From the NCBI GenBank assembly GCA_017534945.1, contig JAFXVB010000013.1:10640-74639 (forward strand): a stretch of 64,000 nucleotides of DNA, given 5' to 3'. Every line of letters starts with the position of its first letter. Within the stretch, counting starts at the first letter, position 1. The translations under genes were made by a program, and so were the position numbers. The notes under the pieces were generated by a model, which saw only the letters and a list, made by a program, of their open reading frames with translations, did not search any database and was not told where the DNA came from. The DNA is from Alphaproteobacteria bacterium (GTDB taxonomy: Bacteria; Pseudomonadota; Alphaproteobacteria; Rs-D84). Below, one piece after another: positions 1 through 64,000 of this stretch.

Positions 1-1001
1 TGGGTTTTTAAATTTTCGGCTTTGAATATTTCCAAGAAAGAATTAAATATATCGCCTGCAACACCTTTGTAATTTGTTTTGGCTGTTGTTTCGGCAATTG
101 CTGTAAATGGCAACATCAACAAACCCAAAAACAAATCTGCAATCACGCCCAACGCAGCAAACAGATATTTCCAAATACTTTTAAGTCCCAAATATACAAT
201 AACCAATCCCAAAACCGCACCAAACAATCCAACACCAACACTGGATACAACCCAATTCCAACCGATTTTTATGACCGTCACAAAAAATGCAGACATTTGT
301 GAAGGAACACATAACAACCCCGCCGCAGATTCAGTTGTGATGTTTAACCCATTTAATGTTGATTTGGTCACATCGGCACCTTGAACATTTACCAAATATG
401 GTGAAATATTATTTGCCGCATATTCTTTGATTGCCGCGCAATTATCTGGCAAAGAAAATCCGGCGGTGCTTGTAATATTATTCCAAATAGTTGTTGATAT
501 AAATGTTCCAAACGATACAATCGGTATCATTATCATCGTGAATGCGCGCGCAATCCCAAAATCCAATATCATTATCCACGCAGAAATAATAACGCCTTTG
601 ACAATAATATCTTTTATTGTGGCTTTGGCATCGGCGCCACTGTTGATTAAATTATACCCTTCGAACGCAACCCAAAAAGCGTATGCCAACAACATAAATA
701 TAATTGCAAACCGGGTCAAAGAACTGTCCAAAGCCATACCAATTTTTGCCATACCACCCATAAATGCCAAACCCAACTTTGCTTCGATTGGCACGAAACT
801 TTCACTGACATTTACATTTTCTGGGCCAAAGTTAGTTAATTCTTTGGTCATTGTTCCGGTGACTAATTGACGATTGTTTTCTGTGGCCCACATACTGTAA
901 TCGTCGATTCCTGACTCTGTATCGGCGAAACAAGGCAACACAATAAACAGTGCGCATATTGCAATCAAAATCTTTCGAAATAAATCACGCATTTTTATCA
1001 T
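1..1001 (-). CDS. VirB6/TrbL-like polytopic membrane protein, N-terminal part only (runs off left edge)
   Basis: Absent from the ORF track because it has no stop in the window. My minus-strand translation from the ATG at 1001 (in-frame ATG at 992) gives MIKMRDLFRKILIAICALFIVLPCFA..., a signal-like N-terminus. Several long hydrophobic Gly/Ala-rich segments follow, the same architecture as the three genes upstream. It starts 6 nt after the stop of 1008..2498. Confidence 0.6.
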   Translation of the reverse strand, partial: MIKMRDLFRKILIAICALFIVLPCFADTESGIDDYSMWATENNRQLVTGTMTKELTNFGPENVNVSESFVPIEAKLGLAFMGGMAKIGMALDSSLTRFAIIFMLLAYAFWVAFEGYNLINSGADAKATIKDIIVKGVIISAWIMILDFGIARAFTMIMIPIVSFGTFISTTIWNNITSTAGFSLPDNCAAIKEYAANNISPYLVNVQGADVTKSTLNGLNITTESAAGLLCVPSQMSAFFVTVIKIGWNWVVSSVGVGLFGAVLGLVIVYLGLKSIWKYLFAALGVIADLFLGLLMLPFTAIAETTAKTNYKGVAGDIFNSFLEIFKAENLKT

Positions 1002-1007
1002 GTTGTA

Positions 1008-2498
1008 TTAACTCTTTTTGCTTTGTTTTTTCGACACTGCGGCTGAAATCCATTTTTGTGGTGCATGCCATGTTTTTTGACCTAAATCATGTGTCCATTT
1101 ACCAATATCAAATTCTTCGCCTGTGCCAACATCAGCCTTTTCGCCGGGGATGGGTAATTTGACCTTTCCCGCCGGTATTAATTTATCGATTTTTGGATTC
1201 AACACATAATAGTATAACAAGAATAAACCAAACATTGTCACCAAAAATGACCAACCGTTTTTCAAAAAGTCAAATGCACCCGGATGTTGTTCTTCTATTT
1301 GTGCTTTTTGAACCATAAAGCAATCTTTGAATGTATCGTCATCAACCAAACCGTCGGCATTCTTAGATTGCGCTTCGCATACAGAAAACGCATGCATCAC
1401 AGATTCTGTTGCTGGTGTTGTGTTATGTGTTATTTGTGTTTCAAATAGTGGTGGCAAAATTGCGGTATACCCATCAACCGGGCCCGGAAACATTTCGTCT
1501 GCACAGAAATAAACAATGGAAAACAACATAACAATTTTCAAAGATATAGATATAATTGATACCGCCGCTTTGACGACAATACCCAATGCTTTGCTGAATA
1601 ATCCTTTGGCAACCTTCCAAACGGTTTCGTATGCCAATGCTGCAATTAAAAATGGTAAAAATATGATAACGAAAACGACCTGAAATAATACAGAAAATAT
1701 TTGAAAGAATAAATCAAACCCAACAATTAAAAATGCAATTACCAATACTAATCCGGCAATCCATGTCATCATACCACCGCCCATGCCCATCCATGCATAG
1801 TTCATCAATGCAAATCCCCCAGCGGCACCCGCCAACATAACAGAATATAAATTGCCCAAAACGCACATAAATGAACCGCCAACCGGTGCCATTGCCCCAG
1901 ATAATGTTGCCGACCCCATAATTGCGGTACAATCCGCCGCCGTATTGACACCGGTTGCCGCCATAGACAATGCTGATCCAATATACAATATTGGCGAGAT
2001 TAAAATATCGGCCACAGTTCGCAATGATTCTGTCCCGCCCATACCCAACACACCGATTGCGGCACCTGCAAATAAAATACGTGCGCCTAATTTCCATACT
2101 GGATTAAACCATGTCATAAAATCCAGATTGTTAACAGCCGTTGAATACGATGCATTTTTTTTCATTTTATCCCACAGATATTTTGCCGCGGATAAAAACA
2201 TATAAATTGCAAATCCTGCGCCCATCAAAATCCATAGATTTTTAACGATTGCAATCCAAAACATTTCGGATGCTTGACCCAACATATTTAACAAATCAAC
2301 GACATGTTTACCCAAAAACATATTGCCAACATTTTCAATGCCGTCACTTGCGCCAATTGCATACATAAAACTGTCAACTGAAGTATATGTCAAAGCCGCC
2401 CCACCAATTGACGAAGATAAATACCAAATACCCAACCCCAGTGCAATCAGCACGAACACAATTTTTATGATAAGAGCAATAATTTTAGCTTTTAACAT
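1008..2498 (-). CDS. VirB6/TrbL-like polytopic membrane protein (496 aa)
   Basis: N-terminal TM segment, many long Gly/Ala-rich hydrophobic segments, a hydrophilic Cys-containing loop and a Lys-rich tail. It shares a DSFMY motif with 3721..4944. It sits in a tightly packed 4-gene operon, and virB8-10 are present elsewhere in the window. Confidence 0.6.
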   Translation of the reverse strand: MLKAKIIALIIKIVFVLIALGLGIWYLSSSIGGAALTYTSVDSFMYAIGASDGIENVGNMFLGKHVVDLLNMLGQASEMFWIAIVKNLWILMGAGFAIYMFLSAAKYLWDKMKKNASYSTAVNNLDFMTWFNPVWKLGARILFAGAAIGVLGMGGTESLRTVADILISPILYIGSALSMAATGVNTAADCTAIMGSATLSGAMAPVGGSFMCVLGNLYSVMLAGAAGGFALMNYAWMGMGGGMMTWIAGLVLVIAFLIVGFDLFFQIFSVLFQVVFVIIFLPFLIAALAYETVWKVAKGLFSKALGIVVKAAVSIISISLKIVMLFSIVYFCADEMFPGPVDGYTAILPPLFETQITHNTTPATESVMHAFSVCEAQSKNADGLVDDDTFKDCFMVQKAQIEEQHPGAFDFLKNGWSFLVTMFGLFLLYYYVLNPKIDKLIPAGKVKLPIPGEKADVGTGEEFDIGKWTHDLGQKTWHAPQKWISAAVSKKQSKKS

Positions 2499-2506
2499 TT
2501 TTTTAT

Positions 2507-3721
2507 TTATTCCGCATTTTTCTTAACCATTTTAAATAATTTTTTACCGCCATTAAAAGTATCTTTTGTTAATTGCATTATACTGTCGCCCAATTTTTCT
2601 CCAACTGGATTTTTACTTGCAGATACATTGAATATACCCAAAATCATATTGGTCACTTTTGGGATATTGTCATAAATAAATTCTAATACATACACCAAAA
2701 CAACAACGCTGGCTATGGTTAAATCGTGAAGTCCCGAAGAATCCAAATCAAATTCAAAAACCTGGCCACTGTTGATTGCATTCAATAATGCATCGAAACT
2801 ATCACCTGTGTTATCAACAAAGAATCGCATAAGTATAACCAAAATAACAGTATAAGTAATCACCGCCGCCCCCAGCGACACAATTGCACTGATTACATTT
2901 TTAATTTGATCAACACCGACATCTTTACCTAATTTTTTTGCCCACGCCAACCAATCAGGCATATCGCCATCTTTGATATCTTGAAACGATGCGGTCACCA
3001 AAGATAAAGGAAAGAAAAACGCAAACATCGCCATTGCAACAATAACATCTGCGAAATAACATAAAAATTTAAAGAACATCTTGAAAAATGTTATAAACAA
3101 ATACAGACCAATAATCGCAAGAATGAAATGTTTTATAATTATACCAATATTAAAAATTTTAGGCCAAGAAAACGCAGTATCCAACATCGCAACCCCAAGT
3201 TTCATATAATTTTGAAACATGGTAATTGTGACTTTGGCTGTATCAATAATTGCATCGCGTAATTGCGGACGAAACATACCACTATCTGCCTCACTAATTT
3301 CCACAGGTTTATATAACACTTGGTCATCAATATGGTCTGGGGTTTGTTTCAACATCGCCACAGAGTATGTTTGTGTTAAATATGCGACCGGTTCAAATGT
3401 TACCATACTGACAAAACGCGGTACCATAACACCCATACCTAAAAATGCCAATGCAAATAAAGAATTTTTTATAATTGTCCATACCGAATTTTTAAACCAA
3501 CCATCTTTGAATCCATCGGCAAATTTACCGGTTAAATTTTTCCATACAACACCAAATATATAAAACCCAAAAATAATACAGAACAATATAGTGCATATTA
3601 CAACAAAATCATTATATACTGCGGCGGCGGCCTGGGACACAACCAAAAACAGGCGGTCAAACACCGGACAAGACCAGCATTGTACGGCATTATCAATAAA
3701 AGCGTATCCCAAACTATTCAT
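2507..3721 (-). CDS. VirB6/TrbL-like polytopic membrane protein (404 aa), CWSCPVF class
   Basis: Multi-TM protein with N-terminal VQCWSCPVFDRL, a motif shared with 5005..6345. Its start codon overlaps the upstream stop by 1 nt (TAATG at 3719-3723). Confidence 0.55.
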   Translation of the reverse strand: MNSLGYAFIDNAVQCWSCPVFDRLFLVVSQAAAAVYNDFVVICTILFCIIFGFYIFGVVWKNLTGKFADGFKDGWFKNSVWTIIKNSLFALAFLGMGVMVPRFVSMVTFEPVAYLTQTYSVAMLKQTPDHIDDQVLYKPVEISEADSGMFRPQLRDAIIDTAKVTITMFQNYMKLGVAMLDTAFSWPKIFNIGIIIKHFILAIIGLYLFITFFKMFFKFLCYFADVIVAMAMFAFFFPLSLVTASFQDIKDGDMPDWLAWAKKLGKDVGVDQIKNVISAIVSLGAAVITYTVILVILMRFFVDNTGDSFDALLNAINSGQVFEFDLDSSGLHDLTIASVVVLVYVLEFIYDNIPKVTNMILGIFNVSASKNPVGEKLGDSIMQLTKDTFNGGKKLFKMVKKNAE

Positions 3722-4944
3722 TATTTGCCTTTTACATATTGTTTGATGTCTTTTACTTTTCCAGGAATTGCCTTTGCAATTCCAAATCCTGTTTTTGCAT
3801 CCTTTTTAACTTTGTTGTATAACTCTGTTCCGTTGTTTCCAACATATTCAGTAAGTTTTTCGCGTGTAATTTCAAATAATTTATTCATCAAAAAGAAAGT
3901 TAGTATACACGACAACCATAATACAGAATGTCCACCAAACCCGCCGCCCCCATTTGTAAATGCGTTATTATTCCATTGAAACAATGCGTGTATCAACGCC
4001 ATGTTTACACATAATATAAAAGCACATGCAATCATCGTTATAATGATTTGTTTTAATGCATCAATAATCCCGGAAAAAGCCGGCCAAATATCAAACCAAC
4101 CATCGTTCTTTTTTGCAACCCATGCAACCACATTAAACGGATATAAAATCAAAGCCATGCCAAAATTAAATATTGCCTGGATAATTAATAATGCCATAAA
4201 TATATTACACCCTGTAAATGTGACAACCAATAATATACCACTGATGATATCCATAAACCCATGACCATCGCGAATCATAAATGTTGCCAAACTTTGAAAT
4301 CCATTTGATATATATTGAAAACCGCGTTTGACAATAGCATTATTTGCGCCCGACAAAACATGCACAGGTTGAATTAAATAATTGCAAGATTCTGCATCCA
4401 ACCAACCTTGATTTAACAAATTTTCTGGACAATGTATTTCGCGTCCCTGAATTTCTGTTGATGTTAAATCAGTTGATTGTTGTATAATTGCAGAAGTATA
4501 AATCGACCCAAAACTTAAAAAAGGATTTATTAAATATTTTGCCATTTTATCTGGATGCAAAGGTAATAATACAATAACCGCAACCAAAGCGCGTACCGAT
4601 GGTTTTAAAAGATTTTCTATAATTTTTATACCACCGGTGTTATTGATACTGTCCCCAGGTTTAAATCCAAAAGTGGTAAGCCAAAATTTCGGTACATAAA
4701 GTTTGATTAAATACGAAGCAATATAAAATATAAAAAATCCCCAAACCAAAACATAAACTATACCATTACCATCACCAACAAAATATGCATATGTTCCATT
4801 TGCAACATACATAAAAGAATCTAAAACAATTGGAACCAACCCAGAAATATCCAACGCATCAATAATCGATGCACAAGCCGTATTCGGCGCAAAAGCACCA
4901 AATACCAAGAACAATCCACATAAAAAATTTTTTATAAATTTCAT
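3721..4944 (-). CDS. VirB6/TrbL-like polytopic membrane protein (407 aa)
   Basis: Signal-like N-terminus (FGAFAPNTACA) and multiple TM segments. The DSFMY motif is shared with 1008..2498. It is the first gene of the minus-strand operon. Confidence 0.55.
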   Translation of the reverse strand: MKFIKNFLCGLFLVFGAFAPNTACASIIDALDISGLVPIVLDSFMYVANGTYAYFVGDGNGIVYVLVWGFFIFYIASYLIKLYVPKFWLTTFGFKPGDSINNTGGIKIIENLLKPSVRALVAVIVLLPLHPDKMAKYLINPFLSFGSIYTSAIIQQSTDLTSTEIQGREIHCPENLLNQGWLDAESCNYLIQPVHVLSGANNAIVKRGFQYISNGFQSLATFMIRDGHGFMDIISGILLVVTFTGCNIFMALLIIQAIFNFGMALILYPFNVVAWVAKKNDGWFDIWPAFSGIIDALKQIIITMIACAFILCVNMALIHALFQWNNNAFTNGGGGFGGHSVLWLSCILTFFLMNKLFEITREKLTEYVGNNGTELYNKVKKDAKTGFGIAKAIPGKVKDIKQYVKGK

Positions 4945-5004
4945 GTTTAATATTTGTTATTGTAATTATAGAACATTTTGATAAAGTTATGCTATAATTA
5001 AAAT

Positions 5005-6345
5005 ATGAATTGGTTAAAAAAATTTTGGATAACATTTGTATCTTTTCTGCCTTTGACGGCGGGGGCAATTACACCGTTGGCAATTGGTGCGATTGGTGCG
5101 GGTGTGGGCATAATTGGATTTTCAATTTATCGCAGTGTTTCACCCGTAAATATTGTTGATGCGTTGTCGTTTTTTTCATCATGTTGGTCGTGCCAAGTTT
5201 TTTCAAATATCATTGGTGAAATGTCTATGTTGTTGCCAATTACATACAAGTATTTGGGCAATGTAATAATACCTGTGGCGATTGCATTAACTGCGATTTG
5301 GTTCGCGTGGCAAATTACACAAATTTATATTGGACCAAAAAAAGATGTTGCCGATATAACCGATGGTGACGGCGTGGCAAATCCTTGGTCTATTGGCGGA
5401 AAATTTGGTTCACATTTGATAAAGGTTTTATTTGTATGTGCATTATTGGCGGTACCATTACCGCGGATGATATCAAATATTGTTATTGAACCAATGTTTG
5501 ACATTGGTTTATCTTTGAATTATTCAATATCCGATATTGATTCTCGTGAAAATTATGCCGATTGTATAATCGCAACCGCAATAGCGGATCGCACCAGTAT
5601 AGAGGCTGATTATCAACAATCATCTATCAATGCGTTTTCACCAAGATTCCGTCATAACCTTACATGTCAAATTGCAAATGTGCATCAAATGACAGGATTG
5701 GGTATGACAATTGGTTGGACAATGTTAAATATGGCGTTCAATAATGATTACATGCATAAAATAATTCTGGATATACCAATCTTTCCAAATATTCCTTTGT
5801 TGGCAACCGGATTATTAGTATTGGTATTGTATTTTACGGCATTATTGCCAATACCATTATATTTCTTGGAAATATTTATAAAATTGGCAATAGATTTCAT
5901 TTTGTTGCCATTGACTTTATTAAGTTGGTTGTTTGGCGGATGGAAATTATTTCCAAATGGCAAACGCAATTTTCAACAAATCATAGATGATGTTATAAGT
6001 GGCACTTTGGGATTAGCAATGACGGGGATATTTTTAACTTTTTCAATTATGGTATTAAATACTGTGTTTGGAAATACTGGCGACACCACCACTATCCATG
6101 CGGCAATTGCCCAAAACGATTCGAAATTATTAATAGACGGCCTTATGAATACAACGGCGAACACATCGCTTATCACCATAATATTGCTGGGTATATTTAT
6201 GACAATGTTTATGAATATGATACCGGCATTGATAAAATCGCTGTTTAATATCACAATATCCGACAAATACTATCAAACCGCGAAAAAAGACCTGAATATT
6301 TTATGGGATGGTGCAAAAAAAATCTGGAAATCTGCAAAAAAATAA
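5005..6345 (+). CDS. VirB6/TrbL-like polytopic membrane protein (446 aa), CWSCQVF class, divergent from the other four
   Basis: Multi-TM protein with the SSCWSCQVFSNI motif, as in 2507..3721. TGCTATAAT (4990-4998) lies 6 nt upstream of the ATG and there is no Shine-Dalgarno. Confidence 0.55.
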   Translation: MNWLKKFWITFVSFLPLTAGAITPLAIGAIGAGVGIIGFSIYRSVSPVNIVDALSFFSSCWSCQVFSNIIGEMSMLLPITYKYLGNVIIPVAIALTAIWFAWQITQIYIGPKKDVADITDGDGVANPWSIGGKFGSHLIKVLFVCALLAVPLPRMISNIVIEPMFDIGLSLNYSISDIDSRENYADCIIATAIADRTSIEADYQQSSINAFSPRFRHNLTCQIANVHQMTGLGMTIGWTMLNMAFNNDYMHKIILDIPIFPNIPLLATGLLVLVLYFTALLPIPLYFLEIFIKLAIDFILLPLTLLSWLFGGWKLFPNGKRNFQQIIDDVISGTLGLAMTGIFLTFSIMVLNTVFGNTGDTTTIHAAIAQNDSKLLIDGLMNTTANTSLITIILLGIFMTMFMNMIPALIKSLFNITISDKYYQTAKKDLNILWDGAKKIWKSAKK

Positions 6346-6381
6346 AAATCAAGTAATTTATTTGCATCAACCCCCTTTTTT

Positions 6382-6924
6382 ATGCCACCCGAATCTGGTA
6401 TACTATGTATCGTGATGACAAAGTTTCCGATTCTTTATTGGCCACGAAAAACCACAGATGATGCTGAATATCAGTTGGCGCGCAAGGTTATAAATGGCGC
6501 CGTAGGCACGATGCCATCGGTTATAACGGATAATCTGGATTTGGATGCCATAATGAACGAAAATCCGGAAAGTGTGGTATATTATCCTGTGTTTTGCGGT
6601 TCAACCGGTTGGTGGGGCGAATTATTAGGCGCAGGTGCGGTTGTTGTTGACAAAATGATAATTTCCCCAGAATGTCAATTGATGGTAATCACATCGGACA
6701 AAAATGCCAATTCCAAAGGCGTGAACCAGTTATTGGCGGCGGAAATTTATCCAACAAGTGGATTTTTCAAAAAAATGAATTCATCAATTGCAACGGTGGC
6801 CGATATGTTGGCAACCGATGCTGGGACGATTCTGGCTTTGTTTTCCGGTTCCAACCAAGGTAAATTTATAAACATTTTGGAATCGACCGGAAATTCATAT
6901 TTAGGATGTATCGGTCGATATTAA
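6382..6924 (+). CDS. hypothetical soluble protein (180 aa; alternative start 6415)
   Basis: ORF 36 nt downstream of, and co-oriented with, the plus-strand VirB6-like gene. No TM segment or signal peptide and no motif I recognise. A weak hairpin plus T10 run follows at about 6938-6964. Confidence 0.45.
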   Translation: MPPESGILCIVMTKFPILYWPRKTTDDAEYQLARKVINGAVGTMPSVITDNLDLDAIMNENPESVVYYPVFCGSTGWWGELLGAGAVVVDKMIISPECQLMVITSDKNANSKGVNQLLAAEIYPTSGFFKKMNSSIATVADMLATDAGTILALFSGSNQGKFINILESTGNSYLGCIGRY

Positions 6925-7022
6925 AAATAGAGAAATGGTGGCGTAAAACGCCTGTTTTTTTTTTATAAAAATATTGCAAGAGTTTCAAAATCTCACTAAC
7001 ATAATTTTAACAGGGGAATAAA

Positions 7023-7619
7023 ATGTTTAAAAAAGCAAATGTTGTTGTTTTTGATTTTGATGGCACATTATCTGCATCTGATTCGAATTTGGCGTTTGGG
7101 CGATATTGTTTTCGGCACTCGTGCCGCCCATGGCTGTTTTTGCCGGTGTTTTTGGTCGGTTTAATTGGGTATTACATAAATCAGCGCAGCAAATGGTCGC
7201 GTGAAGTTATGCGTTGTTTTACGACCCCTAAAATGGTGGAAAAATTCGCCCCAATTGCAATTCGCGAACATAAATTAAAAAGATTTGGCTGGGCAAAGGC
7301 TCAGGTTGCCAAAGAACACGCCGCCGGTAATATTTGTATTTTGATTTCGGCTGGCCCAGATTATATGATTCCAAAATTGGTGTGCGACATGAAATTTGAC
7401 GCGGTTATTACATCACAAATGAACAAGAAAAAACCATGGAAGTATAAATTTATGTGCTGGGGGCCGGACAAGGTTGTTGCGCTGGACAGATGGGCAAAAA
7501 AGAATAAAATTATTCCACATGTTGTGCGCGCCTATGGCGACAGTCCGTCTGACAAATACATAATGAATATGGCAGATACCGAAATTTGGATAAACCGCAA
7601 AACCGGCCTGCCTAAATAA
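7023..7619 (+). CDS. HAD-superfamily hydrolase (phosphoserine-phosphatase-like subfamily)
   Basis: N-terminal VVFDFDGTLS (DxDGT motif I) and a C-terminal GDSPSD motif. A hydrophobic insert follows motif I. Confidence 0.75.
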   Translation: MFKKANVVVFDFDGTLSASDSNLAFGRYCFRHSCRPWLFLPVFLVGLIGYYINQRSKWSREVMRCFTTPKMVEKFAPIAIREHKLKRFGWAKAQVAKEHAAGNICILISAGPDYMIPKLVCDMKFDAVITSQMNKKKPWKYKFMCWGPDKVVALDRWAKKNKIIPHVVRAYGDSPSDKYIMNMADTEIWINRKTGLPK

Positions 7620-7645
7620 AAAAATGCCCACCCGGGCATTTTTTA
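7617..7645. terminator. bidirectional rho-independent terminator
   Basis: AAAAATGCCC-ACCC-GGGCATTTTT hairpin flanked by A and T runs. It lies between the convergent HAD gene and rmuC. Confidence 0.8.
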
Positions 7646-7656
7646 TATAACAATAA

Positions 7657-7724
7657 TTGAACTTTGCACTTTGAAATTTGAACTTTGGAAGATTAAAATT
7701 TTATAAAATAAAATTTTAATCTTC
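7657..7724 (+). repeat. heptad-repeat element copy 1: (TTGNACT)n array 7657-7688 plus 16-bp-stem hairpin 7688-7724
   Basis: TTGAACT TTGCACT TTGAAAT TTGAACT TTGG, then GAAGATTAAAATTTTA-TAAAA-TAAAATTTTAATCTTC. The 3' arm contains the rmuC stop codon. Confidence 0.8.
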
Positions 7725-8594
7725 TCCAAACTCCATATCGCGCAATTTTTCGGCGCGTGGCGAAATTTTTGATACAGATGTTTGTAATTGTTCGATATCT
7801 GTTTGCGCCAAATTGAAATGTTGTGAAACCTTTGCTGCGCGGTCACTAAGTCGCGACAGATCGCCCAATAACAAATCTAACTCTTTCTTTATTTGACCGG
7901 CAACGCGTTTTATTTTTATGTCGGCCAATACCGCGCGAATCGTATTCAATGTTGCCCACAGGGTCGCTGGGGATACAATAAACACTTTTTTACGGGCCGC
8001 GTATTCAATGGTGTTTGGAAATTCAGTATGTAATTCTTCGAATATAGATTCTGATGCAATAAACATCATCGCACTTTCTGCGGTCACCCCTGGAATAATA
8101 TATTTTTCAGCGATTGCATCAATATGTTTTCGCACATCTAATTCAAATTGTTTTTTTGCGCCAATATCATTTTTATCGTTCAAAATACGATTATAACTTT
8201 CCAGCGGAAATTTACTATCGATAATCATATCGCCCGGCGGATAAGGTAATCTTATAACGCAATCTGGGCGCACACCGGTTGATAACACAGTTTGAAATCC
8301 GTATGTTTCTGGGGGCATAATATCACGCACTAAATCTTCTAATTGGCGTTCGCCAAATGTTCCGCGTGCCTGTTTGTTTCCCATTAAAATATCTTTGAAA
8401 TTCGCGATGTCCGTACTAATATTCTTCAATTCCAAAGCATTTTGACTCAACATCCCCAACCTTTCTGCCAACCGTTCGCGGAGCCTTGTGTTATCTTCGC
8501 GCAGGGGCGATAAATCCACAGTGTTCTTACGGAAAATTAACACCAAAAGCAAAATTACAATAATAATCAAAAGCGGTAAAATATAGGTTGTCAT
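7716..8594 (-). CDS. rmuC: DNA recombination protein RmuC (short form, about 292 aa)
   Basis: N-terminal TM, a coiled-coil region and an RmuC nuclease-like core (GTFGERQLEDLV..., DSKFPLESY). The start at 8594 has an AAAGGA SD. The ORF-track start at 8618 is the alternative. Confidence 0.85.
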   Translation of the reverse strand: MTTYILPLLIIIVILLLVLIFRKNTVDLSPLREDNTRLRERLAERLGMLSQNALELKNISTDIANFKDILMGNKQARGTFGERQLEDLVRDIMPPETYGFQTVLSTGVRPDCVIRLPYPPGDMIIDSKFPLESYNRILNDKNDIGAKKQFELDVRKHIDAIAEKYIIPGVTAESAMMFIASESIFEELHTEFPNTIEYAARKKVFIVSPATLWATLNTIRAVLADIKIKRVAGQIKKELDLLLGDLSRLSDRAAKVSQHFNLAQTDIEQLQTSVSKISPRAEKLRDMEFGED

Positions 8595-8648
8595 TTGAAA
8601 ATCCTTTGCTAAAATCAAGAATATAACAAATTATAAAGGATTTTATAA

Positions 8649-9152
8649 ATGTTGCAAATGAAACTTTGTGGTGACCCAATTTTGCGTACAGAATGCACGC
8701 CGGTTGAAAAAATCGATGACAAATTATTGGAAACATTGGATACAATGGTTGATATGATGCGCGCACAAAGTGGCGTGGGGTTGGCCGCGCCCCAGGTTGG
8801 TATCACACAAAGGTTTCTGGTTATGATGACACCGGACGATGAAAAAATTTTCAAAATGATAAACCCGGTGATTACATCACGCAGTGAAAAAACAGTCGTA
8901 ATGGAAGAAGGTTGCCTGTCGGTTCTTGGGGGCGATAATTTACCTGTATATGCAAATGTTTCACGTCCCGAAAGTATAAATGTTCAATGGACGGACGAAA
9001 ATGGCGAAACACAATCTGCGGAAATGTCGGGCGTGCCGGCGCGAATTGTGCAACATGAAACAGATCACCTGGACGGGAAATTATTTATAGATTATTTGTC
9101 GGGTGCCCGTAGAGAGATGGTTATGCGTAAAGTGCGGAGGCATAAAAAATGA
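8649..9152 (+). CDS. def: peptide deformylase
   Basis: GLAAPQVG, EGCLS and HETDHLDG metal-binding motifs. Confidence 0.95.
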   Translation: MLQMKLCGDPILRTECTPVEKIDDKLLETLDTMVDMMRAQSGVGLAAPQVGITQRFLVMMTPDDEKIFKMINPVITSRSEKTVVMEEGCLSVLGGDNLPVYANVSRPESINVQWTDENGETQSAEMSGVPARIVQHETDHLDGKLFIDYLSGARREMVMRKVRRHKK

Positions 9153-9955
9153 AACTGATATTAATGGGGACAAACGATTTTGTTGTGCCGATTTTTGAAT
9201 CTCTGCGCAAAAAACACGATGTTTTATCGGTGTTCACACGTGCGCCTGCACCCGCAGGGCGTAGGCATGTTTTAACACCGTCACCTGTGCAGTTGTGGGC
9301 GGAAAGCCACAATTTGCCTGTTCATAATTCAATTAAAGAATTTGATAATGCGGGGGCTGATTTTGTTGTTGTAATGTCGTATGGCGTGATTTTGCCTGAT
9401 AATGTTTTGGCCCGGGGAAATTTTATAAATATTCACCCAAGTGCATTACCTAAATATCGTGGCCCATCACCAATACGCAGTGCGTTAAAAAATGGTGATA
9501 CAAAATCGGCGGTTTGCCTGATGAAAATTGTGCATGATTTGGATGCTGGGGACATTTATATGTGTCGTGAATTTGATATTGATATAAACGACACAAATAA
9601 AACTGTGGAAAATAAAGTTGATGAAATCGCAATTGAAATGCTGGACGAATTTTTTGCGTCCCCAGAAAAATATAAACCAATTGCACAAAGTGGTACACCA
9701 ATTATCAGTCATAAATTCACTGGTGCTGATGAAATAATCGATTGGAAAATGTCGCCAATGGAAATTCATAATTTGGTGCGCGCATTGGGTTGTGGTCGCA
9801 CAAAAATAAACGGTGTGGATGTCAAAATTTTGGAAACAAAAGTCGAAAACGACACATTGAAAATTTTACAAATTCAACCGGCGGGTAAACGCCCAATGGA
9901 TTGGAAAAGTTTTGTAAATGGTTTACATGGTGCAGAAATAAAATTTGGGGAATAA
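9149..9955 (+). CDS. fmt: methionyl-tRNA formyltransferase (short, 268 aa)
   Basis: ATGA overlap with def. IHPSALPKYRG motif and a C-terminal Fmt domain. def-fmt synteny is conserved. Confidence 0.9.
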   Translation: MKLILMGTNDFVVPIFESLRKKHDVLSVFTRAPAPAGRRHVLTPSPVQLWAESHNLPVHNSIKEFDNAGADFVVVMSYGVILPDNVLARGNFINIHPSALPKYRGPSPIRSALKNGDTKSAVCLMKIVHDLDAGDIYMCREFDIDINDTNKTVENKVDEIAIEMLDEFFASPEKYKPIAQSGTPIISHKFTGADEIIDWKMSPMEIHNLVRALGCGRTKINGVDVKILETKVENDTLKILQIQPAGKRPMDWKSFVNGLHGAEIKFGE

Positions 9956-9958
9956 GAA

Positions 9959-10195
9959 ATGCAAAATAAATGGAAAATTATCAAACATGATAATCAGGCA
10001 AAGGAAAAACAACAAATTTGTTTTTATTGCAAACACTTTTTCTGCACAAAATACCACTATCCAAGAACTCGAATGGTTTGTTCTGGATGTTTGCCACAAT
10101 GGGAATGGTTGTATTTTTTAATGCGTAATGTGTCGGCAACTGATACATGCAAGAAATTTACATTACATAAAATATACGACAAAGGACAAAGATAA
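9959..10195 (+). CDS. small Cys-rich protein A (78 aa; CFYC...CSGC)
   Basis: Starts 3 nt after fmt with a GGGGA SD. Contains two CxxC pairs. It is less clearly related to the three ORFs downstream. Confidence 0.4.
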   Translation: MQNKWKIIKHDNQAKEKQQICFYCKHFFCTKYHYPRTRMVCSGCLPQWEWLYFLMRNVSATDTCKKFTLHKIYDKGQR

Positions 10196-10238
10196 AAAAT
10201 TTATGCGGAGAGGGATAAAAAGCATAAAAGGAAACGAA

Positions 10239-10469
10239 ATGGATGCGAAAGATTATGGTAAAACGGCTGTTTGCGGTGTAAATGGTGACGGTGTTATTAT
10301 CTCGTCTTATAACTGTAAATGTCCATGTTTAAATTGTGTTGGATGTAAAAATCAGGAAGACAAAACCAAATGTGGGTGGCGGCATGTATTGGAAATAAAT
10401 CCATGCACAAATGAAGACATGCGTGAAATGCTGTGCATAAATTGTAAAAAAGTAGAACAACAAAGATAA
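10239..10469 (+). CDS. small Cys-rich protein B (76 aa), paralogue family
   Basis: AAGGA SD 8 nt upstream (alternative ATG at 10203). Motif CGVNGDGVIISSYNCKCPCLNCVGC and a C-terminal CINC. Confidence 0.55.
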   Translation: MDAKDYGKTAVCGVNGDGVIISSYNCKCPCLNCVGCKNQEDKTKCGWRHVLEINPCTNEDMREMLCINCKKVEQQR

Positions 10470-10483
10470 ATAAAGAGGCTAAA

Positions 10484-10729
10484 ATGCCAAAGCAAACAGA
10501 CCAAGAAAAATATTGTAAATATATGCAACAAAATGTTGTTGTTTCTGATTATAATAATCGTGGTAAATGCACTTGTTTAAAATGTAATCAGTCTGAATGT
10601 ACCAAAGAATGCAGTGCAAATGTACATTCTGTACGTATATCAAGAAAATGCAGTTCTGGTAGAGTTTGCTGGATACGTGGCAATTGCAATGAATGCATAA
10701 ATACAACATTATATAGCAATCAAAGGTAA
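10484..10729 (+). CDS. small Cys-rich protein C (81 aa), paralogue family
   Basis: AAGAGG SD. Motif CKYMQQNVVVSDYNNRGKCTCLKCNQSEC and a C-terminal CNEC. Confidence 0.55.
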   Translation: MPKQTDQEKYCKYMQQNVVVSDYNNRGKCTCLKCNQSECTKECSANVHSVRISRKCSSGRVCWIRGNCNECINTTLYSNQR

Positions 10730-10732
10730 AAA

Positions 10733-10939
10733 ATGACAAATTTTATAAATCCATTATGCGGATTACACGCGTCTAATGTTGTTATATCAAATTACAACAA
10801 TAACGGATTGTGCCGGTGTCTGGGCTGTGTTGGAATTTTTTGCCAGGTCTGTCAGCAATACAAGGATTTATTAGACGAGGCAGATAAAAACAATCAAATA
10901 AAATTGGAACGCTGTATTGCATGCATGAAACAAAAATAA
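10733..10939 (+). CDS. small Cys-rich protein D (68 aa), paralogue family
   Basis: Starts 3 nt after ORF C. Motif CGLHASNVVISNYNNNGLCRCLGCVGIFC and a C-terminal CIAC. Confidence 0.55.
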   Translation: MTNFINPLCGLHASNVVISNYNNNGLCRCLGCVGIFCQVCQQYKDLLDEADKNNQIKLERCIACMKQK

Positions 10940-10955
10940 AAATCTGGGGTAAAAA

Positions 10956-11699
10956 ATGGCGCGTTATAAAGTTGAACTTGAATATGACGGAACAAATTTA
11001 ATTGGTTGGCAGGAAAACCAAGATGGCCCATCTGTGCAATCAATAATGATGGACGCAATTGAAAAATTTTGTGGTTTGCGCCCAACCATATTTGGTGCGG
11101 GACGCACAGATGCGGGTGTTCATGCGATTCGTATGACGGCACATTTTGATTTGGATGTGGAACATTCGCCATTTACCGTTATGAATGCATTGAATTTTTA
11201 TTTATTGAACGAACCTGTGGCGGTATTGTCGTGTGAAAAAGTTGATGAAGATTTTTCTGCACGTTTTTCATGTATTGCGCGTCATTATAAATACGTTGTT
11301 TTGAATCGCGCGGCACGACCGGTTTTGGAAAAAAACAAAGTATATTGGGTGCCACAAAAGTTAAATGTTGATGCAATGCGTGTGGCTGCAAAAAAGTTAA
11401 TAGGTAATCATGATTTTACATCTTTTCGGGCAAGTCAATGCCAAGCAAAAAGCCCGATAAAGACACTTGATAAACTTGATATAAAACTTGATGGGGATTA
11501 CATAATATTTGAACTTTCTGCGCGTTCATTTTTACATCACATGGTACGAAATATTGTTGGAACATTGATTGAAATTGGGCTTGGTAAACCATACGATATT
11601 GATGATGTTTTAAATGCCAAAGATCGTCGCGCCGCGGGTCCAACCGCACCGGCGTGTGGTCTGTATTTTATTCGTGCGGATTATTCCACCAACGATTAA
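10956..11699 (+). CDS. truA: tRNA pseudouridine(38-40) synthase
   Basis: GAGRTDAGVHA catalytic-Asp motif and typical TruA length. Confidence 0.95.
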   Translation: MARYKVELEYDGTNLIGWQENQDGPSVQSIMMDAIEKFCGLRPTIFGAGRTDAGVHAIRMTAHFDLDVEHSPFTVMNALNFYLLNEPVAVLSCEKVDEDFSARFSCIARHYKYVVLNRAARPVLEKNKVYWVPQKLNVDAMRVAAKKLIGNHDFTSFRASQCQAKSPIKTLDKLDIKLDGDYIIFELSARSFLHHMVRNIVGTLIEIGLGKPYDIDDVLNAKDRRAAGPTAPACGLYFIRADYSTND

Positions 11700-13638
11700 A
11701 CGGTGTATGCTGAATCGCGCCGTTTTCATAAATTACAAATCCGCCGCGCAAAATTTTATGTGCACAATGTGGTGCATATATGTCAAAGTAAGACACAATA
11801 AAATCTATATTTTTATCATGACATAAATTTACAAAATGTTTTTGCAAAGGTTTGAATTTTTGAATATATGCAACTGTAAAGTTTTTTGATTCATAAATAC
11901 AAATTCCATCTGGGCATTTGCGTCGTGTATTTGTATCATCTGGTGATTCGCCATTTAATTTACGAAACGCATTAAATGCAAAATAATGATTTGATGCGCG
12001 TGCTTTATTAAATTCTAATTTGCCGTCATATACCATGCCAATCAATTCATGGTCTGGTGTTATATAAAATACTGGGTGTGGTCGTACTGCAATAATTGTG
12101 GTTCCAATCAAAATACAAATTCCAAACAAAATGTAATTTGCATAACGATAAATCCAAAGTGCAGAATCTTTAACTGGTCTTATAAAAATCAAACATAATA
12201 ATCCAATAATAAAAATTGCAAAGGCTGTATTTGGAATATGTGGCATTATTAAATTTGCACTGGGCATATCCGCTATATTTTGTGCAATATGTAATGAAAA
12301 GTTATAAATATACATTGCTAAATTCAATAATAAATGGCCACCAAACATGGCGCAAATTGTACCAAGTATAACAAGTGGCATAATCGCAAAAGAAAAAATC
12401 GGTAATAATATCAAATTTCCAAGCAAACTGTATAATGGTACAGAACTGAAATGCATTGCAATAAAAGGCAAGGTAAATATAGTTGCCACAATTGCGGTCA
12501 TGATTGCCACATAAAAACCATTTTTAATTTTTATCAATATACTTTTATTTGTTCCAAAATTTTTATCACCAAAAAACCAAATCAATCCAAATATGGCGGC
12601 AAAAGATAATTGAAAGCCAGCCTGGGTCACAAAATGAGGATTAATGAAAAACAGAATCAAAAATGCGATACATATATTCCGCATTGATATTGCCGCACGC
12701 CCAACCAATAACGCAACAAATAATAATGATGTCATCAAAAACGCACGCAAAGTCGCAACACCAAACCCAGATATACAAACATATCCCGTAAGAAAAATCC
12801 ATGCGCAAATTGTTGCAATAATTCGCGCCGGCACACGTCGTGTGATGAAACCAATACTGCGAAATATTAAATAAAACAAAGCAAACAACCAACCGCCAAT
12901 CAATGTCATGTGAAAGCCGCTGATTGACCAAATATGCCCGATACCTGCGGTTGTCCAAATTTTCTTGTCACTTTTCGGCACCGCGTTTTTATATCCCAAA
13001 ACCAAACCATCGGTTAAAAAAGAATTTGCTTTGTTATGAATAGTGCTGCGCAATCCATTTATACTGGCCGAGTTTTTATGCTGTAAAACCTCATAATCAA
13101 CAATAAATCCTGTGGCGGTTAAATTGTTAAAATATGCCCATCGCGCATAATCAAAAGATTCTGGGGCTTCCATTGATGCCGGCGGAAACAGCGAAACTTT
13201 TGCATGAATGACATCGCCAATGCGCAAAATGTTTTCATCGTCTGGAACGGTCAATCGTATGTTTGCGTCCCGCGACAATCCAATGTCCACCGCCGGCACA
13301 GATAATAAAACGCGCATCTTTTCCGGCGCAATATCTATATCTTTAATTTGTGCAGTAATAATTTTATCACGCACAGAATATTTTAATATCGGGGTTGATA
13401 CAAAATTTTGCGTATAACAAACCGCATACAAAAACCCACACAGAACCAGCATCGCGCCACGCAAAACAAAATTCATTTTGCCAAATAATAAAATAATCAT
13501 ACCCGCGACAAATGCAATAAATGGGTATGAAACATGTGGTTCATTTGGCATAATAAAATACACAGCCGCGCCAAACGCCAATAACATTGGTACGAACAAG
13601 AATCTGTTTTTAATTTGATTGTGAATAAATTCATACAT
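11668..13638 (-). CDS. comEC: ComEC/Rec2 family competence membrane protein
   Basis: 656 aa with many TM segments and a competence-domain core (GLxHxxxISGxHxxL-like: GIGHIWSISGFHMTLIGG). Convergent 32-nt overlap with truA. Confidence 0.85.
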   Translation of the reverse strand: MYEFIHNQIKNRFLFVPMLLAFGAAVYFIMPNEPHVSYPFIAFVAGMIILLFGKMNFVLRGAMLVLCGFLYAVCYTQNFVSTPILKYSVRDKIITAQIKDIDIAPEKMRVLLSVPAVDIGLSRDANIRLTVPDDENILRIGDVIHAKVSLFPPASMEAPESFDYARWAYFNNLTATGFIVDYEVLQHKNSASINGLRSTIHNKANSFLTDGLVLGYKNAVPKSDKKIWTTAGIGHIWSISGFHMTLIGGWLFALFYLIFRSIGFITRRVPARIIATICAWIFLTGYVCISGFGVATLRAFLMTSLLFVALLVGRAAISMRNICIAFLILFFINPHFVTQAGFQLSFAAIFGLIWFFGDKNFGTNKSILIKIKNGFYVAIMTAIVATIFTLPFIAMHFSSVPLYSLLGNLILLPIFSFAIMPLVILGTICAMFGGHLLLNLAMYIYNFSLHIAQNIADMPSANLIMPHIPNTAFAIFIIGLLCLIFIRPVKDSALWIYRYANYILFGICILIGTTIIAVRPHPVFYITPDHELIGMVYDGKLEFNKARASNHYFAFNAFRKLNGESPDDTNTRRKCPDGICIYESKNFTVAYIQKFKPLQKHFVNLCHDKNIDFIVSYFDIYAPHCAHKILRGGFVIYENGAIQHTPFNRWWNNPHE

Positions 13639-13676
13639 ATACGCATTATAGGGCGTGATTTACAATGCGCAACAGT

Positions 13677-13991
13677 TTATTTTCCAAATATAAAGTCTGG
13701 GTTTGTCCCCAATGCGATAATTGCGTCTATATCATCGTTATCACATGTTTTTTGTCGAATAACCTTTCCGCATTTTTGGCATTTATGTGTAATTACAAAC
13801 TTTCCGTTTCCCTGTTCAACCGATACAGGTTCCATCATGCCGCCACAATCACTTTGACGGTCGCCCGGGTTGTTATCAACATGTCGTGACCATAAACATT
13901 TTGGGCAATGGTTCGTATATCCATTGCCCAAAACCGTTGCGCCACAATGTGCGCATGTAAAATCTTCAACACGTTTTGTAAATTGTTTCAT
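13677..13991 (-). CDS. RNHCP domain protein (zinc-ribbon)
   Basis: FTCAHCGATV...YTNHCPKCLWSRHVD matches the RNHCP signature. A second CxxC pair is present (CQKCG). Confidence 0.75.
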   Translation of the reverse strand: MKQFTKRVEDFTCAHCGATVLGNGYTNHCPKCLWSRHVDNNPGDRQSDCGGMMEPVSVEQGNGKFVITHKCQKCGKVIRQKTCDNDDIDAIIALGTNPDFIFGK

Positions 13992-13994
13992 GAA

Positions 13995-14243
13995 TTAAAT
14001 ACCCAATGCATCACGATACATTTTGGTTAATTCGTCGGCTTCGTCCAATTCATCTGGATCCAATTTACGCAAACGAATCATTTGGCGAATATATTTTGGG
14101 TCATATCCCGCGGATTTAGCCTCGCTATAAATTTCTTTGATATCAGCGGCAATATTCGCAGTATCTTCGTTTAATTTTTCAATTCTTTCAATAATAGATA
14201 ATAATTGTTGGTTATCAAAAGCACCATGATTTGCATTTTTCAT
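13995..14243 (-). CDS. gapR: GapR/DUF2312 (UPF0335) nucleoid-associated protein
   Basis: NQQLLSIIERIEKLNED...IKEIYSEAKSAGYDPKYIRQMIRLRKLDPDE is the typical alphaproteobacterial DUF2312 sequence. I use the ATG at 14243 rather than the longer ORF-track start at 14303. Confidence 0.8.
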   Translation of the reverse strand: MKNANHGAFDNQQLLSIIERIEKLNEDTANIAADIKEIYSEAKSAGYDPKYIRQMIRLRKLDPDELDEADELTKMYRDALGI

Positions 14244-14326
14244 GTTTGTTTTCCCCTTGTTTATTTTGCAATAATATAATATATTATCTATGACAAAAAT
14301 CAAGAAAAAGCAGGGGGGGAGTTTTT

Positions 14327-15697
14327 TTGATGTTTAAATATACTAAAATTACAGCGTCATTAGGTCCAAAATCTGAAAGTCATGCAATTATAACGAAAAT
14401 GGCGCGTGCGGGTGTTAATCTTTTTCGCATAAATTTCAGTCATGATACCGGCGCGACCCAGGGTAAAAAGATTGATATGATTCGGGATGTGTCGCGTGAA
14501 TTAAAAACACCTTTGGCGGTCATTGTTGACTTACAGGGGCCAAAACACAGAATTGGAAATTTTGCAACCGAAGATAAATATAAATTGACCGTTGGACAAA
14601 GATTTGTGTTCGACAGTAATGAAACCCCGGGCGATTCTTCGCGCGTATGTTTGCCACACCCAGATGTTATTGCGTCATTGCATGCCGGCGACAGGATTTT
14701 ATTAAATGACGGTAAACTTGAAATGCGTGTTGACCGAACCGAACCAACAAAAATAATTGCGACGGTTATACGCGGAAATGAAATTTGGTCGCGTCGCGGT
14801 TTTAATTTACCAGATACATTTATAGATACATGTGTTTTGACCGATAAAGACAAGGCTGATTTGGAATACGCGATAACCAAAAAACCTGACTTTGTTGCTG
14901 TATCTTTTGTGCAAAGTGCGGCGGATATTGACTATGTTCGTGATTTTATTAATGCACGCACTTCGCATAAAATAAAAATCATTGCAAAAATAGAACGCCC
15001 ACATGCGGTTCATGATATTGATAATATAGTTGCGGCGGCGGACGGTATAATGATTGCACGTGGTGATTTGGCGGTTGAAATGCCGTATGAACAAGTACCG
15101 GCGATTTCGCGCCATATCATAAGGTTATGTCGTCAAATGAATCGGCCTGTGATTGTTGCAACGCAAATGTTGGCATCCCTTGTTGATGGTGAATTCCCAA
15201 CGCGTGCAGAAATCAGTGATGTTGCAAATGCATCGTATTTGCGTGCGGATTCCACGATGACCAGTGAAGAAACCACCATCGGTATAAATCCTGTCAATGC
15301 AATTCAAACAATGTCGCGAATTTTAACATACGCAGACATGGACGGAATTGCGAATCCAAACGATTGGACGCGTGTCGAACATGTTCCAGAAAATAATTGG
15401 TCGCGTTCGGTGGCATCTATGGCGCATTTGAATAACGCATCGGCAATAATTGTTTTTGACAGGGACGGCATTGCAACAACCGAAATATCATGTCGTCGCC
15501 CAGATATGCCGATTGTCGCGGTATGCAACGATGAAACGGTTGCTAATCATTTGTGCCTGTGTCGCGGGGTTTTTCCTATTTGTGATACAGAAACATTTGG
15601 ACGCAGGGACGAAACAATGGCGGCAAAAATTTTTGGAATAAAAATTGGTGATGTCGTCGTCGTTGATGATGGCACAATCAGCCTTCGCGGATTGTAG
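14327..15697 (+). CDS. pyk: pyruvate kinase
   Basis: KITASLGP, FRINFSHD, VDLQGPKHRIG and MIARGDLAVE motifs. Confidence 0.95.
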   Translation: MMFKYTKITASLGPKSESHAIITKMARAGVNLFRINFSHDTGATQGKKIDMIRDVSRELKTPLAVIVDLQGPKHRIGNFATEDKYKLTVGQRFVFDSNETPGDSSRVCLPHPDVIASLHAGDRILLNDGKLEMRVDRTEPTKIIATVIRGNEIWSRRGFNLPDTFIDTCVLTDKDKADLEYAITKKPDFVAVSFVQSAADIDYVRDFINARTSHKIKIIAKIERPHAVHDIDNIVAAADGIMIARGDLAVEMPYEQVPAISRHIIRLCRQMNRPVIVATQMLASLVDGEFPTRAEISDVANASYLRADSTMTSEETTIGINPVNAIQTMSRILTYADMDGIANPNDWTRVEHVPENNWSRSVASMAHLNNASAIIVFDRDGIATTEISCRRPDMPIVAVCNDETVANHLCLCRGVFPICDTETFGRRDETMAAKIFGIKIGDVVVVDDGTISLRGL

Positions 15698-15745
15698 AAT
15701 TTAAATTATTGACCTGTATATTTATTTTTTACTAACATTTAACAT

Positions 15746-16891
15746 ATGAAAAAAATGAAAAAAATTTTACTGCTTTTGCCTGTGCTGTTTATGTGCGGTT
15801 TTGCAAATGCGGCATCATATCGTGCGGCGTTGGTTGCAGATATGGATTCTGGTCGTGTGTTGTATTCTGAAAATGCAAATGTTGCAAATTACCCGGCGAG
15901 TCTTACCAAGATAATGACATTGTATTTAACATTTAACGCGTTGGAACATGGGCGTTTGCACCTGGACGATTATTTAATTGTATCAAATGCGGCTGCAAAC
16001 GCGGAACCGGTAAAATTAGGATTGCCCGCGGGTTCTAAAATAAAGGTCGAAGACGCGATAAAGGCCGTCGCGGTACAAAGTGCAAACGATGTCGCGCGCG
16101 TTTTGGCGGAAAATTTAAAAGGTGGCAAAGAGGGTAATTTCGCATCACTCATGACCCAGGTTGCAACGGAAATTGGTTTGTCGAATACTAATTTTGAAAA
16201 TTCATCGGGGTTGCCAGATGATGATCATTTATCAACTGCGCGTGATATTGCATTATTGTCCATTGCGGTATATAAACATTTTCCACAATATTGGAAATAT
16301 TTTGGTATAAAAAATTGGAATTATAATGGTCAAACATACACAAATGGAAATCGGTTGTTGACATCTTTCCCGGGATGCGATGGTATGAAAACTGGCTTTA
16401 CAAATAAATCAAAATATTCACTTGTTGCAACTGCATCGCGTGACGGTCATCATTTGATTGCGGTGGTGTTGGGTGCGGATAACAAAGATATTCGCGCATC
16501 TGTGGCAACCAGTTTATTAAATCGTGGATTTAAAATGTTGGAAAATGGCGCAACACCTGTGATGGTAAACACAAATCCAACACCGGTATCAAATTATGTG
16601 GCAAAGCCAATAACAGAAAATAATCCATTGGCGAAATATACAAATGACGCATCGGGTCAAACAAAGTTGGCACATGGTGCGGCGGGTGTCCAATTTGGCG
16701 CGTTTTCATCGCGGGATGCTGCCCTGCGTCAGGTTAAAAATGTTGAAAAAACATTGGGCGTGCATGCGGAAATAGAACCTGCATCGGGCGGATTATATCG
16801 CGTTCGTGTGAATAATTTGGCAGAAAATGTGGCACAAAGTTTGCGAAACAGGGCGACCGCCGCCGGTATTGACAGTTATGTGTTTCATTAA
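15746..16891 (+). CDS. D-alanyl-D-alanine carboxypeptidase (PBP5/6 type) with C-terminal SPOR domain
   Basis: Signal peptide, SLTK (SxxK), SGL (SxN-like) and KTGFT (KTG) motifs. C-terminal GVQFGAFSSRDAA...LYRVRVNNL... is SPOR-like. Confidence 0.9.
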   Translation: MKKMKKILLLLPVLFMCGFANAASYRAALVADMDSGRVLYSENANVANYPASLTKIMTLYLTFNALEHGRLHLDDYLIVSNAAANAEPVKLGLPAGSKIKVEDAIKAVAVQSANDVARVLAENLKGGKEGNFASLMTQVATEIGLSNTNFENSSGLPDDDHLSTARDIALLSIAVYKHFPQYWKYFGIKNWNYNGQTYTNGNRLLTSFPGCDGMKTGFTNKSKYSLVATASRDGHHLIAVVLGADNKDIRASVATSLLNRGFKMLENGATPVMVNTNPTPVSNYVAKPITENNPLAKYTNDASGQTKLAHGAAGVQFGAFSSRDAALRQVKNVEKTLGVHAEIEPASGGLYRVRVNNLAENVAQSLRNRATAAGIDSYVFH

Positions 16892-16906
16892 TACAATGTT
16901 ATTATT

Positions 16907-17500
16907 ATGAATCCAAAAATAGAAAAATTGATTAAAATGTTTGCGCGCTTACCAAGGGTTGGAAATCGTGCGGCAACACGCATAGTGTTGGCTTTGCTTG
17001 CCGATAAAACTGGTCGTGCAACTCAATTGGCGGAAATGCTGAACGATGTTGCCACAACAATTCATCCTTGCCCAAATTGTGGCGTTTTAACAGACGGCGA
17101 TACATGCGAATTTTGTCGTGATACATCACGCGCAAACGGATGTTTATGCATAGTGCGCGATATGACCGATGTTTTGGTTTTTGAAAAATCGTCTGTGTTT
17201 CATGGTCGTTATCATATTATTGGTGGTGTGTTGTCTGGGGTTGCGGGTATAACACCGGCGGATTTGAATATCAAAAATTTAATCACGCGCATAAACGATG
17301 AAAAAATAAACGAGATTATTTTTGCATTACCAAACACAGTCGAAGGAAAAACCACTGCAAATTATATAATGTCTGTGATTGGTAATGACGCGCATGTGAC
17401 ATTTACGGAATTGGCGTCCGGTATGCCATTGGGTGGGGAATTAGATTATATTGATGATGGCACATTAACATTGGCTTTAAAGGGGCGTAAAAAATTATGA
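16907..17500 (+). CDS. recR: recombination protein RecR
   Basis: Helix-hairpin-helix N-terminus, C4 zinc finger CPNCGVLTDGDTCEFC and a Toprim region. Confidence 0.95.
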   Translation: MNPKIEKLIKMFARLPRVGNRAATRIVLALLADKTGRATQLAEMLNDVATTIHPCPNCGVLTDGDTCEFCRDTSRANGCLCIVRDMTDVLVFEKSSVFHGRYHIIGGVLSGVAGITPADLNIKNLITRINDEKINEIIFALPNTVEGKTTANYIMSVIGNDAHVTFTELASGMPLGGELDYIDDGTLTLALKGRKKL

Positions 17501-18324
17501 CGGATAAAATATCTTCTTTGCCACCTGTGTCAACAATGATGCGCGAATGCGATATGATTGCGAAAAAAAAGTTCGGTCAAAACTTTTTGTTTGATTTAAA
17601 TTTAACCTGTCGTATTGCACGCGCGGTACCGAATATTGATACGATTCCAGTGATAGAGGTTGGCCCTGGTCCCGGTGGACTTACACGTGCATTACTATTG
17701 GCTGGGGCACACAAAGTTATCGCGGTTGAAATGGATAAAACAACCGAACCGATTTTATCACAAATAATAGATGCCGCCGATGGACGATTAACCGTTGTTT
17801 TTGGCGATGCATTAAAAACAGATTTTTCTAAATTTGGATTTGATGAATATGCAATCTGTTCGAATTTGCCATATAATGTTGGTACAGAATTATTGATACA
17901 ATGGATTCATAAAATTGCAAATGGTGAACCAATTAAATCATTGACTTTGATGTTCCAGCGTGAGGTTGCCGACCGCATAGTGGCGCGCCCGGGGAGCAAT
18001 GCGTATGGACGGGTATCTGTATTGGTAAATTTGGTTGCGGATGCAAAAATTTTATTTAATGTTCCGCGTACTGCTTTCACACCGGCACCAAAGGTGACAT
18101 CGGCGGTTGTTCAAATAATTCCAAATACCGAAAAAATAAAAGCGTTGGGAAAAATTGAATCTGTGGAAAAAATTACTGCGAAATTATTTGGTATGCGTCG
18201 CAAGATGATACGCGGAATAATGCCCGATGTTGATTGGAATGTGTTTGATTTATCCGGTACAGAACGTGCGGAAAATTTAACCCCAGAAAAATTTTGTGAA
18301 ATCGCAAAAAAATTGTTGCCATAA
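17497..18324 (+). CDS. rsmA: 16S rRNA (adenine1518/1519-N6)-dimethyltransferase
   Basis: FGQNFL and VIEVGPGPGGLT SAM motifs. 4-nt overlap with recR. Confidence 0.95.
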   Translation: MTDKISSLPPVSTMMRECDMIAKKKFGQNFLFDLNLTCRIARAVPNIDTIPVIEVGPGPGGLTRALLLAGAHKVIAVEMDKTTEPILSQIIDAADGRLTVVFGDALKTDFSKFGFDEYAICSNLPYNVGTELLIQWIHKIANGEPIKSLTLMFQREVADRIVARPGSNAYGRVSVLVNLVADAKILFNVPRTAFTPAPKVTSAVVQIIPNTEKIKALGKIESVEKITAKLFGMRRKMIRGIMPDVDWNVFDLSGTERAENLTPEKFCEIAKKLLP

Positions 18325-18379
18325 CTTTTACTGTTTTTGTATAGTTGATTTGTAATCCAGAGGAGAGAGGGAACCAATA

Positions 18380-20089
18380 ATGATTTCATTGGAAGTTTTA
18401 CTGTTTTTTGCCATAACATGTGGTTTGGTGTTTTTGTTTCGTTCTGCAAAAATTGGTGCATTGGTGGCATTTTTATTTACAGGGATTTTATCTGGGCCGT
18501 ATATGTTAAATTTATTTGAACTGACCGGCACATGGCAAATCTTGGGTGATTTGGGTATTTTGTTTTTATGGTTTACAATTGGGTTGGAAATAAGTTTTTC
18601 ACGACTGTGGGCGATGCGCAACACAATCTTTGGATTTGGTGCGTCCCAGGTTTTATTGGTTGCGGTTATGTTGTTTCCATTTTTATTTGAATTTACTGGT
18701 TGGACGGTTATGGGCGCAATCATGGTTGCGTTATTGCTTGCTATGTCTTCGACTTCGGAAGATTTGCAATTGTTGGGTGATCGTAATCAGTTAAATTCAA
18801 ATGTTGGTCGTCAAATATTTTCTGTATTATTGTTCCAAGATTTATTGTCAATTCCATTACTTGCGATGTTGCCGGTGTTATCGGGTAAATCATTTAATTT
18901 GGGCGCGACATTGATTGATGTTTTGGTGTTGTCATTACTATTGATATTTGGTGTTTTGATTGTTTCGCGTTGCATAATGAATCCATTGATGAAACAGGTG
19001 GCAAAATTAAAATCCAAAGAATTAATGTTATTGGTAATTATGTTGAATATTATATTCTGGGCGGTGGTATTGGATTGGTGCGGATTGCCATCTGGACTTG
19101 GTGGATTCCTTTGCGGTATGTTGATGAGTGAAACAATATATCGTCATCAAATCACCGCAGAAATAAGTCCATATACAACATTATTCCTTGCGATATTCTT
19201 TATTGTATTGGGTATGGGATTAAATTTAGATTTACTATATGCAAAATGGTATTTGGTTTTGGGTGGTCTGGCGGCATTGATGGTTATAAAATTCTTTGCA
19301 ATATTTATGACCGCGCGCGTACGGCGAAATCCTGCCCCGGAATCCACATTTATTTCATTGTTGCTGGCCCAAGGTGGCGAATTTGGTTTGTTGATGTTGC
19401 AAATGATGCGCAACAATGGCATTACAACAATTCCCGCAGACGACCAAGAAATTTTAATTGCGATTATTGTATTGTCGATTATGACAACACCTTTGCTTTT
19501 GGCTTTGTATGATAAATTGCGTCGTGCCGGCAAAATTATGCAGGTTAACGCCAAAAATTTAACGGTCAAACGTACCGGTGTTCAACCGACTGTGATAATA
19601 TGTGGTTTTGGTCGTGTTGGTCAAATTATTGCAAAGTTGTTGCGTGAACAAAATATTCCATACATTGCAATTGGCATGAATGTAAATGCAATTATGGAAG
19701 GTCGCGAAAATGGATTCAATGCGGTATATGGCGATGTTGCAAACATGTCTGTTTTGCGTGAGTTTGGTTTGAATCCGCGCACAACCCGCGCCGTTGTTTT
19801 GGCATTGGATAACTTTGAAACCGCGCACAAAACAATATTATCAATTCATACAATTGCACCACGTGTCAAAATATTTGCGCGCGCCCGCAATTTAACGGAT
19901 TCCAAGGCATTACTGCGTTCTGGGGTGTTTCAAGCGTTCCCAGAAACAATTGAATCATCTTTCTTTCTGGGGTTTGGATTGCTGGAATTCCTTGGGGTCA
20001 ATGATGACAAGATAGAAAGTTTATTGACCGACCTGCGCATGAATAATTATGAAAAGTTAGATAATGATATAACGCTTGGCGAAAAATAA
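18380..20089 (+). CDS. CPA2-family monovalent cation:proton antiporter with C-terminal TrkA-N (KefB/KefC-like)
   Basis: About 12 TM segments followed by a Rossmann GFGRVGQ motif. Confidence 0.85.
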   Translation: MISLEVLLFFAITCGLVFLFRSAKIGALVAFLFTGILSGPYMLNLFELTGTWQILGDLGILFLWFTIGLEISFSRLWAMRNTIFGFGASQVLLVAVMLFPFLFEFTGWTVMGAIMVALLLAMSSTSEDLQLLGDRNQLNSNVGRQIFSVLLFQDLLSIPLLAMLPVLSGKSFNLGATLIDVLVLSLLLIFGVLIVSRCIMNPLMKQVAKLKSKELMLLVIMLNIIFWAVVLDWCGLPSGLGGFLCGMLMSETIYRHQITAEISPYTTLFLAIFFIVLGMGLNLDLLYAKWYLVLGGLAALMVIKFFAIFMTARVRRNPAPESTFISLLLAQGGEFGLLMLQMMRNNGITTIPADDQEILIAIIVLSIMTTPLLLALYDKLRRAGKIMQVNAKNLTVKRTGVQPTVIICGFGRVGQIIAKLLREQNIPYIAIGMNVNAIMEGRENGFNAVYGDVANMSVLREFGLNPRTTRAVVLALDNFETAHKTILSIHTIAPRVKIFARARNLTDSKALLRSGVFQAFPETIESSFFLGFGLLEFLGVNDDKIESLLTDLRMNNYEKLDNDITLGEK

Positions 20090-20115
20090 AATTTCAGTTT
20101 TCAAAGAGGAGAGAG

Positions 20116-20142
20116 AAACCATCCAACTTTGGGTGGTTTTTT
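20116..20142 (+). terminator. rho-independent terminator after the antiporter gene
   Basis: AAACCATCCA-ACTT-TGGGTGGTTT stem (one G-U pair) followed by a T run. Confidence 0.65.
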
Positions 20143-20201
20143 ATTTGCTTTTGATATATATTGTTGCTATATTTTGCGAAAGAGAAAAAGGACCTGGGTT
20201 T

Positions 20202-20708
20202 ATGAAAACTTTTTTAAAATATTTATTCTTGGTCTTAGGCGTTGTGTTATTTGACCAAATTACAAAATCTATATTATTGTATTTAATTACTGGGGGGGTG
20301 CCTGTTGCGGGTAATGCATGGTCGATTGTTGGGTATCCATACATAATGTCGCATGTCACCGATTGGTTTAATATTGTATTCACATGGAATCCTGGGGCAT
20401 CATTTTCAATGTTGCGTACCTTGGGCGAAGGCGCCCCTTGGATTATTGTTGGTGCGACCGCGGTAATTATCATAATGTTGTTTTGGTATATGTTGCGTCG
20501 TGCGAATACGGTGGAACGGTTGCCTTTGGCGTTTATTATTGGTGGCGCATTGGGTAATTTAATTGACAGGATTCGTTTTGGCGCGGTGATTGATTTCTTG
20601 GATTTACATGTTGGCGGGCTTCATTGGCCGGCGTTTAATGTTGCTGATATGTTTATTGTAATTGGTGTTGCTTTGTATATAATCAATGTTGTATTTCGCA
20701 GAAAGTAA
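20202..20708 (+). CDS. lspA: lipoprotein signal peptidase II
   Basis: NPGASFS and FNVADMFI motifs and four TM segments. I use the ATG at 20202 (MKTFLKY...). The upstream part of the ORF-track ORF overlaps the terminator. Confidence 0.9.
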   Translation: MKTFLKYLFLVLGVVLFDQITKSILLYLITGGVPVAGNAWSIVGYPYIMSHVTDWFNIVFTWNPGASFSMLRTLGEGAPWIIVGATAVIIIMLFWYMLRRANTVERLPLAFIIGGALGNLIDRIRFGAVIDFLDLHVGGLHWPAFNVADMFIVIGVALYIINVVFRRK

Positions 20709-20721
20709 AAAGGTAAAAGCT

Positions 20722-22299
20722 ATGGTTCAATATTTAAATAATAATGCAAATTCTGGATTTAATGCGTGGATGGCGGCCCAACAAAATGCTGGCGCACCGC
20801 GCAAAACAAAGTTTGGAACTTTTCTATGGTGGACATTTTTGTTTCTTGTTGCGTGGTGGATTGTTGGTTTATTTATGTCGCCACAGCAACCACAAAATAA
20901 GGCACCAATGGAATCGACGGTATCTGTTGATATATCAAAAGTACCTATGAATAAAATTGATTCAAAAGACATTTCTTTTAATGTCACTGGTTTGCGTATT
21001 TCAAAAATCGATTTGAAAAATTTTGCAAAGTCGGCAAAAGATGAAGGCCCCGTCACACTTATTGATGGTGATGAATTTATAGAGGTTGGATTGACACCAT
21101 CTGGGACGACCGCACCGACGGCAACAACTGTATGGAAAAAATCCGGCGACAAAATGACATGGCGCAATAATGATGGTTTGGAATTTTCGCGTGATGTCAC
21201 AATTGATGGATATTTAATAAAAATTACCGATACAATTAAAAATAATTCTAAACGGGATTTTTCTTTTGCGCCATATGCACGCATTTTACGCGGTGCCGAT
21301 AAAAACAGTTCTGCGGGTGTGTACACAGGTTCGGTTGTTTATGTCAATAATGATTTAGAACATAATGATTGGAACAAAATGGATAAAAAATCGTATGCAT
21401 ATTCTACTACAAATGGTTTTGTTGGTTTTGCAAATCAATATTGGGAAACGGTTGCACATGTTGATTCGCCCGATCAAACCATGCGTATAAAAAAGCAGGG
21501 CGATTTATACGAAGCCGCGACAAATGTTGCACCAATCACTGTTGCGGGGGGTAAAACACAAACAATTACAACAAATGTTTTTGCCGGCCCGCGTGATGCA
21601 GATGTTTTGCGTGATGCAAATACAACAATAAATGGCATTATTGAAACAGTTGATTATGGTTGGTTTTGGTTTTTGGCGCGGCCTATGTTATGGTGCATAA
21701 ACACAATCCATAAATTTGTTATGAATTATGGTTTGGCGATAATAATCTTTACGATTTTAATTCGTATGTTGATGTGGCCATTGACCCGTAAATCATATAC
21801 TTCGATGTTGGCGATGCAAAAAATGCAACCAGAATTGCAAAAAATTCAAAAACTTTATGCAAATGATAAACAACGTATGCAAATGGAAATGATGCGCGTA
21901 TATCAAACACATAAAACATCACCGATGTCGGGGTGTTTGCCAATGTTGATTCAAATCCCGATTTTCTTTGCATTGTATAAAGCGTTATTGATTTCTGTGC
22001 AAATGCGTAACGCGCACTTTTTATGGATTAATGATTTGGCAACAATGGACCCATATTTTATATTACCGATTTTGATGGGTGCGACAATGTGGTTGCAACA
22101 ATATTTACAATCTGGAAATACAAATAAACATGCAGATAAAAATGATATTGCTGCGCAAACGGCCAAGACTATGAAATGGATGCCAATTTTATTCACGATA
22201 ATGTTTGCATGGATGCCGGCTGGATTGGTATTGTATTGGACTGTGTCTAATATATTTGGTATCGGTCAAATGATGTGGTTAAAACATAAATCAAAATAA
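20722..22299 (+). CDS. yidC: membrane protein insertase YidC
   Basis: N-terminal TM, a large periplasmic domain and the conserved C-terminal core (PMLIQIPIFFALY, WMPAGLVLYW). Start at 20722 with an AAAGG SD. Confidence 0.95.
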   Translation: MVQYLNNNANSGFNAWMAAQQNAGAPRKTKFGTFLWWTFLFLVAWWIVGLFMSPQQPQNKAPMESTVSVDISKVPMNKIDSKDISFNVTGLRISKIDLKNFAKSAKDEGPVTLIDGDEFIEVGLTPSGTTAPTATTVWKKSGDKMTWRNNDGLEFSRDVTIDGYLIKITDTIKNNSKRDFSFAPYARILRGADKNSSAGVYTGSVVYVNNDLEHNDWNKMDKKSYAYSTTNGFVGFANQYWETVAHVDSPDQTMRIKKQGDLYEAATNVAPITVAGGKTQTITTNVFAGPRDADVLRDANTTINGIIETVDYGWFWFLARPMLWCINTIHKFVMNYGLAIIIFTILIRMLMWPLTRKSYTSMLAMQKMQPELQKIQKLYANDKQRMQMEMMRVYQTHKTSPMSGCLPMLIQIPIFFALYKALLISVQMRNAHFLWINDLATMDPYFILPILMGATMWLQQYLQSGNTNKHADKNDIAAQTAKTMKWMPILFTIMFAWMPAGLVLYWTVSNIFGIGQMMWLKHKSK

Positions 22300-22311
22300 A
22301 GGAAATGCATA

Positions 22312-23358
22312 ATGTTGAAAATAATTGAAATTTTATTCGGGCCACGTGGCACCAAAACAACTGCGGGTGAATTGGCGGATAAATTTGGATTGGAATTGCG
22401 TGGCGATCGTGCGGCAATTGTGCGTGGTGTCGCCCCAATTGCAGATGCCAAGGCCGGCCAACTGGCATTTTATTCCACCGAACAAAACAGCAGTGCATTT
22501 AAAATCTTGCCAATTGATGTATTGAAAAATACAAAGGCAACGGTTATTTTATTACAACCGGCACAAATAAAAGATGCGCCGGCGGGCGCGACACTTTTGG
22601 TGACGGATTCCCCCCGCGGAAATATCGTAAAAATTTTGGGTGAAATTTATAAAGAAAAAGCGCGTTTTGGCATTGATGTTGATTCACATGTTGAACGCGG
22701 TGTGTTTTTTCGTTCGCGCAAAACAAACTATGTTGGGCAATATGCAACAATTGAACGTGGCGCGGTAATTGAACCAGATGTGAAAATTTATCCTGGGGCA
22801 TATATCGGTCGCAATGTGACATTGGGGCGCGGGACGGTGGTATATGGTGGCGCACATATTGAAAATGCGACAATTGGGGCTGAATGTGTGATAAACGCCA
22901 ATGCGGTAATCGGTAAAAACGGTTTTGGATATACGCGTCAAAATGGCCACAATGTATTTATTCCGCATGTTGGACGCGTTGTGTTGGGTGATAGGGTTTC
23001 TGTTGGGGCAAATACTTGTATTGACCGCGGTGCAATGACCGACACGATTGTGGGCGATGGGACAAAAATAGATAACCTGTGCCAAATTGCACATGGTGTT
23101 GTTATCGGCCAAGAATGCTTTTTGGCGGCGGGTACCGGATTGGCGGGCGGCACTGTTGTTGGAAATCGTGTTTTATTAGCAGGCCAGGTTGGTGTGTCAA
23201 ACGGCGTTCATATTGGTGACGATGCCGAAGTTGGCGCAAAAAGCGGTGTATTTAAAAATATCCCCAGTGGAACAAAATCAATGGGGTATCCGGCGGGGGT
23301 CGGTATGGAGTTTTTCCGGCATTATGCATGGCTGCGTAAACACGCAAATAAAGATTAA
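22312..23358 (+). CDS. lpxD: UDP-3-O-acylglucosamine N-acyltransferase
   Basis: LpxD N-terminal domain followed by long left-handed-helix hexapeptide repeats (IG.N..IG...V). Confidence 0.95.
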   Translation: MLKIIEILFGPRGTKTTAGELADKFGLELRGDRAAIVRGVAPIADAKAGQLAFYSTEQNSSAFKILPIDVLKNTKATVILLQPAQIKDAPAGATLLVTDSPRGNIVKILGEIYKEKARFGIDVDSHVERGVFFRSRKTNYVGQYATIERGAVIEPDVKIYPGAYIGRNVTLGRGTVVYGGAHIENATIGAECVINANAVIGKNGFGYTRQNGHNVFIPHVGRVVLGDRVSVGANTCIDRGAMTDTIVGDGTKIDNLCQIAHGVVIGQECFLAAGTGLAGGTVVGNRVLLAGQVGVSNGVHIGDDAEVGAKSGVFKNIPSGTKSMGYPAGVGMEFFRHYAWLRKHANKD

Positions 23359-23388
23359 AAAAACACCGGCATTTACCGGTGTTTTTTT
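23357..23388. terminator. bidirectional terminator (AAAAAACACCGG-CATTTA-CCGGTGTTTTTT)
   Basis: Hairpin with A and T flanks between the lpxD stop (23358) and the stop of the small lipoprotein gene (23390). Confidence 0.75.
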
Positions 23389-23389
23389 A

Positions 23390-23557
23390 TCAAATAAACC
23401 AAGTCCATGGTAATAATAATTGAACTTCATTTTGACTGTCATATACCGGGTCGCCGGTTTGTTCTGTTTCTGGGTTTGTGGCGGTTGATTTGATGTTTGA
23501 AATAGTATTGCAACCCGACAAGAAAAATAAAACACCCAAAAATGCTATAATTTTCAT
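23390..23557 (-). CDS. small lipoprotein (55 aa), not in ORF track
   Basis: My translation is MKIIAFLGVLFFLSGCNTISNIKSTATNPETEQTGDPVYDSQNEVQLLLPWTWFI*. It has a signal peptide and an FLSGC lipobox. Confidence 0.5.
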   Translation of the reverse strand: MKIIAFLGVLFFLSGCNTISNIKSTATNPETEQTGDPVYDSQNEVQLLLPWTWFI

Positions 23558-23659
23558 AACAAGTCCTTGATGCCTTTAATTATACCATTTTTTCAATTGT
23601 TTTTCAAATTGAATACGCATACCGAACCGGTGTTTTTGATTATAAAAACACCGGGATTT

Positions 23660-25570
23660 TTATTTTGCTTTAAATTTCAAAATACGAATTCCAAATAACC
23701 GGATTTTTACATGTTTATCGGTTGATACATGCCTATCATAAATTGGAAAACCAAATAATTTAACAGTTAAATGTTTGTAATATACCCTAAATCCATTTTG
23801 TTTAGGTTTGCATTGAATAACATTGCGACCGATACAAGATTTTATTTCATTATAAATTTTATCGTATTTTTCACCATAACTTTTGCCGGCGGTAATATGT
23901 TCCAATACCTTTGTCAAAGAATATGCGTCATCCCATTGAAATTCTTTTTTACGAAATTCAGGCGTTCCCAATCCGCACAACAATCCAGGATTACGCAATA
24001 AAAATTCCAATTCTTTATATTTTGAACTATCTACGGCCAATTGGAAATCAATCAATTTCAAATGACCATTTGTCCATATTAGATTGTTTAATGTAATATC
24101 ACGATGCACAACATGCGATTTATCCAGGCATTTAAATATTGCATATATATCATCTATACAAACTTTCTTTTCCTTTGCCGACAATTTGTTTGAATTCAAT
24201 AAATCATACAAATTGTCACCGTCCGTCCATTTATATGCGACAAAATGACCATCGGCACAATCGCGCCAATACATTGGACGGATAAAATGTACATTATCCA
24301 TATCGTACAAGATTTTACCCATACGGTATTCATTGGCATATATACCGTAAATATCCCCGATTTTGATAAACATGCGGTTTTTATTCGCATCATACCCAGA
24401 TACAAACATATTATACGCCCGACTTATACTATTTGTATAAACGGTATGAATATCAGTAAAATCAAAGTTAGATTCTAAATATTTTTTATATTTATCAAAA
24501 TTACAAAGGTTGTTTGAAAAATACACAGACATATCATGTGGTCGTGTAAAATCATACCCATTGGTTTTCATAAAATCTAATAACAATTGGAAATATAAAT
24601 CAAAAGGCGATGTATATTTTTTGATATTATATTTTTTATGCAATCCTAATTTTACAAACAAAGCATAAATTTTATCATAATAATCAGATGCTATAATTTG
24701 TTTATTTATTAAACAATGATATATCAGCATATAAAAATAATTTTCTGTACTTGGGACACGAATAATACTGTCATAATATTCTGTAGTATTAAATATATTA
24801 TAATCCCATTTTTTATCATGATAATTATTATTTATATTCCATAAATCAATATAAACCAGTTTATCGCCCACAGATATCAAATAATGTGGACGATGTTCAG
24901 GAAAGTGCTTTTCGCCACCAATAATCCATCGCGCTGCATCATAATCTTTGACCATGATATCAACATCACCGTGTTCATGGCTGTTAAGAGTTTGTTTTAA
25001 ATCTTCAAAACCACGCAACACAACATAATCTGTTGTTGCATTTAAAGTATAAAATAATTCGTGTAAATCCGTCCAACCATGTGCACCGGTTATATCACGA
25101 TGAATAGTTTTGATTTTCCCATCCCATTTTTTCGGCAAAGATTTTTTCAAATCTTCATAATTTAATCCTAACAATAATGTAGAATCATGATTTGTTTCAG
25201 CCACAGAATTTGTTGTATGAACTTTATGACCGCCGCGTGTCCATTGACGATATTTTTGTTTTAATGAAAATATATTTATATTCACATATTCATGTCCACG
25301 TAATGTTTCTGTCATTTCGTATTTTGGATTATTATCACGCACAACCAACAATAAAAATCCGCTGGTTCCACATTCTTGTTCTTTACCAGAATTTTTAGGC
25401 AAATTTACACCGTAAAAACGAGTAAAATTATCGGCCACACAATCGCAAGACCAATGAACATCATACGCCGCCATTATATCAACATGTGTTTTAATATCAG
25501 CGACGATTTCATCTTGGGCGTATCTGGCATTTGCCCAAAGAACAACAAGGTGGATTTCTGTGTTTTTCAT
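23660..25570 (-). CDS. multidomain protein: unknown N-terminal domain, nucleotidyltransferase-like segment, protein-kinase-like/phosphotransferase C-terminal domain (636 aa)
   Basis: VLRGFEDL-x12-GDVDIMV fits the G-x(9-13)-DxD nucleotidyltransferase pattern. HVVHRDITLNNLIW...LKLIDFQLA fits the HRD catalytic loop plus a DFG-like motif. The C-terminal tail has repeated LFG(F/I). The gene is visibly more AT-rich than its neighbours. Confidence 0.7.
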   Translation of the reverse strand: MKNTEIHLVVLWANARYAQDEIVADIKTHVDIMAAYDVHWSCDCVADNFTRFYGVNLPKNSGKEQECGTSGFLLLVVRDNNPKYEMTETLRGHEYVNINIFSLKQKYRQWTRGGHKVHTTNSVAETNHDSTLLLGLNYEDLKKSLPKKWDGKIKTIHRDITGAHGWTDLHELFYTLNATTDYVVLRGFEDLKQTLNSHEHGDVDIMVKDYDAARWIIGGEKHFPEHRPHYLISVGDKLVYIDLWNINNNYHDKKWDYNIFNTTEYYDSIIRVPSTENYFYMLIYHCLINKQIIASDYYDKIYALFVKLGLHKKYNIKKYTSPFDLYFQLLLDFMKTNGYDFTRPHDMSVYFSNNLCNFDKYKKYLESNFDFTDIHTVYTNSISRAYNMFVSGYDANKNRMFIKIGDIYGIYANEYRMGKILYDMDNVHFIRPMYWRDCADGHFVAYKWTDGDNLYDLLNSNKLSAKEKKVCIDDIYAIFKCLDKSHVVHRDITLNNLIWTNGHLKLIDFQLAVDSSKYKELEFLLRNPGLLCGLGTPEFRKKEFQWDDAYSLTKVLEHITAGKSYGEKYDKIYNEIKSCIGRNVIQCKPKQNGFRVYYKHLTVKLFGFPIYDRHVSTDKHVKIRLFGIRILKFKAK

Positions 25571-25626
25571 TTTCTTCCTATGTGTTTTGCATTAAACGTG
25601 TTTTACCCCCCATGGGTGGTGTTTTA

Positions 25627-26646
25627 TTAAAAATTGACCTTGAACGCAGTGGATAAAAACGGTGTTTCGGTTGTAAGACCAATCGATGTCCACAATTCTA
25701 AATTTTCACTGTATTTATATCGTGCAGAGTCAATAACAGTATGGTCATGATATTTTTCCATATCATTATGCCATATACCTGTGTGGGAATACATATATGA
25801 AACCGATACAGAATAATTCAAAATATCATAACTTAATCCTGTGCCGGCTGAAATTCCGTCGCCCGCGGTGCCAATTGGGTTTTTATCATATATCGCCAAT
25901 ACAGATGTTCCCCAAATCCAACTGTTATATTGTAAATTATAACCAACCGATCCTTGGGCACGCCAATCCGCATTTATATCAGGCGCATACGACACAGAAC
26001 TGTAATTATGTGGTTTGTCCATAAATGATGCGCCCAATGATACCGCAGATTTTAATTTTCCATTTGGAAATCTAAATTTCACGCCGCCGTCCACCGCATA
26101 ATCATATTCATCGCCAAACGCCGCAACCGATAACCCATATTGTCCCACGTTTGTTGGCATTGTCACCAAATTCACACGTGGTGCATCATGCCCGGTCGTC
26201 ACAGTTGTGTCCGGTATAATATTACCATGTGGCAAAATCTTTTTATAAAACAAAGGTTTGTGATTTACGCGTAATCCACCAACATCTGGAATACCAACAC
26301 CCAATTTATTTGCCACAGACGAAGTATATCCAACCTCTAACCGACCAAAATCACGTGATTCCCAAAGTGCAAATGCATCGTGTGCAAAATCGTGGTCGTC
26401 CAATGCGGTTTCGTCCCACTCGTACACCAAACCCAATGTTTGACCGCGTGCAATTGCATAGTTATACTGTCCGCGCAATTCAAAATCGCCCAAGAAAAGT
26501 GTTTTTTTGAATTTTGGTTCAAATATACCGGCAGCGCCCGATGCATTAAATTTGAACGCACTGCGTCCGCTATTAAATTGCAAAGCATTTGCATTTCCAA
26601 CTGTACCGATAACAAATGCCGCGACGGCCATTGTGATTTTTTTCAT
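25627..26646 (-). CDS. porin-like outer-membrane beta-barrel protein
   Basis: Signal peptide (VGNANA-LQ), alternating hydrophobic pattern throughout, and a C-terminal ...AFKVNF with terminal Phe. Confidence 0.65.
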   Translation of the reverse strand: MKKITMAVAAFVIGTVGNANALQFNSGRSAFKFNASGAAGIFEPKFKKTLFLGDFELRGQYNYAIARGQTLGLVYEWDETALDDHDFAHDAFALWESRDFGRLEVGYTSSVANKLGVGIPDVGGLRVNHKPLFYKKILPHGNIIPDTTVTTGHDAPRVNLVTMPTNVGQYGLSVAAFGDEYDYAVDGGVKFRFPNGKLKSAVSLGASFMDKPHNYSSVSYAPDINADWRAQGSVGYNLQYNSWIWGTSVLAIYDKNPIGTAGDGISAGTGLSYDILNYSVSVSYMYSHTGIWHNDMEKYHDHTVIDSARYKYSENLELWTSIGLTTETPFLSTAFKVNF

Positions 26647-27561
26647 TTATTTTTCCCCCCCGGCATCTGCCAAAATAGCATCACGTAGTTTGGCGTATGC
26701 GCGTTCTTCAATTTGTCGCACGCGTTCACGCGAAATGGAATATTTTTGTGATAATGATTCCAAGGTTGCAACCGGGTCAGTAAGCCGGCGCGCCACCAAA
26801 ATTTCGCGGTCGCGTTCAGGTAAATTTGCCAAATGTTTCCGCAATAATTCATATCCCTTTTTCTTGAACTCTAATTGTTCAATACTGTCTTCGATACCGA
26901 CTTTATCATCGCTTAAATTTGCCAAGATTTCATGTGCGTCTGGATCATTATGTGCCGGCGCATTTAACGATACATCACGCGCACCAATACGGGTTGACAT
27001 ACGTGAAACATCACCTTCGCTGACATTTAAAAAATCTGCAATTTGTTTGGTTTGTTCATTGTTTAAATTATTATCCATAATCCCCAATGCACGTTTTGCC
27101 CGCGCCAAGTTAAAGAACACGCGCTTTTGATTTGCCGAAGTCCCAATTTTTACAATCGACCAATTATTTAAAATCGTTTCATACATTTCCGCTTTTATCC
27201 AAAACATAGCGTATGTAGAAAACCGAAAACCGCGTTCTGGGTCAAATTTTTGCAATGCCTGCATCAAACCCATATTGCCCGAAGCGATAAGTTCCGCAAC
27301 CGGCACGCCATAGTTTTTGAAATCATACGCCACCGACACGACCAAACGCAGATGACTTGCCACCAATTTTTCAGCCGCCACCGAATCATGTTGTTTTGTC
27401 CATTGTGTTGCATATTCATATTCTTGTTCTGCGGAAAGAATAGGGTATTTTTGAATACTTTGAATATATTGCGCCAAACCGGCTTCATCACTGACACCGC
27501 GGGCGGCGACGATGCTGGTATTTTGTGTTGCCGGCAAAGTATTCTTGATTTGCTTTTTCAT
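26647..27561 (-). CDS. rpoH: RNA polymerase sigma-32 factor
   Basis: Sigma-70 regions 2-4 and an RpoH-box-like NQKRVFFNLARAKRAL. Confidence 0.95.
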   Translation of the reverse strand: MKKQIKNTLPATQNTSIVAARGVSDEAGLAQYIQSIQKYPILSAEQEYEYATQWTKQHDSVAAEKLVASHLRLVVSVAYDFKNYGVPVAELIASGNMGLMQALQKFDPERGFRFSTYAMFWIKAEMYETILNNWSIVKIGTSANQKRVFFNLARAKRALGIMDNNLNNEQTKQIADFLNVSEGDVSRMSTRIGARDVSLNAPAHNDPDAHEILANLSDDKVGIEDSIEQLEFKKKGYELLRKHLANLPERDREILVARRLTDPVATLESLSQKYSISRERVRQIEERAYAKLRDAILADAGGEK

Positions 27562-27620
27562 AACTTTTATAGTATATCATAAATTATGAATTATCAAGCA
27601 ACATATCCAGGAGAAGAAAA

Positions 27621-28286
27621 ATGGCAAATATGTTAAATCGCAAACAAAATCTTAAACCGGCAACTCCAACCAAAAAAACACGTGAAGATTATGCCCAAGA
27701 TGCCCTTTATCGTGAGGTTTGGGAAGATGTGAACAACGAAAAAACAATCGCATTTTTTAAGAAATATTATAAGCAATTGATTGGTGGTGCATTGGCATTA
27801 TTGATTGTTGTTGCGGGGTATCAAATTGGTGTGCGGACATATCGTGCGCATCAAATGGCGATGGCGGTGAATTATGAAACTGCGCTGGAAAACACTGATG
27901 TAAATGCGTTGGCATCAATTGGCGAACGGGGGCGGGGCGCAAACGCAGATTTGGCATTGTTCCAATCGTATGTTTTGGATAAAAACAAGGATATTACAAA
28001 ACTTGAAAAATTGGCAGAACATGGAAATACCCGCGATTTTCGCGATTTGGCGCGTTTGCATGTTGTGGGTGCGCGTGGTGATTCAATGACGGCGGCGGAT
28101 GTGGAAAAATACTTGTCTCCATTGAATACAAAATCATCACCGTTTTATTACACAGCGATGTTGACGATTGCACAAAAATATTTGGCGGCTGGGGACAATG
28201 ATAACGCAAATAAATGGTTGGATAAAATAATGAACGACCCTGATTGTCCTGGTGAAATTTCTGGGACGGCACAAACTTTGAAATAA
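27621..28286 (+). CDS. YfgM-like single-pass membrane protein with TPR-like periplasmic domain
   Basis: Basic N-terminus, one TM (LIGGALALLIVVAGYQIGV) and a helical TPR-like remainder. It lies immediately upstream of a BamB-like gene, as yfgM-bamB does in other Proteobacteria. Confidence 0.6.
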   Translation: MANMLNRKQNLKPATPTKKTREDYAQDALYREVWEDVNNEKTIAFFKKYYKQLIGGALALLIVVAGYQIGVRTYRAHQMAMAVNYETALENTDVNALASIGERGRGANADLALFQSYVLDKNKDITKLEKLAEHGNTRDFRDLARLHVVGARGDSMTAADVEKYLSPLNTKSSPFYYTAMLTIAQKYLAAGDNDNANKWLDKIMNDPDCPGEISGTAQTLK

Positions 28287-28289
28287 AGG

Positions 28290-29033
28290 TTGGGCTATAT
28301 GCGTAAATATGTTTTGTTGATTTCTTGTATTGTTTTTGTTGCGGCGTGTGACAAACATGACCCGATTTTGCCGGGCGTGCGTACCGCAATATTTGAACCA
28401 TCGGCAAAACAAAACATTATAAATACAGATGTTCCAAATTTGCCTGAAACTGCACCGACGCGTGTTGCTGTGGAATGTAATTATACAATTGACGCAACAA
28501 ACACGATTCGCGATGGCGACCGCAAAATTTTTGTTGGGTTCCCGGCACCAAATTCTGTGGATGTTGAAACGCATCCTGTATGCGATGGTGGCTATGTTTA
28601 TGCCGGATTAAATACTGGTAATGTGGTAAAGATTGCGCCAAAGACCCGCAATGTTATTTGGATGACGGATGTGTACAGTGAATCAAACATGATGGGTGGC
28701 GCGGCAACTGTGGATATTGTATCACCATTGGTTATTGATGGAACTTATATTTTTGTTGGTGGTATGGGTGATGCTTTTTGTAAAATAAACAAATCAAATG
28801 GTGTAAAAAAATGGTGTGCACCGATATCTACGCGATTGCCATTTATTGTATTGGATAATGTTGCGTATATAAATGGTTTGGATAATGCACTTTATGCTGT
28901 GCGTTTGACGGACGGCGCAATATATTGGCGCACAGACGGTGTAAAAAAACAGGTCGCACCAATATACGAAAATAAAATAATAAAGGTTAAAAAACAAAAA
29001 TTTGATGCATCAACTGGTATGGAATTAAAATAG
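28290..29033 (+). CDS. bamB: BamB-like PQQ-repeat beta-propeller lipoprotein (short, 247 aa)
   Basis: Lipobox VFVAAC and repeated G.VYA/..LYAV.. blade motifs. Synteny with the yfgM-like gene. Confidence 0.65.
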   Translation: MGYMRKYVLLISCIVFVAACDKHDPILPGVRTAIFEPSAKQNIINTDVPNLPETAPTRVAVECNYTIDATNTIRDGDRKIFVGFPAPNSVDVETHPVCDGGYVYAGLNTGNVVKIAPKTRNVIWMTDVYSESNMMGGAATVDIVSPLVIDGTYIFVGGMGDAFCKINKSNGVKKWCAPISTRLPFIVLDNVAYINGLDNALYAVRLTDGAIYWRTDGVKKQVAPIYENKIIKVKKQKFDASTGMELK

Positions 29034-29048
29034 GGAACCGACATAATT

Positions 29049-29387
29049 TTATGTCGGTTTTTTTAAATATGCATACAAAGAATTTGGTGTTTGAACCCAT
29101 ATATTTTTTATACCAATCGCACTTTTTACAAAATTCACACACGTCCATTTATGCGTATTTATATTGCACACCGGTATATCCATGTAAATAAAAATCCAAC
29201 CGTACGATGCCAGTTTGGAAATACCGCGTTTTGTGATGGCGATTTGTGTGACTTTATATGGCCTTACAAATTGATGCAAAACGAATTTATTTTTGCTTTT
29301 TGTAATAATGGCACAATGTTTAAGGCGTCCGCAAACCAATCGCACAAGTGTTTTTGATGTTGTGCATGAAAAGCCAATAATAACCAT
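29049..29387 (-). CDS. hypothetical protein (112 aa)
   Basis: ORF with an early His (LKHCAII) and a late Cys (WTCVNFVKS). This is reminiscent of a permuted NlpC/P60-type arrangement, but that is a weak impression only. Confidence 0.35.
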   Translation of the reverse strand: MVIIGFSCTTSKTLVRLVCGRLKHCAIITKSKNKFVLHQFVRPYKVTQIAITKRGISKLASYGWIFIYMDIPVCNINTHKWTCVNFVKSAIGIKNIWVQTPNSLYAYLKKPT

Positions 29388-29407
29388 TTTGAAATCCCCA
29401 GGTAAAT

Positions 29408-29755
29408 TTAATCAATCCAACCCTTTTTTCGTGCTGCATTTTCCAAGGTATTCATTGCACCATGCCATAAATATGCCGCATGATTTTCCGCCCAAATATA
29501 TTGGTGTGGTGCGCGTCTTTTATCACCAAATTTTTTCATAACCGCCAATTGTTCTTCGGTCAATTGTCCCGACAAATATAATTTAGTAATCAATGTTTCC
29601 ACATCCAATAATTCACAAACGCGTTTTGCACTGTTGTTGTGATTTTGTATAAATCCGGTTCGTACAGATTTAGAATATAAAAACCAAAACCACATTTGTT
29701 CTGCGGTGTGAAATTTTTCCGTATTACTTGCTATGATTTGTTGTGGTTCATTCAT
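29408..29755 (-). CDS. hypothetical protein (115 aa)
   Basis: ORF with its own upstream region after the virB10 terminator. LSGQLTEEQLAVMKKFG looks like a helix-turn-helix. Function unknown. Confidence 0.45.
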   Translation of the reverse strand: MNEPQQIIASNTEKFHTAEQMWFWFLYSKSVRTGFIQNHNNSAKRVCELLDVETLITKLYLSGQLTEEQLAVMKKFGDKRRAPHQYIWAENHAAYLWHGAMNTLENAARKKGWID

Positions 29756-29920
29756 TTTTTTTCTCCTTTGTTTTATATATTTTGTTATAAAAGAAAATAA
29801 ATGTATTTGCCAAATATTACAACCCGCGGTTGATTATCGAATCGAAAACTGGATTGTTTGTCAAATTTTTCCTATTATCGTTCGAATCGACAAATATGCT
29901 TATTTCCTTTGCACTTTTAT

Positions 29921-29960
29921 AAAAAAAAGCACACATCACATGATGTGTGCATCTTTTTTT
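29921..29960 (-). terminator. rho-independent terminator of the virB8-9-10 operon
   Basis: GCACACATCA-CA-TGATGTGTGC palindrome (29929-29950) followed on the minus strand by T8. It lies 13-50 nt downstream of the virB10 stop. Confidence 0.8.
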
Positions 29961-29972
29961 ATTTCCGCACCG

Positions 29973-32435
29973 TCAGTTCATATCCAACGGCGGGAAACAA
30001 TCGCCACCACCGTCTGGGCAACAATTGAATCCTTGGTCGCCCATATCGGTATATGTTTCACCTGGACAGCATCCGTATTGATCAGGGGCCTGACCATCAC
30101 AATCCAAACTGCCCACGGGTTCTGGAACTATCGCTGTCGGTTTTTCAAACGGATTTTTGATAATGCCGGTATCATTACCTTCATCATCTTTTTCATATTC
30201 TAAGCCTAAAACATTTTTGTTAAATTCATCAGAATATATTGTATTGATTTTTCCAGAATCATCTTGTTCAACTGTATTGCTATATTTGGCATTTGTTGTT
30301 TTATTTTGATAATACGCATCGTATTTAGCCTGGTTTTTGGCTTGATAATTCTGCGCCTGACAATATCCCAATACAGTTCTGTAATCATAACCCGCCGCCG
30401 CAATCCGTTGCAAAGTTGCTTCGTCATTTTTCACAGTCCACACATTATTTTTCTGTTCACAATATTGCGCTAAATTAAATCCACGTGTTTGACCAGTCCA
30501 AGAAGAATCAGTGTTTTTAATTTCCAAACCACTGTTTTCTTGGATGTCGGACCATTTACGCCGGCTTTCACTACCATATGTATGAAATGCACATTTTTTA
30601 CCAGCATTAGGATTGGTTTTTTCGCCATCTGCATCATCGCCACATGTCGCAATTAAGTCAACCGGTGAATACACCGTTATACGTGTTCCCGCCGCAATTG
30701 AAAATGGCGGAACTGTATTATCCAATGCATCAACAATCAATTTCTGGGCAACTTGGTTCCATGCAGAAATAACCTCGTTCTTGGCCAGTTCCGAAGAACG
30801 TACAGTTCCTGATTGAACAACCGTATTATTATCCAAATCAATTTGATTTACAAAAGTATCCGCAATTGGTGCAATCATATTCACCGCCGCCGGAATCATC
30901 GCCGTCAACAAAGGCATAACCATTTGTTCAATATAATCAGTGCTGCCGTATCCTGGAACACCAACGCGCCCCTGGGAATCGGCCGAGTATGGCGATTGAC
31001 CGTCGCTGGCAAAATTAAATTCAACGCCATCTGGACGAATAAATTGATACCATTTAATCTTCATACGACCAATTGTTTTATATGGCCCCGGCAATTCGCC
31101 AGTCAAATATCCCATCAACAAAGTTCCAGTTGGTATAATAACAGTACGTCCATTATCTGAATAAACATTTCTATCAACCGTCGCACGCACAGGAATACCT
31201 GTACCGCCGTCGCATTTTCCTGTTTCTATATTGCATCCATAAACCGATGGATCTGCACGAACTTCGGATACAATTGTTGCCGGAATAGGCTTAAATTGAC
31301 GCAATATAAATGTTCTGTCGTATGGGCGACTGGAATAAACCGCTTCGCCTTCTGGGGCGGTTCCTTCCAAAGCTTTTTTATCAAAAGTATTTTTTACAAA
31401 ATTAAGCAATCCTTTATCTTCGCGTGGTTTCATTGTTGCGCGTAAATTTCCCATGCCGGCGGGTTCGCTGCTTTCAGCCCCAGATGCGCGGTTACCAATC
31501 GCGCCCGGTTTTGATTTTAATTTTGGTAAAGTATTTACATCAACCGTTCCGCCTAAATGGTCTGCATCTGTTCCAATTTTTTTACCTTTGCCATCAATAC
31601 TGGTAATTATACCGGTGTCTGGATTGTAAATTCCGGTTGGATTATTGCAATCTTTATCGGCAAAAGGATGAAATTCATAACGTCCATCTTTTGGTTTTAT
31701 CCAACCAATTTGTGCACCCGAAGGACTGTATCCTGGCATCGCAAAATCAGAACATTTTTCTGGTGCCTTTTTGCGTGGTGCCACCGATTCAATCGGTTTT
31801 TCTGGTTCGTCAAAAATATTTTTTTCCGCACCGATAATTGGTTCCGGTTCTGGTTCAGGTTCGAAAACAGGTTCTGGTTCCGGTATTATCACTGGTTCTG
31901 GGATTGGTTCTGGAATTGGTTCTGGTTTAACAACGGCGGCTTTGGCACTAACTGGGATAACAATATTCGCCGTTTTTTGATTTACATCGCGTGCCTCGCC
32001 TTTGTCGTGCCATTTTACAACCAAAGTCACATCCCCAGCATTATCAGTACTACCCGGGACAAATGTTGCATCAATCACACATGGAATATCTTTATTAATA
32101 TTTGCATTTGAACATGTTGATTTGATTGAAAAACCATCCACAGAATCTTTTACCGTCACAGATTCCACAATTGCGGCAAATGTCGCCTTGACCGTAAATT
32201 TCTGCTTTGCCTTGGTCCCGATTTGTGTGTCAGAAAAATTAGCAGTTTTTGGTTCGATAATCAATTGAACATCACGATTTGGTTCAATTGGTGCCGCGAC
32301 TTGTTTTGGTTTGCTCAACAACAAAAACAACAAAACCAGCACAACAATAAACGCCGCAATCAAAAGTATCCAACGAACAGCCTTTGGTGTTGCGTTTAAT
32401 GTTTCTCTTAATTTATCTTTTATTTTATTTGCCAT
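29973..32435 (-). CDS. virB10: VirB10/TrbI-family T4SS protein, expanded (820 aa)
   Basis: N-terminal TM (aa 21-40) and a Pro-rich PEPIPEPIPEPVIIPEPEPVFEPEPEPEP. VirB10 core at about aa 370-595 (IPATIVSEV..., IIPTGTLLMGYLTGELPG, RMKIKWYQFIRPDG, ITVYSPVDL). It directly follows virB8-virB9. Confidence 0.85.
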   Translation of the reverse strand: MANKIKDKLRETLNATPKAVRWILLIAAFIVVLVLLFLLLSKPKQVAAPIEPNRDVQLIIEPKTANFSDTQIGTKAKQKFTVKATFAAIVESVTVKDSVDGFSIKSTCSNANINKDIPCVIDATFVPGSTDNAGDVTLVVKWHDKGEARDVNQKTANIVIPVSAKAAVVKPEPIPEPIPEPVIIPEPEPVFEPEPEPEPIIGAEKNIFDEPEKPIESVAPRKKAPEKCSDFAMPGYSPSGAQIGWIKPKDGRYEFHPFADKDCNNPTGIYNPDTGIITSIDGKGKKIGTDADHLGGTVDVNTLPKLKSKPGAIGNRASGAESSEPAGMGNLRATMKPREDKGLLNFVKNTFDKKALEGTAPEGEAVYSSRPYDRTFILRQFKPIPATIVSEVRADPSVYGCNIETGKCDGGTGIPVRATVDRNVYSDNGRTVIIPTGTLLMGYLTGELPGPYKTIGRMKIKWYQFIRPDGVEFNFASDGQSPYSADSQGRVGVPGYGSTDYIEQMVMPLLTAMIPAAVNMIAPIADTFVNQIDLDNNTVVQSGTVRSSELAKNEVISAWNQVAQKLIVDALDNTVPPFSIAAGTRITVYSPVDLIATCGDDADGEKTNPNAGKKCAFHTYGSESRRKWSDIQENSGLEIKNTDSSWTGQTRGFNLAQYCEQKNNVWTVKNDEATLQRIAAAGYDYRTVLGYCQAQNYQAKNQAKYDAYYQNKTTNAKYSNTVEQDDSGKINTIYSDEFNKNVLGLEYEKDDEGNDTGIIKNPFEKPTAIVPEPVGSLDCDGQAPDQYGCCPGETYTDMGDQGFNCCPDGGGDCFPPLDMN

Positions 32436-32465
32436 ATTTTTCTATCCTATATACACAAATTTAGA

Positions 32466-33986
32466 TTACTGAATTCTTACCACGCGACATCCCGATACTT
32501 GGAACTTCATCAATTTGTCGCAAAGTGTTTGTGCGGTATCAATATCAGCAATCGGTCCAATACGTAAACGATATAATGTGGCCGAAGATGCACCGGTACC
32601 CAAATCACCAACACCGGTTGAATCAACCGCATAAAACACACTGTTTTGATATGGTGTCAAAAGTCCGCTGCCAGAATCACCTGTAAATTTATTTAACAAT
32701 TCTGCCCAATAATCATCCAAAGCCTTTACCGAAGTATCGGATGCCAATTCAACCGCAACACCGGCTTGATTAGATGTAATCAACGGAATATTTGATTGTG
32801 GTAAATATGCACCGGCTGTTTCACGTTTTGTTGGAATCATGGAAACACCATTGCCGGTCGTACCAATTGTGCCGGTATTTTGCATCATTGGAACCCCATA
32901 ACCCGCCGGCATATAAACCCCGGTTCCCATTGGATTATTTGTATCACCGATATACATTGGTGTTGAACCATACAAAGATGCATCATTAATTGCCGCCATA
33001 TCTGCACTGTATGCGATATTATTCAAAGATTGGTTGGACATCATGCTTTGTGCAACATTTGCCTCGGCCAATGCCATAACAGAGGCAGTATCCGCAATCA
33101 AGAACGGTTTTTCGCGTTTTTTGATACATACAATGCGTTGACCACTGCGCAATACCATATCACCAACGGCTTCTACAATCAATAAACGACCGTCTTGTCC
33201 ATCTGTGCGAAATCCCACAGGGGATTCACCACCTTCAATTAACAAAGATACAACCGGACGTTGTGTCATTGCGATAACTTTGTCGCCAAAGTCAATATAT
33301 GTAAATACCTTGTCGCGCCACACACGTTCTGGGGCAATAACATAATCGTCTGGGTTTGGAACAAATATATCTAAATCAAATCTAAATTCAGACGGATCAA
33401 TTTTCATAGATTTTATCCATGCGTAATCTTCGCCATCAACACCCACAGTACTTGTTGTTGGTGTGGATTTCTTGAATATAGAATTCATACCACCCGATGT
33501 TCTGGCGGTTGTTGCGCCCGCATTTCCAACAGTTGCGCCATTGTCCAAAACAACATCAACCTGGGAATAAGAAATTTCTGCATCATTAACAAGTCCGGAA
33601 CTGGTCAAATAAAAGATATATTTATTACCTGATTGTCCGGTCACAATCATATTTGTATCAGATTCATTACCCGACATAGGTGTAATATAAAAAGTTTTAT
33701 CACCTTGGGTTGCTTCAATTTGGAACAAGGATTGATCACCGACAACCGCGTCTGCGATTTGTTCACCATTTGGTAATGTCACCATGGTTACCATACCGTT
33801 GCGCAATTTTAATGGTAATACCGAACCTGGCGCCCAAGATAATTGTGCATAACCTGGCTTACTGCTACCTGCGGCCATGTTTGCGGTTGGGTTTTCCCAC
33901 GCCTTTTGAATTGCGGCGGTGGCAACATTAATCGACGACAACACCAACAAACATACCAAACCATTTATTTTTAACAACTTTAACAT
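32466..33986 (-). CDS. virB9: VirB9/TrbG(CagX)-family T4SS protein with C-terminal SPOR-like domain (506 aa)
   Basis: Signal peptide. N-domain AVVGDQSLFQIEA...TNMIVTGQSGNKYIFYLTS. C-domain VFTYIDFGDK...PVVSLLIEGGESPVGFR...LRSGQRIVCIKK. A Met/Gly/Asn-rich linker follows, then VAVELASDTS...LYRLRIGPIADIDTAQTLCDKL...GCRVV. Confidence 0.85.
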   Translation of the reverse strand: MLKLLKINGLVCLLVLSSINVATAAIQKAWENPTANMAAGSSKPGYAQLSWAPGSVLPLKLRNGMVTMVTLPNGEQIADAVVGDQSLFQIEATQGDKTFYITPMSGNESDTNMIVTGQSGNKYIFYLTSSGLVNDAEISYSQVDVVLDNGATVGNAGATTARTSGGMNSIFKKSTPTTSTVGVDGEDYAWIKSMKIDPSEFRFDLDIFVPNPDDYVIAPERVWRDKVFTYIDFGDKVIAMTQRPVVSLLIEGGESPVGFRTDGQDGRLLIVEAVGDMVLRSGQRIVCIKKREKPFLIADTASVMALAEANVAQSMMSNQSLNNIAYSADMAAINDASLYGSTPMYIGDTNNPMGTGVYMPAGYGVPMMQNTGTIGTTGNGVSMIPTKRETAGAYLPQSNIPLITSNQAGVAVELASDTSVKALDDYWAELLNKFTGDSGSGLLTPYQNSVFYAVDSTGVGDLGTGASSATLYRLRIGPIADIDTAQTLCDKLMKFQVSGCRVVRIQ

Positions 33987-34010
33987 AGTTTCCTTCCTTT
34001 GTTTCTTTTA

Positions 34011-34688
34011 TTACTCTACCTCGGTCCAATTCAGCGGGTCTTTATCTCCCTTTATAATTTCATAGCCACTGACCCGCACGCCCAATGGGTTTTCCATGCG
34101 TTCAGCCCACCGAATAGAATTTTGTGCCGTTGTTTCCAAAGTGACATCAATAACAAATTCTTGGATATATTCTTGATCACCCAAGAAACCATCGCGACAC
34201 TTATATGCAAATTTCACAGTATATGTATCATTTGTTCCAACCTTTAACACGACCGGATAATTTTGATGAAATTCAACATCGCACGTGATGTTAAAAGCCT
34301 CATCTAAATCTTGATTTACGATATTTACCATATCGGTCAGCAAGAACTTACCGAACACAGCATCGGTTGAACGTGTTTTTATAATACCGTCATCACCCAT
34401 CGACCATCGTGCACGCATAATTGCCAAATCAGGTACAATTTCGTTCCTTTGCCGTACATAATCTTTTACAAATTCGACCCGATATTTGGCTAAATCCTCT
34501 GGAATTTTAGTCAATGTTAATTCTTTATCCGCCATGTTTTCGGTGGTCAAAAAGAACACTTGGGGCCGATTAAGCGGGAACATTTTATCCAATGTGACAA
34601 CCAATACAACCAACACAACCAACGCCGTTGCCATAACAAAGGTCATAAGTCTGGATATCAAAATTGGCGGTTCTATGCGTTCTTGCAA
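34011..34688 (-). CDS. virB8: VirB8-family T4SS protein
   Basis: Single TM (FVMATALVVLVVLVVTL), an NTF2-like periplasmic domain and the NPLGVRVSGY motif (VirB8 NPxG signature). I prefer the TTG at 34688, which has a strong AAGGGGGAG SD 7 nt upstream. The longest ATG ORF would start at 34790. Confidence 0.8.
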   Translation of the reverse strand: MQERIEPPILISRLMTFVMATALVVLVVLVVTLDKMFPLNRPQVFFLTTENMADKELTLTKIPEDLAKYRVEFVKDYVRQRNEIVPDLAIMRARWSMGDDGIIKTRSTDAVFGKFLLTDMVNIVNQDLDEAFNITCDVEFHQNYPVVLKVGTNDTYTVKFAYKCRDGFLGDQEYIQEFVIDVTLETTAQNSIRWAERMENPLGVRVSGYEIIKGDKDPLNWTEVE

Positions 34689-34945
34689 AGGTTTTCTCCC
34701 CCTTTTATAAATTGATTGTAGACAAAATATAAACCCATGCGCAAGTAAAAAAGTGATAAAATTTATGTTTGAAATAAAAATATTTATCAAATATCAAAAT
34801 CTCGCTGTAATGAAATGAAAGCGGATGAAAAAATACTTGCGCAAAAATAATTAAATATTTATAATACTTTTCGCTTGATTTTTGCCTGGGGTGTGCTAAC
34901 CTTGGCAAGAATATTGGTTATTACGCGTAAAAACAAGGGGTTCAC

Positions 34946-35019
34946 AGGGGCTTAGTTCAACGGTAGAATATCGGTCTCCAAAACCGCGGATAAGGGTTCG
35001 ATTCCTTTAGCCCCTGCCA
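34946..35019 (+). tRNA. trnW: tRNA-Trp (anticodon CCA)
   Basis: I folded the cloverleaf by hand. Acceptor AGGGGCT/AGCCCCT, anticodon loop CTCCAAA, T-loop TTCGATT, encoded CCA. This is the classic position upstream of secE-nusG. Confidence 0.95.
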
Positions 35020-35036
35020 ATAACTGATATTTAACA

Positions 35037-35237
35037 TTGAAAAAAAGTGGACGCTTTATGAAAAAAATATTTGAATACATAAAATCTGTACGCAGCGAAT
35101 GGTTTAAAATTGTTTGGCCATCACGTGACACTGTTGTTCGTTCGACGATTATGATTTTGGTTTTTTCCGGATTGGCGGCTCTCTTTTTCTTTGTTATAGA
35201 TAGTATTTTAAACACACTTGTAAACTGGATTTTCTAA
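35037..35237 (+). CDS. secE: preprotein translocase subunit SecE
   Basis: 66 aa with VRSEWFKIVWPSRDTVVRSTIMILVF and a single TM. Synteny supports the call (alternative start 35058). Confidence 0.9.
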   Translation: MKKSGRFMKKIFEYIKSVRSEWFKIVWPSRDTVVRSTIMILVFSGLAALFFFVIDSILNTLVNWIF

Positions 35238-35264
35238 AATAAAAACACCAAAGGATGTACGACA

Positions 35265-35798
35265 ATGGAAGATAAAATGCAGTGGTTTGTTGTAAATGTT
35301 CATACTGGATGTGAAGACAAAGTTGCGCGTAATTTGCGTGAACAGATTGATAAGCGTCGTCTTAACGCATATTTTGGTGAAATATTGGTTCCAACACGTG
35401 AAGTTGCAGAAATCAAAGGTGGCAAGCGTGTTATTTCTGAAAAAAAGTTTTTCCCTGGATATATCGTTGTTCAAATGGTGTTAAACAATGAAACTTTTTC
35501 ATTGATTAAATTAATGCCATTGGTTGTTATGTTCCTTGGGGCAAAAAATAAACCAATCCCGGTCAGCGAAGCCGAAGCACGCCGTTTGTTGAAACAGGTC
35601 GAAGAAGGTTCAATTGTTCCCGAAGATATTACATACGAAGTTGGTCAAGAGGTTCATGTTATTGACGGACCTTTCTCTGGCTTTAACGGTGTTATTTCCG
35701 AAGTTGATAATGTGAAACAGAAAATGAACGTGACGGTTTTGGTGTTTGGTCGTGAAACCGCGATGGAACTTGATTTTAGTCAAGTTGAAAGAGTTTAG
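35265..35798 (+). CDS. nusG: transcription termination/antitermination factor NusG
   Basis: WFVVNVHTGCEDKV NGN domain and a C-terminal KOW (VHVIDGPFSGFNGVI). Confidence 0.95.
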   Translation: MEDKMQWFVVNVHTGCEDKVARNLREQIDKRRLNAYFGEILVPTREVAEIKGGKRVISEKKFFPGYIVVQMVLNNETFSLIKLMPLVVMFLGAKNKPIPVSEAEARRLLKQVEEGSIVPEDITYEVGQEVHVIDGPFSGFNGVISEVDNVKQKMNVTVLVFGRETAMELDFSQVERV

Positions 35799-35888
35799 TT
35801 TGGGCATTCCAAACTGAAAAACAAACCCGTGGCAGATACGCCATATCGTACCACGGAAATTACTTTAATAAAAAAGAGGTAAAACAAA

Positions 35889-36320
35889 ATGGCAAAAAAA
35901 GAAGTCAAAGGGATTGTGAAACTTGTCGTCCCTGCAAAACAAGCAAACCCAGCACCACCAATTGGTCCTGCATTGGGTGCGGCGGGTGTTAATATCGCCG
36001 AATTCTGTAAACAATTTAATGACAAAACAGCCGATAAAGAACCTGGAATGCCAATTCCATGCATTATCACTGTTTATACAGATCGCAGTTTCGAATTCAT
36101 TATGAAATTGCCACCTGTGTCATATTTTATCAAAAAAGCATTAAAGTTGAAATCTGGTTCACACAAACCTGGTCGTGAATTTGTCGGGACTTTGAATCGT
36201 GACCAAATTAAACAAATTGCTGAAAGCAAAATGCCTGACTTGAATTGCTCTACCATTGAATCTGCTATGAATATTGTTGCGGGTCAATGCCGTTCTATGG
36301 GCGTAAAGGTGGAGGATTAA
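35889..36320 (+). CDS. rplK: 50S ribosomal protein L11
   Basis: [20 protein letters not shown] signature. Confidence 0.97.
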
Positions 36321-36322
36321 TC

Positions 36323-37000
36323 ATGAAACAGACAAAAAGACAAAAACAATTGGCCAAAGCATTGGACAAAGAAAAAGTTTATTCTATCGCTGATGCGGTT
36401 GAAACATTGCGTCCACATTGTTCCGCAAAATTCGATGAAACTTTGGAAATTGCTGTGCGTTTGGGTATTGATGTAACCAAAAACGACCAAAACATTCGCG
36501 GCATGTTGTCTTTACCAAATGGTACTGGCAAAACGGTTCGCGTTGCTGTGTTCACTGAAAACAGTCAAGACGAAGCCAAGAAAGCCGGCGCAGATGTCGT
36601 CGGTGGCGAAGATTTGATTGCCAAAGTGGCCGAAGGCAATGTGGATTTCGATCGTGTTATTGCGACACCTGATATGATGCCAAAAATGTCCAAGGTTGCA
36701 CGTGTGTTGGGACCAAAGGGTTTGATGCCAAACCCAAAATTGGGTACGGTCACAACAAATGTTGCCGAAGCGGTTAAAACAGCCAAGGCTGGACAAATTG
36801 AATATCGTGCGGATAAAAATGGAATTATCCACGCTGGTATTGGAAAAATGTCCTTTGCAACTGACAAATTGGTTGAAAACGCAAATGCTTTGATTGACCA
36901 ATTAAAGAAAGTTAAACCTGCATCATCCAAAGGTCAATATATCTTGGGATGCAGCATTGCAACAACCCAAGGGCCTGGCCTGAAAGTTGAAGCAAAATAA
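36323..37000 (+). CDS. rplA: 50S ribosomal protein L1
   Basis: Start at MKQTKRQKQ with a GGAGG SD. The ORF-track start at 36287 overlaps rplK. The L1 sequence is typical throughout. Confidence 0.97.
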   Translation: MKQTKRQKQLAKALDKEKVYSIADAVETLRPHCSAKFDETLEIAVRLGIDVTKNDQNIRGMLSLPNGTGKTVRVAVFTENSQDEAKKAGADVVGGEDLIAKVAEGNVDFDRVIATPDMMPKMSKVARVLGPKGLMPNPKLGTVTTNVAEAVKTAKAGQIEYRADKNGIIHAGIGKMSFATDKLVENANALIDQLKKVKPASSKGQYILGCSIATTQGPGLKVEAK

Positions 37001-37017
37001 GATTTCAAGGTTTACAT

Positions 37018-37057
37018 GTGCAAAGTTTGAACTTTGAACTTTGCACTTTGAACTTTG
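37018..37057 (+). repeat. heptad-repeat element copy 2 (in the rplA-rplJ spacer)
   Basis: GTGCAAAGT TTGAACT TTGAACT TTGCACT TTGAACT TTGA. GTGCAAAGT (37018-26) can pair with ACTTTGCAC (37038-46). Confidence 0.75.
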
Positions 37058-37059
37058 AT

Positions 37060-37201
37060 AACAAATTTCTGTCCAAGACTGATGGTGTGGCAACACTTAA
37101 TTTCCATCATAGACAAAGAAAATTCTTTGGGGCAGAAAGAGAGCCCCACCCATGGAAACATGGATGGATAGTTGAACACAAGAAGAAGTAAGGGTATATA
37201 G
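37060..37201 (+). promoter_or_regulatory. structured rplJ (L10) leader region
   Basis: About 140 nt of untranslated spacer with several stems (GATGG/CCATC, GGGGC/GCCCC, CCATGG...). It occupies the position where the L10(L12)4 autoregulatory leader lies in other bacteria. The assignment is by position only. Confidence 0.45.
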
Positions 37202-37681
37202 ATGAGACGCGAAGAAAAATCAGATTTGATTTCAGCGTTGCAGTCATCTTTGAAATCCGCAAACGGTGTTTTCGTTATTGAAAACCATGGTTTGACAGTG
37301 AAAGAAATGGAAGCCTTGCGTAATGAATTACGTCCTGTGGTGTCTCTGTTCAAAGTTGTCAAAAACCGTTTGATGAAATTAGCACTTGCCGATACTGATT
37401 TCGCACCTGTATCTGACATGATGAAACGTCCAACTGCGGTTGCAATTGCAACAGACGCATTGGCGGTCACCAAAGTTTTGGCAAAGTTCGCAGACGAACA
37501 TCAAAATTTGACAATCGTTGGTGGTAAAATGGATGCAGATGTGTTGGGTTATGATGACATTATGCAATTATCCAAGCTTCCTTCCCTGTTGGAAATTCGT
37601 GGTACTATTGCGCGTATCTTGGTTGAACCTGCATCGCGCCTTGCACGTGTTTCAGCAGAGTATGGAAAAAAACAAAATTAA
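37202..37681 (+). CDS. rplJ: 50S ribosomal protein L10
   Basis: Typical L10 sequence and synteny. Confidence 0.95.
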   Translation: MRREEKSDLISALQSSLKSANGVFVIENHGLTVKEMEALRNELRPVVSLFKVVKNRLMKLALADTDFAPVSDMMKRPTAVAIATDALAVTKVLAKFADEHQNLTIVGGKMDADVLGYDDIMQLSKLPSLLEIRGTIARILVEPASRLARVSAEYGKKQN

Positions 37682-37707
37682 TTTAAAACTCAAGTAAGGA
37701 GTATAAA

Positions 37708-38073
37708 ATGGCTGACATTCAAAAATTAGTTGAAGAATTGTCAAAATTGACTGTTTTGGAAGCTGTTGAATTATCCAAAGCATTAGAAGAAACATGGGGC
37801 GTCAGTGCCGCCGCTGCGGTTGCGGTTGCTGCGGGTCCTGCGGCGGCTGCTGCCGAAGAAAAAACAGAATTTGATGTTGTATTGGCTGATGCCGGTGCAA
37901 ACAAATTGGCTGTTATCAAGGCTGTGAAAGATATCACAGGTTTGGGTTTGGGCGAAGCAAAAGCTTTGGTCGAATCTGCACCAAAGGCCGTTAAAGAAGG
38001 CGTTGCCAAAGAAGATGCTGAAAAAATGAAAGCAACTTTGGAAGCCGCTGGCGCAAAAGTAGAAATGAAATAA
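37708..38073 (+). CDS. rplL: 50S ribosomal protein L7/L12
   Basis: Ala-rich hinge and a C-terminal domain ...[12 protein letters not shown]... Confidence 0.97.
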
Positions 38074-38093
38074 TTTTTACGAAAATAAACTGT

Positions 38094-38149
38094 TAATCGT
38101 ACAGACTTACGATTAATGTCCGTAAAACCCGCCGGATTTATTCGGCGGG
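38094..38149 (+). terminator. rplL-rpoB intergenic hairpins (partial terminator/attenuator)
   Basis: TAATCGTA/TACGATTA (38094-38115) and the GC-rich CCCGCCG-N8-CGGCGGG (38128-38149). An attenuator at this position is well established in other bacteria. Confidence 0.5.
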
Positions 38150-38220
38150 CGCGGACACGAAAAAAAAGAGATACAAACAATTTTGTTTGCAAAACGCACA
38201 GAAAAAAAGGATTTATACCC

Positions 38221-41200
38221 ATGGCAGTCATCCAGAAATTTAGAAAATCTTTTGGCAAAAGTTTTTTGCAAACTCCACTTCCCGATTTAGTTGAAATTCA
38301 ATACAACTCTTACAAAGATTTTTTGCAGGCCGATGTCGAACCGCAAAATCGCGAAAACAAAGGGTTGCAGGCCGTTTTCAAATCTATGTTTCCAATCAAA
38401 GATTACGCCGGAATCGCGGACTTGGAATTTGTCGAATATACACTGGAAAAACCTGTATATAATGTAAAAGAATGCATGTTACGCAATATGACATATTCTC
38501 GCAGATTAAAAGTCAAATTAAGATTAATTCTGTGGGATATCGCTGATGATGGTAAAAAAACATTGCGCGACATCAAAGACCAAGAAATATTTATGGGCGA
38601 AGTGCCACTTATGACCGAACGCGGCAGTTTTATTGCCGCCGGTGTGGAACGTGTTATTGTTTCGCAAATGCATCGTGCCCAAGGTGTCGTTTTTGCAACA
38701 ACCAAAGAAGCAAAAATCGCTGGAAACCCAACAACATATACTGCGCGTATTATACCGGAACATGGTTCTTGGATTGATTTTGAAGAATCCAAAGGTGTTA
38801 TCTATGTCCGTATTGATCGTCGTCGCAAAGTGCCGGCAACTGTTTTGTTGCGTTGTTTGCCATGTGCCGAAGATGAAAAGAAATGGGTGGCTGACCCACG
38901 CAAGGCCGTTGTTCGTGGTATGACTGATACAGAAATTTTGTCAGCATTTTATAAATCAATTCCATTGTCATTTGATGGCAAAGTTTGGGTTGGCAACACA
39001 TCTGTATTCGAAGGATTGGATAAATATCGCTTGAACTATGATTTGTTATCGGTCAAAGGCGACAAAGAATTAGCAAACAAAGGCGATCGTTTGTCTGCGA
39101 AACGTTTTGCAAAATTGACGGCTGCGGCCAAACAATTTGGTATTAAACCTGAATCTTTGATTGGTGAATATTTATTTGAACCAATCACATCTGCGGGCGA
39201 AGTTGTATATCCTGCGGGTACAGAAATCACCGAAGAAATTTTATCTGACTTGGATAAAATGGGTGTGAAAAACATTTCGTTGATTGCGATTGATAATACA
39301 ACAATTACCGCACATATGCGGAATACATTGGCGGCGGATAAAATCACAAATCGCGATGACGCTTTGATTGAAATTTATAATGTTATCAGACCGGGCGAAC
39401 GTCCAACTGTCGAAGCGGCGTTAAGTTTATTCTTGCGCCAAGGTTTTGATGCGGCGTATTACGATTTATCTGCGGTTGGTCGTTTCAAAATGAACAAACG
39501 TTTGAAAATTGATTCTGGGAAACGTCCCGAAGATGAACGTTTGTTGACCAAGGCTGATTTGTTGGCTGTATTGAAAACTTTGACCAACATTATTGACCAC
39601 AAAGATACAATTGATGATATTGATAATTTGTCTAATCGTCGTGTGCGTGCGGTTGGTGAATTGTTGGAACAAACTTTCCGTACGGGTATGTTGCGTATTG
39701 AACGTCTTGTCCGCGAAAGTTTATCTTCTCCAAACATTGCGAATATGCAACCCCAAGATGTTATCAATGTTAAACCTTTGATGTCTTTGGTTGCTGAATT
39801 CTTGGGAACATCACAATTATCTCAATTTATGGATGCGTATAATCCATTATCAGAATTGGAACACAAACGTCGTATTTCTGCGTTGGGTCCTGGGGGATTG
39901 AACCGCGAACGTGCCGGTATTGATGTCCGCGACGTGCATCCAACACACTATGGTCGTTTATGCCCAATTCATACACCCGAAGGTGCGAACATCGGTTTGA
40001 TTAATCATTTGTCATCTTATGCGCGTGTAAATGAATATGGCTTTATCACAACACCATATTACGAAGTCAAAGACGGCAAAGTCACAAATAAAATCGTGTA
40101 TTTAACCGCTGATGAAGAAATGGGACATAAAATCGCCCAGGGTAATACCCCAACAACAAAAGATGGCAAATTGGCCATTGATGTTGTGACCGCACGTGTT
40201 GACGGCGAATTTACAATGGTTCCAAAAACGGAAATTGACTTAATCGACGTTGAACCACGCCAAGTGGTATCAATTGCAACTGGATTGATTCCATTTGTGG
40301 AAAATGACGACGCGAACCGCGCTTTGATGGGTTCAAACATGCAACGCCAAGGCGTTCCATTATTGCGGGTCCAAGCCCCATTGGTTGGAACCGGTATCGA
40401 ACGCGAAGTGGCACGTGATTCCAGAACGGGTAAGGTTGCAAAACACAGTGGTGTTGTTGAATCTGTGGATGCAAACCGTATTGTGGTTAAATGTATGAAT
40501 TCACGCAACGTCGTGACGGGTGTTGATATTTATGACTTGGAAAAATTTGAACGTTCCAACAGTGAAACAATCATCCACCAAAAACCTTTGGTAAAGGTTG
40601 GTGATCGTGTGTCTGCGGGCGACATTATTGCCGACGGTTCATCAATGAATTATGGTGAATTGGCATTGGGTCGCAATGTATTGGTTGCTTTCGTGCCATG
40701 GCGCGGATACAACTATGAAGACGCGATTGTGATTTCGGAACGTATTTCCCGCGAAGATGCATTTACATCTGTGAAAATCGTGGAAAAAGAATTCAAGGTT
40801 CGTGATACACAACTGGGCCCAGAAAGCTTTACACGTGATATTCCAAATGTCAGTGAAGAAGCCGTTAAAAACTTGGACGAATCCGGTATCATTTATGTCG
40901 GTGCGCGCGTGAAACAGGGCGATATTTTGGTTGGTCGTGTATCACCAAAATCGGAAACATTATTGACCCCCGAAGAAGCGTTGTTGCGTAACATCTTTGG
41001 TGAAAAGGCTTTAAATGTAAAGGATACATCTTTGCGTGTTGGTCCAAACGAAGAAGGAACTGTTATTGGCGTTAATGTTTTGACACGTCATGGTGTCAAG
41101 AAAGACGAACGTACCCAAATGATTGAATTGGAAAAAATTGCAAAAATCAATAAAGATAGAAGCGAAGAAATCGCAATTATCGAAAAAGGTTTTGCAGACC

Positions 41201-42357
41201 AAATCTTCCAATTGGCTGAAAACGAAACGATTGACGCTGGTTCCGGCAGTTTGAAACCTTTCATTGGTAAAAAATTAACAAGCGAAGTGTTTGAAGCAAT
41301 AAAACCGGGCGATTTCAAAAAATTGGCTGTTAAAAATAAAGAAGTTCAAGCCAAGGTTGCAGAATTATGTGAACAACACAATTTGAAATTGGCGGCTTTG
41401 AACGAAAAAGCCGATGCCGAAGTTGCCAAAGTGACAGAAAGCAATTCATTAAGTGCGGGCGTTTTGAAAGAAGTCAAAGTGTACATCGCACACAAAATGA
41501 AATTGCAACCGGGTGATAAAATGGCTGGTCGTCATGGAAACAAAGGTATCGTGTCCCGCGTTGTTCCAATCGAAGATATGCCATACATGGAAGACGGAAC
41601 ACCAATCGATATCGTATTGAATCCGTTGGGTGTGCCATCTCGTATGAACATTGGCCAAATTTTAGAAACTCACCTTGGTATGGCGGCGCGTTCTTTGGGT
41701 CAACAAATTGGCGAAGTATTGGACGAAGTCAAACAAAAACGTGCTGTGACCGATGATTTACGTAATATCATGGGCAAAATTTACGGAAAAGAAGTGGCTG
41801 AAAAATTAGAAAAAATGACAGACACCGATGTCCGCGCCGAAGCCGCATTATTGCGTGATGGTGTGCCAATGGCAACACCAACATTTGACGGTGCAAGTCC
41901 CGAAGATATTAAATCAATGTTGAAATTGGCAAAATTACCAGAAACAGGTCAATTTACATTGTATGACGGTATGACCGGTGAAAAATTTGCACGTCCTGTG
42001 ACGGTTGGTGTGATGTATATGATGAAATTGCACCATTTTGTGGATGAAAAGATTCACGCCCGTTCTGTGGGAAGTTATTCTTTGGTCACACAACAACCTC
42101 TGTCTGGTAAGGCCCACATGGGTGGCCAGCGTTTGGGTGAAATGGAAGTATGGGCATTGGAAGCCCATGGTGCTGCACACTTGTTGCGCGAAATGTTGAC
42201 GGTTAAATCCGACGATATTACCGGCCGTAACAAGATGTATGAATCGATTATATCGGGCAGTAACGATATCCAAACCGGAACGCCAGAAGCCTTTAACGTG
42301 TTCGTTCGCGAATTGCGTGGATTGGGCTTGGCTATGACACCAAAGAAAATAGATTAA
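38221..42357 (+). CDS. rpoB: DNA-directed RNA polymerase subunit beta
   Basis: Typical RpoB throughout. I use the ATG at 38221 (MAVIQKFRKSFGK). The ORF-track start at 38116 would run through the attenuator hairpins. Confidence 0.98.
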   Translation: MAVIQKFRKSFGKSFLQTPLPDLVEIQYNSYKDFLQADVEPQNRENKGLQAVFKSMFPIKDYAGIADLEFVEYTLEKPVYNVKECMLRNMTYSRRLKVKLRLILWDIADDGKKTLRDIKDQEIFMGEVPLMTERGSFIAAGVERVIVSQMHRAQGVVFATTKEAKIAGNPTTYTARIIPEHGSWIDFEESKGVIYVRIDRRRKVPATVLLRCLPCAEDEKKWVADPRKAVVRGMTDTEILSAFYKSIPLSFDGKVWVGNTSVFEGLDKYRLNYDLLSVKGDKELANKGDRLSAKRFAKLTAAAKQFGIKPESLIGEYLFEPITSAGEVVYPAGTEITEEILSDLDKMGVKNISLIAIDNTTITAHMRNTLAADKITNRDDALIEIYNVIRPGERPTVEAALSLFLRQGFDAAYYDLSAVGRFKMNKRLKIDSGKRPEDERLLTKADLLAVLKTLTNIIDHKDTIDDIDNLSNRRVRAVGELLEQTFRTGMLRIERLVRESLSSPNIANMQPQDVINVKPLMSLVAEFLGTSQLSQFMDAYNPLSELEHKRRISALGPGGLNRERAGIDVRDVHPTHYGRLCPIHTPEGANIGLINHLSSYARVNEYGFITTPYYEVKDGKVTNKIVYLTADEEMGHKIAQGNTPTTKDGKLAIDVVTARVDGEFTMVPKTEIDLIDVEPRQVVSIATGLIPFVENDDANRALMGSNMQRQGVPLLRVQAPLVGTGIEREVARDSRTGKVAKHSGVVESVDANRIVVKCMNSRNVVTGVDIYDLEKFERSNSETIIHQKPLVKVGDRVSAGDIIADGSSMNYGELALGRNVLVAFVPWRGYNYEDAIVISERISREDAFTSVKIVEKEFKVRDTQLGPESFTRDIPNVSEEAVKNLDESGIIYVGARVKQGDILVGRVSPKSETLLTPEEALLRNIFGEKALNVKDTSLRVGPNEEGTVIGVNVLTRHGVKKDERTQMIELEKIAKINKDRSEEIAIIEKGFADQIFQLAENETIDAGSGSLKPFIGKKLTSEVFEAIKPGDFKKLAVKNKEVQAKVAELCEQHNLKLAALNEKADAEVAKVTESNSLSAGVLKEVKVYIAHKMKLQPGDKMAGRHGNKGIVSRVVPIEDMPYMEDGTPIDIVLNPLGVPSRMNIGQILETHLGMAARSLGQQIGEVLDEVKQKRAVTDDLRNIMGKIYGKEVAEKLEKMTDTDVRAEAALLRDGVPMATPTFDGASPEDIKSMLKLAKLPETGQFTLYDGMTGEKFARPVTVGVMYMMKLHHFVDEKIHARSVGSYSLVTQQPLSGKAHMGGQRLGEMEVWALEAHGAAHLLREMLTVKSDDITGRNKMYESIISGSNDIQTGTPEAFNVFVRELRGLGLAMTPKKID

Positions 42358-42436
42358 TTGGGAAACGGGTTGGATGTATCGCTTCATCTAATCCGTCCCC
42401 AAAAGCACTTTAAAGCGACTTAAAGGAGCAAAATAA

Positions 42437-45400
42437 ATGACAAATATGTTGCAAAAGATATTTGGACAAATCGAAACCAAAGAACAGTTTGATGCTTTGC
42501 GTATTACTATTGCCAGCCCCGAAGAAATCCTTTCTTGGTCACATGGCGAAGTAAAAAAGCCTGAAACAATCAACTATCATTCTTTGAAACCAGAACCCGA
42601 AGGATTGTTCTGCCAAGAAATTTTCGGTCCTGTCAAAGATTATGAATGTGCATGCGGTAAATATAAACGCATTAAAAATCGTGGTATTATTTGTGAAAAA
42701 TGCCATGTAGAAGTTGGACCATCTTCCGTTCGTCGTGAACGTATGGGACACATCAAATTGGCAATGCCTGTGGCGCATACATGGTTCCTGCGCGAAGGAA
42801 AAATTGCTGTATTGTTGAACAATTTACCACAAAAGAAATTAGAACAGGTTATTTCATACGATGCATATATCGTTATTGAACCTGGACTTACCAGTTTGAA
42901 ATTGTACGATGTCATCAGCGAAGATGAATACCAAGCGAAAATCGAAGAATTTGGTGCAGATTCCTTCCGCGTTGGCATTGGTGCCGAAGGTGTGCGCAAC
43001 ATTATCGCAAATTTGGATATGGGCGATGAACGCACTCGTTTGCGTGCTGAATTGGCGGAAACAAAATCGGAACAAAAACGCAAATTGTTAATCAAACAAT
43101 TAAAATTGGTTGAATCCTTCTTGGATTCTAAAACAGAACCCGCATGGATGTTGCCGGATGTTTTGCCGGTTATTCCACCTGATATGCGTCCATTGGTCAC
43201 ATTGGATGCGGGGCATGTTGCGGCATCTGATTTGAATGATTTGTATCGTCGCGTTATTATCCGTAACAATCGTTTGAAAAGATTCATGGAAATGCATGCA
43301 CCTGATATCATTATTCGTAATGAAAAACGCATGTTACAAGAAGCGGTGGATTCCTTGTTTGATAACGGACACAAGGCGCGTCCAATGGTTTCACAAAACC
43401 GTCGTCCACTTAAATCTTTGTCTGATTCATTACGTGGTAAATCTGGTCGTTTCCGTATGAACATGTTGGGTAAACGTGTGGATTATTCCGGTCGTTCGGT
43501 TATTACACCGGGCCCAACACTTCGCATGCACCAGGTTGGACTTCCAAAAACAATGGCTTTGGAATTGTTTAAACCATTTGTGTTTGCCAGATTGTTGGCG
43601 GGCGGTTATGCAAATACATTGAAAACCGCACGTAAAATGGTTGAAAATGGCGAAGACATCGTTTGGGAAATTTTGGAAAAGGTTATTTATCAACATCCTG
43701 TATTATTAAATCGTGCGCCGTCTTTGCACAGATTGTCATTGATTGCGTTTGAACCTGTGTTAATAGAAGGCAAGGCAATCCGCCTGCACCCATTGGTGTG
43801 TAAAGGATTCAATGCTGACTTTGACGGTGACCAAATGTCTGTTCACGTGCCAATTTCCTTAGAGGCTCAATTAGAAGCGCGTACATTGATGTTGTCGACA
43901 AACAATGTGATGTCCCCGGCCAGTGGTGATCCTATGACGGTGCCTTCACAAGACATGGTGTTGGGTATTTATTACATTTCATTGATTAACGGTGAACATG
44001 ATGAAAAGAAATCACCACGTTTCGCCAATATGGATGAAGTTGAATTGGCTTTGGAAAACAAAGTTATTACATTACACACACCAATTTATGCGCGTGTAAA
44101 TGGAAAAACATATGCAACCACAGCCGGTCGTATGATTTTGGGTCAATTATTACCAAAATCTGATAAAATGCCGTTTGATTTGGTAAACAAAGTCATGCCA
44201 AAGAAAGAAATCGAAAAATTATTGGCAACCGCATATGAAAACTGTGGCGACAAAGCGATGATTTTGTTGGCTGACGCGTTGAAAGATACTGGTTTTGAAC
44301 AGGCCGCACGCAGTGGTATTTCCATTGGATTTAACGATATTGTTATTCCAGAAGAAAAGAAAGATATGATTGCGAACGCAACCAAATCTGCCGAAGAAAT
44401 TGAAGAACAATATCAAAACGGTTTGTTGTCTGGTGGTGAACGTCATAACAAATTGATTGATTTGTGGCAAAAAACAACCGACAAATTGGGTGATTTGGCG
44501 TATGCTACATTGGGTAAAACAACCGGTGATAATTGGAATTCTGTGTACATGATGGCGCTGTCCGGTGCGCGTGGTTCCAAAGGTCAGATTCAGCAATTGG
44601 CGGGTATGCGTGGTATGATGCAGAAACCAGACGGTTCAATTATCGAAGTTCCAATTATTTCGAACTTTAAAGAAGGTTTGACCATGTCTGAATACTTTAC
44701 ATCCACCCATGGTGCGCGTAAAGGTATGTCGGATACGGCTTTGAAAACCGCGTCTGCTGGTTATTTGACACGTCGTTTGGTTGAATTGGCCCAGAATACA
44801 GTTATTACTGAACACGATTGCGGAACGCACGAATTCATTACTGCAAAACCTGTGTACCAAGGTTCAACATTGGTTGTGCCATTGGGTGATGTGGTTTTGG
44901 GTCGTACTGCGGCACATGATATCGTTAATCCAATGACCAAAGAAGTTATTGTGAAAGAGGGCGATTTGGTCACAAAGTCTGCGGCAAAACAAATCAACGA
45001 ATGTGGTTTGCCAAGTGCAGATGTGCGCAGTGTCCTTACATGTCAAAGTGATGGTTTGTGTGCAAAATGTTATGGTATGGATTTGTCGCGCAATGCGCTG
45101 GTTCATGTTGGTGAACCGGTTGGTGTTATTGCGGGTCAATCAATTGGTGAACCTGGAACACAGTTGACTTTGCGTACCTTCCACATTGGTGGTATTGCGG
45201 AAAGTAGTGCTGAAAGCCACTTTATCGAAATGCCTGTGGCGGGTAAAATTAAATTGATTGGTGTGAACACAATCAAAAACAAAGCCGGTCGTGTTGTCGT
45301 GTTATCACGTAATGGTGAAATTGCCGTTGTTGATGACAAAGACAATAAATTGTTCAGCTGTGCTTTGCCATACGCATCAAAATTGATTGTTACCGAAGGC

Positions 45401-46549
45401 GATAAAGTCGAAAAAGGTGCCAAGGTTGCAGAATGGGATCCATATTCAAACGATATCATCGCTGAAAAAGACGGAACTGTGGCATTCAACGACTTGATTG
45501 AAAATGTATCTTTCCAAGAAGAAGTTGACGGTACAACCGGTATTACATCGCGCAAGGTTATCAATTGGAAAACAAATACCAAGAAAGCATTGAACCCATC
45601 AATTACTTTGGTAAATGATAAGGGCGAAGTGATATCTTTGGGTGGCAAAAAATTGGCTCAATATATGTTGCCTGTATATTCCGTATTGAACGTTGCAAAT
45701 GGTGACAAGGTTTCTGCGGGTGACATTTTGGCGCGTATTCCGGTTCAGGCGAAAAAGACGGGCGATATTACCGGTGGATTGCCACGTGTTGAAGAATTAT
45801 TAGAGGTCCGCAAACCTGCAAACCCTGCGTTGTTGGCTGAAATTGACGGAACAGTTGAATTAGAAGATGCAAAATCTAAAATTATTATCCGTATCGAACC
45901 AGCCGATGGAACCGCACCTGTGGAATATGCGGTGCCAAAGGGAACAAATTTGTTGGTGCGCAGTGGTGATGTCGTGAAAAAGGCGGAAAAACTGGTTGAC
46001 GGTGAACCAGTGCCCCAGGATATTTTGCGTATCTTGGGTCAAAAAGCATTGGCAACATTTATGGTTGACCAAGTGCAACAGGTTTATCGCCTTCAGGGTG
46101 TGACCATCAACGACAAACATATCGAAATTTTGATTCGCGAAATGACACGTCGTGTCGAAATCACGAACCCAGGCGACACAAGTTTCTTGATGGGGTCTGT
46201 GGTTGATCGTGTTGATTTCGAAGAAGAAAACGCTCGTGTTGTGCATGATGGCGGTCGCCCGGCCGAAGCGTCCCAAGTTTTGGTTGGATTAACACGTGCA
46301 TCATTGACATCGCGTTCATTTATATCAAACGCATCGTTCCAACAAACAACCAAGGTTTTGGTGGATGCCGCAATTAACGGTTCAACCGATAAATTGGTTG
46401 GTATCAATGAAAACTTGATTGTTGGTCGTTTGATACCAATTGGAACTGGTGCATATGTCCGTCGTGTTCGTGAAATCGCCAAAGAAGAAGAACGGGCCGA
46501 AAAAATTGCCCGCGAAGGTGGCGAACATCAACAGTTGTTGGATATATAA
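42437..46549 (+). CDS. rpoC: DNA-directed RNA polymerase subunit beta'
   Basis: NADFDGDQM catalytic motif and the N-terminal zinc-binding Cys cluster. Confidence 0.98.
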   Translation: MTNMLQKIFGQIETKEQFDALRITIASPEEILSWSHGEVKKPETINYHSLKPEPEGLFCQEIFGPVKDYECACGKYKRIKNRGIICEKCHVEVGPSSVRRERMGHIKLAMPVAHTWFLREGKIAVLLNNLPQKKLEQVISYDAYIVIEPGLTSLKLYDVISEDEYQAKIEEFGADSFRVGIGAEGVRNIIANLDMGDERTRLRAELAETKSEQKRKLLIKQLKLVESFLDSKTEPAWMLPDVLPVIPPDMRPLVTLDAGHVAASDLNDLYRRVIIRNNRLKRFMEMHAPDIIIRNEKRMLQEAVDSLFDNGHKARPMVSQNRRPLKSLSDSLRGKSGRFRMNMLGKRVDYSGRSVITPGPTLRMHQVGLPKTMALELFKPFVFARLLAGGYANTLKTARKMVENGEDIVWEILEKVIYQHPVLLNRAPSLHRLSLIAFEPVLIEGKAIRLHPLVCKGFNADFDGDQMSVHVPISLEAQLEARTLMLSTNNVMSPASGDPMTVPSQDMVLGIYYISLINGEHDEKKSPRFANMDEVELALENKVITLHTPIYARVNGKTYATTAGRMILGQLLPKSDKMPFDLVNKVMPKKEIEKLLATAYENCGDKAMILLADALKDTGFEQAARSGISIGFNDIVIPEEKKDMIANATKSAEEIEEQYQNGLLSGGERHNKLIDLWQKTTDKLGDLAYATLGKTTGDNWNSVYMMALSGARGSKGQIQQLAGMRGMMQKPDGSIIEVPIISNFKEGLTMSEYFTSTHGARKGMSDTALKTASAGYLTRRLVELAQNTVITEHDCGTHEFITAKPVYQGSTLVVPLGDVVLGRTAAHDIVNPMTKEVIVKEGDLVTKSAAKQINECGLPSADVRSVLTCQSDGLCAKCYGMDLSRNALVHVGEPVGVIAGQSIGEPGTQLTLRTFHIGGIAESSAESHFIEMPVAGKIKLIGVNTIKNKAGRVVVLSRNGEIAVVDDKDNKLFSCALPYASKLIVTEGDKVEKGAKVAEWDPYSNDIIAEKDGTVAFNDLIENVSFQEEVDGTTGITSRKVINWKTNTKKALNPSITLVNDKGEVISLGGKKLAQYMLPVYSVLNVANGDKVSAGDILARIPVQAKKTGDITGGLPRVEELLEVRKPANPALLAEIDGTVELEDAKSKIIIRIEPADGTAPVEYAVPKGTNLLVRSGDVVKKAEKLVDGEPVPQDILRILGQKALATFMVDQVQQVYRLQGVTINDKHIEILIREMTRRVEITNPGDTSFLMGSVVDRVDFEEENARVVHDGGRPAEASQVLVGLTRASLTSRSFISNASFQQTTKVLVDAAINGSTDKLVGINENLIVGRLIPIGTGAYVRRVREIAKEEERAEKIAREGGEHQQLLDI

Positions 46550-46559
46550 AAAAGGTTTT

Positions 46560-46583
46560 CTTGGGTTGGATATCCAACCCAAG
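46560..46583 (+). terminator. rpoC terminator hairpin
   Basis: Perfect palindrome CTTGGGTTGGATATCCAACCCAAG. Confidence 0.7.
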
Positions 46584-46653
46584 AATAACTTTTCCTTGCA
46601 AATAGGGAATTATGGAATAAAATAAACAGGTTTAATATAAAAAGGATTACAAA

Positions 46654-46803
46654 ATGGCAACACCAAGAAGTAAAACAAGTAAAGCACGCAGTGCGCAACG
46701 TCAATCACATGACGCTTTGAAAATTATGCCGGTCGGTGTATGCAAAGCTTGTGGCGAAAAGAAACGTCCACATCATGTTTGCCCTGCATGTGGTGCGAAA
46801 TAA
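46654..46803 (+). CDS. rpmF: 50S ribosomal protein L32 (49 aa), not in ORF track
   Basis: My translation is MATPRSKTSKARSAQRQSHDALKIMPVGVCKACGEKKRPHHVCPACGAK*. It has the L32 N-terminal signature, CxxC...CxxC, and rpmF-plsX synteny. Confidence 0.9.
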   Translation: MATPRSKTSKARSAQRQSHDALKIMPVGVCKACGEKKRPHHVCPACGAK

Positions 46804-46894
46804 TAAACCAAAATAAATTATGGCAGATTTATTGACCCTGTGGTATAATACATAGGATTTTAAAATCTGCTATTTTCTTTTTTAAGGAAAAATT

Positions 46895-47941
46895 ATGACC
46901 AAAGTTATATCTATTGACGCATTTGGTGGGGACAAAGGGCCCAAGGTTGTTTTGGGTGGCATTAACCAATTTTTGTATCAATATGGTGAAGGACGCGTCC
47001 ATTTCCGTATATTTGGAAAAAAAGCGGTTTTGATAAAACTTTTGAAAAAATTTCCACGTGTTGCGCGCAACTGTACTGTGGTTGATGCACCGGATGTAAT
47101 TTTGGGAACCGATAAAATTCGTGATGTTATTCGTCATGCCGATGGGACATCTATGTTTATGGCAATCAAAGATGTGCGCGCTGGAAACTCATCCGCGGTG
47201 GTCAGTGCCGGCAATACAGGTGTTTTGATGTCATTATCTAAATTAGCATTAAAGACGATTGATGGAATATCTCGTCCTGCTATTACGACAATGTTGCCGT
47301 CTGGTGGTGGTGATTCACGTGTGGTTGTACTGGATTTGGGGGCAAACGTTCAATGCGATGCACAAAACCTGTTTGATTTTTCCATTTTGGGCAGTGTGTA
47401 TGCTGAAACAATCGGCCATATGTCACGCCCACGCCTGGGGATTTTGAATATAGGTACCGAAGAAACCAAGGGCAACGAAACATTACAACAACTGAACCAT
47501 GTTTTGACCGAACATAGGGATAAATTGCCATACGAATATATTGGCTTTGTGGAACCCACCGACATCAGTGCTGGACGGGTCCAGGTTGTTGTCACAGACG
47601 GCTTTACAGGCAATATTGTGTTAAAAACGGTCGAAGGTACCGCAAAATTAATAAAACGCGTCATAATGGAAAATTTCAAAAAATCCATATTGGCAATAAT
47701 TGGTGCGTTTTTCTTGGTTCATGTTTTCAAACGATTAAAACATAAAATTGACCCGCGTTCATATGCCGGTGCAACTTTCTTGGGGTTGAACGGATTTTCG
47801 GTCAAAACCCATGGGAACAGTGATGCTTTGGCATTTGCAAATGCAATTCGTTATGCGGTTGATTTAAGTAATGCAGACTTTAATAGTGTTATTCGTGAAC
47901 GTGTCGCGTCCGTCGCCGCCATCCGCAACGAATTGGCATAG
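46895..47941 (+). CDS. plsX: phosphate acyltransferase PlsX
   Basis: IDAFGGDKGP and VVSAGNTG motifs. Confidence 0.95.
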   Translation: MTKVISIDAFGGDKGPKVVLGGINQFLYQYGEGRVHFRIFGKKAVLIKLLKKFPRVARNCTVVDAPDVILGTDKIRDVIRHADGTSMFMAIKDVRAGNSSAVVSAGNTGVLMSLSKLALKTIDGISRPAITTMLPSGGGDSRVVVLDLGANVQCDAQNLFDFSILGSVYAETIGHMSRPRLGILNIGTEETKGNETLQQLNHVLTEHRDKLPYEYIGFVEPTDISAGRVQVVVTDGFTGNIVLKTVEGTAKLIKRVIMENFKKSILAIIGAFFLVHVFKRLKHKIDPRSYAGATFLGLNGFSVKTHGNSDALAFANAIRYAVDLSNADFNSVIRERVASVAAIRNELA

Positions 47942-47981
47942 CAAACAACATCATTAATAAACTTTTAGCGGGCCGGAACAG

Positions 47982-48200
47982 TTATTTCCACGTTCGACAT
48001 TGTGTTAATGCCAATCCGCGGTGTAATAACGCGCACAGTATATCTGGCGGAATCGGTTGTTTTCCTAATTCATATTTGCGTAAATTAGCGGTGGTTGTTT
48101 TTAATAATTGCGCAGCGGTTGCCGTACTCATATTCAAAGACCTGCGTGCGCGTCGCAACTGTTCACCATAATGACGTGTATCAACCAAAACAATAGACAT
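47982..48200 (-). CDS. XRE-family helix-turn-helix protein (72 aa)
   Basis: GEQLRRARRSLNMSTATAAQLLKTTTANLRKYELGKQ matches the HTH_XRE pattern. Strong AAGGAGG SD. Confidence 0.75.
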   Translation of the reverse strand: MSIVLVDTRHYGEQLRRARRSLNMSTATAAQLLKTTTANLRKYELGKQPIPPDILCALLHRGLALTQCRTWK

Positions 48201-48220
48201 CTCTTATACCTCCTTTTAAT

Positions 48221-48411
48221 AAAAATACCGCGAACAAAAGCGCGGTTGGAGGCAAGAAAACTACTAAACAATAAAAGTAGTGTCGCTTATTATGAATATT
48301 CACGACCCTCCAACCGAGTTGTTGGAGTTATTGTTTAAAGGGTTTTCTTGTCCCCACACTGGCAACACGCCAATGCAAAGCCATTTTAACTCAACCAATC
48401 CTAATTTGCAA
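48221..48411 (-). promoter_or_regulatory. putative promoter plus attenuator-like leader of the XRE gene
   Basis: TTGCAA (48411-48406), 17 nt, TAAAAT (48388-48383). Competing stems are CTCCAAC (48327-21), GGTTGGAGG (48315-07) and CCTCCAACC (48252-44). The terminator is ACCGCG-N8-CGCGGT plus a U-rich tract (48246-48221). Confidence 0.45.
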
Positions 48412-48425
48412 ATTATTTTTAATTA

Positions 48426-48489
48426 TTCATTATTTGAACTTTGCACTTTGAACTCTGGAATCCGGCTCTGCTTTGCAGAGCTGGATTCC
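48426..48489 (+). repeat. heptad-repeat element copy 3: array 48426-48458 plus 14-bp-stem hairpin 48457-48489
   Basis: TTCATTAT TTGAACT TTGCACT TTGAACT CTGG, then GGAATCCGGCTCTG-CTTTG-CAGAGCTGGATTCC (one G-T pair). Confidence 0.8.
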
Positions 48490-48561
48490 TAGGTTGACAT
48501 ACGGATACAAATATCCCCACATGCGGATTATAATATTTGCATACAACCAAAGGAAAAAAAT

Positions 48562-48756
48562 ATGATTCAGAAAAAGAAAAACACATGGCATAAAAACAAA
48601 ACCGCACCAAAAAAAACAATGAATAAAGCTGAACGCCAGGTGGCCGAGGCTAAACATTGGGTCGTATCCCGGGCAAAACTAGTAAAAATTATGGAAGCCG
48701 CAGGCATGACCCCCGAAAAACCAACAATGATGTTGCCACGCAATCACGACAGGTAA
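48562..48756 (+). CDS. hypothetical small basic protein (64 aa)
   Basis: AAAGGA SD and a Lys-rich N-terminus. No recognisable motif. Confidence 0.4.
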   Translation: MIQKKKNTWHKNKTAPKKTMNKAERQVAEAKHWVVSRAKLVKIMEAAGMTPEKPTMMLPRNHDR

Positions 48757-48765
48757 ACAAAATAA

Positions 48766-48789
48766 CCGCCAACAATTACTTGTTGGCGG
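48766..48789. terminator. 10-bp-stem hairpin between convergent small genes
   Basis: CCGCCAACAA-TTAC-TTGTTGGCGG. On the minus strand it is followed by TTATTTTGTTT. Confidence 0.65.
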
Positions 48790-48823
48790 CTTCTCCTCTC
48801 CTTCCGGGATACCGGAAACTGTT

Positions 48824-49156
48824 TTATGCGGCTCTGACATGCTTTTCAGCATTTTCAGTGTCGTTATCCATAATTTTCTTTGCCTCACTAAACACCATTT
48901 CTTTGACTTTCAACGCCAAATCATGTGTTTCCAATGTTTCTGCTGCAACATCAAAATTATCTGTTCTGATTTGCAGTGATACATATGCGCCGACCAGTGA
49001 TGTCCGCGGCAAATCTTCAATAGAACGTGGCGCATTGTTATGACCAATGTGCAATTCATCGCTAAGCGATATTATTTGTCTATCTTGATTTACCCAAACA
49101 GTGGTATTTAAAACCTGATCCAACGCAATCATTATTTGTTTAATATTTTTTTGCAT
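48824..49156 (-). CDS. hypothetical protein (110 aa)
   Basis: Strong AAGGAGGG SD 9 nt upstream. Acidic, soluble, with no recognisable motif. Confidence 0.5.
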   Translation of the reverse strand: MQKNIKQIMIALDQVLNTTVWVNQDRQIISLSDELHIGHNNAPRSIEDLPRTSLVGAYVSLQIRTDNFDVAAETLETHDLALKVKEMVFSEAKKIMDNDTENAEKHVRAA

Positions 49157-49431
49157 TGTGTGGGTCCCTCCTTTCTGGGCTTTTTTAGATGGTTAAAATC
49201 TGTATTTACATAAGTATTTACAAATTTCGAACCAACGTTTGGTTGTTTTTATTGATTTTTGCCAGAAAACCGAGGCTTTCAGGCGTTTTGAAACTCTTTC
49301 CCCATGTCTATACAAACATCTTAGAACAAAAACGAATCGCAGGTCAAGAGAAAAATATAATTATTTTAAAAATATTTTAAAAAAGTTAAATTTGTCTTAT
49401 AAAACCATAAAATCCCATAATTTGATTATGA

Positions 49432-49467
49432 ATTGTCATTGACAATCAAAAATATAGTTGCTACACT
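49432..49467 (+). promoter_or_regulatory. sigma-70-type promoter of mraZ with overlapping palindrome
   Basis: TTGACA (49439-44), 17 nt, TACACT (49462-67). The palindrome ATTGTCA-T-TGACAAT (49432-46) covers the -35. Confidence 0.5.
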
Positions 49468-49520
49468 ATTTGCAAAGTTAGGTTCGGTGTCGATAAAACA
49501 CACCAAAATACAGGGTAAAA

Positions 49521-49964
49521 ATGTCTTTATTTCTCTCATCTTATGAAAATCGTCTGGATGCCAAGGGCCGTATTTCGGTTCCGGCATCTTTTCGTGCTTC
49601 ATTAAATAATGAAAAGTTTGCCGGTGTTGTTTTATATCGTTCTTTCACAAATAAATGTATCGAAGGGTTGTCGATGTCCCGCATGGAAACTTTGGCGGCG
49701 GCGACTGATAAAATGGGTGTTTTTGATAATACCTTGGACGATTTATCGGCTTGTGTTTTTGCAGATGCGCGTCCATTACAATTTGATGTGACGGGTCGTA
49801 TTGTAATACCGGACGATTTATTAAAACATGCGGGCATTACGGATACGGCATTATTTGTTGGACGGGGAAATTCTTTCCAAATTTGGAATCCAAATGCGTT
49901 TTATGCAATTCAAGAAAAATCATTGGAAAACCTGCGTGCTGCGCGTCCAAATTTAATTATATAA
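49521..49964 (+). CDS. mraZ: transcriptional regulator MraZ
   Basis: Two SpoVT/AbrB-like repeats (LDAKGRISVPASFR and DVTGRIVIPDDL). Confidence 0.93.
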   Translation: MSLFLSSYENRLDAKGRISVPASFRASLNNEKFAGVVLYRSFTNKCIEGLSMSRMETLAAATDKMGVFDNTLDDLSACVFADARPLQFDVTGRIVIPDDLLKHAGITDTALFVGRGNSFQIWNPNAFYAIQEKSLENLRAARPNLII

Positions 49965-49996
49965 AAAATTCATTTATTCAAAAAAGATAATTAAAA

Positions 49997-50022
49997 TAAA
50001 AACCCCGCTTTTGCGGGGCTTT
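49997..50022. terminator. bidirectional terminator
   Basis: AAAAACCCCGC-TTTT-GCGGGGCTTTT between mraZ (+) and the 749-aa gene (-). Confidence 0.85.
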
Positions 50023-50025
50023 TGA

Positions 50026-52275
50026 TTATAATCCACATGTATTATTGTTGTTTACATTCTTGGAACATGTATTATTACTCCACTTACACACATTTGTTCC
50101 CAACTTACCTGTCCCAGAAACAACGCAATATGCTCTTGCACTGTCGCAATCTTCTTCTTCTGTAAATGTTGAACAGAAAGACCTCACTTCTGTATCACTG
50201 TTAAGGGTTTCTAAACTACCATAATTACCAGCAACCCAGTTTTGTAATGTCGGTGACGATACAGTGCCATAAATATTACCGTTCACAGACAAACATGTTT
50301 TGATTTGTGAATAGCAAGCATTAATTGCGGTTCTGCTCTTTGTGTTTGTTGGGTTTGCAGAATCAAAATTGTTTGAAGACAAACAGCTGGACACATCACT
50401 TATGCAATTTTCTGCATATGATGCCAACATTTCGTCTTGTGCTGTTTTGATTTGCACCAACGCGCGTTGCATGAACTGTTTTATAACATCGTTTTCCGGA
50501 TTATATTTACCCTTGGAATCGTATGTATAATCTTGGCATTTATTCAACACAGACACGCACATACCATAATCTTTATTTGCCTTGCTGTCATGATATCCAA
50601 TCTTGCTTTGCAAATACGCAGACATTTTATCCGAAGACCCCTGGGCTGCCGCCGCTTTCACAGTTTGTTCTATGTAATTAACCAATGAAATATAACCTTG
50701 GGTATTGCCGTTTTGTGCTTCGGTATAACCGCTCTTTGTGTACCATGGATTGCGTTTATCTGTGGATGACACATCCCATGTACTGAACAAATTATCATGT
50801 GAATATGTTTGTGATATTGTTGTATTGGTACCTTCGGTATTATTACCCGGCATACTGCCCACAACAACATTTCCATCCACGATAAATTGACCGGTTGGAT
50901 CAAGGCACTTTTCATAACCATTTCCGCAAACATAATCATCTTGCATGCATGATTCCAACGCACTGACGCAACCACGCAAATCATAAGAATTCTTGCTTTG
51001 TGCAACCATCAAACGTGCTTTTTTCAAAACTTCTTTTGCATTTGCAACAGTTTGTGTCATTTGTTTATTAGATTCTGTCAAAGCGCGTTCGTACGCCAAA
51101 CAAGATTTATCAATTTCCAAATCGTATGAATTTGTGACAACCGCCGCATCAACGCCTTGGGTTGTACAAGAATTCAAAACCGATGCCTTGCAACGCGCGG
51201 TCGCAGTTTTATATAAACTTTCACCGCGTTGATTTGAAATACTATTTGTGTTTGAACCACCCACATTCATAAAACTGGACAAATCAAATCCGGTATTATC
51301 CATATCAAAATTCAAAAGTCCCGATAAATCAAAATTCATAGCACTGCTTTCTGTTGCAGATGCAGACCCCGATTTAACATCAACAACCATACGTCTTACT
51401 TTGTCCAAACTTGAACGAATAGAAGAGTTATCCTTGGAATCCTTCATTGTCAATTCTGCTTCGGTTTCTGTGAACAAAGTTGTTATTTGATCCGCGGGCA
51501 AACCGATGTATTGAATACTGCGTGCGACATCTTGTAATGCCTCTGTTGCAGATGCCAAAGCCGCTTCTGTTTTTTCATAGTTGGCAATGTTTTTGGAACA
51601 TGTGCAACGTCCTTGGTTATCGTCCAACACATTACAATAATTATCCATACACGAAGCATATTGAGCCTGGCAATATTCGGTCAAAGTCTTCATTGTATTC
51701 ATTTCTGTTGTTGTATCAATTGCGGTTTCTGCGGTTGTCACCGGTGTTGTCGTTGCCGGCGTAACCCCCGACGCGGCACGCATAGAACTGCGTGATAACA
51801 CAGATGCGCGTGCGCCACTGCGTGTATTTGCATTATACAAAGAACCCGATGTTGAACCCAATGTTGCCGCGCGTGCCGTCACGCCTGGGCGTGCATTTGA
51901 TTGAACTGTGTCTGCCTTGCGTGTTGTCACAGATGTCGTCCGCACAGGTGTTGTGGTATTGCGTACAGAAATATTGCGTGAACGAACCGCATTCGAACGG
52001 GTCGGTTGTGTCCGTGTATTGCGTGTGGTGCTTGTACGTGCCGATGCAATACGACCGGTTGTTCCAATATTGCGCCCGGAATTACTTGGCTGTGTCTTTG
52101 TCGCACTTGTATCCTGTGCTGGTTCTGCCTCGTTTTCCACTTCTATGGTGCCGGTATCGACTTCGCCCAATTCGACATCAGAAAATACTGTGTCATCATC
52201 GTAATACGACGGTACAACTTCGGCAAATGCCGGTAAAACCAACAGGCTGCTAAGTACAACGACTAATCTTTTCAT
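50026..52275 (-). CDS. secreted protein: signal peptide, acidic stretch, Thr/Arg/Ser-rich low-complexity region, large Cys-rich C-terminal region (749 aa from the ATG at 52275)
   Basis: MKRLVVVLSSLLVLPAFA-EVVPSYY..., then TSTTRNTRTQPTRSNAVRSRNISVRNTTTPVRTTSVTTRK. More than 30 Cys follow in recurring C-x6-9-C pairs (YCQAQYASCMDNYCN..GRCTC). No family recognised. Confidence 0.7.
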   Translation of the reverse strand: MKRLVVVLSSLLVLPAFAEVVPSYYDDDTVFSDVELGEVDTGTIEVENEAEPAQDTSATKTQPSNSGRNIGTTGRIASARTSTTRNTRTQPTRSNAVRSRNISVRNTTTPVRTTSVTTRKADTVQSNARPGVTARAATLGSTSGSLYNANTRSGARASVLSRSSMRAASGVTPATTTPVTTAETAIDTTTEMNTMKTLTEYCQAQYASCMDNYCNVLDDNQGRCTCSKNIANYEKTEAALASATEALQDVARSIQYIGLPADQITTLFTETEAELTMKDSKDNSSIRSSLDKVRRMVVDVKSGSASATESSAMNFDLSGLLNFDMDNTGFDLSSFMNVGGSNTNSISNQRGESLYKTATARCKASVLNSCTTQGVDAAVVTNSYDLEIDKSCLAYERALTESNKQMTQTVANAKEVLKKARLMVAQSKNSYDLRGCVSALESCMQDDYVCGNGYEKCLDPTGQFIVDGNVVVGSMPGNNTEGTNTTISQTYSHDNLFSTWDVSSTDKRNPWYTKSGYTEAQNGNTQGYISLVNYIEQTVKAAAAQGSSDKMSAYLQSKIGYHDSKANKDYGMCVSVLNKCQDYTYDSKGKYNPENDVIKQFMQRALVQIKTAQDEMLASYAENCISDVSSCLSSNNFDSANPTNTKSRTAINACYSQIKTCLSVNGNIYGTVSSPTLQNWVAGNYGSLETLNSDTEVRSFCSTFTEEEDCDSARAYCVVSGTGKLGTNVCKWSNNTCSKNVNNNNTCGL

Positions 52276-52395
52276 GTGAAACACTCCTACTTTTACAACT
52301 ATTTTATCATATTTTACGACATAAAACAAATAAAAAAATATGGCAAAAATAATATTTTGCCTTTAAAAAATCAAAATCGAATTGAAAACAGAATT

Positions 52396-52731
52396 TTAAT
52401 GATGTGCGACTATGTGCAAAATAACACTAACGATAAACAACACAGACACAACCCCCAATATTATTTTCTGGGGTTTATGATTTTCATTTTTGCTGTGGCA
52501 TACATCACAACCGCAATGACAATCGCGTATAACCAATAACCATGATAATCCTAACATCAATGCAGAAAACACAAACAACCATGGTTCAATCCATTCCGGC
52601 ATAAAATAGGACGAGTGTGCGATTTCCGGCGTAAACAAACCGATAATCGACAAAACAATTGGCAACACACAGCAAAACAGGTGCGGCAACACACTTGCAA
52701 TAATTCCAATTTTAATAGCTTTGTTTTTCAT
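52396..52731 (-). CDS. small Cys/His-rich membrane protein (MerC-like?), 111 aa
   Basis: 3-4 TM segments, PHLFCCVLP in TM1, a CHCGCDVCH cluster and a C-terminal HIVAHH. The MerC resemblance is an impression only. Confidence 0.5.
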   Translation of the reverse strand: MKNKAIKIGIIASVLPHLFCCVLPIVLSIIGLFTPEIAHSSYFMPEWIEPWLFVFSALMLGLSWLLVIRDCHCGCDVCHSKNENHKPQKIILGVVSVLFIVSVILHIVAHH

Positions 52732-52797
52732 ATCAATTATTCCTCGACTGAACTCTTACTGTGGCGCCTGCGCCACGAAGCGCCTTTTGGTGCGAAG

Positions 52798-52817
52798 TGG
52801 CGTCCCCAGCAGGAATC
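52798..52817 (-). repeat. 20-nt exact duplicate of the 3' end of tRNA-Arg (att-like direct repeat)
   Basis: TGGCGTCCCCAGCAGGAATC at 52798-52817 is identical to 52991-53010, which is the T-arm 3' half, acceptor 3' strand and CCA of the tRNA. Confidence 0.85.
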
Positions 52818-52990
52818 CCTCGGTCGGCTTTGCCGGCACTGCGGGGCATTCGTTAGCACTCTAACTTCGCGTTGCTCGTTTTCGTTTACTCATTGTCGAA
52901 CCGGGCAAACTGCGTTTGCCAAAGGTATCGTTTCTAACACTGGCAACGATAAATTAAATTTTCACACCTGTGGTATGAAACTTTAATTTA

Positions 52991-53066
52991 TGGCGTCCCC
53001 AGCAGGAATCGAACCTGCATCAGAGGTTTAGGAAACCCCCGTTCTATCCAATTGAACTATGGGGAC
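52991..53066 (-). tRNA. tRNA-Arg (anticodon CCT)
   Basis: Hand-folded 76-nt cloverleaf. Acceptor GTCCCCA/TGGGGAC, D-arm GTTC/GAAC, anticodon loop TTCCTAA, T-arm GCAGG-TTCGATT-CCTGC, encoded CCA. Confidence 0.92.
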
Positions 53067-53131
53067 GAACTTGTAATATTTTAATCGAATAAAAAATAAA
53101 ATCAACCACGCGGACAAAAAACAAATAAATG

Positions 53132-53159
53132 TTGATTTTTTTATATGTGCCTGTATAAT
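53132..53159 (+). promoter_or_regulatory. putative sigma-70 promoter of ihfA
   Basis: TTGATT (53132-37), 16 nt, TATAAT (53154-59). Confidence 0.4.
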
Positions 53160-53190
53160 AAATCCCAGAAAAAACAAAGGGAAATTTGAA

Positions 53191-53481
53191 ATGGCAACAA
53201 TAACAAGAAATGATTTGGCATCTCGTTTGCGTGATAAATTTGGTTTAACCGCAACCGACGCATACAAAATGATTGATATTATTTTTGAAGAAATCGGTGA
53301 TTCTTTGGTCAATGGCGAAGATGTAAAGTTTTCCGGTTTTGGGACTTTCAAGATTTTAACAAAATCTGCGCGTATTGGTCGTAATCCAAAAACTGGTGTT
53401 CCGGCGGTGATTTCTGCGCGTCGCGTTGCCGCATTTCGCCCAAGTACCGAATTTCGCACCCGCGTTGGAAATAAAGATTAA
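53191..53481 (+). CDS. ihfA: integration host factor subunit alpha (HU/IHF family)
   Basis: GFGTF...RIGRNPKTGVPAVISARRVAAFRPS. The C-terminal pattern is closer to IHF-alpha than to IHF-beta. Confidence 0.85.
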   Translation: MATITRNDLASRLRDKFGLTATDAYKMIDIIFEEIGDSLVNGEDVKFSGFGTFKILTKSARIGRNPKTGVPAVISARRVAAFRPSTEFRTRVGNKD

Positions 53482-53487
53482 AAATAT

Positions 53488-53510
53488 ACCGCCCGTTCGG
53501 GCGGTTTTTT
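53488..53510 (+). terminator. ihfA terminator
   Basis: ACCGCCC-GTTC-GGGCGGT followed by T6. Confidence 0.85.
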
Positions 53511-53570
53511 CAAAATTTAAATTGTTAATGTATCAAACAAGATTTTATCGTTTTATAATTCATTTTATAA

Positions 53571-53636
53571 TTCATTATTTGAACTTTGCACTTTGAACTT
53601 TGGACTCTGGTAAAAAATCCTGATGGATTTTTTACC
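53571..53636 (+). repeat. heptad-repeat element copy 4: array 53571-53610 plus 12-bp-stem hairpin 53609-53636
   Basis: TTCATTAT TTGAACT TTGCACT TTGAACT TTGGACT CTGG, then GGTAAAAAATCC-TGAT-GGATTTTTTACC. The 3' arm overlaps the stop codon of the M13 peptidase gene. Confidence 0.8.
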
Positions 53637-55611
53637 AAATCTTTACCCGTTTTTCTGGGGCGACATACATTTTATTATCTTTTGTCACACCAAATGCATC
53701 ATACCATGCGTCAATATGTGGCAAAATTCCATTTACGCGCCAACGTTCCAAAGAATGTTCGTTTGTCTTGGTTTGTTTTAATAATGCTTCGTCGCGAATA
53801 TTACTTGCCCAATTCATAGCATATGCGATAAAGAATCTTTGCGCATCGTTAAAACCATCTGCAACTTCGCTACGATTTCCAAAATTAGTGTATGCAGTCC
53901 ATGCGACTGTTATTCCGCCATAATCAGCAAGGTTTTCACCCAATGTAAATTCGCCGTTTGCGTGGACATTTGGCGCAACAATGATGTTATTGAAAAAATC
54001 CCGCATAACATTCGCGCGCGTGGTAAAAGATTTTGCGTCTTTTTCAGTCCACCAATCGCGCATATTGCCGTCTTTGTCAAAATGGCGACCACTGTCATCA
54101 AAACCGTGCGTCATTTCATGCCCGATAATAACACCAATCGAACCATAATTGAATGCATCATCAGCCGCCATATCAAAGAACGGATATTCCAAAATCCCTG
54201 CTGGAAAACAAATTTCATTTGTTGATGGATCATAATATGCGTTAACTTCGTGTGCGTTCATAAACCATATATTTGGATCTTTGCGTTTGCCGATTTTATC
54301 CAACCAAAATCTATCTTCGAACTTTGCGACACGCACCATATTGTCATATAAAGAATCGTCTTTGATTTCCAATTTGGAATAATCGCGCCAAACATCTGGA
54401 TAGCCAATTTTTGCGTGGAAAGTTTCTAATTTTTCCAATGCTTGTTTTTTTGTATCGTCACTCATCCACTCTAAATTTTGAATGCGCATTTTTAACGCGG
54501 ATTGCAAATTTTTAACCAAATTTTGCATACGTTTTTTTGCGGCTTCTGGGAAATATTTTTTAGAAAATTCTTTTCCAACTTCTTCACCTAATGACCCGTC
54601 CAGTATAGATACGGCGCGTTTCCAACGCGGTTTCTTTTTGTTTTGACCGGTCATCACTTGGGTAAATTCAAATGCGATATCGTATGTTTTATCGTCTAAA
54701 AATCCATCCGCAGAACTTATCAAAAACCATTTCAAATAATTTTTTAATAATTCCAAATCTGTGTCGTTCATAATTTTAATAGATTCTTGTAATGCTTCTG
54801 GTTGTGCTATATCAACAAATTCTGGTGAAATATTGCGTGTGGCAAAATATTTATCCCAATTGAATCCAGAAAATTCTTTTTTCAATTCATCAATTGATTT
54901 TTTGTGATAATTCGCCAACGGGTCACGCAATTTTTCTTTTTTATAAAAAGATTTTGCCATACGTTTTTCTAAATCAAAGATTTTGTTTGTGTCTGCAGAA
55001 ATTCCAAAGTTTGCCAATTGTTTTTGCATATATTCAATATATTTTTTGCGGATTTCTTTTGATTTATCATCATCATCAAAATAATAATCGCGTGACAAAC
55101 CAATGCCGCCTTGGGTAATATTATATAAATAATGTTCACTGTCTTTTTCATCCAATGCAACACCATCACTAAAAAATCCACCACTGAAAGAATGATTGTG
55201 TCCAAGGAACGCTGGCAATTCATCACGTGATTTTATCGCATCAATTTCTGCAATATATTTAGCCACAGGCGCAACCCCATCCGTATTTAATTTTTTTTCA
55301 TCCATTGCAATTTTGTATAGTTTGCCAACTTTGCCTTTGTCGTGTTCTGCAATTTCGCGCACGCGTTCCAGATTAGTATTTGCCAAGATGTCAAATGCGC
55401 CATACCTTACATAATCATCAGGAATTGGATTTGCATTGCGCCAACCGCGTGTGGCAAAATCATAAAAATCATCACCCGCCACCACAGTCATATCCATATC
55501 TTTCGCATTTATACCCGTTGTCATTTTTTTCTCCTTTTGTTCATAAATAGCCACGCCAAAAGCAATTAATACGGCAAAAATTCCAATGATATTTAATAAA
55601 GTGTGCTTCAT
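53632..55611 (-). CDS. M13-family zinc metallopeptidase (PepO/neprilysin-like)
   Basis: HEMTHGFD (HExxH) and ENLADYGG motifs, and an N-terminal membrane anchor. Confidence 0.9.
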   Translation of the reverse strand: MKHTLLNIIGIFAVLIAFGVAIYEQKEKKMTTGINAKDMDMTVVAGDDFYDFATRGWRNANPIPDDYVRYGAFDILANTNLERVREIAEHDKGKVGKLYKIAMDEKKLNTDGVAPVAKYIAEIDAIKSRDELPAFLGHNHSFSGGFFSDGVALDEKDSEHYLYNITQGGIGLSRDYYFDDDDKSKEIRKKYIEYMQKQLANFGISADTNKIFDLEKRMAKSFYKKEKLRDPLANYHKKSIDELKKEFSGFNWDKYFATRNISPEFVDIAQPEALQESIKIMNDTDLELLKNYLKWFLISSADGFLDDKTYDIAFEFTQVMTGQNKKKPRWKRAVSILDGSLGEEVGKEFSKKYFPEAAKKRMQNLVKNLQSALKMRIQNLEWMSDDTKKQALEKLETFHAKIGYPDVWRDYSKLEIKDDSLYDNMVRVAKFEDRFWLDKIGKRKDPNIWFMNAHEVNAYYDPSTNEICFPAGILEYPFFDMAADDAFNYGSIGVIIGHEMTHGFDDSGRHFDKDGNMRDWWTEKDAKSFTTRANVMRDFFNNIIVAPNVHANGEFTLGENLADYGGITVAWTAYTNFGNRSEVADGFNDAQRFFIAYAMNWASNIRDEALLKQTKTNEHSLERWRVNGILPHIDAWYDAFGVTKDNKMYVAPEKRVKIW

Positions 55612-55619
55612 TTTTTTTC

Positions 55620-56672
55620 TTACCTTATTATATTGGTCAGCAACCCATCCAAAGTCATAACACCATTGTTTGTCGCAACCAAACGATTGTTTTTTATTAA
55701 AACCAAATCATTATGTGCATTTATAAAATCCATATCAATAATATTTTTTACATCTGTATCAAGATATACGCCGCGTGTCGTTCGCAATCCTGTAATGATG
55801 CGTTCTGTGGCACGTGTTAAATTTGAAATTTGTGAATATTTAATATCGCCACCATATTGTTCAAACCAAGAATCGTTCATAAAAACGCGTCCCGCCGCAC
55901 CGCGCCCTAAACCAATATACGCATCGCCGTCCCAAACATTTTGATTATGTTGACACACGTTTTCCGGGGCGGCGTAATTTGAAACTTCGTATCGTGGCAA
56001 CCAAAGTTTATCGGTGATTGCCAAATACATATCTGCCATTTCATTGTTTGTTGGCATTTGCAAATTCATACGACCAAACGGAGTGTTTTTTTCTATGGTC
56101 AATTCATATAACGATGCGTGTTTTAATCCAATTTGATTAATTTTATTACACAGCGCAATAATATTTTTTACATTGTGATTCGGTAATCCGTATATAAAAT
56201 CACAACTGACGCGAATGCCTGTTTTGTGTGCTTGTTCAATCAAAGAAAGTGCTGTTTTGGCATCATGTCGCCGCCCCAAAAATTTTAATTCATTATCATC
56301 AAAAGATTGAACGCCAATTGATAAACGATTTATGCCACATGAAATAAAATCATCTAACTTGTGTTTATCCAAAGTTCCCGGATTTGATTCCAATGTTATT
56401 TCTGTACATTTTGTCATGTCAAAATTTTTACGCAAATGATTCATGATTGTTTCAAATGTTCGTATTGGCATCAAACTTGGGGTTCCGCCACCAAAAAATA
56501 CAGTTGGAATTTTTATACATCCTAAATGTTGCGCCCAAAAATCAATTTCGGTACATATACCATTGGTATAACAATCCCAATCAGGGGCAATTGCACTTGA
56601 AAAAAAAGCGCAATAATTGCATTTTGAAATACAAAAAGGAACATGTATATAAATATTGTGTTGTGTGTTCAT
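55620..56672 (-). CDS. hemW: radical SAM heme chaperone HemW (HemN-like, oxygen-independent coproporphyrinogen oxidase family)
   Basis: YIHVPFCISKCNYCAF (CxxxCxxC) and GGGTPS. I use the ATG at 56672 rather than the hydrophobic extension from 56732. Confidence 0.88.
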   Translation of the reverse strand: MNTQHNIYIHVPFCISKCNYCAFFSSAIAPDWDCYTNGICTEIDFWAQHLGCIKIPTVFFGGGTPSLMPIRTFETIMNHLRKNFDMTKCTEITLESNPGTLDKHKLDDFISCGINRLSIGVQSFDDNELKFLGRRHDAKTALSLIEQAHKTGIRVSCDFIYGLPNHNVKNIIALCNKINQIGLKHASLYELTIEKNTPFGRMNLQMPTNNEMADMYLAITDKLWLPRYEVSNYAAPENVCQHNQNVWDGDAYIGLGRGAAGRVFMNDSWFEQYGGDIKYSQISNLTRATERIITGLRTTRGVYLDTDVKNIIDMDFINAHNDLVLIKNNRLVATNNGVMTLDGLLTNIIR

Positions 56673-56764
56673 AATGAACGATACTAAAACATAAAATAAA
56701 AAAATCCAGTAAATCATTTTTTTTAGTTGCATTAAATATCAAAATTGTTTCATAATGTTATCAA

Positions 56765-58237
56765 ATGAGGAAGGATATAATCACGATTTTATTAGGAATC
56801 TGCACGTTTCCTGCGTTAGCAAGTAACGAAGGGGTGCCGTCGTATTATCAAAATAATAATGCGATGACGATGAATCGTGCCGGATATGCTAATTATCAAG
56901 GTCGTGGATATACGAATTATGTCGGTTCGTCCAGTACTAAACAGGTTGTTGGTTCCAATACATACACATATAATGTTCCTGTGGCGCAATCTGGGTATGC
57001 CGGTATGATGACCGCAAACGGTATATCAAAGGCGGCAAGTGATGAAAATGGTTTTCATATATATGGTGGGATTGGTCGTCGTTTTGCAGACTTTCAATTT
57101 ACAACATCTGTGAATTCTATTTTGGAATGGGACGACATGATTTTTAACGAATTTACTGTTGGTGGTCGTTATAATTTTACATTACGCAACTTTGATTTGA
57201 TGGCCTTTGGTGAATATACATATGGCGATATGGCATCCGGCGGATTGTCCATGGATTATGATTTGTTGCCGTATGATATGTCTGTTCCAGAGGAAGGGAT
57301 ATTTACGATATCTATGGGTGAACAAAGTGGCGATACCAATCGTTTCAAGGTTGGTATTGGCGCACGCAATATTTGGGATATTGGTGGATGGAAATTGACG
57401 CCGATAATTGGTTATGAAATATTTAAGCATAATTTGCAAATGGCAAATCATTATTATCCTAACCAAGGGGTGTATATCCCATTGATGACCGCGGATGGCG
57501 AATATGTATTTGGTGACCCAGATGACCCAGAACAGGATTTATACTATGCAATTCCACCAGAAGAGGCATCTGCATACACCGATACATTGTACCAGGTTTG
57601 TGTATCGCCTGAACAAATCAATGTCGCGAATATTGGTGCAAATGGAACATTGTCAATTTTGCCATATTCATATAACCCCAGTAATCCTTATGCACCATGG
57701 GGTGTGGCACCCGATGAATGTGTTGTAATTGGTGGTGATGGACCGATATTGGTTGCTGGGACAACGCATAAATATGACACGACATGGTCTGGATTTTACA
57801 TTGGTTTGGAAATTGAAAAGCAGATGACATTGACCGATAAATTGCGTTTTTATGGTCAAATCAGTATGCCAAAATATTCATCCGAAGGTACATGGCCGAA
57901 TCGCACAGATTGGCAACAAAACCCCAGTTTTTTGGACGAAGGTGATAATGGTGCGTTGGCGTATTCTTTGGAAATGGAATACATATTTACATTGTCTAAT
58001 CGTTTACAATTATCTTTAAAAGCGGATACAAATTATTTTCATGTTGATGCGATTGGTGGAAAAATTTATTGGGCCGAATACACAGAATATATGGCTGTGC
58101 CAAGAAACGACGGTACAACCGATTATGACATAATTGCCACAAAACACCCGGCATATACATCGGATGAACCAGAAGCTTTGAAAGAGGCAACATGGCAATC
58201 ATTTGGTTTGCGTTTGGGACTTAAATATTCGTTTTAA
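56765..58237 (+). CDS. outer-membrane beta-barrel protein, family unknown (490 aa)
   Basis: Signal peptide (FPALA-SNEGVPSYY), alternating beta-strand pattern, and a C-terminal LRLGLKYSF with terminal Phe. Confidence 0.6.
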   Translation: MRKDIITILLGICTFPALASNEGVPSYYQNNNAMTMNRAGYANYQGRGYTNYVGSSSTKQVVGSNTYTYNVPVAQSGYAGMMTANGISKAASDENGFHIYGGIGRRFADFQFTTSVNSILEWDDMIFNEFTVGGRYNFTLRNFDLMAFGEYTYGDMASGGLSMDYDLLPYDMSVPEEGIFTISMGEQSGDTNRFKVGIGARNIWDIGGWKLTPIIGYEIFKHNLQMANHYYPNQGVYIPLMTADGEYVFGDPDDPEQDLYYAIPPEEASAYTDTLYQVCVSPEQINVANIGANGTLSILPYSYNPSNPYAPWGVAPDECVVIGGDGPILVAGTTHKYDTTWSGFYIGLEIEKQMTLTDKLRFYGQISMPKYSSEGTWPNRTDWQQNPSFLDEGDNGALAYSLEMEYIFTLSNRLQLSLKADTNYFHVDAIGGKIYWAEYTEYMAVPRNDGTTDYDIIATKHPAYTSDEPEALKEATWQSFGLRLGLKYSF

Positions 58238-58259
58238 TTAAAATACATGGGATTATGAA

Positions 58260-59294
58260 ATGAAGAGATTCAGCGTGTTTTTTTATGGCGCGATTGCATG
58301 TATTATGTCGTGTGCGGCATATGCAGAACGGGGTGATTTTGATTTTGAACGTTGGAACGATTTGCAATTGTCTGTGCGTACGGCGGCGACCAACGACAAC
58401 ATATCAACTGCAACAATTGATGCAACATTAAAGGGTCCTGTTTTTATTCCAAAAATTGTATATAATGATAAAAACCAGGCGGAATTCAAAATGACTTTGG
58501 ATGATTATTTGGCCCGTACGGTAAGTACCGAACGTGTACGTAATGGTCGCAATATGTCAAAAAAATATCCAACATTATTGGGCAAAACTTACAATAAATA
58601 CGGTGTGCCACGAAATGTAATGTTGGCATTTTGGGGTATGGAATCGAATTATGGCGCGGTTAAAAAAGCATACAGATTAAAAGACGCTTTTTTTACATTG
58701 ATGTATGATGGTCGTCGTGAATCATTTTTTACAAAACAATTATTGTCATTGATGAAAACTGCCGATGAAAACAAACTGGATATAAATAATATTTATGGCA
58801 GTTGGGCCGGCGCCATGGGGCATTTCCAATTTATTCCAACAACATTGGCGCAATATGGTGCCGATGGTAATGGTGACGGAAAAATTGATATCATAAATAA
58901 TGTCAGTGATGCAATGTTCAGTGCTGGAAATTATCTAAATAAATTAGGCTGGAATCCAAACGAACAAATTGCATACAAAGTGTTAATACCAAATGACTTT
59001 GATGCCGGACTTATTGGTGGTGATAAAAAATACAATGTATCCAAATGGTCGCAAATGGGTGTATTAAATATTGATGGAACATCGCTAAATTTACCGGATT
59101 ATGTTGTTGGATTGGTTGCGGATACTAATGATAAAACTGCGCTAAATTTGGTGCCGTCGCCGGATAATGACATTGGTTCGCAATCGATGCGTGTTGCATA
59201 TTTAACATACCCAAATTTTTATCGTATAAAGCGTTGGAACAATTCAAATTGGTATGCGATTGCAATACACGAGTTGTCTGAAAAATTAAAATAA
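58260..59294 (+). CDS. lytic murein transglycosylase (MltB/SLT_2-like)
   Basis: Signal peptide, FWGMESNYG catalytic-Glu motif and GAMGHFQFIPTT. Confidence 0.85.
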   Translation: MKRFSVFFYGAIACIMSCAAYAERGDFDFERWNDLQLSVRTAATNDNISTATIDATLKGPVFIPKIVYNDKNQAEFKMTLDDYLARTVSTERVRNGRNMSKKYPTLLGKTYNKYGVPRNVMLAFWGMESNYGAVKKAYRLKDAFFTLMYDGRRESFFTKQLLSLMKTADENKLDINNIYGSWAGAMGHFQFIPTTLAQYGADGNGDGKIDIINNVSDAMFSAGNYLNKLGWNPNEQIAYKVLIPNDFDAGLIGGDKKYNVSKWSQMGVLNIDGTSLNLPDYVVGLVADTNDKTALNLVPSPDNDIGSQSMRVAYLTYPNFYRIKRWNNSNWYAIAIHELSEKLK

Positions 59295-59360
59295 AACTGT
59301 TGATATGGGGCTTTTTCTTTGCTACCCTTTTATGTATCGTTATAAAAGGATAAAAAAGAA

Positions 59361-60335
59361 ATGGCTATAAAAGTTCGTGATTTCGAAGTTCGTTTAACCA
59401 GAACCAAAGATGAACGCCGCCAGGTGCGTCAATTGCGTTATACCGTTTTCGTAGAGGAAGAGGGTGCGTCCGCCACCGAAGAACAAAAACAACTGCGCGA
59501 AGAATATGATTCTTATGATCGTTTTGCAGACTATTTGGCTGTATTCCACGAAGGCAGGGTTGTTGGAACATATCGTATCATCAATCGTGATGCCGCGGAT
59601 AAAATGGGCGGATTTTATACAGAAAGCGAATTTAATATTTCAAAAATCAAAAATTCTGGTGCAAATATTGCGGAAATGTCGCGTGCATGTGTGGCACCGG
59701 AATATCGCGAAAATGCTTTGGTTATGCGATTGTTGTGGGTTGGATTGGGTGAATACATTGTGCGTAATAAAATCGGCATAGTGTTTGGTGTTGCATCATG
59801 GCCTGGCACAAATCCGGCTATGTCGGCCCAGGCGATTTCTTACCTGTATTACAATCATTTGTCGCCACTGCGTTTGCGTGCGACTGTGGATCCAACGAAA
59901 TTGGTTGACGGTGTAAATCCAAAATTGACGCGTATGAATATCTTGCCCCAGGTTTTTGTTGACCCGGCAGAGGCCAAACGTCAAATGACCCCATTGGTAA
60001 AGGGATATTTGCGTATCAATGCGACATTTGGACGTGGTGTATTTATTGATAAACCATTTAATTCATACGATGTATTTGTAATGTTGCAAACAAAAAATAT
60101 GGATTCTGTTTACAGAAAACGTTTCTTTGGCACAGATGAAAGTTTCGAAGGTGAAGATTTCGAATTGCCGACTGGATTTATGCAAACATTGGGCAAAATC
60201 ATAACATCACCGGCCAAGGGCGCAATGCGCGTTGTGCGTTCTGTGTTTTCGTTCTTGTTGCGTGAAGATGCGGCGGATGCCGAATTTATCCAAGATACAG
60301 AAAGAACCGAAGACGAAGACAAAGGGGACGAATAA
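59361..60335 (+). CDS. olsB: GNAT-type N-acyltransferase, ornithine-lipid synthase OlsB-like
   Basis: VRLTRTKDERRQVRQLRYTVFVEEEGA..., YDRFADYL and EMSRACV resemble OlsB/hemolysin-like acyltransferases. An acyltransferase gene follows immediately. It has an acidic C-terminal tail. Confidence 0.7.
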   Translation: MAIKVRDFEVRLTRTKDERRQVRQLRYTVFVEEEGASATEEQKQLREEYDSYDRFADYLAVFHEGRVVGTYRIINRDAADKMGGFYTESEFNISKIKNSGANIAEMSRACVAPEYRENALVMRLLWVGLGEYIVRNKIGIVFGVASWPGTNPAMSAQAISYLYYNHLSPLRLRATVDPTKLVDGVNPKLTRMNILPQVFVDPAEAKRQMTPLVKGYLRINATFGRGVFIDKPFNSYDVFVMLQTKNMDSVYRKRFFGTDESFEGEDFELPTGFMQTLGKIITSPAKGAMRVVRSVFSFLLREDAADAEFIQDTERTEDEDKGDE

Positions 60336-61177
60336 TGAAGGTTATGACGGATAAGTGCAAAACAAATATATTCGAAGATGCGATTGCATTATTGCGTGCG
60401 GTACTTTTTGTTATAATTGTATTATTGCATGTGCCGGTTTTGGTGCTTATACCAATTGGTCGTTTTTCTGTAAAATATATGCGTTTCTTTATGTGGACAA
60501 TCGGCAAAGCGGCCGGTGTTCGTGTTCGTACACATGGTAATCTATCAAAACAAAGACCTTTGCTGTGTGTTGCAAATCATATATCTGTATTTGAATTTTT
60601 TTCTGTTCCAATTGGATATGGTTGTTCTTTTGTTGGGAAAATAGATATCGCGTCTTATCCTTTGGTTGGGTGGATTGCGAAAAAATTCGGTGTTGTGTTT
60701 GTTGATCGTCGTCCGTCCCACGCGATGGAGGCTTTGGCGGCTGTATCAAAACAAATGCATACTGCAACATATCCGGTTGTATTATTTCCAGAGGGTACAA
60801 CAACAAATGGCGCGTATGTCAAAGAATTTAAATCTTCGCTTTTTAATATCGCCGAAGAGATAAAAGATTTGACAATCCAGCCCCTTGTTATAACATATAA
60901 AACCCGTCGTGGTAAATGTGTCAATGACCAAGTTTTGGCAAATGACTATGCTTATTTCGACAACGCCAAACAAGATGCCGGCCCAAAATGTGAAGTCGAA
61001 CGCAGTGCATTTGGTCAAATATTTCATGTTGCGCGCCTGGGCGGAATAACGGTTGATATAACGGCATTGGAACCTGTTCCTTTGGCGGGTATGGATCGCA
61101 AAGAAATCGCAAAAACATTACACGAAATCGTATCAAACAAATATATGGAATTAAAAGATAAAGAGATAAAAAAATGA
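60335..61177 (+). CDS. olsA: lysophospholipid (PlsC-family) acyltransferase, OlsA-like
   Basis: NHISVFE (HX4D/E) and FPEGTTT motifs. 1-nt overlap with the olsB-like gene. Confidence 0.7.
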   Translation: MKVMTDKCKTNIFEDAIALLRAVLFVIIVLLHVPVLVLIPIGRFSVKYMRFFMWTIGKAAGVRVRTHGNLSKQRPLLCVANHISVFEFFSVPIGYGCSFVGKIDIASYPLVGWIAKKFGVVFVDRRPSHAMEALAAVSKQMHTATYPVVLFPEGTTTNGAYVKEFKSSLFNIAEEIKDLTIQPLVITYKTRRGKCVNDQVLANDYAYFDNAKQDAGPKCEVERSAFGQIFHVARLGGITVDITALEPVPLAGMDRKEIAKTLHEIVSNKYMELKDKEIKK

Positions 61178-62610
61178 AAACTGCAATAACACCAACACGT
61201 GCTGAAAATTTTAGTGAATGGTATCAAAATTTAATTGTTGCCGCAGATTTGGCTGAAAATTCGCCTGTGCGCGGTTGTATGACAATTAAACCTTATGGTT
61301 GGGCCATATGGGAATTGATGCGTGATGAAATGGATAAACGTATAAAGGCGGCGGGTGTTCAAAATGCAAACTTTCCATTGCTGATACCGATTGATTATTT
61401 TAATCGCGAAGCGGAACATGTCGCCGGATTCGCCAAAGAATGTGCGGTTGTGACGCACCATCGTTTGAAAATGATTGATGGCACATTACAGCCAGACCCA
61501 GACGCAAAATTGACCGATGCATATATTATTCGTCCAACTTCGGAAACTATTATTGGTGAATCTATGTCGCGTTGGGTGCAATCTTGGCGTGATTTACCAT
61601 TAAAATTGAATCAGTGGGTAAACGTTATGCGCTGGGAAATGCGGCCGCGCATGTTTTTGCGTACTTCAGAGTTTAATTGGCAAGAAGGTCATAATGTTTT
61701 TGCCACACACGAAGAGGCAAATGCAGACGCGCGCAAAATGCATGCGATGTATGCAGAATATATGAAAAATGTTTTGGCGGCACCTGTTATTGCGGGTGAA
61801 AAAACACCCGAAGAACGTTTTGCTGGGGCGGATCATACATATACTGTTGAACAAATTATGCAGGATGGTAAAGCGTTACAGGCGGGTACATCGCACGATT
61901 TGGGACAACATTTTGCAAAATCATTTGATATAAAATATTTGGGATGTGACGGAAAATTGCAATATGCATGGACTACCAGCTGGGGAACATCAACACGCAT
62001 GATGGGCGGATTGTTTATGATTCATGCGGACGATGACGGATTGGTTTTACCACCGGTTGTCGCACCATACCAAATTGTAATTATTCCAATTGTTCGTGAA
62101 GAAAGCGCGGATTCATTAAATTCGTATGCTGAAAATTTAGGTGCAAAATTGCGCGAATTAAATTTGCGTGTTTTGGTTGATACAACCGACATGCGCGCAC
62201 CGGATAAAATGTGGAAATGGATTAAACGCGGTGTGCCGCTTCGTGTGGAAATCGGCGCACGTGAAATGGAAAATAATACCGTCACAATCACTCGTCGTGA
62301 TATTGGTAAAGAATCAAAACAAACAATAACAACCGACGAATTGATTGCAAACGCGGCGGACATCATGAAAACGATTCAGGTTGAAATGTATGAACGCGCA
62401 TTAAAACACCGGAATTCACAAATTCACGATGTTGCAACACTTGCTGATTTGGAAAAAGAATTGGCTAAGGGTACAACCGGATTTTTCCGTATTAAATACG
62501 ATTTAACAAAAAATGCAGAATTTGAAGGATTGATTGAAAAATATAAAATATCGCGTCGTTGTTTGGATAATGATGACCCAAGTTTTGTATATGTCGCAAA
62601 ATCGTATTAA
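61174..62610 (+). CDS. proS: proline--tRNA ligase (archaeal/eukaryote-like type without editing insertion)
   Basis: N-terminal PTRAENFSEWYQNLIVAADLAENSPVRGCMTIKPYG is typical of this ProRS type. Class II motifs and a C-terminal domain are present. Confidence 0.9.
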   Translation: MKTAITPTRAENFSEWYQNLIVAADLAENSPVRGCMTIKPYGWAIWELMRDEMDKRIKAAGVQNANFPLLIPIDYFNREAEHVAGFAKECAVVTHHRLKMIDGTLQPDPDAKLTDAYIIRPTSETIIGESMSRWVQSWRDLPLKLNQWVNVMRWEMRPRMFLRTSEFNWQEGHNVFATHEEANADARKMHAMYAEYMKNVLAAPVIAGEKTPEERFAGADHTYTVEQIMQDGKALQAGTSHDLGQHFAKSFDIKYLGCDGKLQYAWTTSWGTSTRMMGGLFMIHADDDGLVLPPVVAPYQIVIIPIVREESADSLNSYAENLGAKLRELNLRVLVDTTDMRAPDKMWKWIKRGVPLRVEIGAREMENNTVTITRRDIGKESKQTITTDELIANAADIMKTIQVEMYERALKHRNSQIHDVATLADLEKELAKGTTGFFRIKYDLTKNAEFEGLIEKYKISRRCLDNDDPSFVYVAKSY

Positions 62611-62701
62611 GAAACCACAAGGGGATTTTTCCCCTGTTTTTTTATTAAAACAATCGCACTGAAATATGGTATAATAAATATCAAGCAAGAGGGAGTTTTA
62701 T

Positions 62702-63625
62702 ATGAAAGTCGCAATTATTGGTGTGGGTTCTGTGGGTGCGGCGGTTGCAACCGCAATTAAAAATACAGGACTTGTTCATGAAATGGTTTTGTTTGACCGC
62801 GACGGGGTGCGCGCACGTGCAGCGGCGGCTGATTTGGGACATGCGGCTGCGTTTTCTTTTGATGTTAAAATAACAGCGGCAAATTCATATCGTGAAATTC
62901 GTGGCGCTGAAATAGTTGTGATTGCGGCGGGTGCAAATCAAAAACCGGGTCAAACACGTACAGATTTATTGGCGGCAAATGCAAATGTTATTCGTGATAT
63001 TATTCCGCGTGTTATGGCAAATGTTGATGCAAAAAAAGTTAAAATTATCGTTGTCACAAATCCATTGGATGTTATGGTTATGTTGGCACGCGATTTGTCT
63101 GGGTTGCCGGCGGGTCGTGTGATTGGAACGGGAACCATGTTGGATTCTGCACGCCTGCGGACAATTTTGGCGCGTCACTTAGATGTGTCGCCAATGTCGA
63201 TAAACGCGTATGTATTGGGTGAACATGGTGATTCATCGGTTGTGAATTGGGAATCTGCAACGGTTGGTGCAATTGCATTAAATGATTTTTGTCGTGCGAT
63301 GAAATTATCATTGCCACAAACAACACGCAAAACCATTGAACATCGCGTTCACAATGCTGCATACGAAATTATACAGGGTCGTGGTGCAACATGGGATGGA
63401 ATTGCGGCGGCGGTAAATGATTTAATGCGTTGCATAATAAATGATGAAAAAAGAATTTTAACTGTGTCATCGTGTTCATCGAAAAAGAACCTGGCTATGT
63501 CTTTGCCAACAATTGTTGGTGGCGATGGTGTAATAAAAGTTTTAATGCCAAAATTATCGGCGGACGAATCTGGGGCATTACGCCAAAGTGGTCGCACGAT
63601 TTTCAGGAATTATAAAAATATTTAA
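62702..63625 (+). CDS. ldh: L-lactate dehydrogenase
   Basis: IIGVGSVG Rossmann fold and GEHGDS. Gln in GANQKPGQTR is the LDH-type specificity residue, where MDH has Arg. Confidence 0.85.
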   Translation: MKVAIIGVGSVGAAVATAIKNTGLVHEMVLFDRDGVRARAAAADLGHAAAFSFDVKITAANSYREIRGAEIVVIAAGANQKPGQTRTDLLAANANVIRDIIPRVMANVDAKKVKIIVVTNPLDVMVMLARDLSGLPAGRVIGTGTMLDSARLRTILARHLDVSPMSINAYVLGEHGDSSVVNWESATVGAIALNDFCRAMKLSLPQTTRKTIEHRVHNAAYEIIQGRGATWDGIAAAVNDLMRCIINDEKRILTVSSCSSKKNLAMSLPTIVGGDGVIKVLMPKLSADESGALRQSGRTIFRNYKNI

Positions 63626-63695
63626 TGGATTTTAATCGTATTTATCTGTCGTATTTTTGTGTTTATAGTGTGTCATAAATACAAAGGAATTTATC

Positions 63696-64000
63696 ATGGC
63701 ACAAAACGATAGCATAGAATACGAACTTTTACCCGATGGATGTGGTTTTTGTGCAAAATTGGCCGGGCAAAACATTGGCGAAATCACATTTGTAAAAATC
63801 GGCATAGATAAATTGATGATTGACCATACTTTCATAGAAGAAAATTATCAAAAATTACCGATTGTATTTAACTTGGTCGCACGCGTTGTTGATTTGGCGC
63901 GTCGCCAACACAGAAAAATTTTAACGATATGCCCATCGGCAATGGATGTTTTTACTGGGCACCCAGAATTTGATGATGTTCGTTTAATAAATTCACGATA
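63696..64000 (+). CDS. small GNAT-like (YjdJ-type) N-acetyltransferase, 5' part (runs off right edge)
   Basis: My translation is MAQNDSIEYELLPDGCGFCAKLAGQNIGEITFVKIGIDKLMIDHTFIEENYQ...KILTICPSAMDVF. The pattern resembles the short GNAT-like family. It is not in the ORF track because there is no stop in the window. Confidence 0.45.
   Translation, partial: MAQNDSIEYELLPDGCGFCAKLAGQNIGEITFVKIGIDKLMIDHTFIEENYQKLPIVFNLVARVVDLARRQHRKILTICPSAMDVFTGHPEFDDVRLINSR

What the first reader, a model, noticed from the sequence alone, without database searches (positions are those of the whole stretch)
9959..10939. Tandem array of four small Cys-rich ORFs (three clear paralogues) inserted between fmt and truA
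Four back-to-back ORFs of 68-81 aa lie on the same strand as def-fmt and truA. Spacers are 3-43 nt and each has an SD-like sequence. ORFs B, C and D share an ordered motif, C-x5-6-(V/N)V(I/V)(I/V)S-x-YN-x0-3-C-x-C-L-x-C-x2-4-C, and all end with a CxxC pair. The instances are CGVNGDGVIISSYNCKCPCLNCVGC...CINC, CKYMQQNVVVSDYNNRGKCTCLKCNQSEC...CNEC and CGLHASNVVISNYNNNGLCRCLGCVGIFC...CIAC. ORF A has CFYC...CSGC. Each protein has 8-10 Cys in about 70 residues. They have no signal peptide and there is no adjacent modifying enzyme or transporter. Candidate roles are zinc-ribbon or metal-binding proteins, redox proteins, or precursor peptides whose maturation genes lie elsewhere. I do not recognise the family.
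Basis: seen in the sequence. Interest (0 to 1): 0.65.

Follow-up and report, generated by a model that had tools for sequence, protein, structure and literature searches.

The report
Swappable small cysteine-rich genes between fmt and truA
Four real, conserved genes for tiny cysteine-rich (probably metal-binding) proteins of two unannotated families sit inside the housekeeping def-fmt-truA operon of an uncultured, genome-reduced gut alphaproteobacterium; related species carry zero to four of them and swap single genes, but what the proteins do is unknown.

Summary
ORFs A (9959-10195), B (10239-10469), C (10484-10729) and D (10733-10939) lie on the + strand between fmt and truA, each with an SD-like sequence.

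- **Families.** B, C and D are paralogues of an unannotated family with eight invariant Cys. A belongs to a second, unrelated family with four invariant Cys.
- **Coding status.** All four have orthologues under purifying selection (dN/dS 0.19-0.36; fmt 0.17, truA 0.13).
- **Host.** Uncultured gut Alphaproteobacteria of order Rs-D84 (Ca. Enterousia and relatives, genomes about 0.75-1 Mb).
- **Insertion.** In other Alphaproteobacteria and some Rs-D84 relatives, fmt and truA abut. The genes are therefore a lineage-specific insertion.
- **Variation.** The site holds 0-4 cassettes in varying combinations.
- **Exchange.** Single cassettes are about 96% identical between genomes whose flanks are 74-85% identical, which indicates recent lateral exchange.
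- **Expression.** Every gene ends in an SD-like purine run, a stop codon and 0-16 nt before the next ATG, which points to translational coupling.
- **Known families.** No Pfam, NCBIfam, PHROG, PADLOC or PDB relative was found, and no maturase, transporter or integrase is nearby.

Most likely they are small cytoplasmic metal-stabilised (Zn, possibly Fe-S) binding proteins. Metallothionein-like buffering is the main rival. Function is inferred, not shown.

The parts
8588..8615 (+). Promoter-like site (TTGTCA-16-TAAAAT with TG) upstream of def. Candidate promoter for the whole def-fmt-A-B-C-D-truA unit.
   Evidence: No + strand promoter-like site between 9772 and 11569, and no terminator-like site inside the array. 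This is a consensus scan only.
8649..9152 (+). def (peptide deformylase), first gene of the operon.
   Evidence: (PF01327 on syntenic orthologues).
9149..9955 (+). fmt (methionyl-tRNA formyltransferase). Its last codons, GGGGAA-TAA, provide the SD for cassette A.
9959..10195 (+). Cassette A: 78-aa protein of the 'A-type' family, pattern C-x2-C-x4-C-x11-C-x22-C. Four Cys are invariant across the wider A-like set.
   Evidence: Orthologues in L004, L009 and L010. 42 clusters, all unnamed. dN/dS 0.26. 96.2% nt identity to L004's A, against 81-85% for the neighbouring genes. Not related to B-D. The AF2 model failed (pLDDT 41).
10196..10238 (+). A-B spacer / B leader. It contains an in-frame ATG at 10203 and the AAGGA SD of B. 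The same leader precedes B in genomes without A (L006, L008).
   Evidence: B starts directly at M-D/E-x-K-D in L001 and L005, so 10239 is taken as the start.
10239..10469 (+). Cassette B: 76 aa, 8-Cys family. It has the conserved non-Cys patch W47-R48-H-V-L-E-x-N-P-C-T-N-E-D-M-R-E and a hypervariable loop at 37-44.
   Evidence: 22 invariant columns in 14 orthologues; dN/dS 0.19. AF2 pLDDT 72.8: beta-hairpin 9-20 plus helices 46-75.
10484..10729 (+). Cassette C: 81 aa, 8-Cys family paralogue (10 Cys).
   Evidence: 96.6% nt identity to L003's C while fmt, B and truA are 74-79%. The high-identity block 10505-10735 is sharply bounded.
10733..10939 (+). Cassette D: 68 aa, 8-Cys family paralogue with the conserved helix Y-K-D-L-L-D-E-A-D-K-N.
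   Evidence: 96.6% nt identity to L007's D, against 74-77% for flanks.
10956..11699 (+). truA (tRNA pseudouridine synthase A), last gene of the unit. It is directly adjacent to fmt in outgroups.

Best explanation
A, B, C and D are genuine protein-coding accessory 'cassettes' inserted into the ancestral def-fmt-truA operon of a genome-reduced gut alphaproteobacterium (order Rs-D84, Ca. Enterousia group).

**Expression (inferred).** The cassettes have no recognisable promoter or terminator of their own. They appear to be transcribed from the def promoter. Translation looks coupled: each gene, fmt included, ends in a purine-rich SD-like run, then TAA, then 0-16 nt before the next ATG.

**The proteins (inferred).** B, C and D are about 70-aa cytoplasmic proteins of a new family. 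Eight invariant Cys are read as two Cys4 metal centres, most likely Zn, with Fe-S not excluded. These would hold together a beta-hairpin, a Cys-knuckle and a helix. A belongs to a second, unrelated family with one Cys4 site.

**Function (inferred).** Each subfamily keeps its own conserved non-Cys surface between Cys6 and Cys7. I therefore infer metal-stabilised mini-domains that each bind a specific macromolecular partner, as adaptors, inhibitors or regulators, rather than bulk metal sinks.

**Dynamics.** The site gains, loses and reorders cassettes. Single cassettes have recently moved between species. This probably happens by recombination anchored in the conserved flanks and the shared 15-17-nt junction sequences.

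**Shown versus inferred.** Shown: coding status, family structure, insertion, variability, exchange and junction architecture. Inferred: metal binding, partner binding and the recombination route.
For: **Coding status**
- Orthologues keep every Cys.
- dN/dS is 0.26 (A), 0.19 (B), 0.36 (C) and 0.34 (D), against 0.17 for fmt and 0.13 for truA.

**Family**
- Eight invariant Cys plus invariant N25 in 46 sequences.
- 34 representatives at E<=1e-3 among 1.84 billion proteins.
- Every context examined lies between fmt and truA.

**Insertion**
- fmt and truA are adjacent in outgroups and in L026 and L032-L034.

**Variability**
- Observed arrays: A-B-C-D, A-B, A-B-C, A-B-D-X, B-C-D, B-D, B-C, B alone, A alone, three A-like genes, E-A, E-D, and none.

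**Exchange**
- C is 96.6% identical to L003's C, D 96.6% to L007's D and A 96.2% to L004's A, with neighbouring genes at 74-85%.
- B, C and D lie on one 896-nt unitig identical to the window, so the mosaic is not an assembly chimera.

**Coupling**
- Junction table.
- No internal promoter-like or terminator-like sites.

**Specific surfaces**
- B orthologues conserve W47, R48, E52, P55, T57, N58, E59, D60, R62 and E63.
- D orthologues conserve the YKDLLDEADKN helix.

**Link between the two families**
- P0053 is a single polypeptide at the same site, with an A-like N-terminal half and a D-like C-terminal half. The A-like half scores 38 bits against a profile that excludes it; the best of 900 shuffles scores 11.8 bits.

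**Fold**
- AF2 model of B: hairpin plus helices, pLDDT 72.8.
Against: - There is no experimental evidence of translation or metal binding.
- RNA support is one 269-nt contig at about 90% identity across the B-C junction in a polyA RNA-seq run. Four metatranscriptomes gave no coverage of the array, but also almost none of the rest of the operon.
- The AF2 model of B has only moderate confidence, and I could not inspect its coordinates for site geometry.
- The model of A failed.
- No partner has been identified.
- The constant position next to translation genes could mean a translation-linked role rather than an accessory one.
- CxC/CxxC density and copy-number variation also fit a metallothionein-like role.
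Confidence: 0.5

Rival explanations
1. Metallothionein-like metal buffering or sequestration. The Cys-rich proteins would soak up Zn, Cu or Cd. Copy number and cassette spread would respond to metal load in the livestock gut.
For: - 10-13% Cys with CxC and CxxC motifs, for example CKCPCLNCVGC in B.
- Copy number varies from 0 to 4.
- Near-identical cassettes occur across species, consistent with a recent strong selective agent.
- Runs holding the sequence are bovine, sheep and other gut metagenomes.
- From general knowledge: tandem amplification is typical of metallothionein loci (CUP1, smtA), and livestock feed is supplemented with Zn and Cu.
Against: - No match to metallothionein models in Pfam or NCBIfam, or to SmtA in a PDB profile search.
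- Many non-Cys residues, including charged and aromatic ones, are strongly conserved, and regular secondary structure is predicted.
- The paralogues are old (about 30% identity), not recent amplicons.
- A-type cassettes have only 4-5 conserved Cys in 65-80 aa.
- No metal-sensing regulator is adjacent, and the genes sit in a housekeeping operon.
Confidence: 0.2
2. Small Fe-S proteins. The eight invariant Cys would ligate two [4Fe-4S] clusters or similar, acting as ferredoxin-like electron carriers or as a stand-alone SPASM/twitch-like module in this strictly fermentative anaerobe.
For: - Eight invariant Cys.
- The host lineage is anaerobic and lacks respiration (PMC12306168).
- The first Cys is followed by a predicted beta-hairpin and then a Cys cluster. 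From memory only, this recalls the SPASM motif.
- One member gives a weak Fer4_20 hit (E 0.017).
Against: - No CxxCxxCxxxCP ferredoxin motif.
- No significant Fer4 or SPASM hit in Pfam or NCBIfam.
- Loop lengths between the Cys vary between subfamilies (x2-4 and x2-8), which is more typical of structural Zn sites.
- An accessory gene that is swapped laterally is odd for a core electron carrier.
Confidence: 0.12
3. Precursor peptides (RiPPs) matured by enzymes encoded elsewhere, as with prochlorosins.
For: - The genes are small and Cys-rich and occur as several paralogues in tandem.
- From general knowledge, some RiPP precursors do lie far from their maturase.
Against: - No precursor family HMM matches.
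- No radical-SAM/SPASM, LanM, YcaO, peptidase or export gene lies within about 6-10 kb in more than 12 loci.
- The only radical-SAM gene in the window is HemW (231 bits against a 205-bit cut-off).
- Conservation covers the whole protein, and the N-terminus, not a C-terminal core, is the variable part.
- The host genomes are about 0.75-1 Mb and lack most biosynthesis (PMC12306168).
Confidence: 0.03
4. Conflict-related accessory proteins, such as orphan immunity or antitoxin-like proteins, or anti-phage or anti-defence factors. Diversity and exchange would be driven by antagonists.
For: - Presence/absence polymorphism, reshuffling and very recent inter-species transfer of single cassettes occur in otherwise streamlined, syntenic genomes.
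- Strain-level variants lacking A or D appear in contigs from run X26.
- Each subfamily has its own conserved surface.
Against: - No hit to PADLOC defence models or PHROGs.
- No relatives on viral contigs.
- No cognate toxin or mobile-element gene is nearby.
- This is a special case of the partner-binding explanation rather than a distinct mechanism.
Confidence: 0.12

Closest known systems
One-domain zinc-finger micro-proteins of Haloferax volcanii (C(P)XCG proteins; PMC6562870, PMC10716476, PMC11241148)
   Same: Both are stand-alone proteins of about 80 aa or less whose only recognisable feature is a set of Cys pairs predicted to hold Zn. Both have many paralogues per genome or lineage, and most have unknown partners.
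   Different: - The motif differs: C-x13-17-C-x-C-x2-C-x2-4-C-x2-8-C...C-x2-C with eight Cys, not two C(P)XCG knuckles.
- These are bacterial, confined to one locus, arranged as an exchangeable array, and have no sequence relationship to the Haloferax proteins.
- PMC11241148 also warns, in its title, that several such predicted proteins do not bind Zn.
Bacterial metallothionein SmtA/BmtA (Pfam PF02069; PDB 1JJD; from general knowledge)
   Same: Both are small cytoplasmic proteins with Cys density of 10-16% and CxC/CxxC motifs. SmtA also has a zinc-finger-like hairpin-plus-helix core. Gene amplification is known for smtA.
   Different: - There is no HMM or PDB profile match.
- There are no conserved His ligands.
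- The non-Cys surface is strongly conserved.
- No SmtB-type regulator is present.
- The paralogues are ancient rather than amplified copies.
Integron gene-cassette arrays
   Same: Both are series of promoterless small genes in one orientation at one site. Both are expressed from an upstream promoter, with cassette number, order and content varying between relatives and single cassettes moving laterally.
   Different: - There is no integrase.
- There are no attC sites: spacers are only 0-43 nt.
- The site is inside an essential housekeeping operon.
- The cassettes come from just two protein families.
Orphan immunity-gene arrays (for example acquired interbacterial defence clusters of gut Bacteroidales; from general knowledge)
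   Same: Both are tandem small cytoplasmic-protein genes that vary between strains and are exchanged between gut species.
   Different: No recombinase, mobile element, toxin gene or known immunity family is present, so this is a functional analogy only.

Membership tests
Bacterial metallothionein (SmtA/BmtA, Pfam PF02069) | Sequence match to the family model or to the solved structure | tested here: not met
   There is no Pfam hit at E<=10 for A-D and none among 46 members at E<=5. A profile search of PDB returned only NrfB at E 1.9.
Bacterial metallothionein (SmtA/BmtA, Pfam PF02069) | High Cys content with CxC/CxxC motifs in a small cytoplasmic protein | tested here: met
   B has 10 Cys in 76 aa, C has 10 in 81 and D has 8 in 68. 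CxC and CxxC motifs are present. No hydrophobic N-terminal stretch is seen by eye; no signal-peptide predictor was run.
Bacterial metallothionein (SmtA/BmtA, Pfam PF02069) | Multi-metal thiolate cluster and high metal capacity | not testable with these tools
   This needs metal analysis of recombinant protein.
RiPP precursor peptides (SCIFF/ranthipeptide, lanthipeptide, NHLP/Nif11 types) | Match to a precursor family model | tested here: not met
   NCBIfam gives no family at E<=10 for A-D.
RiPP precursor peptides (SCIFF/ranthipeptide, lanthipeptide, NHLP/Nif11 types) | Maturase, protease or exporter in the neighbourhood | tested here: not met
   The neighbours in more than 12 loci are HAD, RmuC, def, fmt, truA, ComEC, CTP synthase, RNHCP, GapR and pyruvate kinase. 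The only radical-SAM gene in the window is HemW. The rest of the genome was not available.
RiPP precursor peptides (SCIFF/ranthipeptide, lanthipeptide, NHLP/Nif11 types) | Conserved leader plus variable core | tested here: not met
   The N-terminus before the first Cys varies in length and sequence. The Cys scaffold and the C-terminal half are conserved.
Integron cassette array | attC recombination site after each cassette | tested here: not met
   Inter-gene spacers are 0-43 nt and consist of SD, stop and start.
Integron cassette array | Adjacent IntI integrase | tested here: not met
   None is present in 12-16 kb around the site in any locus.
Integron cassette array | Promoterless cassettes read from a common upstream promoter | tested here: inconclusive
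   No promoter-like or terminator-like site lies inside the array, and promoter-like sites lie upstream of def. This rests on a consensus scan only.
C(P)XCG zinc-finger micro-proteins | Two C(P)XCG knuckles | tested here: not met
   The motifs here are C-G, C-x-C-L-x-C and C-x2-C without the P-x-C-G signature.
C(P)XCG zinc-finger micro-proteins | Zinc binding | not testable with these tools
   This needs biochemistry.
SPASM/twitch auxiliary Fe-S domain (PF13186, TIGR04085) | Match to the domain model | tested here: not met
   There is no hit in Pfam or NCBIfam.
SPASM/twitch auxiliary Fe-S domain (PF13186, TIGR04085) | C-x9-15-G-x4-C ... C-x2-C-x5-C-x3-C ... C spacing, with a hairpin after the first Cys | tested here: inconclusive
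   A hairpin after the first Cys is predicted, but the spacing differs: G-x-C-x-C-x2-C-x2-4-C-x2-8-C. The family motif is quoted from memory.
B-box / cross-brace zinc fingers (PF22586 ANCHR-like B-box) | Match at or above the Pfam gathering score | tested here: not met
   4 of 46 members give sub-threshold hits, the best at E 0.017. D scores 11 bits against a 27-bit cut-off.

The most novel reading that the evidence does not exclude
The fmt-truA junction of Rs-D84 bacteria may be an integrase-free cassette system. Tiny metalloprotein genes from two families would be inserted, deleted, reordered and passed between species in register, through their shared SD-stop-start junctions and the conserved essential flanks. 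Each cassette would neutralise or recognise a different antagonist (toxin, phage or partner-cell factor). That would make it a minimal 'immunity locus' hard-wired into an essential operon of a genome-reduced symbiont.
Probability: 0.15. Interest if true: 0.8.

Novelty: new variant of a known kind. Interest (0 to 1): 0.55.

Why it matters
Rs-D84/Enterousia bacteria are widespread, uncultured gut organisms of livestock. Their genomes are about 0.75-1 Mb, and they are thought to depend on partner cells (PMC12306168).

In such streamlined, highly syntenic genomes, one site keeps acquiring, reshuffling and laterally exchanging small genes under purifying selection. That makes it a strong pointer to a function that matters in the gut.

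The finding has three consequences:
- It defines two protein families absent from current libraries.
- It gives a clean natural example of cassette turnover without integrase or attC sites.
- It shows how a conserved protein C-terminus can be dictated by the SD of the next gene.

If the proteins prove to be metal buffers, they would bear on Zn and Cu supplementation in livestock. If they are partner-specific binders, they could reveal what these bacteria interact with.

Tried and rejected
- **Family libraries.** Pfam, NCBIfam, PHROGs and PADLOC scans of A-D and of the fusion proteins found nothing significant.
- **PDB by sequence.** A profile search found only a chance NrfB hit at E 1.9.
- **Fold search.** The B model against PDB and BFVD gave no match below E 3.
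- **AF2 model of A.** With 42 sequences it failed (pLDDT 41), so no fold search was done for A.
- **A versus B-D.** Profile-profile comparison shows no relationship.
- **A-like profile search.** It was run to reach relatives outside the clade or in phages. It returned only unnamed proteins of similar length; their origin was not examined.
- **Viral contigs.** Scans for B and for A found none.
- **First genome scan.** It was repeated with B orthologues.
- **Fusions.** P0047's N-terminus and the 101-aa ORF of L027 looked A-like by eye. They are not supported by a profile that excludes them. Only P0053 is.
- **A-to-B frameshift.** I considered a programmed frameshift because B's frame is open upstream into A. 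I rejected it because A's own frame is conserved to its stop, and the shared upstream peptide reflects nucleotide conservation.
- **HNH nuclease.** I considered this because of S-E-H-N-x2-G-x-C-x-C in some members. I rejected it because the His is not conserved (Y, F, H or E) and there is no Pfam hit.
- **Metatranscriptomes.** Coverage was too sparse over the whole operon to judge expression.
- **Raw reads.** Runs X21 and X22 held nothing at 95% identity.
- **Megablast with an identity filter.** It missed the exchanged blocks because the HSPs ran into diverged flanks. A sliding-window count replaced it.
Full report
**1. The observation**

The window has four + strand ORFs between fmt (9149-9955) and truA (10956-11699):

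| ORF | Coordinates | Length | Cys |
|---|---|---|---|
| A | 9959-10195 | 78 aa | 6 |
| B | 10239-10469 | 76 aa | 10 |
| C | 10484-10729 | 81 aa | 10 |
| D | 10733-10939 | 68 aa | 8 |

Spacers are 3, 43, 14, 3 and 16 nt, and each start is preceded by an SD-like purine run. No promoter-like site on the + strand and no terminator-like site lies inside the array. Promoter-like sites lie upstream of def.

**2. They are real genes**

- A profile of B, C and D found 20 homologues in the word-indexed search.
- The exhaustive HMM search of 1.84 billion representatives found 34 at E<=1e-3.
- All hits are 59-139 aa and all are unnamed or 'hypothetical protein'.
- In an alignment of 46 members, the invariant positions (B numbering) are C12, N25, C28, C30, C33, C45, C66 and C69. 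V19 and S22 are at least 90% conserved. A further Cys lies near position 36 in most members.
- A has its own orthologues: 42 clusters. Its invariant residues are C21, C24, C29, C41, W48, L51, L54, M55, C64 and F67. The second Cys of 'CSGC' is not conserved.
- Nei-Gojobori dN/dS medians are 0.26 (A), 0.19 (B), 0.36 (C) and 0.34 (D). For fmt the median is 0.17 and for truA 0.13, over the same genomes.
- A-like and BCD-like profiles are unrelated (hhalign probability 0.4%).

**3. Where it comes from**

Genome-collection hits are MAGs labelled uncultured Alphaproteobacteria or proteobacterium (several with RUG isolate names), plus Candidatus Enterousia onthequi. Runs holding the sequence are gut metagenomes, including bovine and sheep gut.

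GTDB order Rs-D84, which includes Enterousia, has genomes of about 0.75-1.0 Mb. They lack respiration and most biosynthesis, and the bacteria are proposed to depend on partner cells (PMC12306168).

**4. It is an insertion, and the site is variable**

In about 45 other alphaproteobacterial loci (truA <=54% identical), fmt and truA are mostly 23-52 nt apart. In four Rs-D84-like loci (L026, L032-L034) they overlap or are 10 nt apart.

Every family member whose context I could see lies between fmt and truA, in the same orientation. Content varies as follows:

| Locus | Cassettes between fmt and truA |
|---|---|
| Window | A-B-C-D |
| L004 | A-B |
| L009 | A-B-C |
| L010 | A-B-D-X |
| L011 | B-C-D |
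| L007 | B-D |
| L001-L003 | B-C |
| L005, L006, L008 | B |
| L020-L022 | A only |
| L023 | three A-like genes |
| L017, L024 | A-like + D-like |
| L028, L031 | a shorter 'E' type + A or D |
| L013 (partial copy L014) | one fused gene, A-like + D-like (P0053) |
| L016, L025 | single D-like gene |
| L029/L030 | single A-like gene |
| L027 | single 101-aa Cys-rich ORF, A-likeness not supported |

P0053's A-like half scores 38 bits against a profile that excludes it. The best of 900 shuffles scores 11.8 bits. The HMMs find no other copy in the 64-kb window.

**5. Junction architecture**

Every gene in the unit, fmt included, ends in an SD-like purine run, then a stop (mostly TAA), then 0-16 nt before the next ATG:
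- fmt ends in GGGGAA.
- The cassettes end in CAAAGA or CAAAGG.

This explains the conserved C-terminal G-E of fmt and Q-R/Q-K of the cassettes. It also argues for translational coupling along def-fmt-cassettes-truA.

The same 15-17-nt junction (CAAAGGTAAAAAATGAC) occurs at B>D, C>D, C>truA and B>truA joints in different genomes. That provides microhomology for in-register gain and loss. This last step is my inference.

**6. Recent exchange of single cassettes**

| Window cassette | Best match | nt identity | Neighbouring genes, same pair |
|---|---|---|---|
| C | L003's C | 96.6% | 74-79% (fmt, B, truA) |
| D | L007's D | 96.6% | 74-77% |
| D | L011's D | 86.8% | 66-78% |
| A | L004's A | 96.2% | 80-85% |

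- The C block (10505-10735) is 95-100% identical in 60-nt windows and drops to 45-70% on both sides.
- Over 9-17 kb of aligned sequence, these are the longest stretches at >=93% identity in 100-nt windows. They are specific to the pair compared.
- B, C and D lie on one 896-nt unitig identical to the window in runs X1-X3, so the mosaic is not an assembly chimera.
- X1-X3 give identical unitig sets and may be one data set deposited three times.
- A contig from run X26 joins fmt to B without A, and C to truA without D. Lower-depth contigs in X1 also skip all or part of the array.

**7. What the proteins look like**

- No Pfam, NCBIfam, PHROG or PADLOC family matches.
- Across the 46 members, the only recurring Pfam signal is a sub-threshold ANCHR-like B-box hit in 4 of them (best E 0.017).
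- There is no PDB sequence relative.
- AF2 for B, using the 46-sequence alignment, gives pLDDT 72.8. It predicts a beta-hairpin (residues 9-20), a Cys-rich loop and helices at 46-75 that carry the C-terminal CxxC.
- Foldseek finds nothing in PDB or BFVD.
- AF2 for A failed.
- Beyond the Cys, B orthologues conserve W47, R48, E52, P55, T57, N58, E59, D60, R62 and E63, while loop 37-44 is hypervariable.
- D orthologues conserve an acidic helix, YKDLLDEADKN.

**8. Interpretation**

Eight invariant Cys, in a roughly 70-aa protein of an anaerobe that has no hydrophobic N-terminal stretch by eye (no signal-peptide predictor was run), are best read as two Cys4 metal centres. A would have one. Variable loop lengths between ligands and subfamily-specific conserved surfaces favour structural metal sites supporting partner-specific binding modules.

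- **Metallothionein-like buffering** is the main rival. CxC density, copy-number variation and the livestock setting speak for it.
- **Fe-S binding** cannot be excluded.
- **The RiPP-precursor idea is unlikely.** No precursor model matches. No maturase lies near any locus. The only radical-SAM gene in the window is HemW. The conservation pattern is the reverse of leader plus core.
- **The array is not an integron.** There are no attC sites and no integrase.
- **The fixed position may need no link to translation.** Exchange that depends on flank homology would confine cassettes to this site. A translation-linked role is still not excluded.

**9. Expression evidence is thin**

One 269-nt contig, about 90% identical, spans the end of B and the start of C in a polyA RNA-seq run of a gut sample. 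Four gut metatranscriptomes that contain this organism's rpoB/rpoC region give almost no coverage of the whole operon. They therefore say nothing either way.

**10. Verdict**

The finding is two new, lineage-restricted families of small Cys-rich proteins that form a dynamic, laterally exchanged cassette site inside an essential operon of genome-reduced gut bacteria. Function is unknown. Metal-stabilised binding modules are my best estimate, at about 0.5.

Noticed in passing
window 13677-13991 (-): This is another small Cys-rich protein of 104 aa with 8 Cys. It has an RNHCP domain (PF12647, E 1e-29). It is conserved next to the GapR-like gene (13995-14303, PF10073) in most of the related loci examined.
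   Followed up: partly
window 52396-52731 (-): This is a 111-aa membrane-like ORF with a CC pair in the first hydrophobic segment and CHCGCDVCH near the end. It has only a weak, sub-threshold similarity to the mercuric ion transporter MerT (E 2.5e-4, 21 bits against a 150-bit cut-off). It may be a metal-handling membrane protein.
   Followed up: partly
window 1008-6345 (ORFs 1008-2498 -, 2507-3721 -, 3721-4944 -, 5005-6345 +): These four large ORFs (496, 404, 407 and 446 aa) have hydrophobic N-termini and no Pfam hit. Genes of similar size without Pfam hits occupy the corresponding upstream positions in related contigs L001-L003. They may be lineage-specific envelope proteins.
   Followed up: partly
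window 10196-10238: The 43-nt A-B spacer (ATGCGGAGAGGGATAAA..AGCATAAAAGGAAACGAA) is conserved in genomes where B follows fmt directly (L006, L008). It holds an in-frame ATG at 10203 that would add 12 residues (MRRGIKSIKGNE) to B. Several database entries are called from that start. Which start is used is undecided.
   Followed up: partly
L003 6015-6710 (-); window 10479-10739 (-): Long antisense ORFs overlie the cassettes: 231 aa in L003 and 86 aa in the window. They run across gene boundaries into truA. I take them as chance products of the purine-rich sense strand. Their conservation was not tested.
   Followed up: no
window 11668-11699: truA (+) and the ComEC-like gene (11668-13638, -) overlap convergently by 32 nt. 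A terminator-like hairpin at 11643-11660 lies inside the end of truA.
   Followed up: no
runs X1, X2, X3 on window 9500-11400: Three runs from three different study codes give the same unitig lengths (1336, 226, 896 and 721 nt) and nearly the same depths. They may be the same data deposited more than once, so they are not independent support.
   Followed up: no
L010 6152-6445: A fourth cassette ('X', 97 aa) of the 8-Cys family carries a roughly 30-residue insertion before the C-terminal CxxC. It ends in TGA overlapping the truA start. This shows how far the variable region can expand.
   Followed up: no
L068, L082, L089, L093 (other Alphaproteobacteria): A few outgroup loci also have 0.4-1.2 kb between fmt and truA, holding unrelated ORFs (for example a 119-aa protein in L068). 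The fmt-truA junction may be a recurrent insertion point beyond Rs-D84.
   Followed up: no

What the first reader, a model, noticed from the sequence alone, without database searches (positions are those of the whole stretch)
32466..32768. VirB9 fused to a C-terminal SPOR-like peptidoglycan-binding domain
The 506-aa VirB9 is about 200 aa longer than usual. After both VirB9/CagX domains (ending ...LRSGQRIVCIKKREKPF) and a Met/Gly/Asn-rich linker, the last about 100 aa are AGVAVELASDTSVKALDDYWAELLNKF...ATLYRLRIGPIADIDTAQTLCDKLMKFQVSGCRVVRIQ. This matches the SPOR pattern (V.L.S...A...W..L ... YR.R.GP.....A...C..L...G..C.V). It also parallels the SPOR tail of the carboxypeptidase in this same window (15746..16891: GVQFGAFSSRDAA...LYRVRVNNL). 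SPOR domains bind denuded glycan strands. Fused to the outer-membrane core-complex subunit, such a domain would tether the T4SS to peptidoglycan, possibly septal or remodelled peptidoglycan. Other T4SS delegate that role to separate OmpA-like or lytic-transglycosylase subunits. I am not aware of this fusion having been described.
Basis: partly seen in the sequence, partly recalled or inferred. Interest (0 to 1): 0.7.

Follow-up and report, generated by a model that had tools for sequence, protein, structure and literature searches.

The report
VirB9 with divergent SPOR-like tail
The outer-membrane core subunit (VirB9) of a type IV secretion system in an uncultured, reduced-genome gut alphaproteobacterium carries a conserved C-terminal domain related to the SPOR cell-wall-binding domain, but its key sugar-contacting glutamine is always glutamate, so it may not bind the usual ligand.

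Summary
ORF 32466..33986(-) encodes a 506-aa VirB9 with a signal peptide, a CagX/VirB9 domain (aa 48-290), a 113-aa Met/Asn/Ala-rich linker predicted to be disordered, and a 98-aa C-terminal domain.

The tail is a true but divergent SPOR homologue:
- It just clears Pfam's SPOR cut-off, and all 40 relatives tested match SPOR.
- hhalign against bona fide SPOR domains gives 97.7% probability over the whole domain.
- The AF2 model is beta-alpha-beta-beta-alpha-beta, and its top PDB fold hit is the RlpA SPOR domain.

The fusion is not an assembly artefact. In 79 of 80 species-level genomes (Ca. Enterousia and other gut or rumen Alphaproteobacteria; 266 genomes hit) the tail sits in one frame with VirB9, between virB8 and virB10. 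More distant Rickettsiales-like MAGs have it too.

The twist is in the binding site. The hallmark glycan-contacting Gln (RlpA Q270, FtsN Q251) is Glu in 206 of 207 tails. FtsN Q251E is a published binding-defective mutant. The arginine patch is kept.

So peptidoglycan tethering is plausible, but canonical targeting to denuded or septal glycan is doubtful. I found no paper describing the fusion. I class it as a new variant of a known kind, of moderate interest.

The parts
32466..33986 (-). virB9 gene: 506-aa TrbG/VirB9-family protein with a C-terminal extension
   Evidence: ORF. Pfam CagX E 1.2e-21. The full-length AF2 model matches VirB9 of X. citri (6gyb_B, E 1.5e-10) and R388 TrwF, and also DotH and CagX.
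33915..33986 (-). Sec signal peptide, about aa 1-24 (MLKLLKINGLVCLLVLSSINVATA/A); no lipobox
   Evidence: Read directly from the sequence. AF2 predicts an N-terminal helix at aa 2-18. No signal-peptide predictor was run.
33117..33845 (-). VirB9/CagX core (N-terminal and C-terminal beta-sandwich domains), aa 48-290
   Evidence: Pfam PF03524, aa 48-290. The N-terminal domain has pLDDT 85-91, and 7o3t_B/8rt6_v give TMt 0.79-0.84.
32763..33101 (-). Linker, aa 296-408: the first 25 aa are highly conserved, and the rest is low-complexity (Met/Asn/Ala/Thr/Gly-rich) and variable in length
   Evidence: Composition, and lengths of 71-136 aa across relatives. pLDDT about 30-38. Conservation profile.
32469..32762 (-). 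Divergent SPOR-family domain, aa 409-506 (beta-alpha-beta-beta-alpha-beta)
   Evidence: Pfam SPOR. hhalign 97.7%, E 1.9e-12, over SPOR positions 3-82. AF2 topology. Foldseek top hits are the RlpA SPOR domain, 6i09_A and 6i05 (E 8.7e-4, prob 1.0, TMt 0.75).
32748..32750 (-). Codon for Glu413, at the position of the hallmark SPOR Gln (RlpA Q270, FtsN Q251)
   Evidence: Alignment. E in 206 of 207 tails and D in 1. Codon checked. Role of the Gln: PMC6895207. The Q251E defect.
32562..32570 (-). Arg473-Leu474-Arg475 on beta3, matching the RlpA R309/R311 basic patch
   Evidence: Role of the patch: PMC6895207.
32487..32522 (-). Invariant Cys489 (helix 2) and Cys500 (beta4): a probable disulfide pair, shared with alphaproteobacterial SPOR proteins
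   Evidence: C in 233/233 and 232/232 sequences. The same two Cys columns are at least 90% conserved in alignment A2. The disulfide itself is inferred.
34011..34790 (-). virB8, upstream gene of the operon (24-bp gap)
   Evidence: Pfam VirB8, E 3.4e-5. Synteny holds in 79 of 80 related loci.
29973..32435 (-). virB10 (820 aa), downstream gene (30-bp gap)
   Evidence: Pfam TrbI, aa 384-590. Synteny holds in 79 of 80 related loci.
29929..29950 (-). Hairpin plus T-run terminator that closes the virB8-9-10 operon
   Evidence: 9-bp stem with 5 GC pairs, followed by TTTTTTTT.

Best explanation
The gene encodes the VirB9 outer-membrane core subunit of a chromosomal, Rickettsiales-like (rvh-like) P-type T4SS in Ca. 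Enterousia (order Rs-D84), a group with genomes under 1 Mb. After the normal VirB9 domains come a flexible tether of about 110 residues and a disulfide-stabilised domain that descends from the SPOR family.

Most likely the tether lets this domain hang from the outer-membrane core complex into the periplasm. There it would dock the machine, in many copies per complex (avidity), onto the cell's own peptidoglycan. That would stabilise or position the T4SS.

The binding face is conserved but chemically remodelled. Gln is replaced by Glu, and Phe by Asp. The Arg-x-Arg patch is kept, and a conserved GV(G/D)(D/E)LG loop is added. The ligand is therefore probably not the canonical denuded glycan bound in the canonical way. 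It may be a modified glycan, or the binding may be weaker.

Shown: the domain architecture, SPOR homology, the fold, conservation of the fusion, and the residue substitutions. Inferred: periplasmic location, peptidoglycan binding, and the tethering role.
For: - SPOR homology: Pfam (40 of 40 tails match SPOR and nothing else). hhalign 97.7%, E 1.9e-12, over the whole domain.
- An exhaustive profile search returns strong multi-SPOR proteins.
- AF2 topology, with the RlpA SPOR domain as the top Foldseek hit.
- Fusion conserved in one frame in 79 of 80 species genomes, with virB8 and virB10 flanking. 266 genomes were hit. Fusions of 34-44% identity occur in other Alphaproteobacteria and Rickettsiales MAGs.
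- The tail is about as conserved as the VirB9 core.
- The linker is disordered and variable in length.
- Other T4SSs use separate peptidoglycan-binding subunits, DotK and Dis1 with OmpA-like domains (PMC9302130).
- The host makes peptidoglycan and LPS (DD-carboxypeptidase and LpxD in the window; MreB, RodA and MrdA per PMC12306168).
- Basic patch R473/R475 is retained.
Against: - Glu replaces the hallmark Gln in 206 of 207 tails. In 30 ordinary SPOR domains the same column is Q 25, H 2, E 2, N 1.
- FtsN Q251E reduces denuded-glycan binding and septal localisation.
- The amide of RlpA Q270 donates H-bonds to the MurNAc lactyl carboxylate and the GlcNAc N-acetyl oxygen. A carboxylate cannot do this.
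- RlpA F274 (CH/pi stacking) is Asp here.
- Pfam aligns only the C-terminal half of the domain.
- The tail-only AF2 model has modest confidence (pLDDT 66).
- There is no direct evidence for topology, ligand or function.
- No other T4SS genes (virB4, virB6, virB11, virD4) lie in the window.
Confidence: 0.55

Rival explanations
1. A canonical SPOR function. The tail binds denuded (amidase-processed) glycan strands and so recruits or anchors the T4SS at septal or new-pole peptidoglycan. This would be analogous to the AMIN domains that bring the PilQ secretin to division sites.
For: - SPOR homology and fold.
- Retained Arg patch.
- According to PMC6895207, most SPOR-glycan contacts come from main-chain atoms, so sequence-divergent SPOR domains can bind the same ligand.
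- Many copies per complex could make up for weak affinity.
- There is a precedent in AMIN-dependent recruitment of PilQ (PMC5285504 and PMC10653833, listed).
Against: - The exact Gln-to-Glu change is a published binding-defective mutation in FtsN. It is fixed in 206 of 207 tails.
- The F274 equivalent is lost.
- Near-invariant acidic residues (E413, D417) sit on the face that must accept two MurNAc carboxylates.
Confidence: 0.22
2. A SPOR-derived fold re-purposed for a ligand other than the cell's own peptidoglycan. It could be a protein partner within the T4SS (for example, replacing or binding a VirB7-like lipoprotein or the extended VirB10). Alternatively it could be displayed on the surface as an adhesin for a partner cell's wall or glycan.
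For: - The conserved but non-canonical charged face (E413, K/A415, D417, R473, R475) and the family-specific conserved loop GV(G/D)(D/E)LG.
- The segment 296-320, directly after the VirB9 C-terminal domain, is highly conserved and predicted helical.
- The VirB9 C-terminal domain lies at the outer-membrane face (general knowledge of pKM101 TraO).
- The host has a reduced genome and is probably partner-dependent.
- The neighbouring VirB10 also carries large lineage-specific extensions.
Against: - No SPOR domain is known to have a non-peptidoglycan ligand.
- No partner has been identified.
- There is no evidence that the linker crosses the outer membrane.
- The retained Arg patch argues for an anionic, glycan-like ligand.
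Confidence: 0.2
3. An artefact: an assembly or gene-calling fusion of virB9 with a separate SPOR gene, or a chance resemblance to SPOR.
For: The Pfam SPOR hit is marginal and partial (22.0 bits against a cut-off of 21). Contig-end fragments are annotated on their own as 'SPOR domain-containing protein, partial'.
Against: - More than 120 full-length clusters of about 500 aa come from independent assemblies.
- The same ORF and frame occur in 79 of 80 species genomes.
- hhalign E 1.9e-12 and a Foldseek top hit on a SPOR domain.
Confidence: 0.02

Closest known systems
SPOR domains (Pfam PF05036) of FtsN, DamX, DedD, RlpA and CwlC
   Same: The same beta-alpha-beta-beta-alpha-beta RNP-like fold. Profile-level homology over the whole domain. 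The YR-x-R-x-GP beta3 motif with the Arg patch. The Cys pair shared with alphaproteobacterial SPOR proteins.
   Different: The hallmark beta1 Gln is Glu, and the F274 equivalent is Asp. A conserved loop of about 14 residues is inserted between beta2 and beta3. The domain is attached to a secretion-system subunit rather than to a divisome protein or a peptidoglycan hydrolase.
Canonical VirB9/TrbG/TraO/TrwF (P-type T4SS outer-membrane core complex) and the Rickettsiales rvh VirB9
   Same: N- and C-terminal VirB9 domains. virB8-virB9-virB10 gene order. The duplicated virB8 and downstream virB11 in the distant relative L081 resemble the rvh arrangement.
   Different: About 210 extra C-terminal residues (linker plus SPOR-like domain). 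The score is far below the NCBIfam VirB9 equivalog cut-off (52.5 against 217.7). No virB11 or virD4 lies next to the operon in Enterousia.
OmpA-like peptidoglycan-binding subunits DotK and Dis1 of the Legionella Dot/Icm outer-membrane cap
   Same: A T4SS outer-membrane complex fitted with cell-wall-binding modules (PMC9302130).
   Different: These are separate polypeptides with an unrelated fold (OmpA-like) that recognises the peptide stem. Here the module is a SPOR-type fold fused covalently to VirB9.
AMIN domains of the type IVa pilus secretin PilQ
   Same: A peptidoglycan-targeting domain fused to the outer-membrane channel subunit of an envelope-spanning machine. It is proposed to bring the machine to division-site peptidoglycan (papers listed).
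   Different: A different fold, N-terminal position, a secretin rather than VirB9, and experimentally supported. The analogy here is functional and untested.

Membership tests
SPOR domain (PF05036) | Match to the Pfam SPOR HMM at or above the gathering score | tested here: met
   22.0 bits for the whole protein and 26.5 bits for the tail alone, against a cut-off of 21. Only profile positions 41-73 of 76 are aligned. All 40 tails tested match, best E 8.3e-8.
SPOR domain (PF05036) | Homology over the whole domain to bona fide SPOR domains | tested here: met
   hhalign of A1 against A2: 97.7%, E 1.9e-12, tail 24-118 aligned to SPOR 3-82. The A2 members score Pfam SPOR 1e-22 to 1e-31. The A2 profile finds the CwlC SPOR structure 1x60 at E 2.3e-9.
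SPOR domain (PF05036) | RNP-like beta-alpha-beta-beta-alpha-beta fold with a four-stranded sheet | tested here: met
   AF2 elements E-H-E-E-H-E, with domain pLDDT 66-88 in the full-length model. Foldseek top hits are RlpA SPOR 6i09_A and 6i05, prob 1.0, TMt 0.75.
SPOR domain (PF05036) | Conserved beta1 Gln that H-bonds the MurNAc lactyl carboxylate and the GlcNAc N-acetyl group (RlpA Q270, FtsN Q251, DamX Q351) | tested here: not met
   Glu413 aligns with the Gln. The column is E in 206 of 207 tails and D in 1. In ordinary SPOR domains it is Q 25 of 30. Q251E is binding-defective in FtsN.
SPOR domain (PF05036) | Basic patch on the sheet that receives the lactyl carboxylate (RlpA R302, R309, R311) | tested here: met
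   R473 and R475 align with R309 and R311. They are R in 223 and 224 of 233 sequences. No equivalent of R302 was identified.
SPOR domain (PF05036) | Binds peptidoglycan glycan strands that lack stem peptides | not testable with these tools
   This needs sacculus pull-down or ITC with synthetic glycans.
VirB9/TrbG (PF03524; TIGR02781) | CagX/VirB9 domain match and VirB9 fold | tested here: met
   Pfam CagX E 1.2e-21. Foldseek hits 6gyb_B (E 1.5e-10), 8rt6_B and 7o3t_B. The NCBIfam equivalog model scores only 52.5 against a cut-off of 217.7, so it is a family member but not an equivalog.
VirB9/TrbG (PF03524; TIGR02781) | Operon context between virB8 and virB10 | tested here: met
   The order is conserved in 79 of 80 loci.
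Complete P-type (rvh-like) T4SS | Presence of the VirB4, VirB11 and VirD4 ATPases and of VirB6, VirB2 and VirB3 | tested here: inconclusive
   None was found in the 64-kb window. virB11 follows virB10 in the distant relative L081. The rest of the genome could not be searched.

The most novel reading that the evidence does not exclude
The VirB9 tails define a new specificity class of SPOR-fold domain, the 'Glu-type'. Their remodelled, conserved binding face would recognise something other than canonical denuded glycan. Candidates are N-deacetylated or otherwise modified peptidoglycan, or the wall of a partner cell if the tail is surface-exposed. The domain would then position or dock the T4SS of these reduced-genome, probably partner-dependent gut bacteria.
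Probability: 0.25. Interest if true: 0.7.

Novelty: new variant of a known kind. Interest (0 to 1): 0.5.

Why it matters
How T4SS core complexes are positioned in the peptidoglycan layer, and held there, is poorly understood. A cell-wall-type domain fused covalently to VirB9 and conserved across hundreds of species offers a simple, testable handle on that question.

The fixed Gln-to-Glu change is the same substitution used experimentally to cripple FtsN's SPOR domain. This family is therefore a natural experiment on SPOR ligand specificity.

The hosts, Ca. Enterousia (order Rs-D84), are widespread, uncultured gut and rumen bacteria with genomes under 1 Mb. A conserved chromosomal T4SS with unusual VirB9 and VirB10 extensions may be central to their presumed dependence on partner organisms.

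Tried and rejected
- A PDB sequence search with the tail profile gave only noise (antibody heavy chains, E about 0.1). Homology became visible only through profile-profile and fold comparison.
- A word-based homologue search with the tail alone returned only contig-end fragments of the same VirB9 family and no new architectures.
- Direct BLASTP of the tail against the carboxypeptidase SPOR domain in the same window gave no alignment. The tail is therefore not a recent intragenomic copy.
- Assembly or gene-fusion artefact: rejected.
- P0216/P0214 carry the same tail on a non-VirB9 N-terminus. I considered them as evidence for a second architecture but set them aside. The gene sits at a scaffold end among Gram-positive/CPR-like genes, so the scaffold is probably chimeric.
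- I looked for virB11 in the window and in 80 related loci by tblastn and found none.
- The papers with the primary FtsN and DamX mutagenesis (PMC3837948, PMC3732209) are not held. A search for mutant names was uninformative. The Q251E information was taken instead from bioRxiv 10.1101/2024.05.13.594014.
- The LRR and plant NLR hits in the exhaustive search (P0194, P0196) are low-complexity false positives.

Full report
**Observation**

The window holds an ORF at 32466..33986 on the minus strand that encodes 506 aa.
- Pfam finds a CagX/VirB9 domain at aa 48-290 (E 1.2e-21).
- Pfam also finds a SPOR match at aa 469-500. It scores 22.0 bits against a gathering cut-off of 21, or 26.5 bits when the tail is scanned alone. 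It covers only profile positions 41-73 of 76.
- The neighbours are virB8 (34011..34790, 24-bp gap) and an 820-aa virB10 (29973..32435, 30-bp gap).
- A strong hairpin terminator at 29929..29950 closes this three-gene operon.
- On the other side lie tRNA-Trp, secE, nusG and rplK.
- The segment between the VirB9 core and the tail (aa 296-408) is 113 aa. It is enriched in Met (8.8% against 2.8% elsewhere) and Asn (9.7% against 4.1%) and has only 8 charged residues.

**Is the fusion real?**

- A search of about 5.8 billion proteins returned more than 120 distinct clusters of about 500 aa. They are 69-100% identical over the full length and come from many independent assemblies.
- A scan of one genome per GTDB species with the tail alignment found 266 genomes. 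The 80 loci fetched are gut, rumen and faecal Alphaproteobacteria MAGs, many named Candidatus Enterousia.
- In 79 of those 80 loci the tail lies in the same ORF and frame as the VirB9 N-domain, with virB8 upstream and virB10 downstream. nusG is adjacent in 66 of the 82 loci examined.
- An exhaustive HMMER search of 1.84 billion cluster representatives with the tail profile also recovered much more distant fusions: P0185, P0190, P0192, P0197 and P0205. These are 34-44% identical over the full length and 463-577 aa long, and all contain CagX. They come from 'Alphaproteobacteria bacterium' and 'Rickettsiales bacterium' MAGs.
- In one of them the locus reads virB8, virB8, virB9 (577 aa), virB10 (2274 aa), virB11. 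This resembles the Rickettsiales rvh arrangement; that comparison rests on my own knowledge.

An assembly artefact is excluded.

**Is the tail a SPOR domain?**

Four lines of evidence agree.
1. All 40 non-redundant tails tested match Pfam SPOR and no other family, with a best E of 8.3e-8.
2. The exhaustive search with the tail profile returns, after the VirB9 fusions, bona fide multi-SPOR proteins. P0201, P0208, P0210 and P0212 score Pfam SPOR at E 1e-22 to 1e-31.
3. An hhalign comparison of the tail alignment (A1) with 11 SPOR domains from those proteins and from the window's own DD-carboxypeptidase (A2) gives 97.7% probability and E 1.9e-12. It spans 80 columns, that is the whole domain. The A2 profile in turn finds the solved SPOR structures of CwlC (E 2.3e-9), FtsN and RlpA.
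4. AlphaFold2 predicts beta-alpha-beta-beta-alpha-beta.
   - The tail-only model has pLDDT 66.
   - In the full-length model, built from a more diverse alignment, the domain reaches pLDDT 66-88.
   - Foldseek's best PDB matches for the tail are the P. aeruginosa RlpA SPOR domain with and without bound denuded glycan (6i09_A and 6i05; E 8.7e-4, probability 1.0, TM 0.75 on the target).
   - The same hit reappears with the full-length model, which otherwise matches VirB9 of X. citri and R388, DotH and CagX.

A sequence-only PDB search with the tail profile found nothing, so the domain is a divergent member of the family.

**The binding site**

According to the RlpA-glycan structures (PMC6895207):
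- Only Q270 is highly conserved among SPOR domains. Its amide donates H-bonds to the lactyl carboxylate of MurNAc(1) and to the N-acetyl oxygen of GlcNAc(2).
- R302, R309 and R311 form a basic pocket for the carboxylate.
- F274 stacks on MurNAc(3).

In the hhalign alignment and in the RlpA sequence shown:
- Q270 corresponds to Glu413.
- F274 corresponds to Asp417.
- R309 and R311 correspond to Arg473 and Arg475.

Across 207 tails with a residue in the Gln column, 206 have Glu and 1 has Asp, and this includes all the distant fusions. Arg473 and Arg475 are R in 223 and 224 of 233 sequences. Two Cys (489 and 500) are invariant. In 30 ordinary SPOR domains from the same search, the Gln column is Q 25, H 2, E 2 and N 1.

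[quoted passage not shown] The VirB9 tails have thus fixed precisely the change used to disable a canonical SPOR domain. They still keep a strongly conserved sheet face, and they have a family-specific conserved loop, GV(G/D)(D/E)LG, between beta2 and beta3.

**Interpretation**

The domain is under purifying selection, at about the same level as the VirB9 core. It sits at the end of a linker that is disordered and variable in length, 71-136 aa. VirB9 is exported: a signal peptide is visible in the sequence.

The most economical reading is a periplasmic tether that hangs from the outer-membrane core complex and docks onto the cell wall. It would play a role similar to the separate OmpA-like subunits DotK and Dis1 of the Dot/Icm system (PMC9302130). 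It is also conceptually similar to the AMIN domains of the PilQ secretin (papers listed).

The Gln-to-Glu and Phe-to-Asp changes make canonical denuded-glycan recognition doubtful, and so also the 'septal targeting' idea. A modified ligand, weaker binding compensated by avidity, a protein partner and surface display all remain open.

My rough probabilities are:

| Claim | Probability |
|---|---|
| SPOR-family homologue | about 0.95 |
| Binds some form of peptidoglycan | about 0.6 |
| Canonical denuded-glycan binding | about 0.2-0.25 |

**Host and context**

Ca. Enterousia (order Rs-D84) has genomes under 1 Mb. It lacks a TCA cycle, a respiratory chain and standard transporters, and it encodes MreB, RodA and MrdA (PMC12306168). 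That paper does not discuss a T4SS.

The window is ordinary chromosome. It carries rpoB/C-sized ORFs, yidC, lpxD, plsX, comEC, pyruvate kinase, and a DD-carboxypeptidase with a canonical, Gln-bearing SPOR domain. No virB4, virB6, virB11 or virD4 lies in the window or next to the operon in the related loci. As in Rickettsiales, the remaining genes would have to be elsewhere in the genome, and this could not be checked.

**Novelty**

- No paper in the library holds both 'VirB9' and 'SPOR domain'.
- None of the papers that combine 'type IV secretion' with 'SPOR domain', or 'VirB9' with 'peptidoglycan-binding domain', has a title or abstract that describes such a fusion.
- Automated annotation has partly seen it. 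Some relatives carry precomputed PF05036 plus PF03524, and NCBI names contig-end fragments 'SPOR domain-containing protein, partial'.

I rate it a new variant of a known kind: a known machine and a known domain family, in a new architecture with an atypical binding site. Interest is moderate, at 0.5.

Noticed in passing
window 29973..32435 (-); L081 4115..10939: VirB10 is 820 aa. It has a Pro/Glu-rich repeat (about aa 170-205) and the TrbI domain at aa 384-590. A C-terminal extension of about 230 aa follows and ends in a Cys-rich tail (CDGQAPDQYGCCPGETYTDMGDQGFNCCPDGGGDCFPP). In a distant relative the VirB10 reaches 2274 aa. Lineage-specific expansions of both core subunits suggest an unusual outer face of this T4SS.
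   Followed up: partly
window 33027..33101 (-), VirB9 aa 296-320: The segment LIADTASVMALAEANVAQSMMSNQS, directly after the VirB9 C-terminal domain, is 93-99% conserved across relatives. AF2 predicts a low-confidence helix there (aa 303-314). Its function is unknown; it may be an outer-membrane-associated or partner-binding element.
   Followed up: no
window 32598..32615 (-), VirB9 aa 458-463: A conserved GV(G/D)(D/E)LG motif lies in a loop of about 14 residues inserted between SPOR strands beta2 and beta3. It is absent from ordinary SPOR domains, is shared by most of the distant VirB9 fusions, and has low pLDDT in the models.
   Followed up: partly
window 15746..16891 (+): A DD-carboxypeptidase (Peptidase_S11) with a full-length canonical SPOR domain at aa 310-379 that keeps the hallmark Gln (GVQFGAF). 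It shows no pairwise similarity to the VirB9 tail.
   Followed up: yes
window 29929..29950: A perfect 9-bp palindromic hairpin flanked by T-runs on both strands. It acts as a bidirectional terminator closing the virB8-9-10 operon. No virB11 or virD4 follows.
   Followed up: partly
window 1008..6345, 25627..26646, 50026..52329: Four consecutive large ORFs (496, 404, 407 and 446 aa) and two others (339 and 767 aa) have no Pfam match. They are candidate lineage-specific proteins, and could be T4SS substrates or envelope proteins.
   Followed up: no
window 23660..25570 (-): A 636-aa ORF with a weak C-terminal match to protein kinase/RIO domains (aa 437-526). The Pkinase hit (30.8 bits) is just below Pfam's cut-off (31.7) and the RIO1 hit (23.4 bits) is just above its cut-off (22). 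The N-terminal 430 aa are unassigned.
   Followed up: no
L082 6001..7353 (protein P0216; also P0214): The same Glu-type tail is attached to a non-VirB9 N-terminus. The gene sits at the very end of a scaffold whose other genes (rpmH, rnpA, yidC, jag, LytR_cpsA_psr) look Gram-positive or CPR-like. The scaffold is probably chimeric. If it is real, this would be a second architecture for the domain.
   Followed up: partly
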